DNA of 64,000 bases, from NCBI GenBank assembly GCA_009838515.1, contig VXRL01000040.1:32949-96948 (forward strand). Reading direction: 5' to 3'. Source of the stretch: Terriglobia bacterium (GTDB taxonomy: Bacteria; Acidobacteriota; Terriglobia; Bryobacterales; UBA6623). Positions 1 to 64,000 of the stretch are shown piece by piece (within the stretch, counting starts at the first letter, position 1; the number at the start of each line of letters is the position of its first letter). The translations under genes and the position numbers were made by a program. Under the pieces are notes generated by a model, which saw nothing but the letters and a program-made list of their open reading frames with translations, searched no databases and was not told the DNA's origin.

Positions 1-142
1 GCACATCGCGAACTGGGCTGCGACCAGTAGCCAAGACTTGTCAGCGACGTGAGGCATAAGCCTACCGAGGCCGGCTGCTGCGCGGCTTGCCAGGCTCCAT
101 TCCGCAGCTTACGGCCAAGCGGCGCCTCTTGTCACGCCCCTG

Positions 143-178
143 AGAAAAACGAGCCCGCCGAGCAAGGCCGACGGGCTC
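143..178 (-). terminator. Rho-independent terminator candidate downstream of the TonB receptor gene
   Basis: On the minus strand, about 32 nt after the TAG stop (213-211): GAGCCCGTCGG-ccttgc-TCGGCGGGCTC, an 11-bp stem including 2 G-U pairs, followed by GTTTTTC. Confidence 0.5.
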
Positions 179-210
179 GCGAGTGTACGGCCGAAGTCTG
201 CAATCGGCTC

Positions 211-3200
211 CTAGAAGTACACCTTGAGGCCCATCTGGATCTGGCGGGCCAGGTTCGCAGTGCCAAGCACGCGGCCGAAGTTCCCCCTGCTAATATTCGC
301 CGCCGGCGCACGGTACTGCGGCGAATTGAAGCCGTTGAAGAGCTCAACACGGTACTCGACCCGCAGGTCTTCTTTGATCGAGAAGATCTTGAAGAACGAA
401 AAGTCGACATTGTTGATACCGTCCGCCCGCAAGCTGTTGCGACCGGCGTTGCCAAACGTGCCCTGCTGCGGCACTGCGAAGGCACTCCTGTTCAGCCATA
501 CTGCCGTCGTGGGGTTGGCAGGATTGGGATCTCCCACATAGTCGGGGCGGTAGAAGCGCCCGTTGCCAGGCGTACCCGTCCCGGCGATATCACCGTTGAT
601 ACTCGGCGTGTAGGGCTGGCCTGACGTGAACAGCGCCAAGCCGTTGAACTTCCAGCCGCCCAGGATCGCGTTCAGCGCCGCGCTGGACGAGCGGAACGGC
701 AGTTCGAGGACCCAATTGAAGTTCAGGTTGTGCGTCAGGTCGATGCCCGCAACGCTGCGGCTCGAGTTGAAGTCGTAAGGGTTCTGCACCGAGCAATTCT
801 CCACGAACCAGCCAGTGCAGCCGATGTCGATGGCCTTGGCCCATGTGTAGTTGACCATGAACGATAGCCCCTTCGAGAATCGCCGGTTGTACTGGGTCTG
901 CAACGAGTGGTAGCTGCTGCGCCCCCAAGAGGTGAGGTAGTTGTTGGCTCGGAAGAGCGGAAATGGCGCCCTCTGCCGCCATTCAGAGCGCCTGCCGGGC
1001 GTGAGCGCCACGTTGTAGTAGGTGCCCAGTGGCAGGCGCCGGTTGCCCGACCCGACATAGTTCACCTGCAGCATCGTCGAATCGTCGAGTTGGCGCTGAA
1101 CGCCGAAGTTCCACTGCATCGAATAACTGTTCTTCATGCGTGGATCGGAATACCAGGCACCTTGGTTATACGGTGTCGCCGTAGGCAGAATGCCGGTGGG
1201 TGCTGGATTCTTGGCCGAAACGCTGGGAATTGAATCGGGTGGATTTGTGTTGTTCTCCAGTTTCCGTCCGACATCCGGCCAGGTGTGGCCAAGGTTCTGG
1301 GTGTTTTGTGTTACACCAGCGAAGTTGTCAAAGTAAATGCCCGACGAGGCGCGAATCGCCGTGCGGTCGTTCAAGCGATAGGCGAAACCGAGGCGTGGCT
1401 GCCAGCTCATCGGCCAAGGATCCTGCACGTAGCCGGGCGTGACCCGGACTCGATCCGGCAACGCCCCGTCAGGGTCTGGCAAGCAGGGTGCCACGCCTTT
1501 GACCGCGCAGGTGGGCGGCGCGGCCGTGATCCAGTAGATGCCCTCGTTGTAGTCGATGTTGCCGAACTCGACCGTGTTCTCTTCGGGATTGCCAAATTGC
1601 GGCAGCACAGTGCTGTCGAGGCGCACGCCAAAGTTGATCGTCAGCTTGGACGTGGCCTTCCACGAGTCTTGGCCGAAGAATGACCACAGAGCTCCGCCCC
1701 GAGCGCGTTTGTGGAAATCACGTCTGGACCATTGATTCGGCACATTCAGCAGAAACGACGCCAGCGGATGCCCGGTAGCGCCGGGATTGTCAGGGCTAGC
1801 CGTGCCCACTGTGGAAAAACTATTCGAGTGGTCGTTGGTTGTGCCGAAATGGCCGATGATGTTGTACTCGGCACCGAACTTGAGCGTGTGGGTGCCCGCA
1901 ATCTTGGTGTAGTCGCCCTTGTACTGCCACGTGTCGCTCGTGCGCGTGAAACCAATTCGCTCGCCGCCGCCAAAATACTGCGCAACACCGACGTTTGGGA
2001 CGAAGGATGTTCCGCCACGGAAGCCCCCAGCGAAATCGGGATTCCAGCCGACCGTGGAAATGAAATCCGCAGGGATGTTGACGAACGAATTGCCCGTATC
2101 GCGCTTGACGTCGGTCCTCGCGAAGGAAAACGTCATGATGCTGGTCGGGTCAAAGGTATGCACCCAGTTCGCGGCCACATTCAGATTGTCAACGTCCACA
2201 AAACTCGTAAAGCCCTGGCGCCCAGCCGAACGGATATTGTCATTGTTCTGAGCGCTGTAGCGTACATAGGCGGTATCGGATTCGCTGAAGTGATGGTCGA
2301 CACGTCCGGACAACTCATATTGATCCAGAGCCGTGCCTGTGGTATCGCGCTGGTTAAGGTTGCCGAGGTCGGTGCCGAGGTCGATCGGTGCGGGCACCGT
2401 CTGGTCCAAGTAGTAGAGGAACCCCTGGTCTAGCCGACTGGCGGGGATCATGTTGTCGGCGAACGCATCCCGCACGGCATTGCCATCGGGTCCGATCCGG
2501 GTTGAGTACGGATCGTAGATCTGCCGCGCCGAGTCGCTGAGATCGCCAGCCTTATTCGCGGCCGTGGGCACCCGGTAGTTGCGGTTTGCCGGCCCCCGAT
2601 TGGTGAAGCCTTGGAAGGCACCGTAGAAAAATGTCTTGTTCCTGAGGATCGGGCCGCCGACGGTGGCACCGAACATGTTCTGTGCAAGCGACGCTTTATC
2701 TCTCAAGAACGTATTGCGGGCGTCCAAGTTGTCGTTGCGCATGAATTCCCAGAGACTGCCGTGGATCTCGTTGCTTCCCGATTTGGTGACAACGTTGATC
2801 ACGCCACCGGTGACGCCTCCGAACTCGGCGAGGTCGTTGTGCGACTGCACCTTGAACTCTTGGATGGCATCCAAGATCGGCGGCACTGCGTAGGTACTGG
2901 TCATCGTGCCTTGGTTGTTCACGCCATCGGTGAGGAACAGATTGCTGCGGTTGTTCTGACCATTGATCGACGGAAAGCTAAACGTGCCGACCGACGTGCT
3001 GCCGAAGCCGCCCCTGTTCTGCGCCACGTTGACAGGCGAGGCCCCTGGAGTGAGCATCAGCAGCTGGGTGAAGTTACGGCCATTGAGCGGCAGGTCCACG
3101 ACCTGCTGCTCGGTCATCGCCGTGCCCAGCTCTGACGACGACGCCTGCACCTGAGCACCGATGGCCTCGACGGTCACGGACTCGGTCACTGCGCCGACTT

Positions 3201-3558
3201 CGAGTACGACATCAAAGGTCGCCGTCTGATTCACCACCAGCGAGAACGGTTCAACAGCCGACGTGCGGAAGCCCTCCGCCGTCGCCTCGATGGTGTAGTA
3301 GCCCGGCAGGACGCTGACGAATCCGTAGCGGCCCACGGCGTTGGTTTCCGCGCGCCGTTCGATGCCGGTTTCAACGCTGGTCAGAACGACTTCCGTCCCC
3401 GGCACAACAGCTCCCTGCTGGTCGGTGATCGTTCCGTTGACGGCCGAACTGGAAGCCTGGCCGAAGGCAAGGCCCGCGGCGACGGTCAGCGCGCAAGCCA
3501 GCAGGAACGCCTTCCTGAGGGCACGCGAAGCACGTGATTCGTGGATGATCGACATCAT
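211..3558 (-). CDS. TonB-dependent receptor with N-terminal carboxypeptidase-regulatory-like domain
   Basis: ORF 211..3627 trimmed to the ATG at 3558 (GGAG just upstream; signal peptide ...LAFGQASS). CarboxypepD_reg-like N-terminus (GTITDQQGAVVPGTEVVLTSVETG...GRYGFVSVLPGYYTIEA). Plug and barrel motifs (VDLPLNGRNFTQLL, INVVTKSGSNE). C-terminal ...GLKVYF with the terminal Phe typical of outer-membrane barrels. Confidence 0.9.
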   Translation of the reverse strand: MMSIIHESRASRALRKAFLLACALTVAAGLAFGQASSSAVNGTITDQQGAVVPGTEVVLTSVETGIERRAETNAVGRYGFVSVLPGYYTIEATAEGFRTSAVEPFSLVVNQTATFDVVLEVGAVTESVTVEAIGAQVQASSSELGTAMTEQQVVDLPLNGRNFTQLLMLTPGASPVNVAQNRGGFGSTSVGTFSFPSINGQNNRSNLFLTDGVNNQGTMTSTYAVPPILDAIQEFKVQSHNDLAEFGGVTGGVINVVTKSGSNEIHGSLWEFMRNDNLDARNTFLRDKASLAQNMFGATVGGPILRNKTFFYGAFQGFTNRGPANRNYRVPTAANKAGDLSDSARQIYDPYSTRIGPDGNAVRDAFADNMIPASRLDQGFLYYLDQTVPAPIDLGTDLGNLNQRDTTGTALDQYELSGRVDHHFSESDTAYVRYSAQNNDNIRSAGRQGFTSFVDVDNLNVAANWVHTFDPTSIMTFSFARTDVKRDTGNSFVNIPADFISTVGWNPDFAGGFRGGTSFVPNVGVAQYFGGGERIGFTRTSDTWQYKGDYTKIAGTHTLKFGAEYNIIGHFGTTNDHSNSFSTVGTASPDNPGATGHPLASFLLNVPNQWSRRDFHKRARGGALWSFFGQDSWKATSKLTINFGVRLDSTVLPQFGNPEENTVEFGNIDYNEGIYWITAAPPTCAVKGVAPCLPDPDGALPDRVRVTPGYVQDPWPMSWQPRLGFAYRLNDRTAIRASSGIYFDNFAGVTQNTQNLGHTWPDVGRKLENNTNPPDSIPSVSAKNPAPTGILPTATPYNQGAWYSDPRMKNSYSMQWNFGVQRQLDDSTMLQVNYVGSGNRRLPLGTYYNVALTPGRRSEWRQRAPFPLFRANNYLTSWGRSSYHSLQTQYNRRFSKGLSFMVNYTWAKAIDIGCTGWFVENCSVQNPYDFNSSRSVAGIDLTHNLNFNWVLELPFRSSSAALNAILGGWKFNGLALFTSGQPYTPSINGDIAGTGTPGNGRFYRPDYVGDPNPANPTTAVWLNRSAFAVPQQGTFGNAGRNSLRADGINNVDFSFFKIFSIKEDLRVEYRVELFNGFNSPQYRAPAANISRGNFGRVLGTANLARQIQMGLKVYF

Positions 3559-3660
3559 GTCTCCTCTAGTTTTGCTGCCAAGATAAAGGCGGGGCATATC
3601 TAGGAGCCCCCCAACCCCAATCCGCACGCCGTCAAGTATACGGCATCGCAGAAAACGTCA

Positions 3661-5421
3661 ATGCCCACACTACACATTGGAGGGTGCTTGTTTGCAGCCA
3701 CGGTTGCCCTAGCCATTGCCCCCGGACACGGTATTGCCCAGAGCATGGCATCGGCCGAGCGGCGAGCGATGCCGCCTCTTCGCTTGCCGGACGGCTTGGT
3801 GCCACCACGAGCCGATTTTGTCGACATAGCGGAGAGGGCGGGCTTGACGCTCGGCCAAGATCCAATGGCGGCCGGGGACATGACCTACCTGACGGAGACC
3901 ACGGGAGGAGGGGTCGCCCTGATTGACTACGACAACGACGGCCTGCTGGACGTGTTCTTCGTAGGCTCGGTGAATTCGGACTCAGACGTCCCGGCGGTAG
4001 CGCACCGGCTATACCGCAACCGAGGCGATCTGCGCTTCGACAATGTTACTGCCGAAGCGGGCTTGCGGAGCACAGGTTGGGGGCAAGGGGTGTGCGCGGG
4101 AGATGTCGACCGAGACGGCTACGTGGATCTCTTTATCACCAACTGGGGCGCGGACTCCCTGCTGCGCAACCTCGGCGGCACAGGCTTCAGAGACGAAGCA
4201 GAGCGTCGTGGGCTGGCGGGAGGGCCAGATCGCTGGAGCACCGGCTGCAGTTTTCTCGACTCTGATCGTGACGGAGACTTGGACCTCTTCGTGGCGCACT
4301 ACGTGGAGTTCGACCAAGCCACTACTCCGCTGCCGGGCGAAGCCCCCCAATGCGCGTGGAAGGGAGCGCCGATTCCGTGCGGCCCGCGGGGGCTGGCCGC
4401 CGAGTCCATGTCTCTGTTCTCCAACGACGGGTCGGGCCACTTCGAAGATGTTTCGGTACGCTCAGGCGTCGCGACAGCGAAGCGCTATCACGGCTTGGGC
4501 GTGCTCACCTCGGACTTCAACGGCGATGGCTGGCCTGATGTGTTCGTGGCCTGCGATTCCACCGCGAATCTGCTTTTCCGCAATGCCGGCGACGGGACGT
4601 TCGAGGAGATCGGCCTCCTTTCCGGCGTCGCTTACGACGAAGACGGCCACGAGCAGGCGGGGATGGGCGTAGCGGAGGCGGATTACGACGGCGATGGGCG
4701 GAGTGACCTGTTCGTGACCAACTTCGCGGCCGATACCAATACGCTCTATCGAAACACGGCGGGCGGCCAGTTCCGTGACGCGACGGTGATAGCCGGTCTC
4801 GCCACGGTGACTGCATTTGTCGGCTGGGGAACCGAGTTCCTTGACTTCGACCTCGATGGCTGGCCGGACATCTTCGTGGCCAACGGGCATGTTGCGCCGA
4901 GCGTGGACGAAGCAGGCATCGGCGAGAGCTTCGCCCAGCCGCGCCTGCTCTTTTGGAATCGAGGCGACGGCAAGTTTCATCCGATCTCGACTCAAGCGGG
5001 GAGCGCCTTCAGCGCTGCACACCCGTCACGCGGAGTTGCGACAGGAGACCTAGATAACGACGGGGACGTGGAGGTCGTGGTTGTCAATGTCGGCCAGTCC
5101 CCTTCCCTGTTGCAGGATCGCAGCGAGCGGTCTACGAACTGGCTAATAGTGCGGGCGATCGCTGAGCCAGGCAGGGACGCCGTCGGCGCACGGGTGACAG
5201 TTCGGGCAGACGGTTTCCAACGCACTTCGGAAGTTCGCAGTGGGGGCGGGTACTTGTCTCAAAGTGATCTTCGCCTGAGCTTTGGCTTGGGAGACCTGAG
5301 CTCGGTGGAGATCGAGGTCCTGTGGCCCTCCGGCCTCAGCAGGAGCGCCGGAACCTTTGCAGCCAACCAGATCGTGACCATCTCGGAGCCACGGCAGTTG
5401 CCTGCCGCCAGTACTCCATGA
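3661..5421 (+). CDS. CRTAC1-family protein (FG-GAP/VCBS repeats plus ASPIC/UnbV C-terminal domain), exported
   Basis: Signal peptide. Repeated DxDxDGxxD FG-GAP-like motifs (DYDNDGLLDVFFVG, DVDRDGYVDLFITN, DSDRDGDLDLFVAH, DFNGDGWPDVFVA, DYDGDGRSDLFVTN, DFDLDGWPDIFVANG, DLDNDGDVEVVVVN). UnbV/ASPIC-like end (GARVTVRADGFQRTSEVRSGGGYLSQSDLRLSFGLG...VLWPSG). Confidence 0.85.
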   Translation: MPTLHIGGCLFAATVALAIAPGHGIAQSMASAERRAMPPLRLPDGLVPPRADFVDIAERAGLTLGQDPMAAGDMTYLTETTGGGVALIDYDNDGLLDVFFVGSVNSDSDVPAVAHRLYRNRGDLRFDNVTAEAGLRSTGWGQGVCAGDVDRDGYVDLFITNWGADSLLRNLGGTGFRDEAERRGLAGGPDRWSTGCSFLDSDRDGDLDLFVAHYVEFDQATTPLPGEAPQCAWKGAPIPCGPRGLAAESMSLFSNDGSGHFEDVSVRSGVATAKRYHGLGVLTSDFNGDGWPDVFVACDSTANLLFRNAGDGTFEEIGLLSGVAYDEDGHEQAGMGVAEADYDGDGRSDLFVTNFAADTNTLYRNTAGGQFRDATVIAGLATVTAFVGWGTEFLDFDLDGWPDIFVANGHVAPSVDEAGIGESFAQPRLLFWNRGDGKFHPISTQAGSAFSAAHPSRGVATGDLDNDGDVEVVVVNVGQSPSLLQDRSERSTNWLIVRAIAEPGRDAVGARVTVRADGFQRTSEVRSGGGYLSQSDLRLSFGLGDLSSVEIEVLWPSGLSRSAGTFAANQIVTISEPRQLPAASTP

Positions 5422-5558
5422 CTCGGGTCTCCGGACGCGGCCTCGTGCCCCGCACCTCATCTGGCGATCCGTCACAGCTGACACAGATCGTGGCGGCAAT
5501 GCTGGTCGAGCCGGTTACCACCCCCGGCCGCTGAAGTCGCTCCCGAGGGGCCAGCCGC

Positions 5559-5587
5559 GCTCCGCCGGACGCAGCTCCCGGCGGAGC
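5559..5587. terminator. GC-rich hairpin between convergent genes (possible bidirectional terminator)
   Basis: Perfect 10-bp stem GCTCCGCCGG / CCGGCGGAGC with a 9-nt loop, between the CRTAC1 stop (5421) and the TPR gene stop (5658). No U-tract. Confidence 0.3.
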
Positions 5588-5657
5588 TCGACGAGCGCTG
5601 CCGCGCTCCTAACCCCGCCGATCCCCGGGCACGTCCCGCGCATCGTGCGCTACGCCG

Positions 5658-8264
5658 TCAGTTGGACGTGGGGGCCCTGCTCTTGTACGCCGAAATGAGC
5701 TTCAACGATATCTTGATATCTTCATCCGAGGGGAGTAAGCCAGACGCCACTCGGAGCGATGCCTCCGCTTTGTCCAGATTCCCCGATCGAGCGTAGATTA
5801 TGCCTAGGTTCTTGTGGAGCAGAGCCTTGGTAGGGCATTCGCCGCAGACGTTGATCGCTTCGAGAAGCTGTCCGACCGCTTCAGGCCAGTCGCGTGCGTC
5901 GGCGGAGGCGAGCGCAAAGTTTCCAAGCGTCTCCGCACGATCCGTGATGCGCCGCTCCTCACGGTGCTTTCGGAATCTCTCCTGGAAGGCAGCGGCTTCC
6001 TCCGGGCTGGTATCCCGCAGTGCCCGAGCCAAGTTATAGAGCGCTTGCCCGTGATCCGGGTTGACGCCCACGGCGCGTCGCCAATACCCGATAGCTGTCC
6101 GCATGTCATCGGCTTGGGAATGGTGGAGCCCCAGTTGGTAGAGGGCGTCAGCATCGGAAGGCCGCGCCGCGACGACCTGCTGCAACAGCTCGCGCGACCG
6201 GGCGGCGCTGCCCCGCTGTTTCTCAATCATTGCGAGCAAGTAAACGGCCTCGGCCACACCCGGGGCCGCCTCGAATTCCGCACGAGCGTCTTCGTGTCGG
6301 CCGAGGTCATACAGCACGCGGCCCTTGTTGTAACGGGTTGCCGCCGATTCTGGGGCCAATTCGACCGCGGTCGTGAAGGATGCGAGCGCCCCCTCCAAGT
6401 CGTATTGATCCGCCTGCACTATGCCAAGGTTTAGGTGCGCTTCAGCCGAACTAGGATTGGCTCGGGCAATCTCGGAGAACCTCTCTATGGCCTCCTCAAG
6501 GCGTCCCTGTTTAGCCAGCGCGATGCCCAAAGATGTCTGAATCTCGGTGTCGTCCGGCGCAAGCGAAAGTGCCTCGCGTATCTGTTCCTCGGCGTCTTGG
6601 AGTTGACCTTGATCCGCCAGCACGAGGCCTAGGTTCAAGTGCGCCCTAGCGTAGTTCGGCTTCAACTCGATGGCCCTCCTGAAGAGTTCCATGGCACGTT
6701 CGGAGCGGCCGTTCCGAGCAACCACAAAGCCGAGGTTGTTCGCGGCTTCGGCGAAGTCGGGGTTCAGCGACAAGGCCCTCTCGAACGCCGCCTCAGCCTC
6801 CTTAACTGTGCCGTCCGCAAGATAGGCCAGCCCGAGATCGTTGTGGGCTTGGTACATCTCGGAATCGAGTTCGACAGCCCGCTCAAGGGCGCTTCGTTTC
6901 CCCTCTTTCTCCCCAAGCCGCCCCAGGGCGATCGAAAGGTTGTAGTAAGTTTCGGCGCTGGTCCCACTGAGATCTAGTGCCGCTCGGTACAGCTCCGCCG
7001 CGCCCTCGGGATCGCCTTCTCGGAGCTTGTCGTTGCCCCGGTTTGCCAGCATCGAGGCCTCGTTGACCTGTTGGCCGCCCTTCTTGCGCAGCTCAAATTC
7101 TGCAAACTCCCTCCGTGCAGCCTCTGTCTCGTCCAGCCGCAGCAGCACATTGCCGAGTTGGTATTGGATGTCGGCGTTGTCCGGACCGAGCTCTTTTGCT
7201 CGCTCTAGGTGCCGCCGCGCCTGTTCGAGTTGCCCTCGCCGCATCAGGACGAAGCCGAGGTTGTAGCGCACATCAGCATGATCTGGATTGAGCTCGTTGG
7301 CCCTCAAGAGCGCGCCTTCCGCTTCTTCCAAGCGTCCAAGCTGCCGTAGCGCGACGCCTTGGACGTGCTTGGCATCAAACTCGGAAAAGGGCTGCGGACG
7401 ACTCGCGATGTATCGGGTCGCAGCTTGCAACGCCTCACTGTATTTGTGCAGGCGAACGAGAACCTTGGCCAGAGCCAGCCGGGCGGCTTCGTGGCTGGTC
7501 TCGATTGCCAGCGCCTCTCGAAGAGATCGCTCCGCGTCTTCGTAGCGTTCCTGTCGGGCGTATACGGTTCCCAGATTGAAGTGCGCGACCGCGGCCCGCG
7601 AGTGGACCCGCGCAGAGTCCTCCAACACTTCGATGGCTCGCTCAACGAGGTTGCTCTCTGCATACGCTATGCCGAGACTCAGATGGATGTCTAGATCGTA
7701 GGGACGCAGCTGGGCGAGCTGGCGCAGGGGTGGGATGGCCGCCTCCGGTCGACCTGCTGCCATCCAAGCATCTGCCAGAGCTTGCGCTGCGTCGACCGAC
7801 TGTGGATCTATTCTCTGGGCAGCGGCGAATTCCCGAGCGGCGACTGCATGATTGCCTGACTCTGCTAGCGCTGTACCGTGAGCCATCCGTCCCTCGAAGA
7901 AATCGGGAGCATTTCGGCTGAGCTCTGCTAGGTGCCGCACAGCCTCCGGCAGATGCCCTCGTTGCATGTGGGCGAGCCCTAGGTTGAACCTAGACTCCAC
8001 CGAGTCGGGATCGAGCGTCAGGGCATGGCGAAACGCCGCGACGGCACATGCAGCATCCGACTGCTGGGCGAAGTGCGCTCCGAGCGCGTTATAGAGGTCG
8101 GCCGAACCGTCTTGTGCCATCGCCTGGCGGGCGGCCGGAGGGGGTTCGCATCCGGCGGGAAGCTGGGCCGATGACGGAAGGCCACAGAGCGCCGCGATCC
8201 CCAGAAGGCAGGCCCCGACCGGGCCGACCGCCCTAGGGGCTCGTCCGATGCGCGGCATCGTCAA
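5658..8264 (-). CDS. Tetratricopeptide-repeat (TPR) protein, exported, 868 aa
   Basis: Signal peptide (…AALCGLPSSAQ), then about 20 tandem 34-aa TPR-like units (recurrent A..Y.LG..Y...G....A...F..AL.L.P...A..NLG pattern along the whole ORF). Confidence 0.85.
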   Translation of the reverse strand: MTMPRIGRAPRAVGPVGACLLGIAALCGLPSSAQLPAGCEPPPAARQAMAQDGSADLYNALGAHFAQQSDAACAVAAFRHALTLDPDSVESRFNLGLAHMQRGHLPEAVRHLAELSRNAPDFFEGRMAHGTALAESGNHAVAAREFAAAQRIDPQSVDAAQALADAWMAAGRPEAAIPPLRQLAQLRPYDLDIHLSLGIAYAESNLVERAIEVLEDSARVHSRAAVAHFNLGTVYARQERYEDAERSLREALAIETSHEAARLALAKVLVRLHKYSEALQAATRYIASRPQPFSEFDAKHVQGVALRQLGRLEEAEGALLRANELNPDHADVRYNLGFVLMRRGQLEQARRHLERAKELGPDNADIQYQLGNVLLRLDETEAARREFAEFELRKKGGQQVNEASMLANRGNDKLREGDPEGAAELYRAALDLSGTSAETYYNLSIALGRLGEKEGKRSALERAVELDSEMYQAHNDLGLAYLADGTVKEAEAAFERALSLNPDFAEAANNLGFVVARNGRSERAMELFRRAIELKPNYARAHLNLGLVLADQGQLQDAEEQIREALSLAPDDTEIQTSLGIALAKQGRLEEAIERFSEIARANPSSAEAHLNLGIVQADQYDLEGALASFTTAVELAPESAATRYNKGRVLYDLGRHEDARAEFEAAPGVAEAVYLLAMIEKQRGSAARSRELLQQVVAARPSDADALYQLGLHHSQADDMRTAIGYWRRAVGVNPDHGQALYNLARALRDTSPEEAAAFQERFRKHREERRITDRAETLGNFALASADARDWPEAVGQLLEAINVCGECPTKALLHKNLGIIYARSGNLDKAEASLRVASGLLPSDEDIKISLKLISAYKSRAPTSN

Positions 8265-8648
8265 CAGTATGGCGCATTCATCCCATATCGAAGCGTGGGC
8301 GTGTCCCCCGAACTCGAACTCGGTGGACCTACGAAACGCTGCTTGGCAGGGAAACTACGCACCCCAATAGACAGCGTCGGAAGTCGATCAGAACATCCCG
8401 TTGTCCGTTGACTTTCGTTTCCGATCACGCGCGAGTTGCGGTGCGCAAGTTTGCCACAGAATTGGGACGCTGGCGCCTTGAACTGCACGGCATTCTCAAG
8501 CCCCTAGGACTGCAGGCCGTGGGATGTGCGCCCGCAGCTCCCGCGCGATAACCGGGTGGATCATTCAAGACTGGACTAGAAAATGGCCTCGCGAATCATG
8601 TAGCTATTGACGATCTTGCGGATCTATCGTCCGAGGCCTCGAAGCTCG

Positions 8649-8677
8649 TTGACAGCATCGGGAAGCGGTGGTATTCT
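8649..8677 (+). promoter_or_regulatory. Sigma70-like promoter candidate for the second TonB receptor gene
   Basis: TTGACA (8649-8654), 17-nt spacer, TATTCT (8672-8677), about 110 nt upstream of the ATG at 8786. Confidence 0.3.
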
Positions 8678-8785
8678 CCTACCGCCTGAGAAAATTCGGG
8701 ATCGGCGCGCAGGAGCTACTCACTTCATTTCAAGGGTGGCGAGAGTACGCCGTAGCGAGATCGTGCGATCAGGAGGATCCGCCCC

Positions 8786-11700
8786 ATGCCCTCACCTACT
8801 GCACTGAGAAGTGCGACTGCGTCGCTTGCCATTGCGTTGGCATGCATATTCGTCGTCCTACCGAACCACTTATCAGCACAGGTGTCTACGGCCACCATCA
8901 ACGGTACGGTCCGAGACGCAACCGGCGCTGTCGTCCCAGACTCCGACCTAGTCCTGCAGAGCGTTGAGACCGGCATCGAGCGCCGGAGCGTGAGCAACTC
9001 GGTCGGCGTGTATACCTTTGTGAGCATCACACCTGGAATCTACGTGCTCTCCGCCAGCAAGGAGGGATTCAGGACGAGCTCGCTTCAGCCATTCACGCTG
9101 GCGGTCAATCAAACCGCGACATTCGACTTTGCTTTGGAGATCGGCGCGGTGGCGGAGACCGTGACAGTGGAAGCCGTTGGTGCAGAGGTGCAGAGTTCGA
9201 CTGCTGAGCTGGGATCCGTGATGGCTGAGAACCAAGTAGTCGACCTGCCCCTAAACGGCCGCAACTTCACGCAGCTGTTGACGCTCACTCCCGGGGCCTC
9301 GCCCATCAGCACTTCGCAGAATCGCGGGGGCTTCGGCAGTTCGGCGATCGGCGAGTTCGCGTTTCCTGCGATGAACGGACAGAGCAATCGAAGTAACTTC
9401 TTCCTTACCGATGGCGTGATCAATCAGGGCTCGATGGTAAGCACCTACGCAACTCCACCGATCATTGACGCGATTCAGGAGTTCAAGGTTCAGACTCATA
9501 ATGACCAGGCGGAATTCGGCCAGGGGACTGGAGGGATCGTCAACGTCGTCACGAAATCCGGCACGAACGAACTGCACGGCACGCTCTGGGAGTTCATTCG
9601 CAATGACAATCTCGACTCGCGGAACTTCTTCCGCAGGAACGTAGTACCGCTCTCCCAGAACATGTACGGAGCGACGGTGGGCGGTCCGGCCGTCCGCAAC
9701 AAGACGTTCTTCTTCTTCGCATGGCAGGGATTCAAGAGGCGTACACCCGCCAACCGCCTTTACCGCGTTCCCACGGACGCGAACCTAATGGGAGACCACA
9801 GCGACTGGCCTGCCCAGATCTACGACCCCCAATCGACACGCGAGGACGCAGCAAGTGGCACGTTCATTCGTGATCCGTTCGCGAACAACATGATCCCGCA
9901 GAGCCGACTCGATTCGGGATTCGTAAGTTACGCGCAGCAAACCATACCCAAGCCGATCTCTACCGGCGTAGCGGACCGCAATCAGCTCGACACAACGAAT
10001 TCGTCGCTGGACCAAGACGAATTCAACGTCCGCGGAGATCACAACTTCAGCGCGAGCGACATGATTTGGGGGCGCGTTAGCTGGTCGGACCTCGGTCAAA
10101 CCGGGTCGGCAGGCCGACAGGGCCTAGGTAGCCTTGTCAACATTAGGACGATGAACATCGGGGCCAGCTGGGTCCATACCTTCAGCCCAACGAGCATCCT
10201 GCAGTTCCAGTTTGGGCGAACGACGATCAATCGAGACACCGGCAGCTCGTTCACGAGCGCGGTGGATCCCACCAGCTTTGGCTTCGAACCGCTATTCTGC
10301 TGCAGCTTCAGAAGCGACCTAGCCCTGATGCCATCCGTCAATGTGGCGCAGTTCTTCTCGGGCGGAGAGCGCGTCGCCAACAACCGCACCTCCGACATCT
10401 ACTCGTACAAGGGGAACTTCACCAAGATCCTTGGCAATCACCAGCTGAAGTTCGGTGCTGAGTACAGCACGAATCGACATTTCGGCGTGACCAATGACCA
10501 CAACGTGGCGTTTGTCCCAGCAAACACAGCGGACCCGCAAACCAACACAGGAGGGAGCCCGCTAGCTTCATGGTTGCTCAACGTGCCCAACAATGCTGGA
10601 CGCCGGGACTTCTTCAAGCGCCTGCATCGGGGTGCGATTGGCGGCTTCTACGTGCAGGACAACTGGAAGGTCACGTCAAAGCTGACGGTCAACATTGGCT
10701 TGCGATACGACCGGACATGGAGTCCAAGGGTTGGTGACTTCGAAGACAGGGGCATTTTCGCTGGGACTCCGGACTTCGAACGGGTCTACGGCGGTCTGTA
10801 CGTCATTCAAGCGAAGCCGGATTCGTGCGCCGCACTGCAGTCGGCACCTTGCATACCGACACCAGATGGCAGCTTGCCTGACGAGGTTCGAGTGTCGCCC
10901 ACTCAGCGGCTCATCGGGGATTGGACGGATAACTGGCAGCCGCGAGTCGGAATCGCATATCGGGTCAGCAACCGAACGGCGATTCGTGCGTCGGGCGGCA
11001 TCTTCTACGACAGCTGGGCTGGAATGAACCAGATGATGCAGGCTCAGGGCCATACTTGGCCGGATGTCGGCCAGCAGCAGTCGGGCAACCTCAATACGCC
11101 GACAAGCGGCAACCCGGTCCCCGGCGTCTCGGCAAAGAATCCGTTCCCGGCAGGGCTGCTGCCCGGCCCCACGCCGTTCAACCGCGTGGCTTGGTACGCA
11201 GATCCCAGCATCAAGAACCAGTACTCAATGCAGTGGAACTTCGGCCTCCAGCACCAAGTGGCGAATGACACGCTAATTTCCGCCAACTACGTAGGATCGG
11301 CGAATCGCCGGGCTCCGCTGGATCACTTCTACAACACGGCGACGACACCCGGCCCGGGAGATCCCGCCGAGCGTAGCCCGTATCCGTTCATCGTGCCGAC
11401 GTTCTGGCAGCGGAGCGTAGGGAGAGCCAGCTACAACGCGTTCCAGTTTCAATTGACGAAGCGTGCGCGCGGGTTCACTTACATGGTGAACTACACCTGG
11501 TCCAAGACAATCAACTTAGCGTGCGACGGATGGTACAACGTCGAAGGATGCTCCACTCAAACACCGTATGATCACGTCCGCGACAAGGGTGTGGCTGGCC
11601 ACGATCTGACGCACATCTTCAATTTCAACTGGGTCTACCAAATTCCGATCGGTCCGGGCATGAAGTCGACGGGAAGCAAGCTTGCCGACTATGTGATCGG

Positions 11701-12148
11701 AAATTGGCAGCTCAATGGGATCGCAAACCTCTATTCGGGGCGGCCGTACCACATCAACGTGAGCGGCGACATCGCCAACACGCGGAACCGAAACGGGTAC
11801 ATGCGGGCCGATCAAGTAGGGGATCCTCATCTGAGTAATCCCACTCCGTCCCGCTGGTTCAATACCGATGCATTCCGCGCGCCCGCTCCTTTCACGTTCG
11901 GCAACTCGGGCAGGCATGCCCTGCGCTCCGACGGGGTGACAAACTTTGACTTGTCCCTCTTCCGAGACTTCCCCCTGCCCGGACGGGAAGGAATGAAGCT
12001 TCAATTCCGTGCAGAGTCGTTCAACGCATTCAACCACGCGGACTTCGCTATCCCGGTTCAGAATCTCAGTCGAAGTAACTTCGGAGTGGTGACCGCGACA
12101 CAGCGACGCGCACGGCAATTCCAGCTGGGCTTGAAGTTCATATTCTAG
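8786..12148 (+). CDS. TonB-dependent receptor with N-terminal carboxypeptidase-regulatory-like domain (paralog of 211..3558)
   Basis: AGGAGGA before the ATG; signal peptide ...NHLSAQ. Same motif series as the first receptor (GTVRDATGAVVPDSDLVLQSVETG, VDLPLNGRNFTQLL, VNVVTKSGTNE, LWEFIRNDNLDSRNFF). Ends ...GLKFIF. Confidence 0.9.
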   Translation: MPSPTALRSATASLAIALACIFVVLPNHLSAQVSTATINGTVRDATGAVVPDSDLVLQSVETGIERRSVSNSVGVYTFVSITPGIYVLSASKEGFRTSSLQPFTLAVNQTATFDFALEIGAVAETVTVEAVGAEVQSSTAELGSVMAENQVVDLPLNGRNFTQLLTLTPGASPISTSQNRGGFGSSAIGEFAFPAMNGQSNRSNFFLTDGVINQGSMVSTYATPPIIDAIQEFKVQTHNDQAEFGQGTGGIVNVVTKSGTNELHGTLWEFIRNDNLDSRNFFRRNVVPLSQNMYGATVGGPAVRNKTFFFFAWQGFKRRTPANRLYRVPTDANLMGDHSDWPAQIYDPQSTREDAASGTFIRDPFANNMIPQSRLDSGFVSYAQQTIPKPISTGVADRNQLDTTNSSLDQDEFNVRGDHNFSASDMIWGRVSWSDLGQTGSAGRQGLGSLVNIRTMNIGASWVHTFSPTSILQFQFGRTTINRDTGSSFTSAVDPTSFGFEPLFCCSFRSDLALMPSVNVAQFFSGGERVANNRTSDIYSYKGNFTKILGNHQLKFGAEYSTNRHFGVTNDHNVAFVPANTADPQTNTGGSPLASWLLNVPNNAGRRDFFKRLHRGAIGGFYVQDNWKVTSKLTVNIGLRYDRTWSPRVGDFEDRGIFAGTPDFERVYGGLYVIQAKPDSCAALQSAPCIPTPDGSLPDEVRVSPTQRLIGDWTDNWQPRVGIAYRVSNRTAIRASGGIFYDSWAGMNQMMQAQGHTWPDVGQQQSGNLNTPTSGNPVPGVSAKNPFPAGLLPGPTPFNRVAWYADPSIKNQYSMQWNFGLQHQVANDTLISANYVGSANRRAPLDHFYNTATTPGPGDPAERSPYPFIVPTFWQRSVGRASYNAFQFQLTKRARGFTYMVNYTWSKTINLACDGWYNVEGCSTQTPYDHVRDKGVAGHDLTHIFNFNWVYQIPIGPGMKSTGSKLADYVIGNWQLNGIANLYSGRPYHINVSGDIANTRNRNGYMRADQVGDPHLSNPTPSRWFNTDAFRAPAPFTFGNSGRHALRSDGVTNFDLSLFRDFPLPGREGMKLQFRAESFNAFNHADFAIPVQNLSRSNFGVVTATQRRARQFQLGLKFIF

Positions 12149-12152
12149 TGGG

Positions 12153-12192
12153 GCGGCTCGCTCTGGGTTCGAGGCAGTCTAGAGCGAGCCGC
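12153..12192 (+). terminator. Stem-loop immediately after the receptor stop codon
   Basis: Perfect 12-bp stem GCGGCTCGCTCT / AGAGCGAGCCGC with a 16-nt loop, starting 5 nt after the TAG at 12146-12148. No U-tract. Confidence 0.35.
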
Positions 12193-13057
12193 TACGGGGA
12201 TGCGCGGCATTCCGAGCGGCCCTTGGGCCCTCACGCTGCCGCCCCTTGGGCCCAACTTACTCCGAACGGTTCATGGCTGTACTCAACCTTGAGTGCGGAG
12301 TGTGAGTTTGCATAACTCACTATTCTTCAGTCATTCAATCGGTTTCCCAAAGTCCCTGTTCCGTTTCCCAAGTCGCGCAGTGGCCGCGATTCGCACAGAC
12401 CATCGGGGACAAGCTTCCGCCTCCGGGGCCGCACTGCCAGTCCCCGCCGACGGCTCGTGCAGCGTCAGCTGCGACTGGAAGCCGAGCAGTGTGAACACCC
12501 GCTGATGGAACGGATCCAGATCGCTCGGCGTCGGCACCGCGCAGCCCGGCACTTGGGCGTATTTGAACTCCACAGCGCTGAGCGTGCCCAGACCGGCTAG
12601 CTGGTGGGCGAAACCTTGCGCCCACAGGCTTTCTTGACCTCGCCGTTGTGCCAATAGCTGTGCGGCTAACCGATTTAACGCAAGCGGGTTGTACGCCTAA
12701 CGGAAGGCACGCAACGCCCCATGGGAAAGGAAGTAGGGTGGGCAAGTTGGCGAGAACCAAGCAGTTTAGGTACTGGCTTGTTACGGGTTCTAGTTGAAAG
12801 GCCCTTCACTCGACCAAGGCTCGGGAGATGTCGCTCGGCCGTCGTGTCTGCGCCTGTCAAGTTGGCCCTCATGGTGGATCGTCGGAACATATTTCATGAC
12901 GCGTGCATAGAATTGCTTCCCGAGTGGACCGTCGGCATCTCCCATCGGCCTTCTCCGTTCGCAGGCTTGGCAATCGCACGCGCTGGGTTTGCCTGAGCCA
13001 GAGCGGGCACTATGTCCAGTCTGCCAACCGGCAGAGCCGGTCGGGTAGCATAGGGCG

Positions 13058-14455
13058 ATGGCTGACCTGACGAGACGATCCTTCCTGGGCACAGTCGGCG
13101 GCGCGTTATGCGCTAGCCGGCCTGTTCACGCGCAAGCATCTAAGCCCAACGTAGTCATTATCTACACGGACGACCAAGGCACCTTGGACGCAGGGTGCTT
13201 TGGCTCGGACGACATCCACACGCCGAACATCGACGCCCTCGCGGGGCAGGGCGTGCGGTTCGCCCAGGCCTACGCACACACGGTTTGCTGCCCGTCGCGG
13301 TCGCAGCTGCTGACCGGGAGAGTACCCCAGCGGGGCGGCGTAACGAACTGGCTGTCGAACAATCCTGCTGACGAAAACGGCCGCAACATGTACCCCAGCG
13401 AGATCACCCTGGCAGAGATCCTGCGGGACCACGGATACCGCACGGGGCTATCGGGCAAATGGCACCTAGGCGCCAAGCCCGGCCACCAGCCGCTAGACCA
13501 GGGCTTCGACGAAGCCTACGGCCATCTCGGCGGATTCATCGACAACTTCGAGCACAAGTTCCTGCACTCCAACCCCCGGCGGCCGCCGTTTCACGACCTC
13601 TATCGCAACGGGAAGGAGATCGACGAGACCGGACGCTACTTCCCGGACCTGGTGGTGCGAGAAGCCACGCGATTCATCGTCGAAAACAAGGACCGCCCCT
13701 TCTTCCTTTACTGCGCCTTCAACGTGCCGCACTATCCCGAGCAGTCCGATCCGAAGTTCGACAAGATGTACGACCACATGGCCATGCCGCGCCGGTCGTA
13801 CGCCTCGATGATCACGACTACCGATGACCGCATCGGGCAAGTGCTGAAGACGCTGGAGACATGGGGCCTGCGCGACAACACGCTCGTGATCTTCATGAGC
13901 GACAACGGCCACTCGACCGAGCAGTTCAACAACTGGGGCGTCAACTATGGCGCTAATGGCGGCGGCGGCAACACGGGGGATTGGCGCGGAGCCAAGGCCA
14001 GCATGTTCGAGGGGGGCATTCGCGTGCCCTCGGTGATCAGCCTGCCCGGGCGCATCCCGCAGGGCGAAGTCCGGGACCAGGCGATCTCGAACATGGACTT
14101 CTTCCCCACGATCTTGGAACTGTGCGGTATCGAGCCGCCCGATTACGAGGTGGACGGCAAGAGCCTCTGGCCAGTGCTCGAGTCATCCGATACTCCCTCG
14201 CAGCATCAAGTGTTTCACTGGATGTGGCAGAACCAGTGGGCCATCCGCGAAGGAAACTGGAAGCTGATCGGAAACGGGCGGGACACCACAGGCCTGAAGT
14301 CTCGCCATGCACCACGCAAGGACATGGGCGAGCTCTATCTCGCCAACCTTGCCGACGGGCCTCCGGAATCCATCAACCATGCTGCCGCTCGGCCCGACCT
14401 GGTCAAGCGCCTGCGCCGCATGCACGACGAATGGCTCGAGGCGACCGAGCGCTAA
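13058..14455 (+). CDS. Sulfatase (Cys-type, formylglycine-dependent), Tat-signal
   Basis: Twin-arginine N-terminus (LTRRSFLGTVGG). IIYTDDQG metal-binding start. Active-site VCCPSRSQLLTGR. GKWHLG, and later SDNGH...GGIRVP. Confidence 0.9.
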   Translation: MADLTRRSFLGTVGGALCASRPVHAQASKPNVVIIYTDDQGTLDAGCFGSDDIHTPNIDALAGQGVRFAQAYAHTVCCPSRSQLLTGRVPQRGGVTNWLSNNPADENGRNMYPSEITLAEILRDHGYRTGLSGKWHLGAKPGHQPLDQGFDEAYGHLGGFIDNFEHKFLHSNPRRPPFHDLYRNGKEIDETGRYFPDLVVREATRFIVENKDRPFFLYCAFNVPHYPEQSDPKFDKMYDHMAMPRRSYASMITTTDDRIGQVLKTLETWGLRDNTLVIFMSDNGHSTEQFNNWGVNYGANGGGGNTGDWRGAKASMFEGGIRVPSVISLPGRIPQGEVRDQAISNMDFFPTILELCGIEPPDYEVDGKSLWPVLESSDTPSQHQVFHWMWQNQWAIREGNWKLIGNGRDTTGLKSRHAPRKDMGELYLANLADGPPESINHAAARPDLVKRLRRMHDEWLEATER

Positions 14456-14468
14456 CCATCCCAGCGCC

Positions 14469-17342
14469 ATGAATCTCTCAGCCTCGTACCTGACGCTGGC
14501 AGGGGCACTGCTGGCCGCACCGGGCCTAGCGCAGTCACCGCAGCTCGTCGACGCATCCCGCGGTGAATCGCCGGTCTCGATCCGACTGATGTTCGGCACC
14601 GACCGGCACACACCGCAACGCTGGGACGGATCGGTGGCGGTCACCGGCGGTCGCGTGCTGGACGTGAGCGGAGTCCACTTCGAGGGCCGCGATGAGATCG
14701 TTGGGCAGAGCGGCTGGAAGCTGACCAACCGCGTCACGCGCTACGCGGACTCCACCACCCAGCGTGGCTTCGACCCGGTCCACACGCGGCCTTTCGCCAT
14801 GATTCCCAATGGCGTCGTTGCGACGGTCGAGGCCGCGGAAGCGTCTGAAGTCGAAGTCACGACTGAACAAGGGTCGTTTTCGTTTTCGCTCAACCAGCTG
14901 CCGTTCGGCCAAACCTTGGAATTCCTTGATGGCACGGCCTCGGCCCAGCGTATTCCGACGACCGCAGACATCACAGCAGGCGAAACCGAAAACGACTACC
15001 CTGCCCTGACCACTGATGCTGACGGTACTGTCTGGATTTCCTGGATTTCATACCAAGACGAGCGAGACGCGGTCTGGCTCGCTCGCTGGGACGGCTCAGG
15101 CTGGGTCGAGCCGACGCAGGTCTCGCCAACAGGCTACATCGACAACTTCCGCACCGCGATCGCAGCAGACGCTTCGGGGGGACTGCTTGTCGTTTGGTCG
15201 GGCAAGTCACCGACGGGCTCGTGGGGCATCCATTCGCGCAGGCTGAGCGACGGCGCACTCTCAGCGGCCACCAGCCTTGCGAGCGAGGGACCGAATCTCT
15301 ACCTCCAGTCCGCGACAGACAGCCAAGGCAGGGTGCACGTAGTCTGGCAGGGCTTCCGCGACCGCGTCGCTCAGATCCTGCACGCACAGTGGGACGGTTC
15401 ACAGTGGTCAGCAGAGGCGGCGATCTCTGACTCCAGCGCGGACAGTTGGGCTCCCGCCATCACCGCCGACTCTGCGGGCGGCGTCTGGGCCGGCTGGGAT
15501 GGCTACCACTCCGGCGACTTCAACGTCTACGTGCGGCACCGCGATGCCAGCGGGGCGTGGCAGCCGCAGCGCCAGGTGACGCACTCGCTCGGATTTGACG
15601 CCAACGTCTCACTGGCGTGCGACTCTGCGGACCGACTCTGGATAGCGTGGGACCACGGCGAAGCGAACTGGGGCAAGGACTGGAGTAGCCAACGCTTCCG
15701 GCCCGGCGGCGGAGCGGGCCTTTACCGCGTACGATCCGTCAAGGTCGCAGCACTCGAAGGAGATCGAGTCGCCGAGGCTACCGGCTTCATGGGAGCGGTA
15801 CCGCCAGCTTCCAAGGACTACATGCAGCAGGCCCGCCTTGTCGTGGATGGCAGCGGCCACGTCTGGGCCATGGCCCGCTCGCTGACCAGCACCACGACCC
15901 GGGTCGACAACAACTGGGGTGCCGGCGGCATCTGGGAAATGCTGCTCGCCCGCTTGGACGAGAACGGCTGGTCGCCGGTGACGAAGTTGCACGCTACGAA
16001 CGGAAGAAACGATGTCTGGGCGGCAGCTACGGTCGATGGCGGAGGCAGGCTGTGGTTCGCGTGGTCCCGCGATGCGCGGCCGTTTGGCTCCCCGCGGCGC
16101 TCCGTGAACCGCGGGTCGCCGCAAGCTCAGACCACCCACGTCTCGCATAGCGTAGTCGACCCGTCGCAGGCGGCTTGGCGCGGATCGGGTGAACCGAAGC
16201 GGTCGGAGTTCAGCGAGCCGGAATTGGGCGCCCAGCCAGTCCACGCCAACGAGAAGCAAGACACCGCTGCCATCCGGGCCTACCGCTACGAGGTGGGCGG
16301 CAACACCTACCGGATTCTTCGAGGTGACCTGCACCGGCACACCGACATCTCGGCCGATGGCATTGGAGACGGCAGCCTGATCGACTTCTACCGCTACGCA
16401 TTCACCGCCGGTCAGTTCGACTTCATGATGGTGGGCGACCACCAGTACGGCGGCAACAGCGTTCCGGGAGTGGAATATAACTGGTGGAGGACCGAGAAGT
16501 CCGAGGACATCTTTCTAGTAGACGGGAGGTTCTGGCCGCTGTTCGGCACCGAGCGCAGCGTGACATACCCCAACGGCCATCGCAACACGGTGTTCGCTCA
16601 GCGAGGCGTCCGCTGGATGCCGATTCAAACTGGCGAGCGAAACGGCTCGGTGAACACCGGCGAAGTGCTGTTCCCCTACTTGCGGCGCTACGGCGGCATC
16701 TCGACGCCGCACACTTCCGGCTCTGAACAAGGCACGGATTGGCGCGAAAGCGACGAAGAGCTGGAGCCGATCGTGGAGATCTACCAGAGCTTGCACGCCT
16801 CGTACGAATACCCTGGTGCTCCGCGGGCTGAAACGCCCGACAAGCGCTACTACCACCACGGCGAGCCGTGGCTGCCCAAGGGATTCGTCTGGAACGCGTG
16901 GGCCAAGGGGATCAAGATCGGCGTGCAAGCGAGTTCCGATCACGTGGGCACGCACGACTCGTACGCTTGCGTGCTGGTCCCGGGCGACAAAGACATCACC
17001 CGGCAGGACTTGATCGACGCGATGAAGCGGCGTCACACCTACGCCGCAACCGACAACATCATCCTGGACATGCGCATTGGCGAACACATCATGGGCGACG
17101 CTTTCGCCACGTCGGAACAGCCGGTTGTCCAAGTCAAGGTTGTTGGAACCGGGCCGATCAAGCGGGTAGTCTTGATCAAGAACAACAAGGTCGTCTACAC
17201 CGACACGTCTGGGGCCAAGGAGATCGGGTTCGAATACCGCGACGATTCAGCGGATCCCGGCGAGAGCTACTACTACATCCGAGCGGAGCAGGCTGACGGC
17301 TCCCTAGCTTGGGGAAGTCCGATCTGGGTCTCGTACCGCTAG
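14469..17342 (+). CDS. Secreted repeat (beta-propeller-like) protein with C-terminal PHP/CehA-McbA-like metallohydrolase region
   Basis: ORF 14307..17342 trimmed to the ATG at 14469, 14 nt after the sulfatase stop (signal peptide MNLSASYLTLAGALLAAPGLAQ). N-terminal half has recurrent D..G..W..W blades (DADGTVWISWISY, DASGGLLVVWSG, DSQGRVHVVWQG, DSAGGVWAGWDG, DSADRLWIAWDH, DGSGHVWAMA, DGGGRLWFAWS). C-terminal half has LRGDLHRHTDIS...MVGDHQY...STPHTSGS...SSDHVGTH His clusters. Confidence 0.7.
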   Translation: MNLSASYLTLAGALLAAPGLAQSPQLVDASRGESPVSIRLMFGTDRHTPQRWDGSVAVTGGRVLDVSGVHFEGRDEIVGQSGWKLTNRVTRYADSTTQRGFDPVHTRPFAMIPNGVVATVEAAEASEVEVTTEQGSFSFSLNQLPFGQTLEFLDGTASAQRIPTTADITAGETENDYPALTTDADGTVWISWISYQDERDAVWLARWDGSGWVEPTQVSPTGYIDNFRTAIAADASGGLLVVWSGKSPTGSWGIHSRRLSDGALSAATSLASEGPNLYLQSATDSQGRVHVVWQGFRDRVAQILHAQWDGSQWSAEAAISDSSADSWAPAITADSAGGVWAGWDGYHSGDFNVYVRHRDASGAWQPQRQVTHSLGFDANVSLACDSADRLWIAWDHGEANWGKDWSSQRFRPGGGAGLYRVRSVKVAALEGDRVAEATGFMGAVPPASKDYMQQARLVVDGSGHVWAMARSLTSTTTRVDNNWGAGGIWEMLLARLDENGWSPVTKLHATNGRNDVWAAATVDGGGRLWFAWSRDARPFGSPRRSVNRGSPQAQTTHVSHSVVDPSQAAWRGSGEPKRSEFSEPELGAQPVHANEKQDTAAIRAYRYEVGGNTYRILRGDLHRHTDISADGIGDGSLIDFYRYAFTAGQFDFMMVGDHQYGGNSVPGVEYNWWRTEKSEDIFLVDGRFWPLFGTERSVTYPNGHRNTVFAQRGVRWMPIQTGERNGSVNTGEVLFPYLRRYGGISTPHTSGSEQGTDWRESDEELEPIVEIYQSLHASYEYPGAPRAETPDKRYYHHGEPWLPKGFVWNAWAKGIKIGVQASSDHVGTHDSYACVLVPGDKDITRQDLIDAMKRRHTYAATDNIILDMRIGEHIMGDAFATSEQPVVQVKVVGTGPIKRVVLIKNNKVVYTDTSGAKEIGFEYRDDSADPGESYYYIRAEQADGSLAWGSPIWVSYR

Positions 17343-17400
17343 TGCACGGCTGCGCAACTTGCCTGCAACTCCCCTTGCCGAAGGTGCGGGCTCCACATTG

Positions 17401-18312
17401 ATGATGGAAAGCGATTTCAACTGCATCGATGTCGAGACGGCCAACAGCTCGTGGTCGAGCATCTGCCAGATCGGGCTGGTTGTAGTTCGCTCGGGCCAGC
17501 TTGCCGAAACCTGGCAGCGTCTTGTCAATCCCGAAGTCGACTTCTTGAGTCGGAACGTTGCCATCCATCACATCACTGCCGATCGTGTCCGCGAAAGTCC
17601 TCAACTGCGGGATATTTGGGACGCTCTCCGGGAACTTACAAAGGATCGGCCCTTGGTCTTCCACAGCCACGCATGGTTTGACCGACACGCCTTGACCCAG
17701 GCTGCGGAACAGCACGGGCTGCCGCGGCTCGCCGTGGAGTGGGTCGACAGTTCTCGCATCGTGCGGCAGACATGGCCGGATCGGTATGCTCAGCGGGGAT
17801 TCGGTCTTGCAGACCTTTCGCGCGACTTCAAGATCGAATTCCAGCATCACGACGCCCTTGAGGATGCAAGGGCAACAGCTTCGATCACATTGGAGGCGCT
17901 GAAGGACTCCGGGACGTCGATTCGCGAGTGGGTCCAAGAGCTACCGAGTCCACGTGTCAGAACGCGGCCCCGGCCTGAACGGACTTCCACCGTTTCTAGA
18001 GAGAGAGTCAAGAAGACCCACGCCAACGACCACCTCGTCGGCCAACGCATCGTGTTTACGGGCAAGCTCGCAGTTTCGCGGAAAGAAGCCGAGAGGGCGG
18101 CAGAGGAAGCCGGCGGCGAAGTGCGTGCTAGCGTGCAGGAGGCAACCACGATTCTTGTGGTGGGGGGCCACACAGAGGCGAACCTGAACCAGATGAAGGG
18201 CCGGTCCAAGAGCAGCAAGCAGATCCAAGCAGAGAGGCGGATTGCGGCCGGTCAGCAGATCGAGATCCTGACCGAAGGGGAATTCTGGGATCTCTTATGC
18301 CCGAATCCATAG
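17401..18312 (+). CDS. DEDDh 3'-5' exonuclease (DnaQ/epsilon-like) fused to a C-terminal BRCT domain
   Basis: ORF begins at TTG 17359; ATG-ATG at 17401 preferred. Exo I (FNCIDVETAN), Exo III (HHDALEDARATA). C-terminal BRCT-like segment (LVGQRIVFTGKLAVSRKEAERAAEEAGGEVRASVQEATTILVVG). Confidence 0.8.
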   Translation: MMESDFNCIDVETANSSWSSICQIGLVVVRSGQLAETWQRLVNPEVDFLSRNVAIHHITADRVRESPQLRDIWDALRELTKDRPLVFHSHAWFDRHALTQAAEQHGLPRLAVEWVDSSRIVRQTWPDRYAQRGFGLADLSRDFKIEFQHHDALEDARATASITLEALKDSGTSIREWVQELPSPRVRTRPRPERTSTVSRERVKKTHANDHLVGQRIVFTGKLAVSRKEAERAAEEAGGEVRASVQEATTILVVGGHTEANLNQMKGRSKSSKQIQAERRIAAGQQIEILTEGEFWDLLCPNP

Positions 18313-18439
18313 TCCCATTCAGTGAATTCGCATCTATATTTAAGCTTATAGTTATTATAAATCGGAATGCGCCGAGAATCTGGCGGTGCACGTGCAACCT
18401 GCGTTGCTCGATTGATACCGTGCGCCGGAAAAATTCGTA

Positions 18440-18613
18440 ATGCTGACAGCGACTCGCAGGACCGTGCTCACACTGCTTGCTTGTTGTGGCTGCTCAGGTC
18501 TGTTCGACCAGTCCACGCGAGCACCAGCAACGACCTCGCCTTGGAAGCTCGCCATTGGCCTCAATGGACTCGGCTCGTCCCAGACCCATCACGGCAAGCG
18601 CTCTGTCTACGAA
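18440..18613 (+). pseudogene. Truncated 5' fragment paralogous to the sugar-phosphate isomerase/epimerase gene at 22012
   Basis: First ~58 codons (MLTATRRTVLTLLACCGCSGLFDQSTRAPATTSPWKLAIGLNGLGSSQTHHGKRSVYE) align in frame with MLTPTRRTVLAQLACCGCSGLFEETTRPSTASPPWKLAIGLNGFGSSETHHGKRYVYE at 22012. Similarity stops near 18613 and the ORF runs on to 18817 in unrelated sequence. Confidence 0.55.
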
Positions 18614-18868
18614 GCCGCGTTGTTGGCTTGTCCGGACTGTCGGCTTGACCAGCAGCGTTTGCGACAGATCCAGTGCTTCCGCAAGTCCACCACGCGGCGC
18701 CGAACTGGGCGTGTTCTCGAGTCAGTAAGAGATGTCCACTACGACGGGCCGCGCTGCTTCCACGGGCACCCCGGGGCCGCTGTGAGAATTAGGCGCGAGT
18801 CACGTGCGGGAGCCTGAGCTCAGACAGGCGCGCGCTCGCCTTCCCTCTATGCTGAATCAGTACCTTCT

Positions 18869-20143
18869 GTGCCCACTTCGCTCAATCTCAACGTGCGCGG
18901 TATTGGCGCGTCCGCAACGCTCGCGATCAACGAGGAGTCCCATCGTCTTCGGGCAGCCGGACGCACTATTTACCGCCTGGGTCTAGGACAGTCGCCCTTC
19001 CCGGTACCGGAGACGGTGGTAGAGGCGCTGCGCGCCAACGCACACCAGCGGAACTACCTAGCGGTGCGAGGACTGCCGGACCTCCGGCAAGCCGTGGCCG
19101 ACTACCACCGAAGACGCAGGCAACACTTCGAGTGCACTGCCGACGATGTGATCATCGGTCCCGGCTCGAAGGAACTGATGTTTCTGCTGCAGCTGTGCTA
19201 TTACGGCGACCTCGTAATTCCTACCCCTAGCTGGGTATCCTACGCGCCCCAGGCCCATATCCTAGGGCGCCACGTGCGCTGGCTCAGAACAGATGCTGCG
19301 AACCAGTGGCACCTCACAGCGCATGAGCTCGACGCACTCTGCCGCAGCGACCCGGATCGACCGAGGCTGGCAATTCTCAACTACCCTTCGAATCCTTGTG
19401 GCAACACGTACCATCCAGACCAGCTTGGCGAACTCGCCGAGGTCGCCAAGAAATATGCAGTAATCCTTTGTTCGGACGAAATCTACGGGGAGCTTCATCA
19501 CCAAGGCCGCCACGTGTCCATCGCACGCTACTACCCGACCGGAACAATCGTGTCGAGCGGGCTGAGCAAGTGGTGCGGGGCGGGTGGCTGGCGTCTTGGG
19601 ACCATGACCTTCCCTCCTGGACAGCGCCGACTGTTGGAGGCAATGGCGAGTGTCGCGAGCGAGACATTCACATCCACCAGTGCTCCAATCCAGCACGCCG
19701 CGGTCACAGCGTTCATGCCACATCCATCGATCGAGCGCTATCTCGTCCAAGCCCGGCGCATTCTCGCCGCCTTGGGCTTGGAGTGCGCGGTCCGGCTGCG
19801 GGATGCCGGGGTGGCTGTCGATGATCCCGAGGGAGCGTTTTACCTGTTCCCGGATTTCGAGCCTCACCGCAAGACCCTCGGTGCACGCGGCATTGCGACG
19901 TCATCCCAACTTTGCCGACGACTCCTGGAGGAAGCGGGCATCGCGATGCTCCCAGGCAGTGCTTTCGGCCGCTCCGACGAGGAGCTGACAGCAAGGCTCG
20001 CCTATGTGGATTTCGACGGAGCATCGGCTCTCGTCGCAGCGGAATCCGTTCCCCTCGACCAGACCCTCTCGGTGCCGTTCTTGGAGGATCATTGCGGCCC
20101 GGTCCTGCGGGCGCTCCGCCTGATCAAGGGGTGGCTCGCCTAA
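18869..20143 (+). CDS. Class I/II PLP-dependent aminotransferase
   Basis: GTG start. SATLAINEE...GLGQSPFPVP N-terminus, NYPSNPCGNTY, PLP-lysine region SSGLSKWCGAGGWRLG, C-terminal PGSAFG. Confidence 0.85.
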   Translation: MPTSLNLNVRGIGASATLAINEESHRLRAAGRTIYRLGLGQSPFPVPETVVEALRANAHQRNYLAVRGLPDLRQAVADYHRRRRQHFECTADDVIIGPGSKELMFLLQLCYYGDLVIPTPSWVSYAPQAHILGRHVRWLRTDAANQWHLTAHELDALCRSDPDRPRLAILNYPSNPCGNTYHPDQLGELAEVAKKYAVILCSDEIYGELHHQGRHVSIARYYPTGTIVSSGLSKWCGAGGWRLGTMTFPPGQRRLLEAMASVASETFTSTSAPIQHAAVTAFMPHPSIERYLVQARRILAALGLECAVRLRDAGVAVDDPEGAFYLFPDFEPHRKTLGARGIATSSQLCRRLLEEAGIAMLPGSAFGRSDEELTARLAYVDFDGASALVAAESVPLDQTLSVPFLEDHCGPVLRALRLIKGWLA

Positions 20144-20271
20144 TAGTCCAGCCCTGCGGCCCATTCCCGGATTGTCGCGCTCTCTTCTATGGCGCTAGTG
20201 GGCTCTCACGGGCGAAGCCAGTTCCACTCGTGGTCCTCACCCGGCAGGGACTGTCGATAAAATAGCGGGCT

Positions 20272-21732
20272 ATGCGTCGGATAATTCCCTTCTCCGCTTA
20301 CGCGGACTCTCGGGCAGCGACAACGCTGCTAGCGGCAGTCATGTTCCTAGGCGGGCCGGGATGTGAAACACCTCCCAGCCGCCCGAATGTCGTCGTGATC
20401 ATGACCGACGACCACGCCACGCAGATGATGTCGGCATACGGTTCCAAGCGCGCGTCCACGCCGAACCTAGATCGGATTGCGCACGAAGGGATCATCTTCC
20501 GCAACGGCTTCTGTACGAATCCACTTTGCGCGCCCAGTCGCGCCACGCTGATCACGGGCAAATACAGCCACAAGAACGGGCAGCGCAGCAATCGAGACAC
20601 ATTCGATGGAAGCCAGCCCACGCTTCCGAAGCTGATGCGGAAAGCCGGATACCGGACAGCGATGATCGGCAAGTGGCACCTGAAGAGCGAACCAACCGGT
20701 TTCGACTACTGGAACGTACTTCCCGGCCAGGGCCGGTACCGGGATCCGTCAATGATCGAGATGGGCACGGAGCGGCGCCACAGCGGTTATGTCTCAACAC
20801 TCATCACCGATTTCGCGATCGATTGGATTCGCAACCGGGATAAGACACGCCCGTTCCTGCTATTTCTCCACCACAAGGCACCCCATGGACAGTGGGTGCC
20901 CGACACCAAGCACGAAGACCTGTTCGCGAATCAGGATGTTCCTCGACCGGAATCGTTTGACGATAGCTATGCCGGGCGGGCCAGTCCCATCCGCGATGCC
21001 ACGAACCGGCTGGTTCCGGACCTGCTTGCCCGCTGGCGAACGTGGGGTGCAGCACTGGCGAAAGAGGATCCCGGGGACCTCGCAGGAGAAGAGCTCACCG
21101 ACTGGATGTATCAACAATACGTCAAGGACTACAAGCGCGTGATGGTCTCGGTCGATGAAAACGTAGGGCGGTTTCTGGACTTCCTCGAGGAGGAAGACCT
21201 CGCGAACGACACTCTCTTGATCTATACCTCCGACAACGGGAAGTTCGTCGGCGATCATTCGATGTTCGACAAGCGGCTGGCGTATGAGGAATCGCTCCGG
21301 ATTCCGGTCGCGATCCGATATCCAAGAAAGATCGCGGCTGGAAGCGAAACAGATGCCTTCGCGCTAAATGTCGATTTTGCGCCCACGATACTCGACTATG
21401 GCGGTGTCGCCGTGCCTGAAGACGTGCAGGGCCGCAGCCTGCGGGCACTCTTGGAAGGGCAGCAACCTTCCGACTGGCGGAACTCGTTCTACTTCCAGTA
21501 CTTCGAACCGCCCGGAGGCCACAATGTCGCTCCTCACTATGGCGTCCGCTCAATGCGCCATAAGCTTGTCCGCCACGAAGTTGGCGACGGCATCTGGGAG
21601 TTGATCGACCTTGAATCGGATCCGCTGGAGTATCGCAACGAATACGAGAATCCGAGCTATTCAGCTGAAGTCACGGCGCTTCGAGAGGAGCTTCAACTTC
21701 TGCGGCAGAGCCTCGAAGTGGCTGACGACTAG
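20272..21732 (+). CDS. Sulfatase (Cys-type), paralog of 40055..41590
   Basis: VVVIMTDDHA, active-site CTNPLCAPSRATLITGKYSHKNG, GKWHLKSEPTGFDYWNVLPGQGRY, TSDNG. Confidence 0.9.
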   Translation: MRRIIPFSAYADSRAATTLLAAVMFLGGPGCETPPSRPNVVVIMTDDHATQMMSAYGSKRASTPNLDRIAHEGIIFRNGFCTNPLCAPSRATLITGKYSHKNGQRSNRDTFDGSQPTLPKLMRKAGYRTAMIGKWHLKSEPTGFDYWNVLPGQGRYRDPSMIEMGTERRHSGYVSTLITDFAIDWIRNRDKTRPFLLFLHHKAPHGQWVPDTKHEDLFANQDVPRPESFDDSYAGRASPIRDATNRLVPDLLARWRTWGAALAKEDPGDLAGEELTDWMYQQYVKDYKRVMVSVDENVGRFLDFLEEEDLANDTLLIYTSDNGKFVGDHSMFDKRLAYEESLRIPVAIRYPRKIAAGSETDAFALNVDFAPTILDYGGVAVPEDVQGRSLRALLEGQQPSDWRNSFYFQYFEPPGGHNVAPHYGVRSMRHKLVRHEVGDGIWELIDLESDPLEYRNEYENPSYSAEVTALREELQLLRQSLEVADD

Positions 21733-22011
21733 AGCGTCCCCACGCAAGCGCCCGTTCGCGGAGAGCGTGGCCCCAGCGCCGGTCGAGAGACCGGGACGTT
21801 CTCACCCCGCCTTGAGGGCCGGCTCTATGCGGGTATCGAATGGATCGAGACGTGTTCCGGAATGCGAGGACCTACTAGATCCGGCCAGATGAAGAGGATG
21901 TGCGACCATGCTCAGCAACACGCTCGGTATGGACCGGCCCGTGTTGAAGTGCCTGCGCAACACGCTTGGCCAGCGGCGCCCAATTGATGTTGGTCGCCAA
22001 GATAGGTCGCA

Positions 22012-22998
22012 ATGCTGACACCAACCCGTAGAACCGTGCTTGCACAGCTGGCCTGTTGCGGCTGCTCAGGACTCTTTGAAGAGACCACCAGGCCATCGAC
22101 AGCCTCGCCGCCATGGAAACTTGCCATCGGCCTCAACGGTTTCGGCTCGTCAGAGACCCACCACGGCAAACGCTACGTCTACGAGGAAATCCTTCAATTC
22201 GCCCGCGACGAGGGCTTCGACGGAATCGAGCTTTGGCGCAATTGGCGCGATGGCTACCCCGATCCCGGAGACGACGACGCGATCCAAGCGGCTCGCCAGC
22301 AGATCGAGTCCTACGATTTGCAGGTGTTCTCGATCCAAGCCGGGGTCAGAGGCGTCAATCCGGTCTCTGACGACCCGTCAGAGCGAGCAGAATACACGCA
22401 CCAGCTCACTCAACAGGTCGATCTGGCGCTCAAGTTCGGATGCGAGTGCATGGGCCTGTGGTCCGCTGGTCGGCCGCCCGACGACGCCAGCGAGGATGAA
22501 GTAATCGAACGGTTGGGTGGGGTCGTCAGGCCTGTCTGCGAATACGCGGTCGATCACGGGATCGTGCTGGCGATTGAAGGCGAGCCGCCGTTGATCATTA
22601 ACTCCGTGGAGCGCTATCACAAGCTCTTCGCCGCTGTCGGGATGGACGAGTTCAAGGTCATCTTCGACCCGTCTCATTTCGATGTGTTGGGAGGAGCAGT
22701 TGGACGCCCTCAAGACCTGCTGCTTGATCTTGGCGTTGATCGGGTCGGCTACATCCAGTTTTGCGACGGAGACTCCACGCTACGCCCGTTCCCGAACGGC
22801 GGGGCTGGCACATCGAAGCATCTGCCCTGCGGCGAGGGTGTCTATGACATTCCCGGTTTGTGCTCAATCCTTTACGAGGGCGGCTTCCAAGGTTGGTTCC
22901 AGATGGATAGCTGGGGTACCGAAGACGCCTACTGGACCTCGAAATCCTGTAAGGACTCGGTCTTGGACTATCTGCGCGCGGCAGCTACGGGGGTCTGA
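22012..22998 (+). CDS. Sugar phosphate isomerase/epimerase (xylose-isomerase-like TIM barrel), Tat/lipoprotein-like N-terminus
   Basis: TRRTVLAQLACCGCSG N-terminus. WKLAIGLNGFG..., FDGIELW, LAIEGEPP, FDPSHF, IQFCDGD, features typical of the AP-endonuclease-2/xylose-isomerase-like fold. Confidence 0.8.
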   Translation: MLTPTRRTVLAQLACCGCSGLFEETTRPSTASPPWKLAIGLNGFGSSETHHGKRYVYEEILQFARDEGFDGIELWRNWRDGYPDPGDDDAIQAARQQIESYDLQVFSIQAGVRGVNPVSDDPSERAEYTHQLTQQVDLALKFGCECMGLWSAGRPPDDASEDEVIERLGGVVRPVCEYAVDHGIVLAIEGEPPLIINSVERYHKLFAAVGMDEFKVIFDPSHFDVLGGAVGRPQDLLLDLGVDRVGYIQFCDGDSTLRPFPNGGAGTSKHLPCGEGVYDIPGLCSILYEGGFQGWFQMDSWGTEDAYWTSKSCKDSVLDYLRAAATGV

Positions 22999-23025
22999 TC
23001 GCGGCTAACGAAATATCGTATGAAA

Positions 23026-23104
23026 TGGTAGGCCCGAGCGGACTCGAACCGCTGACCTCTACCGTGTCAAGGTAGCGCTCTAACCAAAACTGAGCTACGG
23101 GCCT
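23026..23104 (-). tRNA. tRNA-Val (anticodon GAC), CCA encoded
   Basis: Minus-strand sequence AGGCCCG-TA-GCTC-AGTTTTGGTTA-GAGC-G-CTACC-TTGACAC-GGTAG-AGGTC-AGCGG-TTCGAGT-CCGCT-CGGGCCT-A-CCA folds as a cloverleaf. The 7-nt anticodon loop TTGACAC gives anticodon GAC. Confidence 0.9.
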
Positions 23105-23379
23105 ACGCGGACCAGCCCGGCTGGCACCGAGCTTGTTGCAAGTCGAGGCCGAATACCCAGCCTCCCTGCTGGCTTTCTGCACCGAATCATAGCATAGGGC
23201 GGATTATTCGACTCCTTGTCCCGATGGACGACCCAGCTCCCGCCGCACCGTTCGGTGGTACCCCAACCCACGAGACCGGACGGGGCCTCCCGGAGCGTCT
23301 GGCATCCTACCATCAGCCTGTTGTATGTTGGACGCGCTGCCGTGAAGGGGCCGACATGCTGGTTCCGGACGGATAACGA

Positions 23380-24249
23380 ATGCAAACCATGAAGCCACGA
23401 TTCCTACTCCGCGCCTGTCTGGCACTCTGCTGGGCTCTTCCTTTCCTTGTTGGTGTACCAGCCAATGCCCAGTCGTTCGCCGTTCCCGCTGATGCCGAAT
23501 CCGCGCTGGATGCGCTGAACGACTCGCCACGTCACGGGGAGTGGATCGACATTGGTGAAGGGCGCTCTCGCGCGAACCGCTGGGGCGATACGATTCGCTC
23601 GTGGATCGTATACCCCGAACGAGCGACCCGCGCCCCCGTCGTCGTAGTGATCCACGAGATCTTCGGCCTGACGGACTGGATCCGTGCCGTGGCCGATCAA
23701 TTCGCGGCGGAAGGCTTCATCGCCATAGCGCCTGACTTGCTATCCGGTCATGGTGCCGACGGAGGGGGCACTCCGGCGGACCGCCAGCAGGCGGTAGCTC
23801 TCGTTCGATCCCTGCGCGTCGAAGACACTACGCGGCGACTGTCGGCAGTCGCCCGCTACGGACTATCACTGCCAGCTTCTAGCGGCAACTTTGGCGCCGT
23901 AGGATTCTGCTGGGGCGGCAGCACGAGCTTCAATTTCGCAGCCAACGAAGAGGACTTGGACGCGGCCGTCGTCTATTACGGCAGCTCTCCGAACCGGACG
24001 ATGCTCGGGCGCGTTGAAGCCCCTGTCCTCGGCTTGTACGGCGGGGATGATGCCCGTGTCAACGCCACCATTCCAGATGCGATGCGCGAGATGCGACGCC
24101 TCGGGAAGTTCTATGAACCTCACCAATTCGCCGGTGCGGGCCATGGATTCCTGCGACAACAGTCCGCCCGAGACGGCGCGAACATGAGTGCCGCCAGGGC
24201 GGCCTGGGCTAAGACGATCGAGTTTTTCCGCCAGTACCTCGAGAACTAG
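23380..24249 (+). CDS. Dienelactone hydrolase family protein, exported
   Basis: Signal peptide. VVVIHEIFGLTDWIRAVADQFAAEGFIAIAPDL, GAVGFCWGG nucleophile region, C-terminal GAGHGF. Confidence 0.85.
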   Translation: MQTMKPRFLLRACLALCWALPFLVGVPANAQSFAVPADAESALDALNDSPRHGEWIDIGEGRSRANRWGDTIRSWIVYPERATRAPVVVVIHEIFGLTDWIRAVADQFAAEGFIAIAPDLLSGHGADGGGTPADRQQAVALVRSLRVEDTTRRLSAVARYGLSLPASSGNFGAVGFCWGGSTSFNFAANEEDLDAAVVYYGSSPNRTMLGRVEAPVLGLYGGDDARVNATIPDAMREMRRLGKFYEPHQFAGAGHGFLRQQSARDGANMSAARAAWAKTIEFFRQYLEN

Positions 24250-24253
24250 TCCC

Positions 24254-25702
24254 ATGCGCCCGACTCTGCCAATCCCCTTCCAAGTCGCTATCGGCCTGAT
24301 TGTGCTCGCAATGCCGGTTCCGTCGGCCACCAACGTGGTTTTCATGATGGCCGACGACCTCGGTTGGAACGACGTCGGCTACCACGGGAGTGAGATCCGC
24401 ACGCCGCAGATCGACTCAATCGCGCAGCGCGGCCTCCAACTCAACCGCTACTACGCAACGCCTCTTTGCAGTCCGACGCGGGCTGCGTTTCTGACTGGCC
24501 GAATCCCGCTGCGGTACGGAGTTGACCGACCGATCGAAACGCAGGGAGGTCTGCCGGAAACAGAGCTCCTGCTGACGGACGTGCTCAAAGCTGCTGGATA
24601 CGAAACGGGAGTGGTGGGGAAATGGCACTTGGGATTGGCGCATGTCAAGCATCATCCCAACAGCCGCGGTTTTGACACCGCATACGGCCACTTGGGTCCC
24701 GCGGTCGACTATTGGACGCACATCTGGGACGGCGGCCTCGACTGGCACCGCAACGGCAGCGTGCTGAATGAGGAGGGCTACACGACCGAGCTGATCGGCA
24801 AGGAAGCGGAGCGCGTGATCTCGGAGCGCGATAAGACCAAACCGTTGTTCCTGTATGTCGCATTCAACGCGCCGCACGGCCCTCTGCAAGCCCCAGCTGA
24901 GTCCGAGTCCGCATACGCTTCGATCCAGAATCCGCGCCGCCGAACCTATGCAGCGATGGTGAGCGAGATGGATCAAGCAGTCGGCGGGATCCTAGGAGCG
25001 CTGGAGCGAGAGGGGCTGACTGACGACACATTGATCGTATGGTGCAGCGACAACGGAGGAGCCGTTCGTCTGGGAGCGGACAATTCGCCGCTCCGCGGCG
25101 GCAAGGGCGGCTCGTTCGAAGGCGGAATTCGCGTGCCCGCTACAGTTTGGATGCCCGGCAGTATCGAGGGTGGCCGGACCTTCACCCAAATGATGACGGT
25201 AGCGGACTGGTTTCCGACCATCGCGACCGCCTTAGGAATTGACCTAGAAGCGGACAGCCAGCTGGATGGCCTTGACATGTGGCCAGCCCTAACCAAGGGT
25301 GATGTCGTAGACCGCACGGAACCCTACGTAGTCGGCGTGTTCGACAGCGTAGCGCTGATTGATGGGTCTTGGAAGTACGTTGAGCCCCTGCCCAGAGGTG
25401 GCAGTGGCGTCGCACATCTTTTTCGTCTGGATAGAGATCCGGAAGAGCGTGAAGATCTGGCAGAAGTGGAGCCGGAAAGGTTCGAACCTCGTCCTGCTCT
25501 GCACCGCATTACCCCGCTCACACCACACACCCCCCACCACCTGCCCCCCCCGCCGGGCCCCCGGCGGCGTCGTCCGGGAGGCCGGCCGCCTCCTAACGCT
25601 GGCGGCGAAGGGGCCAGAATGCCGCCGGGTCGCGGCGGTGGAGCGGTCGATGGCTGGAAGGAAATCACCAAGCCGCCCTGGGTCGAAGCGGCTGATCGGT
25701 GA
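24254..25702 (+). CDS. Arylsulfatase (Cys-type) with unusual Pro/Arg/Gly-rich C-terminal tail
   Basis: ORF 24188..25702 trimmed to the ATG at 24254, 4 nt after the DLH stop. VVFMMADDLGWNDVGYHG, active-site LCSPTRAAFLTGR, GKWHLG, CSDNGG...GGIRVP. Tail: HLPPPPGPRRRRPGGRPPPNAGGEGARMPPGRGGG. Confidence 0.9.
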   Translation: MRPTLPIPFQVAIGLIVLAMPVPSATNVVFMMADDLGWNDVGYHGSEIRTPQIDSIAQRGLQLNRYYATPLCSPTRAAFLTGRIPLRYGVDRPIETQGGLPETELLLTDVLKAAGYETGVVGKWHLGLAHVKHHPNSRGFDTAYGHLGPAVDYWTHIWDGGLDWHRNGSVLNEEGYTTELIGKEAERVISERDKTKPLFLYVAFNAPHGPLQAPAESESAYASIQNPRRRTYAAMVSEMDQAVGGILGALEREGLTDDTLIVWCSDNGGAVRLGADNSPLRGGKGGSFEGGIRVPATVWMPGSIEGGRTFTQMMTVADWFPTIATALGIDLEADSQLDGLDMWPALTKGDVVDRTEPYVVGVFDSVALIDGSWKYVEPLPRGGSGVAHLFRLDRDPEEREDLAEVEPERFEPRPALHRITPLTPHTPHHLPPPPGPRRRRPGGRPPPNAGGEGARMPPGRGGGAVDGWKEITKPPWVEAADR

Positions 25703-25790
25703 CCGTAGACCAAGCCGGTCTCGGTCGTGGCTGGCTCACCCGTCGTGCCCGGCACCTCGGGAAATGCTTGGAAGCGCCTCCGAGGCTTGG

Positions 25791-26108
25791 ATGATGCATA
25801 TCTAGAGGAACCCTAAGGTCAACTTAGAGGCGTCTGAGTTCCCAATCGCCGAAGCTCGAAGAAACTTCCCTTCGCTTGTTCGAGAGGCAGAGAACGGCAG
25901 GGCGGTGAGGATTACCCGCCGCGGCAAGCCCGTCGCGGTGCTGATCGGCGGCCGGGAGTTCGAGCGGCTTTAGTTGGGCCCGCGAGACTTCGCCGAAGCA
26001 TACGAGAAGTTCTTGAAGGCCTATCCTCTTGAAGACCTCGACGTCGACCGGGACGAGGTGTTCCGCGATTCGCGCGATGAATCTGCGGGGCATGATGTGT
26101 TGTTGTAG
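25791..26108 (+). pseudogene. Phd/YefM (prevent-host-death)-type antitoxin gene with two in-frame TAG codons
   Basis: One frame reads MMHI*RNPKVNLEASEFPIAEARRNFPSLVREAENGRAVRITRRGKPVAVLIGGREFERL*LGPRDFAEAYEKFLKAYPLEDLDVDRDEVFRDSRDESAGHDVLL*. In-frame TAGs at 25803 and 25971. The core (ARRNF..LV..AE.G..V.ITRRGKPVAVL) is typical of this antitoxin family. Confidence 0.6.
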
Positions 26109-26192
26109 CCGATCAGGCGCCTTCTCGACACCAACATAGTCTCGGAACCGAGAAGGCGTCGTCCAAGACCTCGGACTATGCGAACGCTGTAA
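26109..26192 (+). pseudogene. N-terminal remnant of a VapC/PIN toxin gene
   Basis: Directly after the antitoxin stop: PIRRLLDTNIVSEPRRRRPRPRTMRTL*. It has the PIN N-terminal signature LLDTNIVSE but no start codon and stops after ~26 codons. Confidence 0.5.
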
Positions 26193-26271
26193 GGCCACAC
26201 TAATGAGACCGCGATTCGTGCCCGGCCGATCGCGCCAAAGTAAGTAGGTCAGTCAGAGTTGGAAGTGTGTG

Positions 26272-26712
26272 ATGCCCGGGGAGGAACGTTTTCGCCAAGT
26301 CGTGGAACGCGGGAAATACGCCCCGCTGTATCGAAGGCTCCGCATGCGGTCAGGACGGCGATGGCGGGTCTCGTTCACGGATCTCGAGGCTGTGCTTGGT
26401 TTTACACTTCCAGCATCAGCGCGGCTGCACCGACCATGGTGGTCGAATCAGCGGAACACACGCGGCTATGGGCATTCGCTGGCCTGGCAACTCGCCGGAT
26501 GGAGGACGGCTGCGGTAGATCTTGAGCACGAATCGTTGGTGTTCGAACGTGAGGAGACCAGTGGCGAAAAGGCTCAGCCGCACGGTTCGCCAGCCCCTGC
26601 AGGCGGCAAGGCGATCGACCTTGACCGCGTGTTCCCGCCACACAACCCTGGCGATTCGCCAGCCGAATTGTCGTTGCGACGCGAGGATCCTTGCGACGAC
26701 CGAGGCCGTTGA
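26272..26712 (+). CDS. Hypothetical protein; possible antitoxin-position partner of the downstream PIN gene
   Basis: GTG-ATG at 26269/26272 after GGAAG. N-terminal ~95 aa (KYAPLYRRL...W.VSFTDLEAVLGFTLPASARLHRPWWSNQ...GHSLAWQLAGWRTAAVDLEHESLVFER) resembles a small conserved hypothetical family I recall but cannot name with confidence. The stop lies 7 nt before the PIN ATG. Confidence 0.5.
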   Translation: MPGEERFRQVVERGKYAPLYRRLRMRSGRRWRVSFTDLEAVLGFTLPASARLHRPWWSNQRNTRGYGHSLAWQLAGWRTAAVDLEHESLVFEREETSGEKAQPHGSPAPAGGKAIDLDRVFPPHNPGDSPAELSLRREDPCDDRGR

Positions 26713-26719
26713 GCAAAGG

Positions 26720-27153
26720 ATGTTCATTGAACCAACGTCCTGGTTCGAGCGCGCTTCGCGGTCGCGCCCAGCCATGACTTAGCTCGTGCCCGACTGCGTG
26801 AAGCTCTTGGGAGGGAACAGCGTCCCCGGATAAGTCGGCAGATCGTACGTAAGTACCTTGCGGTTGTGACACGCTCACAGATCTCGTCAGCGCCATTGCC
26901 AATGTCGGCTGCACTCCGGGACGTTGACTGGTTCGTATCTGAGTTCGACATCTTGGAATACGGACCCCATGTCACCCACCTGTTGGCCGAGCTGTGTCGA
27001 GCGGTTCCAGTTGCGGGACGCCAGATCCATGACGCCAATATCGTGGCGACGATGCTCGCGCATGCCGAGCAGCGCCTGCTCACATTCGACCAAGACGACT
27101 TCCGCCGCTACGGTAGTCGGATCTCGCTGATCGATCCAGCACGGAGCGATTGA
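26720..27153 (+). pseudogene. PIN-domain (VapC-like) toxin gene disabled by a 1-nt deletion in codon 4
   Basis: ATG TTC ATT GA-ACC AAC GTC CTG GTT. Read in frame it gives MFIEPTSWFERASRSRPAMT*. Restoring one base after GA gives MFI(D)TNVLVRARFAVAPSHDLARARLREALGREQRPRISRQIVRKYLAVVTRSQ...GRQIHDANIVATMLAHAEQRLLTFDQDDFRRYGSRISLIDP, a full-length PIN pattern (DTN..., ...HDANIVATM..., LLT.D..DF). Confidence 0.65.
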
Positions 27154-27531
27154 CCAGTCGGCTCGCAGCAGACCCTCTCGGAACCAATCGCGGGCAAGCA
27201 CGGCGGTTGGCTGAACGGCTCTGAGCCAGCTTGAGTGCACTGCAAGGCCAGTGCCTCAGCGTGTGGCCTAGGAAGTGGCCGCCGTCGATTAGCAATCGCA
27301 CGGTTGGCAGCAAGACCCAAGCATCTGGAGGTCCCGAGGGCAGACCAGTGCATCGCCGAACAGCTACAGGTTGCCACCCCCGCACGAGAGGACTGCTTGG
27401 ACCATGTCAACCGCCGATCCGAAGCAACCAGGGAACGGACCCTCGGCCGCCAGAGCAACTCAGCGCCATGCTCAAGGAGGGAGGCGCGTGGCGTTGCCGC
27501 TCCCGCGCCGTCCTCTACTCGAGCCACGAGG

Positions 27532-29166
27532 TCATGGGCTCGAATTGCCCTGTCTGTCCACCTGCAACTGACCTAGCTCTCGTGCGAGCGATTCCTTGCG
27601 CCGAAAGTCCGCAGGTGTCTCTGCAGGGTTCCAGTACCAAGGGTGGTCGACGTGCTCTCCGTGCATGATCCGCTCCATTTCAGCGACGACCCCGGGATAT
27701 GCATCCGCGAGGTCTCGCTCGCAGCTGACGTCTTCCTCGATCAGAAACAGCTCCATCGGATCGTCGGGAGTTCGGCGGTAGGCCTTCCACGGACCCTTGC
27801 GGACCGCCTGTTCCCTGGCGTTCTCCCAATAGAGCGGCCTGTCTGAGGAGAACCTCGCCGGATCGCCACTCAATAGCGGGACAAGGCTGGACCCGTCGTT
27901 TGGTGGGACAGGGCTGGTTCCCGCCAGCTCAGCGAATGTCGGAAGCAAGTCGACGAGCCATACGGGCACGCTGGACACGCCGGCCTTGATCGCGCCGGGC
28001 CAGTTCACGAAGAAGGGGATGCGAATGCCCCCTTCTAGCAGGGAGAATTTCCCTCCCCGAAAGGGCCCCTTGTTTCGAAAGAACGGATCGTCCGGCCAAT
28101 TCGCGGACTGGTTCCCGCGCGCGAAATACCCGCACATCGAGTAGCCGTTGTCCGACGCGAAGACCACGAGAGTGCGATCCCGGATCCCGAGGCTTCCAAG
28201 CAGGTCAACCAGTTCGCCCGCAAACCTGTCGATCCGCAGCACCATGGAAGCCCACTCCTTGTGTGCTGTCGAGGGAAAGTCCGCTCGGTTCAGGAATGGG
28301 CCGAGGGCATCGGTCACGACCGGCCCGTGGGGCAGCTGGGTCGCAAAATAGAGAAAGAACGGTCGGTCCCGGTTGCGACCCACGAAGCCGATGGCTGCGT
28401 CCTCGAGCACGTCCTCGGAATAGACTGCCTGCGAACGGTCTCGGACGCCGGGCGGAATCAGTCGGCCGTCGCTGTCGTAGCGGGCCGCGGAGTCTCTGGA
28501 TCCGGGCGGTTGCCGGTTTTCCTCGTACATGTTGCGCATGTCGAAACCGAAGTTCCCCGGATAGTCGACCTTGCGGCCATTGCGATAGAGGTAGCGGGGG
28601 AAGAACGTGTGAGCGCGGCGCTGATCGTAGAATCCGAATGCCTCGTCAAAACCCTGCTTTTCTGGAGTCCCCGGAGTGCCGGGAAGGCCAATGCCCCACT
28701 TGCCGAAGAAGCCGGTCGCATACCCGGATCGCTTCAGCATCTCGGAAATCGTCACGTCCGAGTCCGCCAAATGATCCTGCCCTCTCGCGCTGCGGTTATC
28801 GCGAACTGATGCATGGCCCGTATGCAGTCCCGTCATGAGGGTCCCTCGGGAAGGAGCGCATTCTGGGGCGCCGGCGTACGCTTGTGTGAAGCGAACTCCT
28901 TCCGCCGCGAGCCGATCTAGGTTTGGAGTCGAGAAGCGGATCTGTCCCCAGATACTGAGATCCCGGTAGCTGAGGTCGTCCGCCAGAATGACGACGATGT
29001 TCGGCTTGGTGCCGGGCAGCGGCGGCTGGGCCTGCAGAGCTCCCGGAATGAGCAAGAGGCAGATAACCGCGAAACGCACCACGGGGGCAAGAATAACAGC
29101 CTGGGACGAGCCCACTTCGTGACCAGGACTACCCGCCACGATTGCCGGGCTCGGCCGTAGCCCCAC
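27532..29166 (-). CDS. Sulfatase (Cys-type), exported
   Basis: IVVILADDLSYRDL, active-site PECAPSRGTLMTGLHTGH, GKWGIG, ASDNGY...GGIRIP. Start uncertain: ATG at 29166, or GTG at 29082/29079 giving a cleaner signal peptide (VVRFAVICLLLIPGALQA). Confidence 0.9.
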   Translation of the reverse strand: MGLRPSPAIVAGSPGHEVGSSQAVILAPVVRFAVICLLLIPGALQAQPPLPGTKPNIVVILADDLSYRDLSIWGQIRFSTPNLDRLAAEGVRFTQAYAGAPECAPSRGTLMTGLHTGHASVRDNRSARGQDHLADSDVTISEMLKRSGYATGFFGKWGIGLPGTPGTPEKQGFDEAFGFYDQRRAHTFFPRYLYRNGRKVDYPGNFGFDMRNMYEENRQPPGSRDSAARYDSDGRLIPPGVRDRSQAVYSEDVLEDAAIGFVGRNRDRPFFLYFATQLPHGPVVTDALGPFLNRADFPSTAHKEWASMVLRIDRFAGELVDLLGSLGIRDRTLVVFASDNGYSMCGYFARGNQSANWPDDPFFRNKGPFRGGKFSLLEGGIRIPFFVNWPGAIKAGVSSVPVWLVDLLPTFAELAGTSPVPPNDGSSLVPLLSGDPARFSSDRPLYWENAREQAVRKGPWKAYRRTPDDPMELFLIEEDVSCERDLADAYPGVVAEMERIMHGEHVDHPWYWNPAETPADFRRKESLARELGQLQVDRQGNSSP

Positions 29167-29338
29167 TCAGCAAGCCGACCGCACGACGTTCTTGCATCCA
29201 TTCCGCTAGCAGCTGCCCACCCCGTGTGCGTTGATGCCTCCCGGGACTGGTTGCGATTCTCCGATCTACTCCGTAGCCCGCTCGAACGTCACGAGACCGT
29301 GCCTCTTCAAGGTATGATGCGGGTTGAGGACGATAGCG

Positions 29339-30580
29339 ATGACGAGAATTCCATTGATTCTGCTTGCGTTTGCGAGCGTCGCTGCGGCGCAGTCAGGACC
29401 GTGCATGGCGGATGCCTTCCTTGACGTTTCGGAGGCACCCGGAGCCGGTCCCGCCTATCCCCGCCCTCAGGTCGAGGCTACATGCGAGGGCGATGAGCTG
29501 GTAGTTCGTTCGAATAGCATCCCGCACTACGAGTTTGTCCAAGTCACCCCGAACCCGCTCTTGGAACGGAACAACGTGTACCGTCTGCCGGCCAAGCCCG
29601 AACTGGCCGACAAGCCGGTGCCGATCCCCCTGCTTGGCGGAATCGGCGTAGCGGTCAATGGCATCGTGATATTCGGCCCGAACGAAGGCCCAGTACCAGC
29701 AGAGGAACAATTCGGCGATCCGGTGTTCAACGCCATCATGGATGCCTGCATGGGCCACACGGCGCTGGAATACCACTATCACGCCATGGTGCAGCGCTGC
29801 CTGAGTCTAGGCGCGAAGGATGGCGAGCCGTCGCCCGTCCTAGGCTTCGGCTACGACGGCATTCCGATCCACGGTCCGTGGGGCTGTGTGGACGCCGATT
29901 GCAGCAAGGTGGTGCGCCACCGCAGCAGTTGGGAAGAGGTTCGCGAGCCGCATCAGGACGCTTGGGACGCCTACGACTACGTCGAGAAGGACGGGCCGGA
30001 GTACCTCGACGCCTGCAACGGGCACACCCATGGTGACGGCGACTACCACTACCACGTGACCGAGACTTGGCCGTACATCCTTGGCTGCTATGCCGGCACC
30101 CCTACGGGCGGTCCCGTCCGTGGTCGCCGCCGCCCTGAAATCAGCCAAACTCCTCCTGGGCAGCGGGGCCAGCGCCCGCCGGTCGGCCCGGCCGGGAACC
30201 GACCTCCCGGGGCAGCACGGCGGGGCGGCCCACCGCCCGGTGGCAGCCGTCCCGGGCCGGACGAAGTGCAGGCCGTCGCCACAGCCTTGAAAAGGGACGC
30301 GAGCGAAGTGGCCAAAGCCCTGCGCGTGGAGCCGGGCGGCATCAAGCCGACCAACCTTGCGGCTTCCGCACGGACGCTCGGTGTGGACACCGGCGAGTTG
30401 ATCGAGTCCATGGGAAGGACCCCGCCGCGGCCGCGCCAGCGACAGAACCAGGCCCCGCCAGGCGAGCCGGAGTGCTTCTTCCGCTGCGGCCAGAGCGACG
30501 AGAACGCAGTCGGCTGCACTCTGACGCCGGATTACAAGGTGCTGTGCTTCAGGCCTTGCGACGACAACAAGTGCGGGTGA
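29339..30580 (+). CDS. YHYH-motif protein (exported) with Pro/Gly/Arg-rich linker, helical module and 6-Cys C-terminal tail
   Basis: ORF begins at TTG 29324; ATG at 29339 preferred (GAGGA 8 nt upstream; signal peptide MTRIPLILLAFASVAAAQ). Motifs IPHYEF, NGIVIFGPNEG, DACMGHTALEYHYHAM, DACNGHTHGDGDYHYHVTETWPYILGCYAG. Tail ECFFRCGQSDENAVGCTLTPDYKVLCFRPCDDNKCG. Confidence 0.8.
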   Translation: MTRIPLILLAFASVAAAQSGPCMADAFLDVSEAPGAGPAYPRPQVEATCEGDELVVRSNSIPHYEFVQVTPNPLLERNNVYRLPAKPELADKPVPIPLLGGIGVAVNGIVIFGPNEGPVPAEEQFGDPVFNAIMDACMGHTALEYHYHAMVQRCLSLGAKDGEPSPVLGFGYDGIPIHGPWGCVDADCSKVVRHRSSWEEVREPHQDAWDAYDYVEKDGPEYLDACNGHTHGDGDYHYHVTETWPYILGCYAGTPTGGPVRGRRRPEISQTPPGQRGQRPPVGPAGNRPPGAARRGGPPPGGSRPGPDEVQAVATALKRDASEVAKALRVEPGGIKPTNLAASARTLGVDTGELIESMGRTPPRPRQRQNQAPPGEPECFFRCGQSDENAVGCTLTPDYKVLCFRPCDDNKCG

Positions 30581-31713
30581 TTCGGCCGGCGCTATTGGCG
30601 CTGGCCATCATCGCCGGGGTCGCAGCTTGGCCCCAGGAGCCGTTTCTGCCGGCAGTTGACCACTCCCAGCACCCCTTGATCGAGGTGGACGAGGCCGAAC
30701 CGACACCGTCGATGCGGATCCACATGGACGCCGATTCCATGGATGGATTTAACATCTTCTTGGAAACGCAGAACTTCCGCTTCACTCCTCAGAGCGTGGA
30801 CACGCTGCCGGTCTCGAACGAGGGCCATGCGCACCTGTATGTGAACGGCGAGAAAGTGGCTCGCATATACTCGCCCTGGCACCACCTCTCCAGCAAGCTG
30901 CTTCGCGACGGGATCAACCGTGTCGAGGTCGAGTTCAGCACCAACGACCATTCGGTTTGGGCCCTGGCCGGCGTGCCGATCGGCGCGGACGTGCTCATTG
31001 ATACACGCGTCATGGAAGGGGATCCAATCCTTCGTGAGGACGTCAGCTATACGCTGGACTGGGATTGGGGGGCGGCGGACCCTCGCCCAGACGGCGGCTG
31101 GACGGTTCGGACGGACAAGGGCTACCACGTGCAGGTCGATAGCGGTCAGATCGTCAGCCGAAATCTCGAACTGGTTCCGTGCCACGTAGCGCCCCCGCCC
31201 GCGCCGCAAGCGTCGATATTCGGCTGGCCCGGGCCAAGCCGGGTGTTTGCAGGGCACAGCAGCCTGATTCCGAACGAATCGAAGATCACTGCTTCATACG
31301 TGGAGGATCTAGCAGCACCGCGGGAGATATTTCTGGAGAAGCGGGTCGTCACCGATCCGGAGTACTGCCAAGCACACTACCTCTTGGCTCGTGAGCGAGG
31401 ATCCCCTCCGGGGTCTCTAACACTTGATGTTTCAGGCACATGGAGTAACTCTTCTGAGAAATCACGCCAGCCGTTCAATATCAGGTCCGCTGCTGCTTAC
31501 GGGGAGTTTAGGCCGTTGCAGCTTCGTGACGGTGTCAAGCTGGGCCGACGCCTGATCGTGGGTGGGATCGATGCCAGAGTGCGCCGCTGTCTGGACACAT
31601 TATTCAACGGAATCGACTTCGCGGACGGCACCTCAGACTCCGACGGCATGCAGGTCCTGCGAAACCTGGTGGCAGACACAACAGTGCTAGTCAACGATGT
31701 CAAAGGGCTCTAG
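30577..31713 (+). CDS. Hypothetical exported protein with His-rich motifs, translationally coupled to the upstream YHYH gene
   Basis: ORF 30472..31713 trimmed to the GTG at 30577, which overlaps the upstream TGA (GTGA). Hydrophobic N-terminus VIRPALLALAIIAGVAAW. Motifs HSQHPL, EGHAHLYVNGEKVARIYSPWHHL, NDHSVW. No family recognised for the C-terminal ~230 aa. Confidence 0.6.
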   Translation: MIRPALLALAIIAGVAAWPQEPFLPAVDHSQHPLIEVDEAEPTPSMRIHMDADSMDGFNIFLETQNFRFTPQSVDTLPVSNEGHAHLYVNGEKVARIYSPWHHLSSKLLRDGINRVEVEFSTNDHSVWALAGVPIGADVLIDTRVMEGDPILREDVSYTLDWDWGAADPRPDGGWTVRTDKGYHVQVDSGQIVSRNLELVPCHVAPPPAPQASIFGWPGPSRVFAGHSSLIPNESKITASYVEDLAAPREIFLEKRVVTDPEYCQAHYLLARERGSPPGSLTLDVSGTWSNSSEKSRQPFNIRSAAAYGEFRPLQLRDGVKLGRRLIVGGIDARVRRCLDTLFNGIDFADGTSDSDGMQVLRNLVADTTVLVNDVKGL

Positions 31714-31879
31714 CACCGGTGCAGTGTGAATCGTAAAGAGCTTGCAATAGTGGCGCTCCGTCAGTGCGATTGGATTCCGGTTCGGAAACAACGGCGCTCG
31801 AACCAGCGTCTTGCAGAGTAGCTGGGCGGGCGTGTTTCATTGATCGATCCGCCTGGCCAGACTCAGGAGATTGAATAAG

Positions 31880-33049
31880 ATGCCCGCGAGATCCCTCGTC
31901 TTCGCTGCCGTCGGGCCGGTCGGCCTGTTGCTGGCGTTACCCGCGGCCTCAGCAAACAACCCCTGTCCCAGTGATGCGTTCATGGATGTGAGCGATTCGC
32001 CGGGAGCGGGAGAGGGTTATCCCCGTCCGCGGCTAGAGGTCGAGTGCGCTAGCGACGAACTCGTGGTGAGCAGCAATGCCATTCCGCACTACGAATTTAT
32101 TCAAATCACCCCAAACCCGCTGGTCGAACTCAATCGCGACTACCGCATGCCGCTGAACCCGAAGCTGGCCGAACAGCCGAGCCCGCTGCCGCTGCTTGGG
32201 CCGTCCGGCGTCGCGATCAACGGGATTCCGCTGTTCGGACCGAACGAGGGCCCGGCACCCCCTCCGGGCTTCGGAGATCCAATCTACAACGCGATCATGG
32301 ATTCGTGCATGGGGCACACGGCGCGACAGTACCACTATCACGCGCTGATCGAGAGCTGCTTCGACATCGCGCGGGAGGCAAACGAGCCATCGCCGATTCT
32401 CGCGTTCGGCTCGGACGGTTTCCCGGTCTACGGTCCGTTCGGCTGCCGTGACAAAGAGTGCTCGGAGATCATCGAGTACCGGAGCAGTTGGGAGCGGCTG
32501 CGCGCGCCGCGGATAGACGCATGGGACGCGTATCGCTTCGTCCCGAAGAGTGGCATCGAGTACTTGGACCGCTGCAACGGCCACATCGGCGACGACCAAG
32601 GCGGTGCCTACCACTATCACGCTACGGCGACGTGGCCGTACATCATGGGATGCTTCTCCGGCACGCCCTCGGCCGATGCAGGCAGGGAATCAGATCGCCA
32701 AATCAGCCGTCGCGACGGCGGTCGGGGCCGCCCTCCGGGCGACGATCCCCGACCCACCGTCGAGCAAGTGGCTCGAGCAGCGGCTGAGCTGGCGATTGAC
32801 GAGGCGAAGCTCGCGGAAGCGCTGCGCTTGACCGACGGTCGGGTTGCGCCGATGAACTACGCCGCGGCCGCACGAGCCCTCGACATCGACGCACGAGACC
32901 TATATGAGGCGCTGGGAGTGACGGCGCAGTTGCCTCCGCCCGGCGCTCGGGGCGGTCTGGGCGGTCGCAGGCGTGGCATCGGGCCGCCGCTTCGAGGGAC
33001 CGTACCACGACGTAGGCCGCCGCCAGAGGGTCAGCGACCGCGACGGTGA
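31880..33049 (+). CDS. YHYH-motif protein (exported), paralog of 29339..30580
   Basis: ORF begins at TTG 31871; ATG at 31880 preferred (AGGAG 10 nt upstream). IPHYEF, NGIPLFGPNEG, DSCMGHTARQYHYHAL, DRCNGHIGDDQGGAYHYHATATWPYIMGCFSG. C-terminal helical module plus Pro/Gly/Arg-rich end. Confidence 0.8.
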   Translation: MPARSLVFAAVGPVGLLLALPAASANNPCPSDAFMDVSDSPGAGEGYPRPRLEVECASDELVVSSNAIPHYEFIQITPNPLVELNRDYRMPLNPKLAEQPSPLPLLGPSGVAINGIPLFGPNEGPAPPPGFGDPIYNAIMDSCMGHTARQYHYHALIESCFDIAREANEPSPILAFGSDGFPVYGPFGCRDKECSEIIEYRSSWERLRAPRIDAWDAYRFVPKSGIEYLDRCNGHIGDDQGGAYHYHATATWPYIMGCFSGTPSADAGRESDRQISRRDGGRGRPPGDDPRPTVEQVARAAAELAIDEAKLAEALRLTDGRVAPMNYAAAARALDIDARDLYEALGVTAQLPPPGARGGLGGRRRGIGPPLRGTVPRRRPPPEGQRPRR

Positions 33050-33307
33050 CGGTGCCAGCGAAAACACGATCGTCAAGGGGCATTAGCACTAGTCTGACTC
33101 GTGAAGTCCCGTACCAAGCATGCGGGAACGTTCTGCCAAGCGCCTGCCTAGGGGCGTTGCTGTAGTAATGTAGGTTCGAGTTGCCGATGGCATTGCCTGG
33201 CCCGTCGGTTCGCGTACTAGCTGGCGGCCAGAACCCTCGGGGACCGAATTGTTGCTTTGCGCATCGGCCTGCCTTCGTTTGACGGCAGGCGCCCACAGGA
33301 GAATGAC

Positions 33308-34522
33308 ATGCTTTCAACCCGCCTAGTTCTGTCCGCATGCTTGGTAATCGCAGCATTTGCCGCATGCGGCGGAACCGATCAGTCCACCGATACCAGCGGC
33401 GACGGCCAGGCTGTCCGCTCGCTCACCGCGGAGGAATACTACGACAAGATCCACGGCGCTTGGCTCGGCCAGGCAGTCGCGGGCGCATTGGGGATGAGCG
33501 TGGAGGGCATGCACCACAGCGACCTCAAGCCCTTCCTCACCGAGTTGGGGCAGTGGCCGCTCAACGATTACATCAAGACGTTGCATTCCCGGAGAGATCC
33601 GAACCGCAAGCAATGGTACGTAGCGGATAACTGGGGCCCGACCGGATTCGGGCCGGACGACGACTCCCTGTACCAAATCGCGAACCTCCTCCTGCTCGAG
33701 GAGAAGGGCCCAGACATCACGAGCCAAGATATCGCCGACAAATGGCTAGCGTCGTTCTCTGTGTTCGAGGCTCAGAACTGCGGACGGGCGGTCAGGGTCG
33801 CCGAAAAGCTTATGAAGGAAGGTGTCAAGCCTCCCGAGTCCGGCAAGCACGAATTCGGCGAGTTCATGGGCGGCCAGATGAAGGGCGAGTTCTGGGGCTT
33901 CATGCTGCCCGGCAATCCCGCGGCGGCGGCGGAGTACGGGCGCATCGATGCCGAGGTCTCGTTCCATACCGACGGCGTCTACGGCGAGATGTTCATGGCT
34001 GCCCTCACCGCCGAGGCATTCTTCGAGTCGGATCCGACGAAACTGCTCGAGGCCGGTCTTGCGACCATCCCCGAGGACTGCGACTACGCCCGGTGCATCC
34101 GCGACGTGATGACTTGGCACGGGCAATGGCCCGACGACTGGGAAAAGACCCACGAGCAGATCGACGCCAAGTGGGCTCCGGAGGGAAGCGAGAAGCAGCG
34201 CCGGGTGTTCCCGAACAACGCTGTCAACGCACTGGCGCTGCTATACGGCGAGGGTGACTTCGACAAGACGATCTCGATCGCTGTCATGGCCGGCTGGGAC
34301 ACGGACACGAACGCGGGAGACGTCGGGCCGGTCATGGGGGTCATCCTGGGGCCCGGAGCGATCGCCGAGAAGTGGACCGCGCCCATCGCGAACATTTTTC
34401 GCTCTGATGTCAAGGGCGCGGAGGAGTGGAAGATCGATGAACTGGCGCGGCGGACGGCCGATATGGGCATGCGAATGACCGAGGCAAAGTCCTCCGGGCT
34501 TGTTGAGATCGTCAGCGAGTAG
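33308..34522 (+). CDS. ADP-ribosylglycohydrolase-family protein with lipoprotein-type signal
   Basis: ORF 33257..34522 trimmed to the ATG at 33308 (GGAG upstream). MLSTRLVLSACLVIAAFAACGG signal. IHGAWLGQAVAGALGMSVEG N-terminal motif and MAGWDTDTNAGDVGPVMGVILG C-terminal motif, typical of the ARH/DraG fold. Confidence 0.75.
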   Translation: MLSTRLVLSACLVIAAFAACGGTDQSTDTSGDGQAVRSLTAEEYYDKIHGAWLGQAVAGALGMSVEGMHHSDLKPFLTELGQWPLNDYIKTLHSRRDPNRKQWYVADNWGPTGFGPDDDSLYQIANLLLLEEKGPDITSQDIADKWLASFSVFEAQNCGRAVRVAEKLMKEGVKPPESGKHEFGEFMGGQMKGEFWGFMLPGNPAAAAEYGRIDAEVSFHTDGVYGEMFMAALTAEAFFESDPTKLLEAGLATIPEDCDYARCIRDVMTWHGQWPDDWEKTHEQIDAKWAPEGSEKQRRVFPNNAVNALALLYGEGDFDKTISIAVMAGWDTDTNAGDVGPVMGVILGPGAIAEKWTAPIANIFRSDVKGAEEWKIDELARRTADMGMRMTEAKSSGLVEIVSE

Positions 34523-34634
34523 AGATCCTGCTGCCTGTCCAGCTGCTCAGGCAAGGCGTGGCTTACTCGCACGATCTGCTCCGCCACCGCCGGATCCGTT
34601 GGCTTGCGCAGCTCGGCTTGGCCGAGGAATCAAC

Positions 34635-36080
34635 GTGAACCCCTACTCTGGCACCGGCACACTTCGGCGGCGGGACCTTTTCGCGCTGGGAGCGGCCACG
34701 GCGCTTGCCGGCTGTCGGCAGGACGCTGCGCCTCGTCCCAATATCTTGTTCGCGATCTCCGACGACCAGTCCTTTGCTCATACCGGCGCTTCCGGCGATC
34801 CTGTCGTCCGCACGCCCGTGTTTGACCGCATTTGCGCCGAGGGAGTCCGGTTTGAACACGCATTCTGCAATGCGCCGTCATGCACCCCGTCCCGGGGAGC
34901 GATCCTAACGGGACAAGAGTGCTACCGCCTCGAAGAGGGCGTCAACCTGTGGAGTTCCCTGCCCGCCAAGTTCGTCACCTACCCAGACCTGCTCGAAGCG
35001 GAGGGCTACCACATTGGCTATACGCGCAAGGGGTGGGGCCCTGGAAGCATCGAGGCTGGGGGCCGCTCTCGCAATCCTGCAGGTCCAAGGTACGAGGACT
35101 TCCAGTCCTTCTATGAGGCCAATCCGTCCGGATGTCCGTTCTGCTTCTGGTTTGGCAGCAGCGACCCTCATCGCGCCTACGAGAAGGGTTCGGGCTTGGC
35201 CAGCGGCCTGCGCCCGGAGGATGTGCCTGTACCTCCGTTTCTCCCTGACGACCCCGAGGTTCGCAGCGACATCCTGGACTACTACTTCGAAATCGAACGC
35301 TTCGACCGCGAACTCGGCGAAATCCTGTCGTTCTTAGAAGAGCGAGGTCAACTCGCGAATACCGTCGTCATCGTCACCAGTGACAACGGCATGCCGTTTC
35401 CGCGCGCCAAGGCGGACCTCTACGACTACGGGGCGCGTGTTCCGCTGGCCATCCGGTGGCCCGCAAGTGTCCCCGGGGAACGCGTGGTCACCGATTTCGT
35501 CAGCTTGGTCGACATAGCCCCAACCATCCTTGAGTCCGCCGGAATCGAGATTCCAAGCGATATGACAGGCCGCAGCCTGCTGACGCTGCTGGAGTCCGGT
35601 GAAGACGGCCGCGTCGACGCCACTCGCGACCACGTGATCTCGGTGCTCGAGCGCCACACGCCGTGGCGCGAAGGCAGGGTGGGATACCCCAAGCGCGCGA
35701 TCCGCACGGATCAATTCCTGTACATCCGGAACTACGAGCCCGACCGCTGGCCAGGGGGCGATCCGCCAATCTTGGGAGAGGTCGATCCGTCGCCCACCAA
35801 GGAGTTCATGCGCGCGCGCAGGGACGAACCGGGGTTGAAGCGCTACTACGAAGCAGCATTCGCTAAGCGCCCGAGCGAGGAATTGTACGATGTCGAGCGC
35901 GATCCCGGGCAGATGAACAATCTCGCCGCCGACGAGGCGCACGCCGAGATCAAGAGCGCCCTGGCCGCGAGGCTCGACCAGCATCTTCTCGCAACGGCTG
36001 ATCCGAGAGCCCTTGGTCACCCCCCTACTTGGGAGTCGGATCCGCACCACGGCAGACTCACGCTGGAGCAGCGTCGCTGA
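34635..36080 (+). CDS. Sulfatase (Cys-type), Tat-lipoprotein signal
   Basis: ORF 34500..36080 trimmed to the GTG at 34635 (GAGGA upstream). LRRRDLFALGAATALAGC (twin-Arg plus lipobox LAGC). ILFAISDDQS, active-site SCTPSRGAILTGQ, TSDNGMPFPRAK. Confidence 0.9.
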   Translation: MNPYSGTGTLRRRDLFALGAATALAGCRQDAAPRPNILFAISDDQSFAHTGASGDPVVRTPVFDRICAEGVRFEHAFCNAPSCTPSRGAILTGQECYRLEEGVNLWSSLPAKFVTYPDLLEAEGYHIGYTRKGWGPGSIEAGGRSRNPAGPRYEDFQSFYEANPSGCPFCFWFGSSDPHRAYEKGSGLASGLRPEDVPVPPFLPDDPEVRSDILDYYFEIERFDRELGEILSFLEERGQLANTVVIVTSDNGMPFPRAKADLYDYGARVPLAIRWPASVPGERVVTDFVSLVDIAPTILESAGIEIPSDMTGRSLLTLLESGEDGRVDATRDHVISVLERHTPWREGRVGYPKRAIRTDQFLYIRNYEPDRWPGGDPPILGEVDPSPTKEFMRARRDEPGLKRYYEAAFAKRPSEELYDVERDPGQMNNLAADEAHAEIKSALAARLDQHLLATADPRALGHPPTWESDPHHGRLTLEQRR

Positions 36081-36325
36081 GGCACGAGGCCTGGATCCTC
36101 GAGTCGCCGATCCCAGGCTGGTTGCCGGCCGAGCTGAGATTTCCGTGCGCAATGGAGCGCTCATTGCGTAGGCCTCGATTTCGTAGCGCCGTTAGCTAGA
36201 CTAGGACCGGCTAGCCTCTCCACCTGCTCTCCCTCGGGATCGGCGCACACGCGCTCGGTGGCCGCAATTGGCAACAGGAATCGGTGTTGGAGAGCACTAG
36301 CTGGGTACGAAGGAGTACGACCGCC

Positions 36326-37729
36326 ATGTCGCATCGTGTTGTCCGCTCGGCCGCACTCGCGTGCGGAATCCTGCTCGCTGGTTCGCCTTTATCGGCTCAG
36401 CCCGGAGAAGCAGATGGCGACGCCCGGGTCAAGCCCACATACGCCGACTTCTCCTACGGCGACCATGTGCGCCACGTACTGGACTTCTACCAAGCTGAGT
36501 CTGCGGCTCCGACACCATTGGTGCTCTATATCCACGGGGGCGGCTTCACACGAGGCGACAAGCGTTCGGTCAACCAAGAAACCCTGAAGGCACTGCTGGC
36601 TGCCGGGATCTCCGTCGCTGCGATCAACTATCGGCTCGCTGGCCAGGTACCGCTGCCAGCGGCCCACGAAGACGCCCAACGAGCCGTGCAGACGCTGCGG
36701 ACAAGAGCTTCGGAATGGAATTTCGACAAGAATCAGGTCGGTGCGTTCGGAGGATCAGCCGGGGCTCAGTTGTGCATGTGGCTGGCCTACAAGGACGACC
36801 GGGCGGATCCCTCGAGCAACGATCCAATCGCGCGCGAGTCGACTCGGCTGGCCTACGTGGCGCCGCTCAACGGCCAGAGCACGAACGACTTCGACTGGTG
36901 GCTGGAGAACCTACCCGGCTACGACGAGCTACATCGCGACCCAGCGGAGATCTTCGGCACATCCGACAAGGGCAAACAGGCGGCCATCGCCGCGAAAATC
37001 TCGGCGATCGGGCTGGTGTCAGCCGACGATCCCCCGACGTTCATGCGCTATGGAATGGCTCCCAGTGATCCGGTCCCCAACGGAGATCGTGCCCAAGGGT
37101 GGAAAGTCCACCACGTCAACTTCGGGATAGCACTGAAGGCAAAGCTCGATGCGCTCGGTGTCGAGAACTTTCTGCACTACCCGGGTGCGGACTCGGCCTA
37201 CGCAACGGCGGCGGACTTCTTCATCGGCAAGTTCGGCAAGTCGGAAATCCGGCACCTGACCCACGAGGAACTGTCGGACTATCACGTGGAACTGGTCGGG
37301 CTGCTAGAACAGAACCCGAACCAGACCGGCGAGGTCTATCGTCAAGGCGTCTCTGGCGGCGTCGGCGGCTGGACCCCATTGCGAGAGGCCTCAGACCGCA
37401 ACCACTACCTGTCAATCCTCCATCGCGGAGGCAACAGCTGGGCGGAGTCGCATGACCAGAAGGCTGACTTCTACATCATGCTTGAGGGATCCGGCACGCT
37501 GCTGCTTGGAGGCAAGATGGTGGACGCGATCCAAGCCGAGGGGCGCCCCGGCGAATGGCGGGCGCCGCGTCTCGAGAATCCGCGCCGCATCGAGGCCCGC
37601 AAGGGCGATCTCATCAACATCCCTGTGAAGACACCCCATCAATGGGATCTCACCGAGGGCGAATCCGTGACTTACGTAATCGTCAAGGTCGTCGAGCGTG
37701 AAGAGGAAATCCGGGATCGTCCTGATTGA
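36326..37729 (+). CDS. Alpha/beta-hydrolase (esterase-like) fused to a C-terminal cupin-like domain, exported
   Basis: ORF trimmed to the ATG at 36326 (AGGAG upstream). Signal peptide. LYIHGGGFTRGDK oxyanion region, GGSAGAQL nucleophile elbow. C-terminus ESHDQKADFYIMLEGSGTLLLGG...GDLINIPVKTPHQW is cupin-like. Confidence 0.75.
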   Translation: MSHRVVRSAALACGILLAGSPLSAQPGEADGDARVKPTYADFSYGDHVRHVLDFYQAESAAPTPLVLYIHGGGFTRGDKRSVNQETLKALLAAGISVAAINYRLAGQVPLPAAHEDAQRAVQTLRTRASEWNFDKNQVGAFGGSAGAQLCMWLAYKDDRADPSSNDPIARESTRLAYVAPLNGQSTNDFDWWLENLPGYDELHRDPAEIFGTSDKGKQAAIAAKISAIGLVSADDPPTFMRYGMAPSDPVPNGDRAQGWKVHHVNFGIALKAKLDALGVENFLHYPGADSAYATAADFFIGKFGKSEIRHLTHEELSDYHVELVGLLEQNPNQTGEVYRQGVSGGVGGWTPLREASDRNHYLSILHRGGNSWAESHDQKADFYIMLEGSGTLLLGGKMVDAIQAEGRPGEWRAPRLENPRRIEARKGDLINIPVKTPHQWDLTEGESVTYVIVKVVEREEEIRDRPD

Positions 37730-37787
37730 CCGCATCGCGGAACGGCGAGGAAGAGTGCTGGCTAGTCAAGCAGCATCAGGGGACAGC

Positions 37788-38762
37788 ATGGGTTGGAAGC
37801 ATTCTGCGTGGGTACGGGCCTTGGCCTGCCTTGGCATAGCCCTGATCGTTCTGGCCGCGCCTGCCGGCCTGCAGGGCGAGTCCATGCGCGTGACGCTGCT
37901 CGGCACCGGAACGCCGAATCCACACCCTGAGCGATTCGGTCCGGCAACTCTCGTGGAGGCCGGTTCTCAGCGGCTCCTGTTCGATGCCGGAAGGGGCGTC
38001 ACGATTCGTCTGAACCAACTCGGCATTCCGATGCGCGAGGTCACCGCGGTCTTCATCACACACTTCCACTCCGATCACTTGGTGGGCCTTGCGGACCTGT
38101 GGCTGATCGGATGGCTGCCGCCCAACTACGGTCGCCGTCAAACGCCGCTGCGCATCTGGGGCCCGAGCGGGCTGGGAAAGATCACAGCCGGCATGGAGCA
38201 GGCGTACGCGACCGACATCGCGATCCGGGTCAAGGACGAGGCCCTGCCACGCTCAGCCGCCAAGTTCGATGTGAACGAGTACAGCGAAGCCGGAACCATC
38301 TATGAACATGACGGTGTCACGGTAACCTCCTTCGAAGTCAACCACGGGGATCTGATCAAGCCGGCATACGGCTATCGGGTCGACTACGCCGGACGATCCG
38401 TGGTGATCTCAGGCGATACGCGCTTCGACCGGAACCTGATCGAGGCGGCCAAGGGAGTAGATCTGCTCGTTCACGAAGTGGTCGCGATCCCTAAAGCGCT
38501 CTTCGCCGTCAACCCGGCGATGAAGCGGGTCGAGGCTCACCACACCACCCCGGAGGAGGTCGGTACGGTAATGGCCGAGGCGCGGCCAAGACTGGGAGTC
38601 CTGACGCATTACGTGCTGACCTCTGGCCCGGGCATCCCACCGGAGACCAAGGAGGAAGTCCTAGCTCGCGTGAAGACCCGCTATTCCGGCCCGGTTGTCG
38701 CAGGCCATGACTTGATGGCGATTGAAATTGGAGAATCGGTCAGTGTGGCAAGCCCACAATAA
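37788..38762 (+). CDS. MBL-fold metallo-hydrolase (RNase Z-like), exported
   Basis: ORF trimmed to the ATG at 37788. Signal peptide. VTLLGTGTPNP, FITHFHSDHLVG (HxHxDH), VISGDT, LVHEV, VLTHY. Confidence 0.85.
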   Translation: MGWKHSAWVRALACLGIALIVLAAPAGLQGESMRVTLLGTGTPNPHPERFGPATLVEAGSQRLLFDAGRGVTIRLNQLGIPMREVTAVFITHFHSDHLVGLADLWLIGWLPPNYGRRQTPLRIWGPSGLGKITAGMEQAYATDIAIRVKDEALPRSAAKFDVNEYSEAGTIYEHDGVTVTSFEVNHGDLIKPAYGYRVDYAGRSVVISGDTRFDRNLIEAAKGVDLLVHEVVAIPKALFAVNPAMKRVEAHHTTPEEVGTVMAEARPRLGVLTHYVLTSGPGIPPETKEEVLARVKTRYSGPVVAGHDLMAIEIGESVSVASPQ

Positions 38763-38975
38763 CGGAAAGGCCGGGGGCAGTTGCCACGTTTCAATTCGTT
38801 AGGCCCAACAGACTAGGGTTTGAGGGAGCAGAGCAACTACGGCCCACCCCGACGAGCTATCGGAGTGGTACTTTGAGGTTTGGCACGGCCATCTTCGGCC
38901 GGCCCGTGCCCGCGTCTGGTCTTGAGCGTTGTCCGCTTCGCCACGCGGGAATGACCCCCATCTGAGAGACAAGAC

Positions 38976-39623
38976 ATGCTCGTACCGAAGCACTTTGCTG
39001 AGAATCGGCGCGACGCGCTCCATTCCCTGATCGAAGCGAACCCGCTCGCAACGCTAATCGTCGCGCGACGGTCCCATGTGGTTGTTGACCATTTCCCGCT
39101 GGTCCTTGAGCGCGAATCTGGAACTTACGGTATCCTTCGCGGCCATGTGCCGATCGACAATGAGATATGGACGCAGTTTGATGGGCACAGGAAAGCCGTT
39201 GCCGTGTTCCATGGTCCGCAAGCTTACATAACGCCGAAGTGGTACCCGAGCAAACAAGAACATGGGAAGGTCGTTCCCACGTGGAACTACGTGGTCGTTC
39301 ACGCACACGGTATCCCACGGGTCATTCGTGATGAGGATTGGCTGCTGCAGCACTTGGAAGAGCTAACCGACAAGCACGAGGCCGCTTCAGATCGGCCTTG
39401 GAAAGTAAGCGATGCTCCACGGGAGTTCACGTCAAAATTGCTGCGTTTGATCGTGGGCATCGAGCTGCCGATCAGTTCTCTAGAAGGAAAATGGAAGATA
39501 AGCCAGAACAGACCAGGCTCGGATCGGGCAGGAGTGGTCGCCGGCCTGTCGGAAGGCAAGGATGAGAACTCACGCAAGATGCTAGGCCTCATGCACGAGT
39601 GCCGGGCATTCGCAGATTCTTGA
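38976..39623 (+). CDS. FMN-binding negative transcriptional regulator family protein (PaiB-like)
   Basis: MLVPKHFAENRRDALHSLIEANPLATLI..., HVPIDN, FHGPQAYITPKWYPSK...VPTWNYVVVHAHG, WKISQNR; characteristic PaiB-family pattern. Confidence 0.8.
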   Translation: MLVPKHFAENRRDALHSLIEANPLATLIVARRSHVVVDHFPLVLERESGTYGILRGHVPIDNEIWTQFDGHRKAVAVFHGPQAYITPKWYPSKQEHGKVVPTWNYVVVHAHGIPRVIRDEDWLLQHLEELTDKHEAASDRPWKVSDAPREFTSKLLRLIVGIELPISSLEGKWKISQNRPGSDRAGVVAGLSEGKDENSRKMLGLMHECRAFADS

Positions 39624-40054
39624 CGACGGCGATCGGATTACGTACCAGCAGCTCTACGACTCTGGCCGGGGACGAACCTGAGACCGGCGAGGCTAAGTCC
39701 TGACGCTCGATTGGCCTTGGACAGCTCGGCTCATATCCAAACCAGACTGCGGGGGTGCTGGTGCCCTGCTCCGACCTCCGCGCAACAGGGAATCGAAATC
39801 GTGCCGAGGCCGTCCGGCGATGAATCGCTGTGATCGGGGCCTGCACGACCTTCATCGCGCCGGCCGAAGCCTATGAGACCGGCTACATCGAGAGCATCTG
39901 CGCGGCTGAGCAACGATCTCCTCGATGGGCAGATGCGGATGAGGAGCACGTCTAAGGGAACAGCCCTGACGGAAACCTCCTTCGCGCCACTGCAGGAGCG
40001 AATCCTGATGGGGGCAAGAGGTCGAGTCGATCTACCGCCGAACGCGCGCCGCCG

Positions 40055-41590
40055 CTATTCGTAGGCTGGTTCGGTCACCCCGTACGTCTTTCGCAAGCGT
40101 CCAAGTTCTTTCTTCAACTCGGCGGTAACGCTCTCCATCCCTGCTTGGCCGTAGATGCTCTGCGTTTCCTCAGGATTGCGCTCGAGGTCAAAGAGCTCCC
40201 ACTCGTCGCTTTCGTAGAACCGGATCAACTTGTATCGATGGGTCCTGACACCCTCATGTGCCGGAACGCCGTGCGCGACCTGGCTCTCGTAGTAGTGGTA
40301 GTAGAACGAGTCGCGCCAATTCCTCGGGACGTTGCCCTGCAAGAGCGGTACCAGGCTGCGACCCTGCATGTCGGGCGGGACGTCCACTCCGGCGACCTCC
40401 AAGAACGTCTCGGCGTAGTCAAGGTTCGAGACCAGCTCGCGACTGGTCGAACCGGGCTTGACAACGCCCGGCCAACGCACCACCAACGGCGTCCGCAGAG
40501 ACTCCCGATACATCCAGCGCTTGTCGAACCAGCCGTGCTCGCCTAGGTAGAAACCCTGATCCGAGCTATAGATGACAACCGTGTTCTCAGCCAATCCCGT
40601 CTCGTCGAGGTAGCGCAGGATCCTGCCGATGTTGTCATCGACGGAGGCGATGCAGCGCAGGTAGTCCTTGATGTAGCGTTGGTACTTCCAGCGAATCAGG
40701 TCCTTGCCTTGGAGGTTGGCCTTCTGCATCGCCTCGTTCTTGGGGCCGTAGACGGCATCCCACATCGCCTTCTGCGCGGGGGTCAGCCGCCCATAGCTGT
40801 TCATCCACTGCCGCAGCACGCGGTCGTCCTCCGGCGTGTCGGGTGGAGGATTGATCTTCAGGTCATGCGCCGAGACCATGTGCCGACCGATCTCCATCCG
40901 GTTCTCGGCGGCAGGCGAGGCCCGTCCCGAGTAGTCATCGAATAGCGTCGGCGGCTCCCAAATGTGCTGTCCGTCGTACAGCGAGAGATGTTCCGGGCCG
41001 GGCATCCAGTTGCGGTGGGGCGCCTTGTGCTGGCTCATCAGCATGAAGGGCTTGTCTTGATCGCGCCGTTCCTTGAGCCACTCCAAGGAAAGGTCGGTGA
41101 TGATGTCCGTCGTATACCCCTCGTGGCGGCGACGAGTGTCGTCAGGCCCGACGCGCATGTCAGGGTTGTAATAGGCACCCTGGCCCGGCAAGACTTCCCA
41201 GGCGTCGAATCCAGTCGGAGCAGTCTTGAGATGCCACTTGCCGAACATGGCGGTCTGGTAGCCCGCCGCTTGCAGCAGCTTCGGAAACGTCTGCTGCGAG
41301 CCGTCGAAACGCAGGCGGTTGTCCAAGACGCCATTGAGATGGCTGTATTTCCCCGTCAGAATCACTGCGCGGCTCGGCGCGCAGATCGAGTTCGTGACCA
41401 GAGCCCGGTCGAAGCGCATGCCCTCACGGGCAATGCGGTCGATGTTCGGGGTGTGGTTGATCATCGATCCATAGGCACTGATCGCCTGATAGGCGTGATC
41501 GTCGGTGAAGATGAAGATGATGTTCGGCTTGTCGGTCGCGAAAGACAGCGATGGCGCAAGTGCAAGGGCAAGCGTGGCAAGGATTCGCAT
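40055..41590 (-). CDS. Sulfatase (Cys-type), paralog of 20272..21732
   Basis: ORF trimmed to the ATG at 41590 (signal peptide [18 protein letters not shown]). [10 protein letters not shown], active-site [49 protein letters not shown]. Confidence 0.9.
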
Positions 41591-41752
41591 ATCGCTGTGA
41601 ATTCTACCGAATTGCCGGTCTTCGGGGCACGCCGCGCGGTGACCGGCGGTTGCGGGCCGCACATGTGTAAACCAACCAGGGCGGGTCCCAACTCGTGAGA
41701 TCGCGCCTCCTCGAGAGCACTTCGACCCGCTGTCTCAATACAATGGGCAGAA

Positions 41753-42442
41753 GTGAGCGACGTGCTCATCGATGTGCGGGACTTGTCATTCCGCTACCCC
41801 GACGGGTCTGAAGCCCTGCGCGGCGTGAGCTTCGTGCTGCGCAGGTCCGAGACGGTGGCCATCCTGGGCGCCAACGGTTCGGGGAAGACGACCTTCTTGA
41901 ACCACTTGGTCGGCCTGTTGCACGGCACTGGCTCGGTCCACGTTTGCGGCATGCCCGCGGAAGGTTCCAATCTCGCCGAGATCCGCCGCCGCGTCGGCAT
42001 GCTGTTTCAGGACTCGGACGACCAGATCTTCATGCCGACGATCGAGGAGGACGTAGCCTTCGGCCCGCTCAACCTAGGACTGGACGAGGCGGCCGTGCAA
42101 GTGCGCGTCGATCACTGCCTGCGGCAGGTCGGACTTAACGGCCAGCGCAAGAGGCCTCCGCATCACCTCAGCGCCGGAGAACGCCGCCGTGCCGCGCTCG
42201 CTGGCGTGCTCGCCACCGAGCCCGAAATCCTATTGCTTGACGAGCCGGCGACGTTTCTGGACCCGCCTGGCAAGAGAAGCCTCGTGGAAACGCTGCGCTC
42301 CCTGCCCCAATCCAAGATCTTGGTAACCCACGAAATCGGCCTAGCTGCCGCCTTGGCCGATCGGGCGGTGTTCTTCGAGGGCGGCCGTGTCGCCGCCGAA
42401 GGGAGCGTGGAAGACCTCGCCACACGCTTCGAGTGGCACTGA
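41753..42442 (+). CDS. ABC transporter ATP-binding protein, CbiO/EcfA (energy-coupling-factor) type, no adjacent permease
   Basis: GTG start. Walker A GANGSGKTT, Q-loop LFQDSDDQIF, PHHLSAGERRRAALAGVL signature, Walker B ILLLDEP, H-loop VTHE. Confidence 0.85.
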   Translation: MSDVLIDVRDLSFRYPDGSEALRGVSFVLRRSETVAILGANGSGKTTFLNHLVGLLHGTGSVHVCGMPAEGSNLAEIRRRVGMLFQDSDDQIFMPTIEEDVAFGPLNLGLDEAAVQVRVDHCLRQVGLNGQRKRPPHHLSAGERRRAALAGVLATEPEILLLDEPATFLDPPGKRSLVETLRSLPQSKILVTHEIGLAAALADRAVFFEGGRVAAEGSVEDLATRFEWH

Positions 42443-42450
42443 AGCCTGCA

Positions 42451-43884
42451 CTACCGATCCGCCAGCCTTGGCGACGGATGCTGGGCACCCATCCGCTCCC
42501 ACCACGCCTCAAGCCGCTCCGTGAGAGCCGTCGTGATCTGCGGCTTCGCGCCGGCGAGATTGCGTCGTTCTCCGAGATCGTCCACTAAGTCGTAAAGTTC
42601 TGTGCGCGAGTCTTCGTAGTAGCGCAACAACTTCCAGCGTCCAAAGCGCAGCGCGCTTACGGGAGATGTCGTGGCGTAGTAGTGCGGATAGTGAAAGTAC
42701 AGCGCCGCCCGGTCAGGGTTGTGGTCAGGGTCCTTGAGCAAAGGCGTCAGGTCAATGCCGTCCACGGTTCGGTTGTACTCACGGTCACCAGGCAGACCAG
42801 CTGCCGACAGGATCGTGCGGTAGTAGTCGATGCTGCTGATCGGAACGTCGCTCTCAGCCCCGGGCGGGGTGACACCGGGCCAGCGGACGATGGCCGGGAC
42901 GCGGATCCCGCCCTCGTAGAGCGATCCCTTGCCCGAGCGCAGCGGAGTGTTGTCGGTGACCTGCATCCCATCGAACTGGTTGACGTAGCCGCCATTGTCC
43001 GAGGTGAGGATGACCAACGTGTTATCGGCGACGCCGAGATCGTCCAGCGTGTCAAGCACCCTGCCTACGTTCTCATCGAGGGCATGGACCATCGCCGCGT
43101 AGTGTGGGTTGCGGTGCAGCATGCCTTCCCGAATTCGCTGTCGGTAGCGTTCCACGATTGCAGGCTTGCCTTCGATCGGCGTGTGCACGGTGTGGAAGGC
43201 CAGATGCATGAAGAAGGGCTTGCCGCGCTCGGTTCGCAGAATCCGAATGGCCTCCGACGTGAGCCGATCTGTCAGGTACTCGCCCGTTTGGCCGCCTCCA
43301 AGGTGGGGCACGTATCGCAGCCCCGAGAATGTCTGCGATCCGCTGTAGGGGTAGAAGAACGTCTGCGGGGCTCCCCACAAGGTGCCGCCGACGTTGTAGT
43401 CGAAACCCTGCGTTTGCGGGTAGTACTCGGCCGTTCCCAGATGCCACTTGCCCACGTGCGCCGTCATGTAGCCGGCCTCGTGCAGGACCTCCGCAATGGT
43501 GACCTCGTCGTGGGGCAAGCTGTCCCGGGTGATCGGCGGGAGGAGGGGCCGGTCGAGGGGCGGCCGCGTGGCGGCTTCCCGCCATATCGTCATGTGTAAT
43601 TTCGCCGGGTGCTTGCCGGTCATGATGGACGCCCGCGTGGGACTGCATACGGGCGACGCTGAGTATGCAATGGTGAAGCGCATCCCTTGGCTGGCCAGCG
43701 CATCGATGCGCGGCGTGCGGTGCAGATCGGAGCCGTACCCCTCCAGATCCGCCCACCCCATGTCGTCGACCAAGATGAAGAGGACATTGGGCCGCTGCTG
43801 CGCTCCTGCCCACGACACCAGCAAGAATGCAGGTAGGGCCCTGCGCAAGCAGTCCTTGATTACGCTCATGAAGTCAGTTTGCAT
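42451..43884 (-). CDS. Sulfatase (Cys-type), exported
   Basis: VLFILVDDMGWADLEGYG, active-site VCSPTRASIMTGKH, GKWHLG, TSDNGG...GGIRVP. Confidence 0.9.
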   Translation of the reverse strand: MQTDFMSVIKDCLRRALPAFLLVSWAGAQQRPNVLFILVDDMGWADLEGYGSDLHRTPRIDALASQGMRFTIAYSASPVCSPTRASIMTGKHPAKLHMTIWREAATRPPLDRPLLPPITRDSLPHDEVTIAEVLHEAGYMTAHVGKWHLGTAEYYPQTQGFDYNVGGTLWGAPQTFFYPYSGSQTFSGLRYVPHLGGGQTGEYLTDRLTSEAIRILRTERGKPFFMHLAFHTVHTPIEGKPAIVERYRQRIREGMLHRNPHYAAMVHALDENVGRVLDTLDDLGVADNTLVILTSDNGGYVNQFDGMQVTDNTPLRSGKGSLYEGGIRVPAIVRWPGVTPPGAESDVPISSIDYYRTILSAAGLPGDREYNRTVDGIDLTPLLKDPDHNPDRAALYFHYPHYYATTSPVSALRFGRWKLLRYYEDSRTELYDLVDDLGERRNLAGAKPQITTALTERLEAWWERMGAQHPSPRLADR

Positions 43885-43974
43885 GGCTCACGTTCGGAAT
43901 CGGCCAGAATCGCCGGTCGCTAGCTAGAATAGGGGTTCGGCAGCATCCCTCCTGGGCTCCGTGCTCAGAGCCCT

Positions 43975-46900
43975 ATGCCACTGCCCCTTCCTAGATCGCG
44001 CAAAGCGCTTTGGCTGCTCGGCTTGGCGTTCGCCGTCCTGGCCTCGTTCGGAGTGTACCTAAACGCTCGCCCCGACATCCTGTTCCTCGGCTTTCCCAGC
44101 ATGTACCGCTATTTGCTGGCGGAGAGCGCCAGCCAGAGCGGCGTGCGCTACCACTACTGGAGCCCAGAGAAGTTGGACAACCCTAGGGCGGGCCAGCCGG
44201 ATTTCAGCGGCTACAAGGTGATCTACGTCAGCGGCCGGCGCTCCGATCCGCTGAGCCGCCCGGTGCGCCGCGCCCTTCAGGAGGCTGGCGAGTCGGGCTC
44301 CAAGGTGATCGTGCTACCGGCCCATGACACGGCCCGGCTCGGCGTGGGGAACGCCGACTTCAAGAAGGAAGACCGCTGGATCGACGACTACTGGCGGTTC
44401 GGCGGCGTGACCAACATGGCTCGTCTGCTGCAGACATCGGCCGCTCGCTACTCGGGCCAAGACGCCGAAATACTCCCACCGGAGCCAACGCCGGACGATG
44501 GCTACTACCATCCCGGGTCTCCAAGCCTCTTCACTACGACTGAAGATTACGAGGACTGGTACACACGCTCCGGCCGCTTCCAGCAAGGCAGCCCAAAGGC
44601 CCTGATTGACTTCGCCGATGGCTGGCGCCTGGGCATGAGCGGAGCAACCGATGCCATCGTGCGGGCGTTCGAAGAGGGAGGCTTCAACACGGCCGCCATC
44701 TTCGGCACCGCCCAGGCCGCCCCCTTCGCGCTGGAGTACGGGCCCGATATATTGATCTCACGCAAGCACGGCCGCTGGTGGCTCGGGGAGCAGGGCGTCG
44801 AAGTGCTGGAAGAAAGACTCGACGTCCCGATCCTGCGAGGTCTCTCGCTGTTGTTCACAGGCGAGACGTTCGGCGACTACCAGAAAACCCGCGCCGGCAT
44901 CCGCGACGCCGGCCTGATCATGGGCGCGATGGTGCCTGAGCTGGACGGAGCGATCCAGCCAACTCTGATCGAGGGCCTGGATTCGGCATGGTACGGCCGC
45001 CGCTCCGAAGCTTTCCGCGCCGAGCGCATCGACTTGCTGGTGCAGCGCGCCCGGCGCTGGGTCCGCCTGCGCAAGCTCGCGAATTCGGAGAAGAAGGTCG
45101 CGATCTTCTATGTGTCGGGAATCGGCAAGGGCAGGATTACCGCGGCCAGCCTCAACGTGCCGAGCAGCATGCTGCGCTTCCTGGCCGCGATGCGGCGAGA
45201 CGGCTATGCAGTCTCTGACCCACCATCGGACGAGCAGGCGCTGCTGGCGGAGATGCTCGACAAGGGCCGCAACGTGAGTTCGGGACGGCCGCGCGATCTG
45301 GAACGGCTGGCCGAACGCGAGGGCGTCCTGCTGCTCCCGGTGGACGGCTACCTGAGTTGGTTCGAGGGATTGCCGGATGCCATGCGGGCTGAGGTGATTG
45401 ATTCCTTCGGGCCGCCGCCGGGCGATCTGATGACCGTCGAACGGGACGGCCGGCAGTTTTTCGTGGTGCCCAAGCTTGACTACGGAAACGTGGTGGTGCT
45501 GCCCCAGCCTGTGCGCGGGGCTCAAATGGATGCCAAGCTTCAGCACAACGACAAGGTTCCCCCACCCCACCAATACCTTGCGGTGTATTGGTGGCTGCGC
45601 GAAGGCTGGCAGGCCGACGCCATCGTCAACTACGGCACGCACGGCACGCACGAATTCTTGCCCGGACGCCCGCTCGGCCAATTGGCTGACGACTGGTCAG
45701 ATCGCACCATCGGCCCGCTGCCCAACCTCTATGTCTATGTCATGGACAACGTAGGCGAGGCCCTGATCGCAAAGCGCCGGGGAGCGGCCGTGACGGTCAG
45801 CCACCAGATTCCGCCGGTGGAAGCTGCCGAAGTCGCCAAAGGCGAACCGAAGATAGCGTCTCTCTACCGTGCCTCCCGGCAGTTGCTCGATGCCGCGCCC
45901 GGCGCGCTCAAGGAACGCCTCCGAGAACAGGTCCGCACCATTGGCGCGGATCTCGAAATGGACCGCGACATCGAATCCGACTGGGCGATCGCGGCCCCTA
46001 CGGACCCCGAGGTGGAGAAGCTCGCGAACCACATCCACCTCATCAACGAAGACCGCATTCCGCTAGGCCTGCACGTTCACGGCCAGCCCAACACCCCCGA
46101 CGAGCTGGCACCCATGGTCACGGCCATGCTCGGCAACGAAGTTCTGGCGGGTTCGCCATGCCGCCCGGGCGCGGATGCAACCTGCCCCACTCAAGCCCGC
46201 GAGCGGGCGGAGGCCGCGGTCCGCCGCGCTCTGGCCGGCGACGCCCCTGTTCCGGCATTGGGACCTCTCGGCGCCAAGGTCGAGCGGATCGGCGCAGCCC
46301 TTGCCCAAACTCCCAACGAGATCAGCCACACGCTAGGCGCTTTGGCGGGGGCATACGTGCCGCCTGGCGGCGGCGGCGATCCGGTGCGCAATCCGCAGGC
46401 GCTGCCAACGGGCCGGAACCTGCACGGAATCAATCCGGCGGAAGTGCCGACCAAGGCGGCATGGGAGATCGGCACCAGCCTCGCAGACGCACAGCTGAAC
46501 GCAGAATTCGAGCGGCTTGGGCGCTGGCCCAGGAAGATCGGCTTCACGCTGTGGAATACCGAACTGATCCGCCAGCACGGCACGGACCTAGCCCATGTGA
46601 TGCACCTGCTCGGGGTGCGCCCGATTTGGGACCACAACAACGTGGTGGAAGACGTGGAACTGATACCCAGCGCCGAGCTGGGACGCCCGCGCGTGGACGT
46701 GGTGATCCAAGCGGCGTCGCTATTTCGAGACACCTTCCCGGATCGGATGAAGCTTCTCGACAAGGCCGTCCGGCTCGCTGCAAGCGCAACGGACGGGGAG
46801 AACTACATCGCCGAGCACGCCGAAGACGCCGAGCGGGAGCTCAAGCGATCCGGCATGGCCGCCAAGGATGCCAAGACTCTGGCGTTGGCGCGCATCTTCA

Positions 46901-47880
46901 GCAACTCCGCGGGCGGTTACGGGACCGGCCTGGTCGCCTCCATCGAGCGCAGCGGCAGTTTTGAATCGTCGGAGGGACTCACGGAGGCGTATCTGGCCAG
47001 AACCGGAGCCGTCTACACCGAAGGCTTCGAATGGGGGCAGCTTGCGCCGGACGCCTACCGCACGCACCTGCAGCACACCGATGCGGTCACGCTGAGTCGC
47101 TCCACGAACGTGGTCGGTGCCCTGACGCTGGACCACTACTTCGAGTACCTCGGGGGCATGACCATGGCCGTGCGCGACACGACCGGCAATGCACCCGAAA
47201 CCTACCTAGCCGACGTGCGCGACGCCCACCAGCCACGGATGGAGACCTTGCGGGAAGCGCTAGTCCGCGGGCTGCGGGGCAAGTTCTGGAACCCCAAGTG
47301 GATCGAAGCCCTGAAAGCCGAGGGCTTTTCCGGGGCCGTGGAAATGGCTCAGACGGCGACCAACCTATTCGGCTGGCAGGTCACCAAGCCGGAGGCGGTC
47401 GGCAGCGAGGCTTGGCAGAGGGTTCACGCGATCTATGTGGACGACTCGCTGGGCCTAGAACTGCCGCAGTGGTTCGACGCCAACAATCCGTTCGCCTTCC
47501 AAGAAATGATGGCGGTCATGCTCGAGTCGGCGCGGAAGGGGTATTGGAACGCCCAGCCAGACACCCTCAACTCGCTGGTACTGGACTACGCCCGCTCGCT
47601 CGAGCGCCACGGCGCATCGGGCAGCCCGCGCACGACGGGAAACCGTCCGTTCGAGGAATTTGTGGAGGTGTTGGTCGCGGCCTCGTCCGAGCCGGACCTG
47701 ATCTCGACGCTGCGCGAAGAACTCAGGGACGGCTCCAGCCCGCGCGTCGAGGGCCGCAGGCTGGTCGAACACGCAGCGCCGAGCACCTCAGGGCGCTTAA
47801 GTGTCACCACGCAGACTACTCTGGCCGCAGTTTTCCTGCTGCTGGGAGTGTTCGCGCTCGGCTGGCGTCGCCTGCGCTAG
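43975..47880 (+). CDS. CobN/Mg-chelatase H-family protein (1301 aa) with N- and C-terminal transmembrane anchors
   Basis: Family motifs VNYGTHGTHEFLPGR, YVPPGGGGDPVRNPQALPTGRNLHGINP, RPRVDVVIQAASLFRD. N-terminal RSRKALWLLGLAFAVLASFGVYL and C-terminal TTLAAVFLLLGVFALGWRRLR hydrophobic segments flanked by basic residues. Confidence 0.85.
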   Translation: MPLPLPRSRKALWLLGLAFAVLASFGVYLNARPDILFLGFPSMYRYLLAESASQSGVRYHYWSPEKLDNPRAGQPDFSGYKVIYVSGRRSDPLSRPVRRALQEAGESGSKVIVLPAHDTARLGVGNADFKKEDRWIDDYWRFGGVTNMARLLQTSAARYSGQDAEILPPEPTPDDGYYHPGSPSLFTTTEDYEDWYTRSGRFQQGSPKALIDFADGWRLGMSGATDAIVRAFEEGGFNTAAIFGTAQAAPFALEYGPDILISRKHGRWWLGEQGVEVLEERLDVPILRGLSLLFTGETFGDYQKTRAGIRDAGLIMGAMVPELDGAIQPTLIEGLDSAWYGRRSEAFRAERIDLLVQRARRWVRLRKLANSEKKVAIFYVSGIGKGRITAASLNVPSSMLRFLAAMRRDGYAVSDPPSDEQALLAEMLDKGRNVSSGRPRDLERLAEREGVLLLPVDGYLSWFEGLPDAMRAEVIDSFGPPPGDLMTVERDGRQFFVVPKLDYGNVVVLPQPVRGAQMDAKLQHNDKVPPPHQYLAVYWWLREGWQADAIVNYGTHGTHEFLPGRPLGQLADDWSDRTIGPLPNLYVYVMDNVGEALIAKRRGAAVTVSHQIPPVEAAEVAKGEPKIASLYRASRQLLDAAPGALKERLREQVRTIGADLEMDRDIESDWAIAAPTDPEVEKLANHIHLINEDRIPLGLHVHGQPNTPDELAPMVTAMLGNEVLAGSPCRPGADATCPTQARERAEAAVRRALAGDAPVPALGPLGAKVERIGAALAQTPNEISHTLGALAGAYVPPGGGGDPVRNPQALPTGRNLHGINPAEVPTKAAWEIGTSLADAQLNAEFERLGRWPRKIGFTLWNTELIRQHGTDLAHVMHLLGVRPIWDHNNVVEDVELIPSAELGRPRVDVVIQAASLFRDTFPDRMKLLDKAVRLAASATDGENYIAEHAEDAERELKRSGMAAKDAKTLALARIFSNSAGGYGTGLVASIERSGSFESSEGLTEAYLARTGAVYTEGFEWGQLAPDAYRTHLQHTDAVTLSRSTNVVGALTLDHYFEYLGGMTMAVRDTTGNAPETYLADVRDAHQPRMETLREALVRGLRGKFWNPKWIEALKAEGFSGAVEMAQTATNLFGWQVTKPEAVGSEAWQRVHAIYVDDSLGLELPQWFDANNPFAFQEMMAVMLESARKGYWNAQPDTLNSLVLDYARSLERHGASGSPRTTGNRPFEEFVEVLVAASSEPDLISTLREELRDGSSPRVEGRRLVEHAAPSTSGRLSVTTQTTLAAVFLLLGVFALGWRRLR

Positions 47881-47954
47881 CAGCGGGGTCGAGCGTCGCA
47901 GTGCGATTGCTATACTGCGCTTAAGCCGCTTAGGCGCTGTCTCGCTGAGCCGTC

Positions 47955-49346
47955 ATGCCGACGGTTCGGTTGGCGGTTGGAATCGTGCCGAAGACCTTCT
48001 ACATCGAGACCTTTGGCTGTCAGATGAACGTCCATGACAGCGAGAAAGTCCGCGGCATGCTGGAAACACGGGGCTATTCCCAGGTGCCGACGCCCGACGA
48101 GGCCGGAATGCTGCTGTACAACACTTGCAGCATTCGAGACAAGGCCGAGCAGAAGGTCTTCTCGAGGCTGGCGGGCCTCAAGCGCAAGGCCGGCGGCAAG
48201 ACGGTCGGCGTGCTGGGCTGCGTGGCGCAACACAACGGCGAGGACATCTTCGACCACGCCCCGCACGTCGATTTCGTCTGCGGGTCGGCCAGCTACAACT
48301 CCCTGCCCGCGATCTTGGACCGCGTCGAGGCTGGCGAATCACGCGTCACCGGACTGGAACTGGACACCGACGAAACCTTTGACGTCCCATCCGTGGAACG
48401 CGACCGCCCGTACAGCGCCTATATCACGATCATCGAAGGCTGTGACAAGGAATGCACCTACTGCGTCGTACCATTCACCCGGGGGCCGGAACGAAGCCGT
48501 GCCAGCGAATCGGTGATGCGCGAAGCCAGAGATCTTGAAGCTCGTGGATACACCGAAATCACGCTACTCGGGCAGACCGTGAACAGCTATCGGGACCCGT
48601 CACCGGCACGCTGGAGCTTCGCGAGATTGCTGGACGAGATTGGCCAGCTGCCGCGCATCCGGCGGGTGCGGTTCACCACATCGCACCCGGCCGACTTCAC
48701 GCCCGATATCGTGCAGGCTATTGATCGCAACGAGTCGCTATGCGACTGGGTCCACTTGCCGGTCCAGTCAGGATCCACGGATGTCTTGCGAGGCATGCAG
48801 CGAACCTACAGCCGGGATGAGTACCTGCGCTGCATCGACATGCTCAAGGGCGCCGCTCGCACGATCGAGCTCAGCACGGACATCATCGTGGGATTTCCGG
48901 GCGAGACCGAGCGGGATTTCGAGCAGACTCTCTCCCTGCTCGACCAGGTTCAGTACGCCTCGGTCTTCTCGTTCAAGTACTCGCCGCGCCGGGGGACCGC
49001 AGCAGCAGGGCTGCCGCAGGTACCCGAAGAAGAAAAGAGCCGCCGCCTGCTAGTACTCCAAGAGCACCAGCGCCGCATCCAGCTCCGGCGCAACACCGCT
49101 CTCATCGGAGGGCTGCAAGAAGCACTGGTCGAGGGCCGCAAAGAGCGCTTCGAACAGTGGGTGGGCAGGACAACCCAGAACCGAGTGCTTAACTTTGCGG
49201 ATCCGTCCGGACTGGCTGGTGAGCGCGACCTGCGCGGCACGTACTGCCAAGTGCGCGTGACAGCGTCGGGGCCGAACTCGCTGGTCGGCGAGTTGGCGGA
49301 AGCCGTGCCCCAGCCAGCGTTCCAAGGGCTCCACGTTCTCAACTAA
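47955..49346 (+). CDS. miaB: tRNA-2-methylthio-N6-dimethylallyladenosine synthase
   Basis: FYIETFGCQMNVHDSEKVRGML (UPF0004 domain), radical-SAM CDKECTYCVVPFTRGPERSR, C-terminal TRAM-like end. Confidence 0.9.
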   Translation: MPTVRLAVGIVPKTFYIETFGCQMNVHDSEKVRGMLETRGYSQVPTPDEAGMLLYNTCSIRDKAEQKVFSRLAGLKRKAGGKTVGVLGCVAQHNGEDIFDHAPHVDFVCGSASYNSLPAILDRVEAGESRVTGLELDTDETFDVPSVERDRPYSAYITIIEGCDKECTYCVVPFTRGPERSRASESVMREARDLEARGYTEITLLGQTVNSYRDPSPARWSFARLLDEIGQLPRIRRVRFTTSHPADFTPDIVQAIDRNESLCDWVHLPVQSGSTDVLRGMQRTYSRDEYLRCIDMLKGAARTIELSTDIIVGFPGETERDFEQTLSLLDQVQYASVFSFKYSPRRGTAAAGLPQVPEEEKSRRLLVLQEHQRRIQLRRNTALIGGLQEALVEGRKERFEQWVGRTTQNRVLNFADPSGLAGERDLRGTYCQVRVTASGPNSLVGELAEAVPQPAFQGLHVLN

Positions 49347-49357
49347 AGGGGGAAGCG

Positions 49358-49846
49358 ATGCGGGAAATCGAGATGCGAATCTGCGGCCTGATGATGGATC
49401 CCATCACCAACATGCCCATCGTGGTCCTCAAGGATCTCCAGAACGAGACCGTGCTGCCAATCTGGATCGGCGTCTACGAAGCCAACGCCATCGCCTTGGA
49501 AATCGAGAAGGTCGCTACCCCCCGGCCGATGACGCACGACTTGGTGCGCAATATCCTGCTCGGCTTCGACGCCCAGCTGCGCAAGGTTGTGGTGACGGAA
49601 TTGAAGGACGACACCTTCTTCGCAGTGCTGTGGGTCGAGCGCGAGGGGCAGCTCTACGGTATCGACTCGCGCCCGAGCGACGCGTTGGCCCTGGCGCTGC
49701 GGCTGGACTGCCCGATCTGGGTGACAGACGATGTGATCGCGTCCTCGAAGCTCTCGCCCACGCTCAACGAAAAGGCAAACAGCGAGGAACTCCGCAAGTG
49801 GCTCGAGAATCTCGGCGAAGAGGATCTCGGCGAGTACAAGATGTAG
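49358..49846 (+). CDS. Bifunctional nuclease family protein (DUF151/BFN)
   Basis: ICGLMMDPITNMPIVVLKD...VLPIWIGVYEANAIALEIEKVATPRPMTHDL...IDSRPSDALALALR; starts 11 nt after the miaB stop. Confidence 0.8.
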   Translation: MREIEMRICGLMMDPITNMPIVVLKDLQNETVLPIWIGVYEANAIALEIEKVATPRPMTHDLVRNILLGFDAQLRKVVVTELKDDTFFAVLWVEREGQLYGIDSRPSDALALALRLDCPIWVTDDVIASSKLSPTLNEKANSEELRKWLENLGEEDLGEYKM

Positions 49847-49926
49847 CTCGACCCAAGCGCCGCTAGCAATCGCAGCGAGATTTCCGGAACGCCCTCAGGC
49901 CCCGTGCCCTGTTGTGGGGCAATGCC

Positions 49927-50868
49927 TCAGATTACAGGTCCGCGGTGTTCGCCCAGTTCGGCCGCCCTCCGCTTGCCTTCCGCCATGGCTTCGCTGAGCT
50001 CGGTCCCTTCAAGCGGCTTGAAGGCGTTGACCGTTGCGACGGCCTTTTCGAGCTCGGCCAGCGATTTCATGCCCATGATCGCCACGGACAGGCCGGGAAT
50101 CCCAAGCGCGTAACGGACGGACCGTCCGTAGTGAGGCTCGTCGGACAGGATCGCGCCGTCGCCCTGCGTACCGCCCAAGATCTTCATCGCGACGATCCCC
50201 ATGCCTCGCTCGGCCGCCTCTGAGAAGACCGTGCCCTCGAAGTCGTAGATTTGCCGGTCGATGCAGTTTACGGCAGCCATGACAACCTCGACGCGCCCCG
50301 AGCGCATGACCGGCAGGGCGCGGCGCGGCCGCAGGTGGCACGTCATGCCGACGTGCTTCACCAATCCTTGCCGCTTGAGCTCCTCCAAGGCCGCCAGGGC
50401 GCCGTCTTCGCCCAGCAGGATGTCCAAGCTCGGGAACCTGTCAGTCCGTCCGACATTGTGCAAGTGGACTAGGTCGAAATACTCCGCACGGGTCTTCTGC
50501 AGGCTCTCCTTGACCTGCCAAGTGGCGTCCTGCTTGGATGTCGCTTCCACCTTCGTTACTAGCACGAACTTGTCGCGCTTGCCCTTCAGGGCCGGGCCGA
50601 GGCGTCGTTCCGCCTGGTTGTAGATCGGCGCGGTGTCGAGGTAGTTCACGCCGTAGTCGCCGGCAGCCGCGATAACGTTGTTCACCTCGTCTTGGGACAC
50701 ACCCTTCTGGCCAAGCGGCCCAGTGCCGATGCCAAGGACACCGACTTCCAGCCCCGTCTTTCCCAACTGACGCTTACCGACCTGCGCGGCATGGGCTTCC
50801 GCCCCCGCTCCCAGCGCCCCAGCGATAGCCGCGCCCTTGCCAAGGTCCCGGCGTGTGATCCGTTCCAT
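49927..50868 (-). CDS. Aldo/keto reductase with twin-arginine signal
   Basis: ORF trimmed to the ATG at 50868 (GGAGGG upstream). MERITRRDLGKGAAIAGALGAGAEAHA. LGKTGLEVGVLGIG, YLDTAPIY, VHLHN. Confidence 0.85.
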   Translation of the reverse strand: MERITRRDLGKGAAIAGALGAGAEAHAAQVGKRQLGKTGLEVGVLGIGTGPLGQKGVSQDEVNNVIAAAGDYGVNYLDTAPIYNQAERRLGPALKGKRDKFVLVTKVEATSKQDATWQVKESLQKTRAEYFDLVHLHNVGRTDRFPSLDILLGEDGALAALEELKRQGLVKHVGMTCHLRPRRALPVMRSGRVEVVMAAVNCIDRQIYDFEGTVFSEAAERGMGIVAMKILGGTQGDGAILSDEPHYGRSVRYALGIPGLSVAIMGMKSLAELEKAVATVNAFKPLEGTELSEAMAEGKRRAAELGEHRGPVI

Positions 50869-51088
50869 GGAAACCCTCCGCCACCAGTGTAGCGATCTCG
50901 CTACGCGAAACGATACTGCACCGAATCGCCGGTCGCGGCTAGGCACCGTGGAGAGCAGAGCTGGAGTCGAGCTAGCAGATCGCTGATCATGCCATAGAGT
51001 TCAGGCTCCTGTGCCAACGGTGCGTTGAAGTGCGAGTCACGTGACGCTGCGGAGAAATCACAGAAATTCGCGGTCAAGCAATACTCTG

Positions 51089-51130
51089 TTGATGAGAAAA
51101 ACATCAAATTTTTCAGTGATTTATAATCAC
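51089..51130 (+). promoter_or_regulatory. AT-rich segment with two short inverted repeats and a perfect TATAAT upstream of lepB
   Basis: TTGATG-agaaaaa-CATCAA (51089-51107) and GTGAT-ttata-ATCAC (51116-51130). TATAAT at 51122-51127. Additional AATCAC/GTGATT copies near 51056 and 51146. Confidence 0.3.
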
Positions 51131-51292
51131 TTCCTCATGTGTTTTGTGATTGAATTGCCGACCTGTAAACACAATATCGACGCCAAGTTGGCATGTTGTG
51201 GTCGCGCTCCGCGCTGCGGCAACACGACTCCACACATCGCTAGAATTGGAAGTGGGCCGGGCGATCATCCCGGAACTTGCATTCCTGTCGCC

Positions 51293-51868
51293 ATGGATGT
51301 TGACTCGAACCGGCCGCCCAAAATGCCGCGGCCCGCTCCGCAGTGTCATCCGCCCCTTGGCATGAACCTGCGCGCTTGGCTCAGGGACATCCTGCTCTCG
51401 CTACTGATCGCGACCGCTGTAGTCGTATTCCTGTACCAGCCGGTCAAGGTCGAGGGTACCAGCATGCTCCCGCAGCTCGTCGACGAGCAGCGGATCTTCG
51501 TCAACAAGTTCGTCTATCGCCTCGACAACATCGAACGCGGCGACGTGGTCGTCTTCAAGCTGCCCGAGAATCGGGGCCGCTCGTACATCAAGCGCGTGGT
51601 CGGGCTGCCCGGCGAGACCGTCGAGGTCCGCAGGGGCAAGGTCTACGTAGACGGCCGCCTGATCAACGAGGAGCACGTCCCGCCGCACTACCGCGACTAC
51701 ACCAGCCATCCAAGCGTAACGGTCCCTCCGGACGAATATTACGTGCTGGGCGATCACCGCAACACCTCCAAGGACAGCCGTTCCTGGGGAACTGTGGCGC
51801 GGTCGCGAATTACAGGCAAGGCGGTTTTCGCCTATTGGCCGATCGAAAGGTTTGGTGCAGTCCGCTAG
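51293..51868 (+). CDS. lepB: Signal peptidase I
   Basis: EGTSMLPQL (catalytic Ser box), GDVVVFKLP...YIKRVVGLPGETV (Lys box), YYVLGDHRNTSKDSRSWG. Start uncertain: ATG at 51293 or 51362. The upstream part of ORF 51041.. lies in AT-rich non-coding-looking DNA. Confidence 0.85.
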   Translation: MDVDSNRPPKMPRPAPQCHPPLGMNLRAWLRDILLSLLIATAVVVFLYQPVKVEGTSMLPQLVDEQRIFVNKFVYRLDNIERGDVVVFKLPENRGRSYIKRVVGLPGETVEVRRGKVYVDGRLINEEHVPPHYRDYTSHPSVTVPPDEYYVLGDHRNTSKDSRSWGTVARSRITGKAVFAYWPIERFGAVR

Positions 51869-51886
51869 GCCTGGGAAACGCGATCC

Positions 51887-53017
51887 ATGAGCCTTCCAGC
51901 CACGCTCGCCCTCGAAGACGGGCGCTGTTTCCAGGGCCGCGGAGCCGGCGCTCGCGCCGAAGCATCCGGCGAGGTGGTCTTCAACACCGGTCTGACCGGC
52001 TACCAGGAGATCTTCACCGATCCGTCTTACAGCGGCCAGATCGTGGTGCTGACCTATCCGCATATCGGCAACTACGGCACCAACCCCGATGACAGCGAAT
52101 CCGAGCGGCCCTATATCGAGGGTCTGGTGGCGCGAGAGTTCTCGGCGGTTACCAGCAACTGGCGCTCTTTGCAGTCAGCCCACGAATTCCTGGCTTCGCG
52201 GGGCATTCCGATCATCACCGAGATCGACACTCGCGCCTTGGTGCGCCACATCCGGAAGCACGGGGCCTTGCGCGGAGTGCTCTCCACGCAAGGGACTGCC
52301 AGCGAAGAGCTGGTGGCCAAGGCGCGCTCGATTCCCAGCATGGCCGGCCAAGACCTGGCCAGCGGGGTGTCCACGGCCGATCGCTACAGCTGGACTGCCG
52401 GCCCGCCGGACTGCTTGCCATCCCCGCTTCCGAAGGCCGCCACGCGCGGCAGCTTTCACGTGGCGGCGTACGATTTCGGGATCAAGCGCAACATCCTGAG
52501 GCAGCTGGCAGATATAGGCGCGCGCGTCACCGTGGTGCCATGCGGGACCTCGTCCGAGGACGTTCTCAGCCTGAACCCGGACGGCGTGTTTGTCTCGAAC
52601 GGCCCGGGAGATCCCGAGCCGCTGCACGGCCCGGCCGCCGAGATCCGCAAGCTTGTCGGCCGCGTGCCGATCTTCGGCATCTGCCTGGGCCTGCAAGTGC
52701 TTGGCCAAGCCCTGGGCGGCAAGACCTACAAGCTCAAGTTCGGCCACCACGGGTGCAACCATCCCGTGCTCAACCTGATCACCAACAAGGTCGAAATCAC
52801 CTCCCAGAACCACGGCTTCGCGCTGGATCCGGACTCGCTCGCCCGGGAGGCCATCGAACTCACCCACATCAATCTCAACGACCGCACCGTCGAGGGCTTC
52901 CGTAGCCGCAAAGACCCGCTGTTCTGCGTCCAGTACCACCCGGAAGCGGCACCCGGGCCGCACGATTCCCAGTACCTGTTCGAGGACTTCCGCCAATTGA
53001 TGGACGCCGCGCGCTGA
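51887..53017 (+). CDS. carA: Carbamoyl-phosphate synthase small (glutaminase) subunit
   Basis: FNTGLTGYQEIFTDPSYSGQIVVLTYPHIGNYG, GPGDPE, FGICLGLQ (nucleophile Cys), QYHPEAAPGPHD. Confidence 0.95.
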   Translation: MSLPATLALEDGRCFQGRGAGARAEASGEVVFNTGLTGYQEIFTDPSYSGQIVVLTYPHIGNYGTNPDDSESERPYIEGLVAREFSAVTSNWRSLQSAHEFLASRGIPIITEIDTRALVRHIRKHGALRGVLSTQGTASEELVAKARSIPSMAGQDLASGVSTADRYSWTAGPPDCLPSPLPKAATRGSFHVAAYDFGIKRNILRQLADIGARVTVVPCGTSSEDVLSLNPDGVFVSNGPGDPEPLHGPAAEIRKLVGRVPIFGICLGLQVLGQALGGKTYKLKFGHHGCNHPVLNLITNKVEITSQNHGFALDPDSLAREAIELTHINLNDRTVEGFRSRKDPLFCVQYHPEAAPGPHDSQYLFEDFRQLMDAAR

Positions 53018-53058
53018 GACCTTGAATCCTTCGCAACTCCGCCTCCCTGCCTGCCGCA

Positions 53059-56000
53059 ATGCCGAAACGCACTGACATCGAGAAAATCATGATCGTGGGC
53101 TCTGGGCCCATCGTCATCGGTCAGGCGTGCGAATTCGACTATTCCGGCACGCAGGCCTGCAAGGCATTGCGGGACGAGGGTTACCAGACTGTGCTGGTCA
53201 ACTCCAATCCCGCCACGATCATGACCGATCCGGAGCTGGCCGAGCAGACCTACATCGAGCCGCTGACCACGGAATACCTGCGCTCGATCATAGCCCGCGA
53301 GCGGCCGCAGGCCCTGCTCTCCACCGTCGGCGGCCAAACCGGCCTGAATGCCTCAGTGGCGCTGGCAGAGGCCGGTGTGCTGGACGAATTCGGGGTCGAG
53401 CTGATCGGAGCCAACCTCGAAGCGATCCGCAAGGCTGAGGATCGCCAAGCGTTCAAGGCAGCGATGACCGAGATCGGGCTCGAAGTGCCCCGCTCGCGGT
53501 TAGTCTCGAATGTCGAAGATGGCCTAGATTTCGCGTCGGAGGTGGGCTATCCCGTCGTGCTACGCCCGAGCTTTACCCTTGGCGGCACCGGAGGCGGCTT
53601 GGCTTACAACTCCGAGGAGATGCACTCCCTGCTGCGGCGGGGCCTGGAACTCTCGCCGGTCCACGAGGTGCTGGTCGAAGAGAGTGTGCTGGGCTGGAAG
53701 GAATACGAGATGGAGGTGATGCGAGATCTGGCCGACAACGCGATCATCATCTGCTCCATCGAGAACTTCGACGCGATGGGCGTGCATACGGGTGATTCGA
53801 TCACGGTGGCACCTGCCCAGACCTTGACGGACCGCGAATACCAGCTCATGCGCGACGCCTCGCTTGCCTGCCTGCGCAAGATTGGCGTCGATACCGGCGG
53901 CTCCAACGTCCAGTTCTGCGTCGACCCGCAGACGGGCCGCATGCTGATCATCGAGATGAATCCGCGCGTTTCCCGCAGTTCGGCCCTGGCATCCAAGGCG
54001 ACCGGCTTTCCGATCGCCAAGATCGCGGCCAAGCTAGCTGTCGGACTGCGCTTGGACGAGATCCCCAACGACATCACGCAGAAGACGCCGGCCAGCTTCG
54101 AGCCCAGCATTGACTACGTCGTGGTCAAAGTGCCTAAGTGGCAATTCGAGAAGTTCCCGGGCACTGAGCCCGTGCTCGGCGTGCAAATGAAGTCGATCGG
54201 CGAAGTCATGGCCATCGGCTCGACGTTCAAGCACTCTCTGTGGAAGGCCATCCGGTCCCTAGAGACTGGCCGTAAGTCGGGCAGCGATGTCTATAGCGCC
54301 GACCTGATCCCCAAGCGTCTAATCACGCCCCACCCGGACCGCCTGAACTACATCCGTTTCGCGTTGGCTGAAGGCCACGGTGTCGATGAGGTCTGCGAAA
54401 TGACCGGCATCGACCCATGGTTCGTCTCCCAGCTCAAGTCCGTAGTCGACCTGCAGCAAGACCTTGCCCAGACCAGTCTGGACGAGGTGTCCCCCGCCCA
54501 GTTGACCCTAGCGAAGCGCTGCGGCCTGTCCGACAACCGACTGGCCCGCCTGTGGAACGAAACCGAGACTGCCGTGCGCAACCGGCGCAAGGAGTGGGGG
54601 ATTCGGGCGGTGTTCAAGCGCGTCGACACGTGCGCGGCCGAATTCGAAAGCTTCACGCCGTACCTGTACTCGGTCTACGAGGAAGAATCCGAGGCGGAGC
54701 CGACGGACAGGCGCAAGATCATGATCCTAGGCTCTGGGCCCAACCGCATCGGGCAAGGGATCGAGTTCGACTATTGCTGCTGCCACGCCTCATTCGCCCT
54801 GCAAGACTTGGGCTACGAGTCAATCATGGTCAACTGCAATCCGGAGACCGTGTCGACCGACTACGACACCAGCGACCGGCTGTATTTCGAGCCCCTCACT
54901 CTCGAGAACGTGCTCAACATCTGCGACGAGGAAAAGCCCGACGGGCTGATCGTTCAGTTCGGCGGCCAGACTCCACTGACTCTGGCGTTGCCGCTAAAGG
55001 CACACGGCATTCCCATCATCGGCACGGATCCCGAGTCAATCGACCTCGCGGAGGACCGGGACCGTTTCGGACGGCTGCTGATGGAGTTGGACATCCCCCA
55101 GCCGGCGGGCAGCACGGCCACGACCCAAGAAGGCGCCTTGGAAGCAGCCAAGCAGATCGGCTATCCGGTTCTAGTGCGGCCCAGTTACGTCTTGGGCGGG
55201 CGCGCCATGGTGATCGCGTACGACGGCGCCACCGTCGAGAGCTACATGCGTGATGCGGTCGTGTATTCCCAAGATCGGCCGATCCTGATCGACAGGTTCC
55301 TTGAGAACGCCCTCGAAGTGGATGTGGACGCGCTTTGTGACGGCGATGAAGTGGTGATCGGCGGGATTATGGAGCACATCGAGGAAGCCGGCGTGCACTC
55401 TGGCGACAGCTCCTGTGTGCTGCCGGCGCAGACCATCCCCGACAACACGCTCGAGACCATCGCGGACTACACGGTGCGGCTGGCAAAGGCCCTCAACGTC
55501 ATCGGGCTGGTGAACGTGCAGTATGCGGTCCACGAAGGCCGGGTCTATGTGATCGAGGTCAACCCGCGCGCCTCGCGAACCGTGCCCTATGTGAGCAAGG
55601 CCACCGGAGTGCCGCTGGCGAAGATCGCGGTGGGATTGATGACCGGGCGCAAGCTCGCCGACTACGGGCTCAGCCAAGGTGTTCTAGCAACGACGAAGGT
55701 GTGCGTCAAATCCCCCGTGTTCCCGTTCAACAAGTTCAGTGGGGTGGATCCCCTGCTCGGACCGGAGATGCGCTCGACGGGCGAGGTCATGGGGATCGGG
55801 TCATCCTTCGGCGAAGCCTTCGCGAAGGCGCAGCTCAGCGCCGGCCAAATGCTGCCGGACAGCGGATCCGTGTTTCTTAGCGTGAACTCGCGACAGAAGG
55901 CCGCTGGCGTGGAAATGGGCCGCAAGTTTGCCGATCTCGGCTTCGAGATCTACGCGACGCGCGGGACTGCGAAGGCACTGCGCAACGCGGGCTTGCGGTG

Positions 56001-56277
56001 CCGCACCGTGCTGAAAGTGGCCGAGGGGCGGCCGAACGTGCTGGATCTGATCGCGGATCGCAGAGTCGACCTGATCGTGAACACGCCATCGGGCGCTCAT
56101 GCCTTCGCGGACGAGAAGAAGATCCGGAGCGCAGCCATCCAGCAGGGAATTCCGAGCATGACCACTCTCAACGCCGCCAAGGCCGCTGTGAACGGGATCG
56201 CGGCCCGGAAGCTTCGCGAGCCGGGCGTGCTCTCGCTGCAGGATCTCCACGCCAAGGCCGAAACAGTCCCAGCGTAG
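53059..56277 (+). CDS. carB: Carbamoyl-phosphate synthase large subunit
   Basis: [25 protein letters not shown], duplicated ATP-grasp halves (second: [22 protein letters not shown]), [37 protein letters not shown]-like C-terminus. Confidence 0.95.
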
Positions 56278-56351
56278 GGGCACCAGCGGCCTTCCGCGCC
56301 CATTCCAAGTGGGTCGGGATGCCGAATTCGTGCACCCTACAATGGTCCTCT

Positions 56352-57902
56352 ATGGCGGCGATCCGGCGGGTCCTTCTCAGCGTTACCGACAAGCAAGGCG
56401 TAGTCGAATTTGGCCGTCAACTGGCTGATCTCGGAGTGGAGCTGATCTCGACGGGCGGCACTGCCCGGGTGCTCCGCGAATCCGGCCTTGCGGTTCGCGA
56501 CGTTGCGGACGTGACCGGCTTCCCTGAAATGTTGGACGGGCGCGTCAAGACACTCCATCCGCGCGTAGCAGGCGGAATCCTGGCCGTGCGCTCGAATGCC
56601 GAGCACATGCAAGCCCTGAAGTCGCACGAGATCGAAACCATCGACATGGTCGTGGTCAATCTCTACGCGTTTGAAGCGACAGCCGCCAAGGAAGGTGCGA
56701 CTTTCGACGAGTTGATCGAGAACATCGATATCGGCGGCCCCTCTTTGATCCGGGCCGCGGCCAAGAACTTCCGCGACGTTGCGGTGGTCACCGATCCGTC
56801 CGACTACCAGGCGATCGGCGCGGAACTCGCCGCAGCTGGGTCCCTGACCGAGGAGACCCTCTGGAAGCTAGCCCAGAAGGCATTCGAAGCGACGGCCAGT
56901 TACGACCGGGCGATTGCCGGAACGCTCGGCGCCCTGCGGGCCGGGGATGCCCCGGCGAGCATCGCAGAAGAACTCGCGCCCCCGATCTTGGATCTCCGCG
57001 TGCCGCGCAAGCAGGTATTGCGCTACGGCGAGAACCCCCATCAGCAAGCAGCGCTGTACAGCGATGGCCGCTCTGGTGTCGGAGGCGCACGCCAGCTGCA
57101 CGGCAAGGAGCTCTCGTACAACAACCTCGTGGACCTTGACGCGTCCTGGCAGCTGGCATGCGAGTTCGACCAGCCGGCGGTGGCGATCATCAAGCACACC
57201 AATCCGTGCGGCTGCGCCGAGGCCGATTCGCTGGCAGAGGCCTACCGCAAGGCCTTGGCGTGCGATCCAGTGTCAGCCTTCGGGTCGGTGATCGCCGTCA
57301 GCAGGGCGGTAGATCGCGAAACGGCCGAAGAGATGTCCAAGCTGTTTGTCGAGGCCATTGCAGCGCCGGGCTTCGAGCCGGAGGCCCTCGAACTGCTGCA
57401 AGCCAAGAAGAACATCAGGCTGCTCCAGATCGGCTCCCCCGCCCCCGGCACCGTCGTGAAGAGTATCTCGGGCGGCTTTCTGGTTCAGAGCGAGGACCGG
57501 CCCGAGACCAGCCCGGATCGCTTCGAAGCCGTGAGCCAGCGTCCGCCGTCCGACGCCGAAGCCCAAGCGTTGCGCTTCGCGTGGAAGGTTGCCAAGCACG
57601 TCAAGTCCAACGCCATCCTCTACGCTCGCGACGGGCAGGCGCTCGGAGTGGGCGCCGGTCAGATGAGCCGTGTGGACGCCGCCCGCCTCGGTGCCATGAA
57701 GGCCGCTCTGCCCCTCGAGGGATGCGTGGTTGCGTCGGATGCGTTCTTTCCCTTCGCGGATGGAGTGGAAGAGATTGCCAGCCACGGTGCGACGGCCGTG
57801 ATCCAGCCTGGCGGCTCGCGGCGGGACGCCGAGGTGATCGAAGCGGCCGATCGTCTCGGCTTGGCCATGGTGTTCACGGGCGTGCGGCACTTCCGTCACT
57901 GA
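56352..57902 (+). CDS. purH: Bifunctional AICAR transformylase / IMP cyclohydrolase
   Basis: ORF 55998.. trimmed to the ATG at 56352 (the upstream part overlaps carB). [16 protein letters not shown]...[52 protein letters not shown]. Confidence 0.95.
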
Positions 57903-57961
57903 ATCGGTTCCGGTCGCTGTCCCTATCCGAACCGCGGGCGCTATAGACTGATCCATGAACC

Positions 57962-59251
57962 ATGCATTGCCTGAAGCCTCCCCTCCGTCCGGCCGGGCTC
58001 ACTAGGAGGGACTTGCTGCGGGTCGCCGCAGCCTCGGCCGCACCCGTGCTCAGCCCCCAGGGCACGCTTGCTGCCGCTCGGGAGAAGGCCGCACCCCTCG
58101 ACTTGCGTGTCACGGACCTGAAGTCGTGGATAGTCAACCACTCAACAAGCAAGAATTACGTCTTTTGCAAGATCTACACCAACCAGGGCATCGTCGGTGT
58201 CGGCGAGGGATCGGTCACGTCCAAGGCGGCCACCATGAAGGCGGCGATCGACGAGCACCGGAGATACCTAGTCGGCCTGGACCCGACGGACATCGAAATG
58301 CACTGGCAGGCGATGTACCGCTGGCCGAGATGGCGGGGCGGCCCTATCCTCAATTCCGCGATCAGCGCGATCGAAATTGCGCTCTGGGACATTCTCGGCC
58401 AGGCAGTCGGCCAGCCGATCTACCAGCTGATCGGGGGCAAGGCCCGGACCCGGGTCCAGATGTACGTGCACCCGGGCGGCGGCCCGACGCCCGAGGCCTA
58501 TGCCGAACGATGGGTCGCGGCCCGCGAGGCTGGCTGGACCGCCGGAAAGGGCAGCTTCGTCACAACTCACGACGACGTGATCGAGCCGGTGCGTTCGGTC
58601 AGGGAAGGCATAGCCAACCTGAGGGCCGTGCGCGAGGCGGTCGGCGATGCCTTCGCGATCTGCATCGACGTGCACGGCAAGGCAACGCCGACCATGGCGA
58701 GCTCGTTCTGCAGGCAGGCCGAGCCGCTGGACCCTTACTTCGTGGAGGAGGCGACCCAGATCGAGGATTTGGAGGAGCTGGCGCGGCTGCGCTCGATGAC
58801 AACCATACCGCTCGCCACGGGGGAGAGGCTGTTCACCAAGTACGGCTTCTCCCAAATTTGCCACAGGCACCTTGTCGACTACATCCAGCCGGACGTGGTG
58901 CATTGCGGTGGGATTCTCGAGCTGAAGAAGATCGCCGCGATCGCCGAGGCGAACCGCATCGAGCTATGCCCGCACAATCCGCAGAGCGAGATATCGACGC
59001 TGGCCTCGCTGCACGTGGACTTCTCGACGCCGAACTTCGCGATCCAGGAGATCTCGTCCGGGAAGAGGGCTCCGTTCTGGGACGATTTCTTCCTCGGGGG
59101 CGGACCCCGCTACGAGGACGGATTCGCGCTGCCGCCGGACAGTCCGGGTCTGGGCGTGACGTTCGACGAGAAGGTCGGCGAGCGCCGGCCGTACGTCCCG
59201 GTGACTCGCCAGCAGCTGCGATTCCCGGACGGCGGAGTCGCGGACCACTGA
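57962..59251 (+). CDS. Enolase-superfamily (mandelate racemase/muconate lactonizing enzyme family) dehydratase-like protein with Tat-type signal
   Basis: LTRRDLLRVAAASAAPVLS. Capping domain VFCKIYTNQGIVGVGEG. Metal ligands CIDVHGK, FVEEATQ, ATGERLF. General base region QPDVVHCGGI. Confidence 0.85.
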   Translation: MHCLKPPLRPAGLTRRDLLRVAAASAAPVLSPQGTLAAAREKAAPLDLRVTDLKSWIVNHSTSKNYVFCKIYTNQGIVGVGEGSVTSKAATMKAAIDEHRRYLVGLDPTDIEMHWQAMYRWPRWRGGPILNSAISAIEIALWDILGQAVGQPIYQLIGGKARTRVQMYVHPGGGPTPEAYAERWVAAREAGWTAGKGSFVTTHDDVIEPVRSVREGIANLRAVREAVGDAFAICIDVHGKATPTMASSFCRQAEPLDPYFVEEATQIEDLEELARLRSMTTIPLATGERLFTKYGFSQICHRHLVDYIQPDVVHCGGILELKKIAAIAEANRIELCPHNPQSEISTLASLHVDFSTPNFAIQEISSGKRAPFWDDFFLGGGPRYEDGFALPPDSPGLGVTFDEKVGERRPYVPVTRQQLRFPDGGVADH

Positions 59252-59267
59252 GCGCAATGGTCGCCGT

Positions 59268-60578
59268 TCACCAAGCGGCGACGCTCCCATCCTCGTGCCA
59301 GACGCGGCTCATGGGCTTGGTGCCCTTGAACGGATGCCGCGCCAGTGCCCGCTCGTCGACCTCGAATCCAAGGCCGGGCTTGTCTGGCAGGGGGAAATAC
59401 CCGTCCACCATTCGCATAGCCGGGAAGCCCAACCAGTCCTGCCACAGCAATTCCTTGAACGTTGGCTCCACGCCGGAGCAGATCTCCTGGACCATGAAGT
59501 TGGGCATCGCCGCGTCCACGTGTAGAGTCGCAATGCCCCCGATGGGTCCCTCGCAGGCATGCGGGGCCATGTAGCATCCCGAGGCCTCGGCCATCGCGCC
59601 CACCTTCCAGAGGGCAGTGATTCCTCCCACATGGTTGATGTCGCACTGGAGAATGTCCACAGTGCCGTCCTCCAGCAGCTGCTGGGTGGAGTAGTGCGCC
59701 ACGAGCCGCTCGCCTGTGGCGATCGGGACCGTGGTTCTACGCGCGATCCGAGCCATCGCCTTGTAGTTCTCCGGGGGGCACGGCTCCTCGATGAACATTA
59801 GGTGGAGCGGCTCGACCTCCCTGCAGATGATCGAGGCTACGGTCGGGCTGGTCTTGGCGTGGAAGTCGATGCCGATGTCGATCCCGTCCCCGAGTCCTTC
59901 ACGGAGCATCTGGATTCGCTGGACCGCGTCGTTGATCCGCTGGTTGGTCTCGATCCACTCATAGTATCCGGAGATCCCACTCTTGAACGCCGTGATCCCG
60001 AGATCATCCGCGGACTCGCGCAGCGCGGCGAGCTGCTCGGGCGTGTTTGCCCGGACATGGTAGTAGCCGCGGACGCCGCGGGGATCGACGGGCCCTCCCA
60101 GCATGCGGTACACCGGCTGGCCGAGCACTTTCCCACGGATGTCCCACAGTGCCTGGTCGATGCCGGCAATCGCCGAGCCGAGGATGGGCCCAGCGCGGTA
60201 GAACGCGTGGATGTACATGCTCTGCCAGATGTGCTCGACACGCATGGGGTCCTGGCCGATGTAGAACTCCTTGAGGTCGTCGATGGTCTGCAGGACGGCG
60301 CCAGCCTTGCCTTCTAAAGTGGCCTCTCCCCAACCGACGACGCCCTGGTCTGTCTCCAGCTTGACGAACACGTACGGGCGGTCGGAGTCGTCTTCCCACG
60401 TAACACCGAACGTCTTAAAGCCGGTGATACGAATCGGACCGGGCGCTGCCGCGAGGGCCGCGGCGGCAACGGGAGCGCACCCGCACCCGGGGAGCGCCGC
60501 CGCATGTCGACCCGCTCCGGCGACCGCAGACGAAGCGCCCGCCATCACGGCTCCTCCGAAGAACTGGCGTCGGTTCAT
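59268..60578 (-). CDS. Enolase-superfamily dehydratase-like protein with Tat-type signal
   Basis: MNRRQFFGGAVMAGASSAVAGA. VFVKLETDQGVVGWGEA. GIDFHAK, FIEEPCPP, ATGERLV, QCDINHVGGI. The start overlaps the upstream gene's stop by 4 nt. Confidence 0.85.
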   Translation of the reverse strand: MNRRQFFGGAVMAGASSAVAGAGRHAAALPGCGCAPVAAAALAAAPGPIRITGFKTFGVTWEDDSDRPYVFVKLETDQGVVGWGEATLEGKAGAVLQTIDDLKEFYIGQDPMRVEHIWQSMYIHAFYRAGPILGSAIAGIDQALWDIRGKVLGQPVYRMLGGPVDPRGVRGYYHVRANTPEQLAALRESADDLGITAFKSGISGYYEWIETNQRINDAVQRIQMLREGLGDGIDIGIDFHAKTSPTVASIICREVEPLHLMFIEEPCPPENYKAMARIARRTTVPIATGERLVAHYSTQQLLEDGTVDILQCDINHVGGITALWKVGAMAEASGCYMAPHACEGPIGGIATLHVDAAMPNFMVQEICSGVEPTFKELLWQDWLGFPAMRMVDGYFPLPDKPGLGFEVDERALARHPFKGTKPMSRVWHEDGSVAAW

Positions 60579-61729
60579 GCGGCGTACTCCTGCAATGCGG
60601 CCTCGTCAATCTCGAGCCCAAGTCCCGGACCCGTCGGCAGCGTGAAAAATCCGTTGGCGACCTGTGGCACGGACTCTCCGGCAATCGCGGCGTGCATCTT
60701 CCGCTCCGCTTCGTCCGTCGAATAGGCCACTTCCTGAACCACGAAGTTGGGGATCGACGCTGCGACCTGCAGCGCTGCGGCGGTGCCGATGGGTCCGCCT
60801 CGATGGAACGGCGCCACCGCCGTGTAATAGGCCTCCGCCAGCGAAGCCAACTGGCGCACGCCGCTGATTCCATGAAGTCCGATGTCCGGCCTGAGCACGT
60901 CGACGACCTGCATGCGCAGCAGATCTTGGAATCGACCGCTGGAAGTGAGAAACCTGCCCCATCCGAGTGGCGTGACGGATTCGTGCGAGATTTTCTGCAG
61001 CGCGGAGTCGCTGATCGGGGTGGTCGGCTCATCCATCCACATCAGATGGAACGTCTCAAGGCGCGCGGCCAGTCCGGCCGCCTCGGCGCCAGTGGTGCGT
61101 CCGGCACAGTCGAGGACGAGGTCCGTGGCGCCAGCCTGACGCAGCCGCCGGAGCATGGCTTCGGTGTTGGCGAAGAACTCCCTTCCCCGAGTGGGGGTTC
61201 CCTGAGGAAGCAGCGCAGGCACCGAGAACGCCCGGAAGCCGGAATTCCGGGCAGCGGAGACCTGCTGGCCCAGTTCCGCTTCGCTGCTCCCTTGCAGCGA
61301 GGCCATGGCCCGCGCCTTGTCGCGGGTCCGCCCCGCAAGCAGGTCATACACCGGGGCATCCGCAATCTTCCCCCGCACGTCCAGGAGAGCGATGTCGACT
61401 GCGCCGCGAATTGCCGGTGCGGCTGCAGACAGGGAGACGCGGACGGCCACGCTCGCCATGGCGTCCTTGCCGACCAACGCGTTGGCATACCGCTGTGCCT
61501 CAGCGACTGACGAGGCGGGATCCGCACCGGCGCTGGTCTCTCCGTAGCCGGTCACTCCTGCATTGGTGCGCAAGGCGATGACCAGCCGCGGGACAGCCTC
61601 CGCACTCGAGCGGATCGCCCAAGCATCCAGACCGCTGATAGCGATCTCAGGGGTCGTGCCTGTGGCCGCCGGGGTGCCCGCCGCCAGCGACGCCAATCCG
61701 AACAGCTTCTTCGACCGATCAGACGACAT
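60575..61729 (-). CDS. Divergent enolase-superfamily paralog (third metal ligand apparently missing)
   Basis: VLDCAGRT, WMDEPTTP, but PLGWGRF where the paralogs have ATGERL. RPDIGLHGISG. Signal-like N-terminus MSSDRSKKLFGLASLAAGTPAA. Confidence 0.75.
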   Translation of the reverse strand: MSSDRSKKLFGLASLAAGTPAATGTTPEIAISGLDAWAIRSSAEAVPRLVIALRTNAGVTGYGETSAGADPASSVAEAQRYANALVGKDAMASVAVRVSLSAAAPAIRGAVDIALLDVRGKIADAPVYDLLAGRTRDKARAMASLQGSSEAELGQQVSAARNSGFRAFSVPALLPQGTPTRGREFFANTEAMLRRLRQAGATDLVLDCAGRTTGAEAAGLAARLETFHLMWMDEPTTPISDSALQKISHESVTPLGWGRFLTSSGRFQDLLRMQVVDVLRPDIGLHGISGVRQLASLAEAYYTAVAPFHRGGPIGTAAALQVAASIPNFVVQEVAYSTDEAERKMHAAIAGESVPQVANGFFTLPTGPGLGLEIDEAALQEYAA

Positions 61730-61763
61730 GGCTCACGCGTGGTTGGCATTGTACCGCCCAAAG

Positions 61764-62657
61764 TCAGACCTTGCGCGATGCTCGTCGCCTTGGGACCGGG
61801 GAATTTAGAGTCAATTCGGAGTCAGTGGCGGTCCACAGCGAGGCCGGGCGCCCGCTGCGAGTCCTCGGCCGGCTAGGTGCGCGTTGGAACACCTCTTCAG
61901 GCCAAGGAGCAGCCATCTCCGCGCTTGCAACTACCTCGTCCGCGGCGTCCCAATTCGCCTGGGCCTGCTCGAAGCCAGTCTCCTGAGCCATGACATCCCG
62001 CGCCGCTGGCTCGCCGGCCGATAGCACTGACCGGCCCACTCTCTGGAACGAACGGTTCTCGCGCACTTTGCGCTGAAAATTCCCAGGATCGAGCCGGGTG
62101 TTCCAAATAGTCTCGTAGACCTTCCGGAGTTCGCTGATGGTGAATTCCGAGGCACAAAATCTCGCTGCGAGTGCGGTGTACTCAAGCTTCGCCCGGACGC
62201 GCTCCAAGGCATCGGAGACGATCGCCCCGTGATCGAACGCCAGCTCGATATCGCCATCCTCGATCTCTGCCGCGGGCACGAGTTCCGCCCGCGCGGCATC
62301 GCTACCGCCCACGGGCGAGGGAAGTTCAGCACAAGCTCCCCAGTAGGCGACAGTGACTACTCGCATGCGCGGATCCCGTCCCGGCGAGCCGTAGCTGCGC
62401 AGCTGTTCCAGGTAGACGGAGTCTTCGGTAACGCCCGTCTCTTCGGCAAGCTCGCGGGCTGCCGCGGCATCTAGGCCCTCGTCGGGTTGAACGAAACCGC
62501 CGGGCAGGGCCCAAGCGCCCGCGAAGGGTTCGATTCCCCGCTGGATCAGCAAGACATGGAGCTTGTCCCGTCGAATCGCGAACAGCGCCACATCGACAGT
62601 GACCGCGACCGGAGGGTAGTCGCCAGGGTTGTAGTCGAAACCGCCGTCGGAACTCAT
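61764..62657 (-). CDS. Nudix-domain transcriptional regulator, NrtR-like (Nudix plus C-terminal winged helix)
   Basis: ORF trimmed to the ATG at 62657 (GGAGG upstream). Intact Nudix box GGFVQPDEGLDAAAARELAEETGV. NrtR-type C-terminus LAFDHGAIVSDALERVRAKLEYTALAARFCASEFTISELRKVYETIWNTRLDPGNFQRKV. Confidence 0.8.
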   Translation of the reverse strand: MSSDGGFDYNPGDYPPVAVTVDVALFAIRRDKLHVLLIQRGIEPFAGAWALPGGFVQPDEGLDAAAARELAEETGVTEDSVYLEQLRSYGSPGRDPRMRVVTVAYWGACAELPSPVGGSDAARAELVPAAEIEDGDIELAFDHGAIVSDALERVRAKLEYTALAARFCASEFTISELRKVYETIWNTRLDPGNFQRKVRENRSFQRVGRSVLSAGEPAARDVMAQETGFEQAQANWDAADEVVASAEMAAPWPEEVFQRAPSRPRTRSGRPASLWTATDSELTLNSPVPRRRASRKV

Positions 62658-62754
62658 CGGACACCTCCCACTTGAATACTGACACACCCGCCGTTGCGCG
62701 TACGACCGCGAGCGGACACCCTGCGACACCCCCAGAAAAAATCTTTCCGTCAGT

Positions 62755-62820
62755 TATTGACAATACAACAATAATCTTGCATACTTATTGTCAGAGTGAT
62801 AATATCATTCTGACAATAAG
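62755..62820. promoter_or_regulatory. Operator/promoter region: 37-bp near-perfect palindrome plus 11-bp palindrome sharing the half-site TTATTG(T/A)CA
   Basis: 62784-62820 CTTATTGTCAGAGTGATAATATCATTCTGACAATAAG (17 of 18 symmetric pairs). 62755-62765 TATTGACAATA. TTGACA (62758-62763), 17 nt, CATACT lies just upstream of the large palindrome. AT-rich island in GC-rich DNA between divergent genes. Confidence 0.6.
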
Positions 62821-62849
62821 TCTTGGGACACATGCAAAGGAGGAAAGCC

Positions 62850-63809
62850 ATGACCAACCGCTCACATCTTCCAAATCTCGAAACCGCTGCCATCGGCAGT
62901 CCGATCACGCGGCTCGGGGTCTCGTTCTTCCCCATCTACTTGATGGATGCCGAACTTCCCGAAGTCTCGACCGGGCAGGACTCGGGCCTCGTCATCAAGG
63001 AGCTCGAAAACCCGGCCGTCCCGACGCTGCTGGCGCACAACCCCACTCGCAAGCCGATCTTGGTTGTCGAAGGGCAGCACTTTCTGGGCGGCAAGCAGAA
63101 CCGAACGATCAATGGGACCGTGCTTGTTCCCGCCATGACCAAGCTGGAAATCCCGGTCTCGTGTCTTGAGGAGGGACGCTGGGGACGCGCAGAGGCGTAT
63201 CGGCAAGCCGAGACCTTCGCTCCCCGCACGGTGCGCCTGCGGAAAGAGGAGTTTGTGAACCAGACCATGCGCCACCGCGGGTCGCGACGGGGCGATCAGG
63301 GCGCCGTCTGGAACGAGGTCGCCGACGTACTGCAGGCCGCGGAGGCTCACTCGGAGACCTCTGCGGCGTCTGTCATCGACGACGTCTACCGTCGGGAGAG
63401 CCAACGGGGCGAGGCACTCGCGGATCTCGTCCAGCGAGGGCCGCTTCCGCGCCAGACCGGGATCGCCGTCACGCACGGGCGCTGGGTAGCAGCGATCGAG
63501 CTGTTCGGCTCGCCGGAACTGCTCAAGGCGCACTGGGAGGCATTGATCCGGTCGTACCTGCTGGAGAGCGTTAGGGCGCTGGGGCGCCCTTCTCCGACGA
63601 GAGTGCTCCGCATTCTCAGGCGCTTCGGGTCGCTCAAGTCACAGAATGCACCGGGGGTTGGTCTCGGAATGGATCAGCGAGTGGAGGACCGTAGGATCGT
63701 GGGGCAGGCGTTGACACTCGATGGGACGATCGTACATGGCAGCGCCTTTGCTCGCTCCTCGGATGACCTGGAGCATCCGACCATGACAGCGGCCTATCAC
63801 CAAGCATGA
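62850..63809 (+). CDS. ARPP-1/DUF6569-like protein (tentative family assignment)
   Basis: ORF 62823.. trimmed to the ATG at 62850 (AGGAGG upstream). ILVVEGQHFLGGKQNRTINGTVLVPAMTKLEIPVSCLEEGRWG and later DQGAVWNEV...TGIAVTHGRWVAAIELFGSPELLKAHWEALIRSYLLES match my memory of the ARPP-1 family pattern (GEELVGAKQNR...IPVSCVEQGRW). Not verified by search. Confidence 0.55.
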   Translation: MTNRSHLPNLETAAIGSPITRLGVSFFPIYLMDAELPEVSTGQDSGLVIKELENPAVPTLLAHNPTRKPILVVEGQHFLGGKQNRTINGTVLVPAMTKLEIPVSCLEEGRWGRAEAYRQAETFAPRTVRLRKEEFVNQTMRHRGSRRGDQGAVWNEVADVLQAAEAHSETSAASVIDDVYRRESQRGEALADLVQRGPLPRQTGIAVTHGRWVAAIELFGSPELLKAHWEALIRSYLLESVRALGRPSPTRVLRILRRFGSLKSQNAPGVGLGMDQRVEDRRIVGQALTLDGTIVHGSAFARSSDDLEHPTMTAAYHQA

Positions 63810-64000
63810 TGCCGGTTGCCTACCGGCTCTGATGCGATCCCGCAGAGTTGGTCGCACGTTGCCTGAATGGCGGAGTTCTGCCAGAGAGCTAAGGCCTCTT
63901 GGCCGGACTCCGTTGCCAGATCCCAAGACAGCGCCTTGGGCTAGATCAGGGATCGGTCGACCGGAGCGGTTGCGATGGTCACGGCTGACGCTTCTCCTCC

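Follow-up and report, generated by a model that had tools for sequence, protein, structure and literature searches.

Exported YHYH proteins and a partner protein are encoded by a conserved gene pair across distant bacterial phyla

Gene layout and the two YHYH proteins

We analyzed a 64-kb stretch of DNA (hereafter, the window) on a contig from a sponge-type member of the Bryobacterales (Acidobacteriota), in which three open reading frames for exported proteins follow one another on the same strand:

29339..30580, + strand: Y1, open reading frame for an exported YHYH protein of 413 amino acids with a Pfam YHYH match
30571..31713, + strand: MID, exported two-domain partner, 378 amino acids from the GTG at 30577, probably 380 amino acids from the GTG at 30571
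31871..33049, + strand: Y2, second exported YHYH paralogue, 392 amino acids, with a Pfam YHYH match

The same three reading frames had been delineated in a preceding sequence-only reading, and our analysis bears them out. The products had also been considered exported, which agrees with the signal peptides and the even counts of conserved cysteines that we found (in Y1, 8 in the YHYH domain and 6 in the tail). The GTGA overlap between Y1 and MID is indeed present (GTG at 30577-30579 and TGA at 30578-30580). As judged from the sequence, however, the GTG at 30571 is the more likely start of MID, because the N terminus that it would provide (MRVIRP...) fits the MR[LV][IVT]R starts of homologues; the overlap with Y1 would then be 10 nt. 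The parts of the two YHYH proteins are as follows:

29399..30106, + strand: YHYH domain of Y1 (HMM coordinates), catalytic-type, 8 cysteines
30113..30238, + strand: Pro/Gly/Arg low-complexity linker of Y1, residues ~259-300, AF2 pLDDT <50 at residues 262-300
30239..30418, + strand: helical module of Y1, helices at residues 307-317, 321-327, 340-347, and 351-357, pLDDT >90
30452..30577, + strand: six-cysteine C-terminal tail of Y1, CFFRCGQSDENAVGCTLTPDYKVLCFRPCDDNKCG
31961-32674, + strand: YHYH domain of Y2 (HMM coordinates)
32741-32977, + strand: tail domain of Y2 (HMM coordinates)

Y1 and Y2, which are 52% identical, both match the Pfam YHYH family PF14240 (E = 2.4e-28 and 99.9 bits for Y1, E = 1.7e-25 and 90.6 bits for Y2; cutoff, 25 bits) in alignments spanning positions 2-193 of the 193 in the model, which confirms the family assignment. 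Each contains two YHYH motifs, as had been noted (at residues 145 and 236 in Y1 and residues 154 and 247 in Y2). The Cys/His motifs described as shared, DACMGH and DACNGH, both lie in Y1; Y2 instead has DSCMGH and DRCNGH. The YHYH domain of Y1 consists of two halves that repeat one another (HHalign of half against half: probability 97.6%, E = 3.5e-12), each of which contains NG/DG-xxx-GP, then DxCxGH, and then YHYH. Asp-127, Asp-135, His-140, His-146, and His-148 are invariant, and His-239 is at least 90% conserved, in 122 sequences; the conserved YHYH motif and the His/Asp set predicted to bind zinc are present in both Y1 and Y2. When the AF2 model of Y1 (pLDDT 82, pTM 0.82) was compared with BFVD using Foldseek, it matched a YHYH-domain protein of cyanophage S-RIM14 (E = 2.2e-13) and a Mimiviridae YHYH protein (E = 5e-5), and no matching fold was found in the PDB. 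A Pfam search of Y1 detected no domain besides YHYH. The family had been said to have no assigned function, and the searchable literature indeed gives one computational prediction alone, that of a Zn-dependent, phage-tail-associated hydrolase, with associations of YHYH with phage tails and lectins already published (PMC7824862).

The linkers, helical module, and six-cysteine tail that had been described beyond the YHYH domain are all present. In Y1, the linker differs in both length and sequence between homologues, and the helical module (residues 307-357, four helices) consists of two tandem 'AAxxLGxxxxxLxxAL' helix-turn-helix-like units. The six tail cysteines (Cys-379, 383, 393, 403, 407, and 412) are kept in homologues, and the tail is modeled as two hairpins (pLDDT 57-77); it is common to Y1 orthologues and a 398-amino-acid paralogue group, and YHYH clades outside these retain only a GC[TS]xTPxxxxxC hairpin. 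Y2 is composed of a YHYH domain, linker, helical module, and Arg/Pro/Gly-rich C terminus, without the cysteine tail. We considered, and rejected, the possibility that the helical module of Y1 and Y2 is an HTH DNA-binding domain: Foldseek against the PDB gave only insignificant HTH matches (E ≥0.4), HTH family models gave only a sub-threshold winged-HTH match to Y2 (E = 0.04, 14.7 bits versus 23), and faint HTH matches were seen on a repeat-rich cyanobacterial homologue. DNA binding would in any case be implausible because the protein is exported.

The middle gene and its two domain families

The product of the middle gene had been taken for a single His-rich protein. Its composition does not agree with this (12 histidines in 378 amino acids, or 3.2%), but the motifs singled out, HSQHP, EGHAHLYVNG, SPWHHL, and NDHSVW, are all present at residues 29, 82, 99, and 123, respectively, and an alignment of the full-length MID family shows 9 of the 12 histidines to be invariant or conserved at 90% or more. 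MID as a whole had no match in Pfam or NCBIfam (E ≤0.1) or among PDB sequences. Its AF2 model (pLDDT 87, pTM 0.80) is all-beta, and Foldseek returned generic Ig/FnIII/CBM-type fold matches, with nothing in the PDB at E ≤0.001. Rather than being a single protein, MID is a fusion of two unrelated domain families, each of which also occurs alone:

30649..31020, + strand: N-domain of MID, residues 25-148, with a DHSQH leader, GHAHLYVNG (His-84, His-86), WHH (His-103), and NDH (His-125)
31021..31710, + strand: C-domain of MID, residues 149-378, with Tyr-158, W162-x-W164, Trp-175, Cys-202, AGH227, Y263-C264, and His-267

At one locus (L135), the MID domains are encoded by separate genes in the order YHYH gene, N-domain gene, C-domain gene, which shows MID to be two partners joined in one protein.

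The N-domain family, which has 474 genome matches and is absent from Pfam, consists of widespread small secreted proteins, the standalone members being ~150 amino acids long; comparison with DUF2846 gave sub-threshold matches only. His-84, His-86, and His-125 are conserved in the family, and His-103 mostly so. A His-rich leader, defined as at least 4 histidines in the 50-residue stretch ending 10 residues into the domain match, was found in 26 of 43 standalone N-domain proteins. The domain is fused to a ZIP transporter, Cu2_monoox (Cu monooxygenase-like), and DsrE, and its gene neighbors encode CbtAB, CobW/CobN, CbiX, a DsbD_2-ferric reductase, cytochrome c, CCP, and DoxX. These contexts indicate several metals, namely Co, Zn, Cu, and Fe, and the leaders, together with the ZIP, CbtAB, CobW, and CbiX links, are hard to explain without metal binding.

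The C-domain family (492 cluster representatives at E ≤1e-3) has a widespread standalone form of ~260 amino acids and is characterized by the motifs WxW, C, AGH, and YCxxHYL. Ten of its members had no match in Pfam or NCBIfam (E ≤0.01), and a search of PDB sequences with the family profile at E ≤10 found no related entry, MbnP (7L6G) included. Across the broad family, Trp-162, located within W162-D-W164, is the sole fully invariant residue, and only one histidine (that of AGH) and two cysteines are at least 90% conserved, which appears thin for a metal site. In the MID model, AGH227 is in a loop with pLDDT <50.

Distribution of the YHYH-partner pair

The partner is kept beside YHYH genes in other genomes: Y1 is directly upstream of MID, with overlapping or abutting ends, in 29 of 36 full-length MID loci, and a same-strand YHYH gene adjoins the C-domain gene in 29 of 32 informative metagenomic loci, where the partners are 25-44% identical to the query. 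The pair also occurs in a Polyangiaceae genome and, in reversed gene order, on a cyanobacterial contig; in Rhodobacteraceae, a gene for the N-domain alone comes after the YHYH gene. With dozens of independent loci showing the arrangement, it is more than chance. Of the 36 loci, 11 have a Y2-type gene no more than 8 kb from MID, downstream in 10 and upstream in one (L022). We conclude that Y2 is optional in the cluster and that the YHYH-partner pair, rather than the trio, is the unit conserved across distant bacterial phyla. The uncharacterized three-gene system proposed at the outset is, accordingly, real and conserved as a system but not as a three-gene unit, and the pairing is undescribed in the searchable literature.

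A partner without YHYH was seen in 3 of the 32 loci, whereas 4 of 7 sampled YHYH genes had no adjoining partner, which fits an accessory factor for a client enzyme. Further, we note that one MID clade of seven loci (L026-L032) has no adjoining YHYH gene and that in three C-domain loci, the place of YHYH is taken by a two-component system and an ABC importer; both observations count against the functional reading that we prefer below. In adjacent pairs, a helical module in the YHYH protein mostly goes with an N-domain in the partner, many of the concordant loci being closely related Bryobacterales; the exceptions are L135, L121, and paralogues in L132-L134.

Possible function and closest known systems

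We propose, with a probability of roughly 0.45, that Y1 and MID work together outside the cytoplasm, Y1 as a mononuclear-metal enzyme and MID as its dedicated partner in metal delivery or redox chemistry. Metal or redox chemistry had been suggested from the residue pattern, and it is the best-supported reading from genomic context. From what was observed, namely which domains the proteins contain, that MID is a fusion, that the adjacency is conserved, and in which contexts the genes lie, we infer metal binding, a direction of transfer, docking, and a substrate as follows. Y1 (and Y2) would be a secreted, disulfide-stabilized enzyme, the pseudo-twofold YHYH domain of which probably forms a mononuclear metal site from His-140 (of the GH motif), His-146 and His-148 (an HxH on one strand, in the first YHYH), and His-239 (of the second YHYH), with Asp-135 or Asp-127 as a putative base or ligand. 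MID would be the dedicated partner of Y1, at a ratio fixed by translational coupling. Its N-domain, from a family that otherwise accompanies metal importers and chelatases, may be a 3-4-His metal-binding beta-sandwich that takes up or passes on a metal ion. Its C-domain (invariant Trp, Cys pair, AGH, and His) may be a YHYH-specific module that docks on the enzyme and either finishes inserting the metal or passes electrons along. The N-domain might dock on the helical tail of Y1, and the sulfatase-rich setting here, together with the phage-tail, lectin, and fn3 links of YHYH elsewhere, suggests a cell-surface or sulfated glycan as a candidate substrate.

Some of the same surroundings would also suit a pair that has no metal at its core, which we regard as unlikely. 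YHYH would then act on a glycan or the cell wall, MID would serve as a membrane anchor, a CBM-like substrate-binding subunit, or an adaptor to the neighboring two-component system, and the conserved His and Trp residues would bind a ligand. The all-beta MID model with its generic fold matches is consistent with this, as are the hydrophobic, anchor-like segment with which standalone C-domain proteins start, the response regulators and histidine kinases that recur beside the pair (L084, L087, L135, and L136), the position of Bryobacterales YHYH paralogues among sulfatase genes, a Laminin_G_3 gene neighboring one YHYH gene, an fn3 domain fused to another, and the published phage-tail and lectin associations. 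However, the sulfatase adjacency may be partly chance because sulfatase genes are dense in these genomes (5 in 64 kb), MID matches no carbohydrate-binding family model, and the His-rich leaders of the N-domain and its fusion or adjacency to ZIP, CbtAB, CobW, and CbiX argue for a metal.

Rather less probable still is a maturation of the MbnP/MbnH kind, in which the MID C-domain would be what the system ultimately makes, a copper-binding protein at the surface or in the periplasm with a site that needs a post-translational change (e.g. oxidation of the invariant WxW Trp to kynurenine), and YHYH would be the modifying oxidase, either by itself or together with a MauG-like di-haem peroxidase. The kynurenine of MbnP comes from a conserved WxW motif (PMC11951088); the invariant Trp-162 of the C-domain family also lies in a WxW motif, a putative counterpart of MbnP W172/W174. 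No PDB entry gave higher TM-scores with the MID model than MbnP 7L6G; the match is, however, weak (Foldseek probability 0.82, TM 0.28/0.34, E only 0.03). CCP_MauG genes adjoin the pair in four distant metagenomic loci (L093, L103, L106, and L108) as well as three N-domain-only genes, and cytochrome c genes lie 3' of the partner in L092 and L095; the MauG-like peroxidases beside some pairs keep this model alive. Yet no CCP/MauG-type peroxidase gene was found in the 64-kb window or the 36 Bryobacterales loci, YHYH lacks a haem motif and is not known to have oxidase chemistry, and the lack of family-model matches to MID and C-domain members and of PDB sequences related to the C-domain profile also speaks against it. 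We consider it highly improbable that YHYH is exported as a toxin that degrades the cell wall and that the coupled downstream partner is a periplasmic immunity protein. Such a pair would resemble the tight, translationally coupled order of an enzyme and then a small exported protein, and YHYH is a predicted lytic hydrolase on phage tails, but the asymmetry of occurrence is opposite, the cyanobacterial gene order is reversed, the partner has invariant His, Cys, and Trp residues, its N-domain occurs independently beside metal transporters, and no toxin-trafficking domain was found, YHYH being all that Pfam sees in Y1.

Among known systems, the YHYH PF14240 proteins, including those associated with cyanophage and jumbo-phage tails, are a family to which Y1 and Y2 clearly belong. 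Unlike the phage proteins, Y1 and Y2 are cellular, Sec-exported, and free-standing, carry the Pro/Gly/Arg linker and helical module (Y1 also the six-cysteine tail), lack fusions to tail, baseplate, or lectin domains, and have a dedicated partner gene here, which is absent from the phage literature. MbnP-MbnH, CorA-CorB, and MopE are extracytoplasmic copper-binding systems in which a kynurenine is formed from Trp and a MauG-like di-haem peroxidase is the partner. The logic of MbnP recurs in MID, an exported, predicted beta-sandwich protein with a conserved WxW motif, encoded beside an exported enzyme that it seems to need, and MauG-like genes flank some YHYH-partner pairs; MID differs in having no detectable sequence relationship to MbnP, a weak fold match (E = 0.03, TM about 0.3), and YHYH rather than a haem peroxidase as its constant neighbor, with no peroxidase in the window.

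ZinT, CopC, PCuAC, and YcnI are periplasmic metallochaperones or metal-binding proteins with His-rich leaders. The N-domain proteins resemble them in being small and secreted (the fold, modeled for MID only, is all-beta), in having a conserved HxH and a further histidine with a His-rich N-terminal leader, and in having genes that adjoin, or are fused to, those of metal transporters. In contrast to those families, to which it has no sequence or significant fold match, the N-domain in MID is joined to a second, YHYH-specific domain.

The YHYH genes and their products

The region 29339-33049 holds three ORFs, all on the same strand. The sequence-only reading had placed two paralogous YHYH proteins on either side of a middle gene, and this was borne out: the outer proteins, Y1 and Y2, are 52% identical, and both match Pfam PF14240 far over threshold.

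Genes of the cluster
29339-30580 (+), Y1, 413 aa; Pfam YHYH (PF14240), 99.9 bits (cutoff 25)
GTG start at 30577 (+), MID, the middle protein, 378 aa; between Y1 and Y2
31871-33049 (+), Y2, 392 aa; Pfam YHYH (PF14240), 90.6 bits (cutoff 25)

All motifs quoted in the sequence-only reading were found in the sequence. DACMGH and DACNGH, however, which had been given as shared by the paralogues, both lie in Y1, and Y2 carries DSCMGH and DRCNGH. Similarly, the histidine motifs of MID are present but the label "His-rich" is not warranted at a histidine content of only 3.2%; in the full-length MID family, 9 of the 12 MID histidines show conservation of at least 90% or no variation at all. The GTGA overlap is real, with the MID start codon sharing bases with the Y1 stop. 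Because the N termini of homologues read MR[LV][IVT]R, the true MID start is probably the GTG at 30571 (MRVIRP...), two codons 5' of the GTG in the overlap, which would give a 10-nt overlap. Signal-peptide-like N-terminal segments are seen in Y1, MID, and Y2. Y1 has 8 conserved cysteines in its YHYH domain plus 6 in its tail, and Y2 has 8; for Y1 and Y2, the cysteine content and signal-like segments fit export and disulfide bonding. A search for Rfam riboswitches 5' of Y1 gave none, and no promoter or terminator of consensus type was detected. The source MAG belongs to the Bryobacterales (Acidobacteriota), of a type obtained from sponges, and the nearest loci are from "Terriglobia SB0661_bin_30" (95%) and "Bryobacterales RHO3_bin_40".

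An AF2 model of Y1, built on a 122-sequence alignment (pLDDT 82, pTM 0.82), resolved the following parts.

Anatomy of Y1
Residues ~20-258, YHYH domain; confident
Residues 262-300, P/G/R linker; disordered, pLDDT <50
Residues 307-357, helical module; four helices, confident, pLDDT >90
C-terminal 6-Cys tail; two hairpins, low confidence

Internally, the YHYH domain is duplicated: a unit with the pattern NG/DG-xxx-GP ... DxCxGH ... YHYH occurs twice, and the two halves of the domain match each other in profile-profile comparison with a probability of 97.6% (E=3.5e-12). Across the 122 sequences, no variation is seen at D127, D135, H140, H146, or H148, and conservation at H239 is at least 90%. This His/Asp set agrees with the Zn site, made of a His triad and an Asp, that Iyer et al. 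predicted for phage-borne YHYH domains (PMC7824862). The PDB has no fold matching the YHYH domain; in the PDB fold search of Y1, the helical module alone aligned, to HTH proteins and insignificantly (E>=0.4). At the sequence level, neither MID, nor Y1, nor any of three family profiles had a relevant match in the PDB. The Y1 model did match a cyanophage YHYH protein (E=2e-13), and the domain occurs in bacteria, cyanophages, giant viruses, and diatoms. In the full-text-searchable literature, we found no experiment on it, the relevant mentions being phage genomics and a diatom survey. We conclude that Y1 and Y2 belong, as ordinary members, to a Pfam family that is known but functionally blank.

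We note that cyanobacterial YHYH proteins (P0185, encoded at 6474-8096 of locus L082, and P0187) contain at least four tandem copies of a "DLAAAARRLGISEQQLRNALGPPPP" helical unit, giving only faint matches to Pfam HTH models. In Y1 and Y2, the helical module consists of two copies of this repeat. A role of the module as a DNA-binding HTH was rejected, with no significant match to an HTH family model or, in the fold search (E>=0.4), to an HTH fold.

The middle protein as a fusion of two families

The MID sequence had no match in Pfam, NCBIfam, or PDB. Full-length members form a small family of 86 clusters, nearly limited to Bryobacterales. The AF2 model of MID is all-beta (pLDDT 87, pTM 0.80), with a disordered loop at 204-230 that includes the conserved AGH227.

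Domains of MID
Residues ~25-148, N-domain; GHAHLYxNG, W-H, NDH
Residues ~149-378, C-domain

The idea that the domains are duplicates of one another was rejected (HHalign probability 0.1%). As a new finding, sequence comparison shows that MID joins two independent, mutually unrelated families missing from Pfam, NCBIfam, and PDB.

The N-domain, for which Pfam offered only DUF2846 below threshold, occurs alone as a secreted protein of ~150 aa in hundreds of genomes, in lineages including Cyanobacteria, Rhodobacteraceae, Kangiella, and Patescibacteria. At least four histidines fall within the 50-residue stretch ending 10 residues inside the domain match in 26 of 43 such standalone proteins. Further, C-terminal fusions join the N-domain to a ZIP metal transporter in Melghirimyces and to a cytochrome c/Cu-monooxygenase-like protein in Chloroflexota, and an N-terminal fusion joins it to DsrE in Trueperaceae; the fusion loci are L069 (7044-8345), L048 (6243-8351), L049, and L062. 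Its gene neighbors include CbtA/CbtB, CobW, CobN, CbiX, DsbD_2-ferric-reductase membrane proteins, cytochromes c, MauG-like peroxidases, and DoxX, with CobN, CobW, CbiX, or CbtA/CbtB directly adjoining in L058, L076, L077, and L129. The window itself has a CobN/Mg-chelatase gene (43975-47880, +) 11 kb 3' of the cluster, which may be coincidence.

The C-domain family comprised 492 cluster representatives at E<=1e-3 in an exhaustive HMMER search, mostly standalone proteins of ~260 aa with a hydrophobic N terminus, together with a few N+C fusions in other lineages. Its conserved columns are Y158, W162, W175, C202, A-G-H227, Y263-C264, and, mostly, H267, W162 being the sole invariant one. Ten members gave no Pfam or NCBIfam match, and the family profile gave no PDB match. 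At locus L135 (5001-7519), the MID domains are split into adjacent genes (N-domain, 173 aa; C-domain, 253 aa) after a YHYH gene, and this fission/fusion evidence suggests that YHYH, N-domain, and C-domain act together.

Conservation and surroundings of the YHYH-partner pair

The sequence-only reading had called for a check of co-occurrence between YHYH genes and the partner, and this co-occurrence was found in both sets of loci that we compared. A Y1-type gene lies directly upstream in 29 of 36 genomic loci with full-length MID and, because its end falls at the MID start in these loci, the translational coupling is conserved. The other seven, one clade at 46% identity, have no upstream Y1-type gene; at least three genomes of this clade (L027, L030, and L031) have YHYH genes elsewhere. 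A metagenomic scan with a profile of the standalone C-domain family (15 sequences; loci at 25-44% identity) yielded 42 loci, with a same-strand YHYH gene adjacent in 29 and absent in 3 (at least 1.3 kb on each side), whereas 10 were too short. The proposed three-gene system was thus upheld as a pair of YHYH and partner genes, but not with Y2 as a fixed member, a Y2-type gene lying within 8 kb of MID in only 11/36 loci. We conclude that genes of the C-domain family stand next to YHYH genes almost obligately in multiple phyla, which is a new finding; as far as PMC open-access papers and bioRxiv were searchable, the pairing is not described there.

Arrangements of the pair
Cyanobacterial contig (NdhN and ribosomal genes alongside): N+C protein, then 540-aa YHYH protein
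Polyangiaceae: YHYH, C-domain, histidine kinase
L135: YHYH, N-domain gene, C-domain gene, response regulator (OmpR-type), histidine kinase
Rhodobacteraceae chromosomes and a Loktanella plasmid: YHYH, then N-domain-only gene

The Loktanella salsilacus plasmid locus (L131; NZ_CP072995.1, 320773-324726) reads, after a PAS sensor gene, YHYH, YbhB/YbcL (PEBP), PEBP, YHYH, and an N-domain "hypothetical protein," and this species is a culturable carrier of a related system. The co-occurrence is asymmetric: partners are seldom without YHYH, whereas 4 of 7 sampled YHYH genes have no adjacent partner. Long ORFs in L094 and L096 that hinted at YHYH-partner fusions were dismissed, the two domains being in different frames. 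Among adjacent pairs, the YHYH helical tail and the partner N-domain are both present in 37 and both absent in 26. A strict rule linking them is broken by L135, L121, and L132-L134, the last three being tail-bearing YHYH paralogues without an adjacent partner. Because of these true exceptions, and because many concordant loci are closely related, we treat the tail/N-domain co-occurrence as a lead only.

Response regulators and kinases are frequent neighbors of the pair, and cytochrome c genes adjoin it in two metagenomic loci other than those with di-haem peroxidase genes described below. The three C-domain loci without YHYH have a kinase and a sigma-54 regulator upstream, and an ABC ATPase with TOBE domains lies 3' of the C-domain gene in two of them (shown for L114, and assigned to L097 by analogy with the L100/L114 layout). 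The cluster in the window stands among sulfatase genes.

Sulfatase genes of the window
20272-21732 (+)
24188-25702 (+)
27532-29166 (-)
34500-36080 (+)
40055-41662 (-)

YHYH genes also lie among sulfatase genes in three paralogous Bryobacterales loci (L132, L133, and L134), and L132 has the same DLH-sulfatase-YHYH-sulfatase order as the window. This proximity may reflect a link to sulfated-glycan use or sulfatase function, or the mere sulfatase density of sponge symbionts; given how many sulfatase genes these genomes carry (5 in the 64-kb window), its weight is uncertain. Small DUF7662 (26269-26712, +) and partial PIN-domain (26866-27153, +) ORFs, a possible toxin-antitoxin remnant, lie between the upstream sulfatase genes and the cluster. 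The window also encodes two 1,100-aa TonB-dependent-receptor-like outer-membrane beta-barrel proteins with CarboxypepD_reg N termini (211-3627, -; 8786-12148, +) and a 1,011-aa ORF without any Pfam match (14307-17342, +).

Possible roles of the partner

The best-supported reading, which we infer from several lines of evidence, is that YHYH is a secreted mononuclear-metal enzyme with a dedicated partner. It fits the co-occurrence asymmetry, the occurrence of the partner domains both fused and split, the translational coupling, and the metal-transport neighbors of the N-domain. The N-domain would be a general metal-binding module, while the C-domain, specific to YHYH, would serve docking, metal insertion, or electron relay.

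The main rival is a maturation scheme like that of MbnP/MbnH. It is suggested by MbnP having the highest TM-scores of all PDB matches to the MID model (E=0.03, TM ~0.3), by the invariance of W162 in the WxW motif, for which the WxW motif of MbnP offers a comparison (PMC11951088), and by MauG-like genes neighboring some pairs. MauG/MbnH-type di-haem cytochrome c peroxidase genes adjoin the pair in four metagenomic loci (L093, L103, L106, and L108), a three-gene variant of the cluster absent from the window. Against this scheme, MID shows no membership of the MbnP family at the sequence level (Pfam, NCBIfam, and PDB profile search), and no peroxidase gene was found in the window. The partner may instead have a non-metal accessory role, as an anchor or in substrate binding or signaling. 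A toxin-immunity pair is unlikely, since such a pair should show the opposite co-occurrence asymmetry.

The most far-reaching reading, to which we give little credence, is that YHYH and its N-/C-domain partners form an unrecognized, phylogenetically widespread class of extracytoplasmic metalloenzyme with a fold not in the PDB. A dedicated, possibly Trp-modified, MbnP-like partner would load or re-reduce the enzyme, which would oxidize or hydrolyze sulfated or cell-surface glycans, as a bacterial counterpart of an LPMO with its redox partner, or serve a new sulfatase-linked route, and phages would use the same enzyme on their tails.

This work defines two protein families missing from Pfam, NCBIfam, and PDB, and a translationally coupled partner kept across Acidobacteria, Cyanobacteria, Myxococcota, and Alphaproteobacteria provides a concrete experimental handle on YHYH. 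If the partner donates metal or electrons, the pair would represent a new extracytoplasmic metalloenzyme class, and in sponge symbionts it may bear on the processing of sulfated host glycans. YHYH and MID resemble in kind the known pairs of an exported metalloprotein and its dedicated partner but are made of other families.

Follow-up and report, generated by a model that had tools for sequence, protein, structure and literature searches.

A membrane-anchored CobN-fold protein of a Bryobacterales bacterium is most likely a divergent, stand-alone relative of HmuS

Exploring a 64-kb stretch of DNA (the window) from a Bryobacterales (Acidobacteriota) MAG, we found a gene whose product is most likely a divergent relative of HmuS, present as a stand-alone second copy in a kind of system that is itself not new. 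The best explanation for the data as a whole, and in our judgement a reasonably probable one, is a periplasm-facing protein of the HmuS/BtuS branch, anchored in the inner membrane, that would act as an ATP-independent dechelatase of metalloporphyrin (probably haem) and that represents an unlinked Bryobacterales paralog, here called clade A. This reading draws on the fold and family of the protein, its terminal helices, its conserved catalytic residues, its paralogy and the gene contexts. If it is true, a newly discovered type of iron-harvesting enzyme reaches beyond the gut Bacteroidota, into an acidobacterium.

The gene starts with ATG, has a GC3 of 0.81, as is usual for genes in the window, and encodes 1301 residues that include both CobN signature motifs, NYGTHGTHEFLPG and GGGDPVRNPQALPTGRNLHGINP. 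Residues 138-1197 aligned with positions 2-1089 of the 1090 positions of Pfam PF02514 (CobN-Mg_chel) at 954.9 bits (cut-off 24.5), confirming from end to end the CobN-family assignment of the initial annotation. The protein is identical to P0177 (NCBI MXY68745.1/MYK10021.1), named, with its whole cluster, 'cobaltochelatase subunit CobN' by NCBI and JGI. In profile searches it fell below all NCBIfam CobN/BchH equivalog cut-offs, scoring 804.7 bits with the best CobN model NF004644 (cut-off 1248), 515 bits with TIGR02257 (CobN; 822) and 602 bits with TIGR02025 (ChlH/BchH; 829). A Pfam search of the protein revealed no PF11965 (DUF3479), which is N-terminal in ChlH and present in Prochlorococcus ChlH. 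The features of the gene are listed in Table 1.

Table 1. Features of the gene and its product; coordinates are those of the window.
Feature	Coordinates	Strand	Basis
Complete gene with stop codon, 1301-aa TM-anchored CobN-fold protein (HmuS/BtuS-like, clade A)	43975..47880	+	ORF list, translation, Pfam PF02514
N-terminal flank MPLPLPRSRK (3 K/R), predicted cytoplasmic	43975..44004	+	Translation, positive-inside statistics, 91 homologues
Predicted N-terminal TM signal-anchor, ~aa 11-29, ALWLLGLAFAVLASFGVYL	44005..44061	+	Top hydropathy peak 2.12, kept in homologues
Six-domain chelatase body, predicted periplasmic, aa 30-1229 in the model	44062..47661	+	AF2 model, Foldseek
R88-R89, at HmuS haem-ligand position Met-79/Gly-80; ligand absent	44236..44241	+	Alignment, BtHmuS numbering
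H265-G266-R267, matching the neck motif His-254-Gly-Arg of HmuS (ligand at haem site I)	44767..44775	+	Alignment, invariant
N552-YGTHG-557; H556 equivalent to essential HmuS His-538	45628..45645	+	Alignment
C729-X7-C737 loop, sole two Cys of the protein	46159..46185	+	Alignment
LTLDHYFEYLGG, aa 1050-1061; H1054 and E1057 equivalent to HmuS His-1209 and Glu-1212	47122..47157	+	Alignment, invariant
Predicted C-terminal TM helix, ~aa 1278-1297, TTQTTLAAVFLLLGVFALGW	47806..47865	+	Hydropathy; aligns with BtHmuS C-terminal TM
Basic tail RRLR, predicted cytoplasmic	47866..47877	+	Translation, positive-inside statistics

Hydropathy analysis revealed residues 10-31 and 1275-1300 as the only 19-residue windows with a Kyte-Doolittle value of at least 1.6, in agreement with the basic-then-hydrophobic N-terminus and the C-terminal helix followed by WRRLR noted initially. 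Relatives of full length, down to 30% identity, keep this two-helix pattern almost without exception, and every canonical CobN/ChlH match lacks it, which indicates that it is not due to chance. The mean number of K+R among 91 homologues was 2.9 before TM1 and 3.6 after TM2 versus 1.4 and 1.2 on the flanks that face the body, and 95% of the homologues satisfied the positive-inside rule with both termini in and the body out, which upholds, as a predicted topology, the earlier placing of the termini in the cytoplasm and of the body outside. TM-anchored forms carry 0-4 Cys per ~1300 residues versus 6-14 in cytoplasmic CobN/ChlH, and the N-terminal signal-anchor has no conserved AXA cleavage site. 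Together, hydropathy, charge bias, Cys depletion and homology to HmuS point to an N-in/C-in protein with a periplasmic body. HmuS and BtuS have been published as periplasmic, ATP-independent proteins anchored by N- and C-terminal helices (PMC12583661, PMC6460266, PMC13227078), and HmuS-Pg expressed in E. coli was located in the inner membrane, exposed to the periplasm (PMC13227078). The initial view that the C-terminal TM helix with its basic tail resembles a sorting signal only superficially holds: the 48-aa tail matched no NCBIfam sorting-domain HMM (PEP-CTERM, MYXO-CTERM, LPXTG, IPTL-CTERM etc.) even at E<=10, and no PEP-like motif ahead of the helix is conserved across clade A.

The AF2 model of the protein (pLDDT 91.3, pTM 0.89) has the six-domain head/neck/body fold, with TM scores of 0.72-0.88 to HmuS, CobN and ChlH structures, and the first beta-strand of its head domain begins at residue 35. 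Using this model as query, Foldseek returned as best match HmuS 9d26 (TMq 0.88, E 1e-90), compared with 0.80 for M. tuberculosis CobN and 0.72-0.74 for ChlH. The best PDB match by sequence was also 9d26, at 597 bits over residues 35-1291 versus 421 for ChlH and 391 for CobN; 9d26 and 9p4s are structures of HmuS from B. thetaiotaomicron (Nath et al., EMBO J 2025; PMC12583661). That HmuS is the best match both by sequence and by predicted fold supports the earlier proposal of a non-biosynthetic, envelope-facing enzyme of the HmuS type.

The alignment shows that this likeness is partial. What stood is the His/His/Glu centre and the neck His: H265-G-R, H556 and D1053-H1054-x-x-E1057 are invariant across the acidobacterial group, the neck His-Gly-Arg is missing from canonical CobN/ChlH, and LTLDHYFEYLGG is the counterpart of the HmuS motif LSLDHxxEFMGG. 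CobN carries HxGKHG and DSDDYxQYHGG at the matching positions, neither of which occurs in the window protein. In NYGTHG the His of HmuS HFG(T/A)HG is kept and the first two residues are changed. What did not stand is the Met ligand of the head domain, the Met-rich insertion and the cleft. At the Met-79 position R88 lies within G-R-R, with R89 invariant and R88 nearly so in the acidobacterial group. The ~120-aa Met-rich insertion of HmuS is absent and there is no Met enrichment at its site, where the flanking helices are separated by ~225 residues in HmuS and ~50 in the window protein; the site is occupied by the CX7C loop, which is conserved in clade A, specific to it and modelled less confidently (pLDDT 63-74). 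All five cleft residues proposed by Nath et al. (PMC12583661) to bind the propionates in HmuS are changed (S1014 to N, S1067 to A, Q1198 to S, S1199 to T, W1202 to V), so that another tetrapyrrole may be bound, or the tetrapyrrole in another way. With Met-79, the insertion and the cleft residues of HmuS proper missing, haem can be put forward only as the probable substrate, by analogy.

The initial annotation had proposed a phylogeny against CobN, ChlH/BchH and HmuS. In an NJ tree with 100 bootstraps, TM-anchored forms were separated from CobN+ChlH in 100/100 replicates, and the acidobacterial group and clade A each had a bootstrap of 100; the sister relation with Bacteroidota HmuS had 56% only. 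Identity to BtHmuS is ~31%, comparable to that to CobN over trimmed columns. A clade-B paralog (L096) lies on the same contig ~370 kb away; it is 56% identical over the full length, shares the terminal helices and the set of conserved residues, is without the CX7C pair, and is found in only part of the sampled clade-A genomes. Only three fixed positions separate clade A from the operon-type copies, with which it has 324 conserved columns in common, and the clade-A locus is syntenic in ~34 of 37 genomes, beside miaB-like/BFN genes. Taken together, sequence comparison and synteny indicate a maintained and functional gene with the same chemistry as the operon-type copies. Clade A would be a Bryobacterales-specific paralog inherited vertically.

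The clade-B paralog resides in an operon of HmuT-like, ExbB-like, DUF2149, CobN-like, TonB-dependent receptor and PQQ_2 propeller genes, without hmuY. ExbB-like and DUF2149 genes adjoin every relative outside clade A, in Acidobacteriota, in Proteobacteria and in a canonical hmuY-containing hmu operon. The surroundings of the window gene are housekeeping genes (miaB-like, BFN, lepB, carAB); no ExbB-like, DUF2149 or TonB-receptor gene lies within 10 kb of it or of the ~37 clade-A loci, and its vicinity shows neither a haem receptor, a hemophore or a feo gene nor a recognisable Fur box. As proposed initially, both phylum and gene context differ from those of Bacteroidota HmuS, the gene being acidobacterial and outside an hmu operon. 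The ancestral linkage to the HmuT-like/ExbB-like/DUF2149/TonB-dependent receptor module appears to have been lost in clade A. The claim that no CobS/CobT/ChlI/ChlD partner is nearby was borne out, as a Pfam scan of the ~40 large likely coding ORFs of the window detected no ChlI/ChlD/CobS/CobT-type AAA+ or VWA protein; the partners that matter for the TM-anchored branch are not AAA+ proteins but ExbB-like and DUF2149 (HmuU/HmuV-like) proteins, encoded here ~370 kb off with the paralog. A second, unlinked ExbB-like/DUF2149 pair occurs in MAGs carrying the exact window protein and in at least nine other clade-A genomes, and may serve the window protein.

In this reading, a helix at either end would moor the six-domain body (~1250 aa) to the periplasmic side of the cytoplasmic membrane; the N-terminal helix would keep the head domain within ~5 residues of the bilayer, and both short termini would lie in the cytoplasm. 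By analogy with HmuS of B. thetaiotaomicron, neither ATP nor AAA+ partners would be needed. The ligand would be a metalloporphyrin, and most probably ferrous haem after its arrival in the periplasm; neck H265 may help form an entry site, and within the central cleft the metal would be extracted by H556 and by H1054, the latter tuned by E1057, to give Fe2+ and free porphyrin, a direction again modelled on HmuS, with the membrane as the presumed source of reducing equivalents. HmuS activity requires the membrane fraction and NADH, not ATP, and its anchors are predicted (PMC12583661). BtuS1/2 are predicted to be periplasmic, and use of haem iron is FeoAB-dependent (PMC6460266).

Three other explanations were weighed. 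That the public annotation is right and the protein is the cytoplasmic CobN of an aerobic cobaltochelatase (or the H subunit of a Mg-chelatase), with AAA+ partners elsewhere, is very improbable: the database name and the common Pfam domain speak for it, and it is contradicted by equivalog scores far under the cut-offs (e.g. 805 vs 1248 bits), by terminal TM helices that all canonical matches lack, by the absence of HxGKHG, DSDDY and ChlH PF11965, by the 100/100 split from CobN+ChlH and by the context, there being no cobalamin riboswitch and, among the likely coding ORFs scanned, no cob gene within the 64 kb, and relatives neighbouring ExbB-like/DUF2149/TonB-receptor genes, not cob genes. That the protein is non-catalytic is improbable as well; it would then be either a regulator of a different dechelatase or a periplasmic chaperone of haem or porphyrin, passing tetrapyrroles between an outer-membrane receptor and proteins of the inner membrane. 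Such a role would fit the conserved head/neck H265, the P. gingivalis study, which was unable to prove catalytic turnover of HmuS and leaves chaperone or transfer roles possible (PMC13227078), and the report of Rocha et al. that BtuS1/2 modulate dechelatase activity and do not supply it, activity in crude extracts of B. fragilis btuS1/btuS2 mutants being raised, not lost (PMC6460266). However, H556, H1054, E1057 and 324 other columns are strictly kept in all acidobacterial clades, which exceeds the expected need of a simple carrier, and purified BtHmuS turns ferrohaem into PPIX in a reaction killed by H538A (PMC12583661).

A different substrate or direction with the same fold, topology and His-His-Glu chemistry, i.e. 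a periplasmic (de)metallase or metal inserter for non-iron metalloporphyrins, chlorophyll-derived Mg-porphyrins or corrinoids for salvage, is possible, if unlikely. The loss of Met-79 and of all five propionate-cleft residues would suit it, as would the presence of two paralogs in one genome, which invites a division of substrates, and the absence of the FRAP/NPNL haem-receptor boxes from the TonB-dependent receptors that the paralogous operons encode. Moreover, as cited in PMC6460266, the BtuS family was first proposed for 'salvage of metalloporphyrins' generally (Rodionov 2003), and according to Nath et al. most superfamily clusters cannot be given a function (PMC12583661). Yet the three fixed differences between clade A and operon-type copies give no sign of a change of the pocket, neither the window nor six operon-type loci carry a cobalamin riboswitch, and every TM-anchored member that has been characterised biochemically acts on haem.

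Compared with known systems, the window protein resembles HmuS of B. thetaiotaomicron and P. gingivalis in its class I chelatase fold, in one TM helix per end with a body predicted to be periplasmic and no AAA+ partner, in the neck His-Gly-Arg and the equivalents of His-538 and His-1209/Glu-1212, and in the operons of its relatives, which hold MotA/ExbB-like, DUF2149 and TonB-dependent receptor genes. It differs from HmuS in its low identity, in Arg for Met-79, NYGTHG for HFGTHG, a CX7C loop for the Met-rich insertion and N/A/S/T/V for S/S/Q/S/W in the cleft, and in being acidobacterial, without a HmuY hemophore. Unlike the genes of the hmu operon (hmuY, hmuR, hmuS, hmuTUV), the window gene stands alone, and it is its clade-B paralog that retains the ancestral operon, hmu-like without hmuY, and the receptor. 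BtuS1/BtuS2 of B. fragilis (Rodionov 2003; Rocha 2019, PMC6460266) are likewise two paralogs in one genome tied to the use of exogenous metalloporphyrin, not to biosynthesis, but both lie in putative operons whereas the window copy is fully unlinked. CobN (M. tuberculosis 7c6o) and ChlH (Synechocystis 4zhj/6ysg) share the overall fold and the universal His of xxG(T/K)HG; at the second site ChlH also has His-x-x-Asp, whereas CobN has Asp for the second His, and both are cytoplasmic, Cys-richer proteins without TM helices that insert metal in biosynthesis, driven by ATP via CobS/CobT or ChlI/ChlD.

Examining ORF 43975-47880 (+), we found that it begins with ATG, encodes 1301 aa, has a GC3 of 0.81 like that of the neighbouring genes and matches the Pfam family CobN-Mg_chel over its full length (955 bits, profile positions 2-1089 of 1090), confirming the initial annotation of a full CobN-family gene; both signatures quoted there are present in the protein (NYGTHGTHEFLPG; GGGDPVRNPQALPTGRNLHGINP). 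The protein remained under the trusted cut-off of all 9 NCBIfam CobN/BchH equivalog models (best 805 bits vs 1248). Its exact copy in our protein set (P0177) corresponds to NCBI MXY68745.1/MYK10021.1, publicly named "cobaltochelatase subunit CobN", a name that is a misannotation of this protein. Given that the protein reaches none of the CobN equivalog cut-offs and carries TM anchors, systematic misannotation of this kind may lead to genomes being wrongly credited with a step of aerobic B12 synthesis. The paralog from clade B, another acidobacterial clade, is likewise labelled "cobaltochelatase subunit CobN" in public records.

The relation of the protein to CobN, ChlH and the Bacteroidota haem dechelatase HmuS was examined in an NJ tree (100 bootstraps, 1227 well-occupied columns). 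All TM-anchored forms were separated from CobN plus ChlH with a bootstrap of 100, and the same value was obtained for all acidobacterial sequences together and for clade A, the group of the window protein (66-100% identity). Clade A joined the acidobacterial clades A' and B with a bootstrap of 97 and A' alone with 71, while the acidobacterial group appeared as a weakly supported sister of Bacteroidota HmuS (bootstrap 56). The relatives among GTDB genomes are nearly all Bryobacterales MAGs.

The only strongly hydrophobic 19-residue windows in the protein lie at residues 10-31 and 1275-1300, flanked by MPLPLPRSRK at the N-terminus and WRRLR at the C-terminus. The basic-hydrophobic N-terminal anchor and the C-terminal helix with its basic tail, both pointed out in the initial annotation, are thus present in the protein, and they are kept in every full-length relative down to ~30% identity and absent from the canonical CobN/ChlH matches (0/9). 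Among 91 homologues, the positive-inside rule for an N-in/C-in, body-out topology was satisfied by 95%, with K/R averaging 2.9 and 3.6 on the cytoplasmic-side flanks vs 1.4 and 1.2 on those next to the body. Cysteine content is an independent but soft indicator that would agree with this topology: TM-anchored acidobacterial proteins carry 0-4 Cys per ~1300 residues vs 6-14 in cytoplasmic CobN/ChlH. The conserved Cys of clade A are exactly two, C729 and C737; they lie in a CX7C loop and are compatible with a periplasmic disulfide. Given that the N-terminal segment comprises 19 hydrophobic residues, that no AXA site is conserved among the N-termini of the relatives and that the first beta-strand of the AlphaFold2 model starts at residue 35, the segment is more probably retained as an anchor than cleaved off as a signal peptide; in either case the body would be exported, and we infer that it faces the periplasm. 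In published work on this family, N- and C-terminal helices are predicted to anchor HmuS (Nath et al., PMC12583661), BtuS1/BtuS2 are predicted to be periplasmic and membrane-anchored (Rocha et al., PMC6460266), and a P. gingivalis protein expressed in E. coli was located at the inner membrane and exposed to the periplasm (PMC13227078). The view that the C-terminal tail resembles a sorting signal only superficially held, as no sorting-signal model matched the tail of the window protein, and the sorting-signal idea was rejected. The C-terminal 40 aa of P0071, a protein of the clade B type, scored 21.9 bits on NCBIfam MYXO-CTERM (cut-off 20), probably through mimicry by a TM helix followed by a basic tail.

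Exploring the gene contexts, we found an ExbB-like gene and a DUF2149 gene immediately upstream of the CobN-like gene in every non-A acidobacterial relative (A', 59% identity; B, 55-58%; C-E, 45-54%), and most of these loci also carry a ~219-aa polytopic HmuT-like protein upstream, with only a sub-threshold DUF2162 match (E 9.5e-4), and a TonB-dependent receptor downstream. As a possible clue to the substrate, FRAP/NPNL haem-receptor boxes were sought in the acidobacterial receptors linked to CobN-like genes and were absent. Between the three phyla in which the pair accompanies a CobN-like gene, DUF2149 proteins share 44-46% identity. DUF2149 was also tried as an ExbD-like protein; the AF2 model was of low quality (pLDDT 63.5), and no structural match came from Foldseek (best E 0.63). 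In clade A' the HmuT-like, ExbB-like and DUF2149 genes stand upstream and no TonB-dependent receptor is found downstream (L007, also L040 and L073); a miaB-like gene ~5.5 kb upstream is possibly a remnant of the neighbourhood that now hosts clade A. The window gene itself lies at ~2.10 Mb on a 2,984,437-bp ENA contig (ERZ25069580 ctg105699), which also carries a full clade-B operon at 2,465,181-2,485,579 (L096), ~370 kb away, encoding a TM-anchored paralog that shares 56% identity with the window protein. The HmuT-like gene of this operon was called at 88 aa; its frame is open for ~219 aa and the gene is therefore intact and under-called.

Within 10 kb of the CobN-like gene, ExbB-like, DUF2149, HmuT-like and TonB receptor genes were found in 0 of ~37 clade-A loci, in keeping with the initial suggestion of a different phylum and gene context. 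The surroundings, conserved in ~34/37 genomes, are of a housekeeping type: ABC ATPase, sulfatase (-), cobN-like, miaB-like radical-SAM, BFN nuclease, aldo-keto reductase (-), lepB and carA. The idea that genomes in which only a clade-A copy was detected have no partners was rejected, since a DUF2149 search detected in such a genome an unlinked ExbB-like/DUF2149 pair, always flanked by rpiB and a class III aminotransferase gene and recurring in a related MAG assembly (L097 and L098). The MAGs (MXY/MYK accession series) under which the DUF2149 protein of the unlinked pair is recorded are those of the exact window protein; this orphan type forms its own clade and occurs in at least 9 further clade-A genomes. 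The unlinked pair may thus provide the cognate partners of the orphan clade-A gene. Clade A differs from the rest by only 3 fixed differences (R440, Q840, H874) and shares 324 conserved columns with it; therefore the same chemistry is expected for clade A and the operon-type copies, and the idea of a paralog-specific substrate based on clade-A residues was dropped. As a paralog, clade A is old, has been passed down vertically and is maintained by selection.

Searches for regulatory elements gave little. A search for the E. coli-type Fur box, allowing at most 6-7 mismatches, covered the regions upstream of the window gene, 34 clade-A orthologues and 26 operon-type loci; it gave a single weak match in all, a result that is uninformative for Acidobacteria. 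Neither the window nor six operon-type loci contained a cobalamin riboswitch (Rfam), and the promoter and terminator search around the window gene gave nothing beyond shuffled expectation. Apart from a single tRNA gene, Rfam matched nothing in the window.

Beyond this gene, the window carries at least 7 sulfatases, or at least 8 by another count, an unusually high density for 64 kb, with two receptors and FG-GAP/ASPIC proteins, consistent with Bryobacterales; together they have the look of a sulfated-glycan utilisation locus. At the window end, a regulator gene diverges from an ARPP-1 domain gene and adjoins three mandelate racemase/enolase-family genes. Two large, well-coded ORFs have no Pfam family above threshold, one of them lying between two YHYH-domain genes.

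Coordinates of features in the window and in locus records of relatives
Sequence	Coordinates	Strand	Feature
Window	211-3627	-	CarboxypepD_reg/OMP_b-brl_4 receptor, ~1100 aa
Window	3661-5421		FG-GAP/ASPIC protein
Window	8786-12148		CarboxypepD_reg/OMP_b-brl_4 receptor, ~1100 aa
Window	13058-14455		Sulfatase
Window	14307-17342	+	ORF without Pfam family, 1011 aa
Window	20272-21732		Sulfatase
Window	23029-23104	-	tRNA gene
Window	24188-25702		Sulfatase
Window	27532-29166	-	Sulfatase
Window	29324-30580		YHYH-domain gene
Window	30472-31713	+	ORF without Pfam family, 413 aa
Window	31871-33049		YHYH-domain gene
Window	34500-36080		Sulfatase
Window	40055-41662	-	Sulfatase
Window	42451-43884	-	Sulfatase
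Window	57962-59251		Mandelate racemase/enolase-family gene
Window	59268-60578	-	Mandelate racemase/enolase-family gene
Window	60575-61729	-	Mandelate racemase/enolase-family gene
Window	61764-62729	-	NUDIX/NrtR-type regulator gene
Window	62823-63809	+	ARPP-1 domain gene
L007	6145-11990		Clade-A' locus
L096	9127-18493		hmu-like operon: HmuT-like, MotA/ExbB-like (213 aa), DUF2149 (132 aa), CobN-like (1314 aa), TonB-dependent receptor (962 aa), PQQ_2 beta-propeller (404 aa)
L096	18732-20210		Sulfatase beside the operon
L097	9415-10381		Unlinked pair: MotA/ExbB-like + DUF2149 (112-126 aa type)
L098	945-1911		Unlinked pair: MotA/ExbB-like + DUF2149 (112-126 aa type)

The suggestion that this CobN-family protein is HmuS-like gained support from sequence, fold and catalytic residues. 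The top PDB sequence match was B. thetaiotaomicron HmuS (BtHmuS, 9d26; 597 bits over residues 35-1291, C-terminal helix included), with ChlH scoring 421 and CobN 391. Foldseek of a confident AlphaFold2 model of residues 30-1229 (pLDDT 91.3, pTM 0.89) again placed 9d26 first (TMq 0.88, E 1e-90), followed by M. tuberculosis CobN (0.80) and ChlH (0.72-0.74). With BtHmuS numbering reconstructed from printed alignments and 17 residues checked against Nath et al., H265-G-R corresponds to HmuS His-254-Gly-Arg, H556 to the essential His-538, and D1053-H1054-x-x-E1057 to Asp-1208/His-1209/Glu-1212, all invariant in the acidobacterial group, whereas CobN has HxGKHG and DSDDYxQYHGG at the positions of the HmuS-type His centres. 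Unlike HmuS, the window protein carries Arg, within an invariant G-R-R, in place of Met-79; the Met-rich insertion is missing, ~50 residues with the CX7C loop standing against ~225 in HmuS; and the cleft residues proposed to bind propionates (S1014, S1067, Q1198, S1199, W1202) are N, A, S, T and V. Because the His/His/Glu and neck motifs are kept while Met-79, the insertion and the cleft residues are not, the metal-handling centre is HmuS-like, and the porphyrin-contact surface and head-domain haem ligand are not.

The mechanism with the best support is HmuS-type dechelation of a metalloporphyrin, independent of ATP, by a protein that faces the periplasm; Fe2+ and free porphyrin would be liberated on the outer side of the inner membrane. 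Family, fold, anchors, catalytic residues and gene contexts are established by the data, and from them we infer the substrate, the direction of the reaction and any use of the unlinked ExbB-like/DUF2149 pair. The loss of the HmuS cleft and head-domain ligand residues would also suit an enzyme acting on a different tetrapyrrole or metal, a reading opposed by the mere three fixed differences that set clade A apart from the operon-type copies. Alternatively, the protein could serve as a chaperone or a regulator. The annotated CobN function is contradicted on five independent counts.

A bolder proposal, which we consider rather improbable, is that in the TM-anchored branch the ExbB-like/DUF2149 pair, resembling a PMF stator, replaced the cytoplasmic AAA+ ATPases and serves the periplasmic (de)chelatase, as its energising partner, and not the outer-membrane receptor, forming with the orphan gene a minimal, receptor-independent, dispersed system. 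The pair adjoins the CobN-like gene in three phyla, also where no TonB-dependent receptor is adjacent, and in clade-A Bryobacterales genomes it survives as two genes on their own (order RpiB, ExbB-like, DUF2149, aminotransferase). The locus of the window gene is a natural setting for testing whether the pair partners the chelatase-like protein or the receptor.

HmuS-type dechelation was demonstrated biochemically only in 2025 and has been described as mainly a Bacteroidota trait. Our data establish the enzyme type and its ExbB-like/DUF2149 partners in Acidobacteriota (Bryobacterales) and Proteobacteria, and indicate that an HmuS-type gene can undergo duplication and lose its link to the operon. 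Neither Met-79 nor the Met-rich insertion is universal, and nor are the proposed propionate binders, which leaves the His/His/Glu centre together with the neck His as the candidate core. A canonical hmu operon runs receptor, HmuY, CobN-like, two small proteins, ExbB-like and DUF2149, and proteobacterial relatives have the order receptor, CobN-like, ExbB-like, DUF2149. The window protein, ~31% identical to BtHmuS, is a divergent, operon-less acidobacterial variant of the recently characterised HmuS enzyme type.
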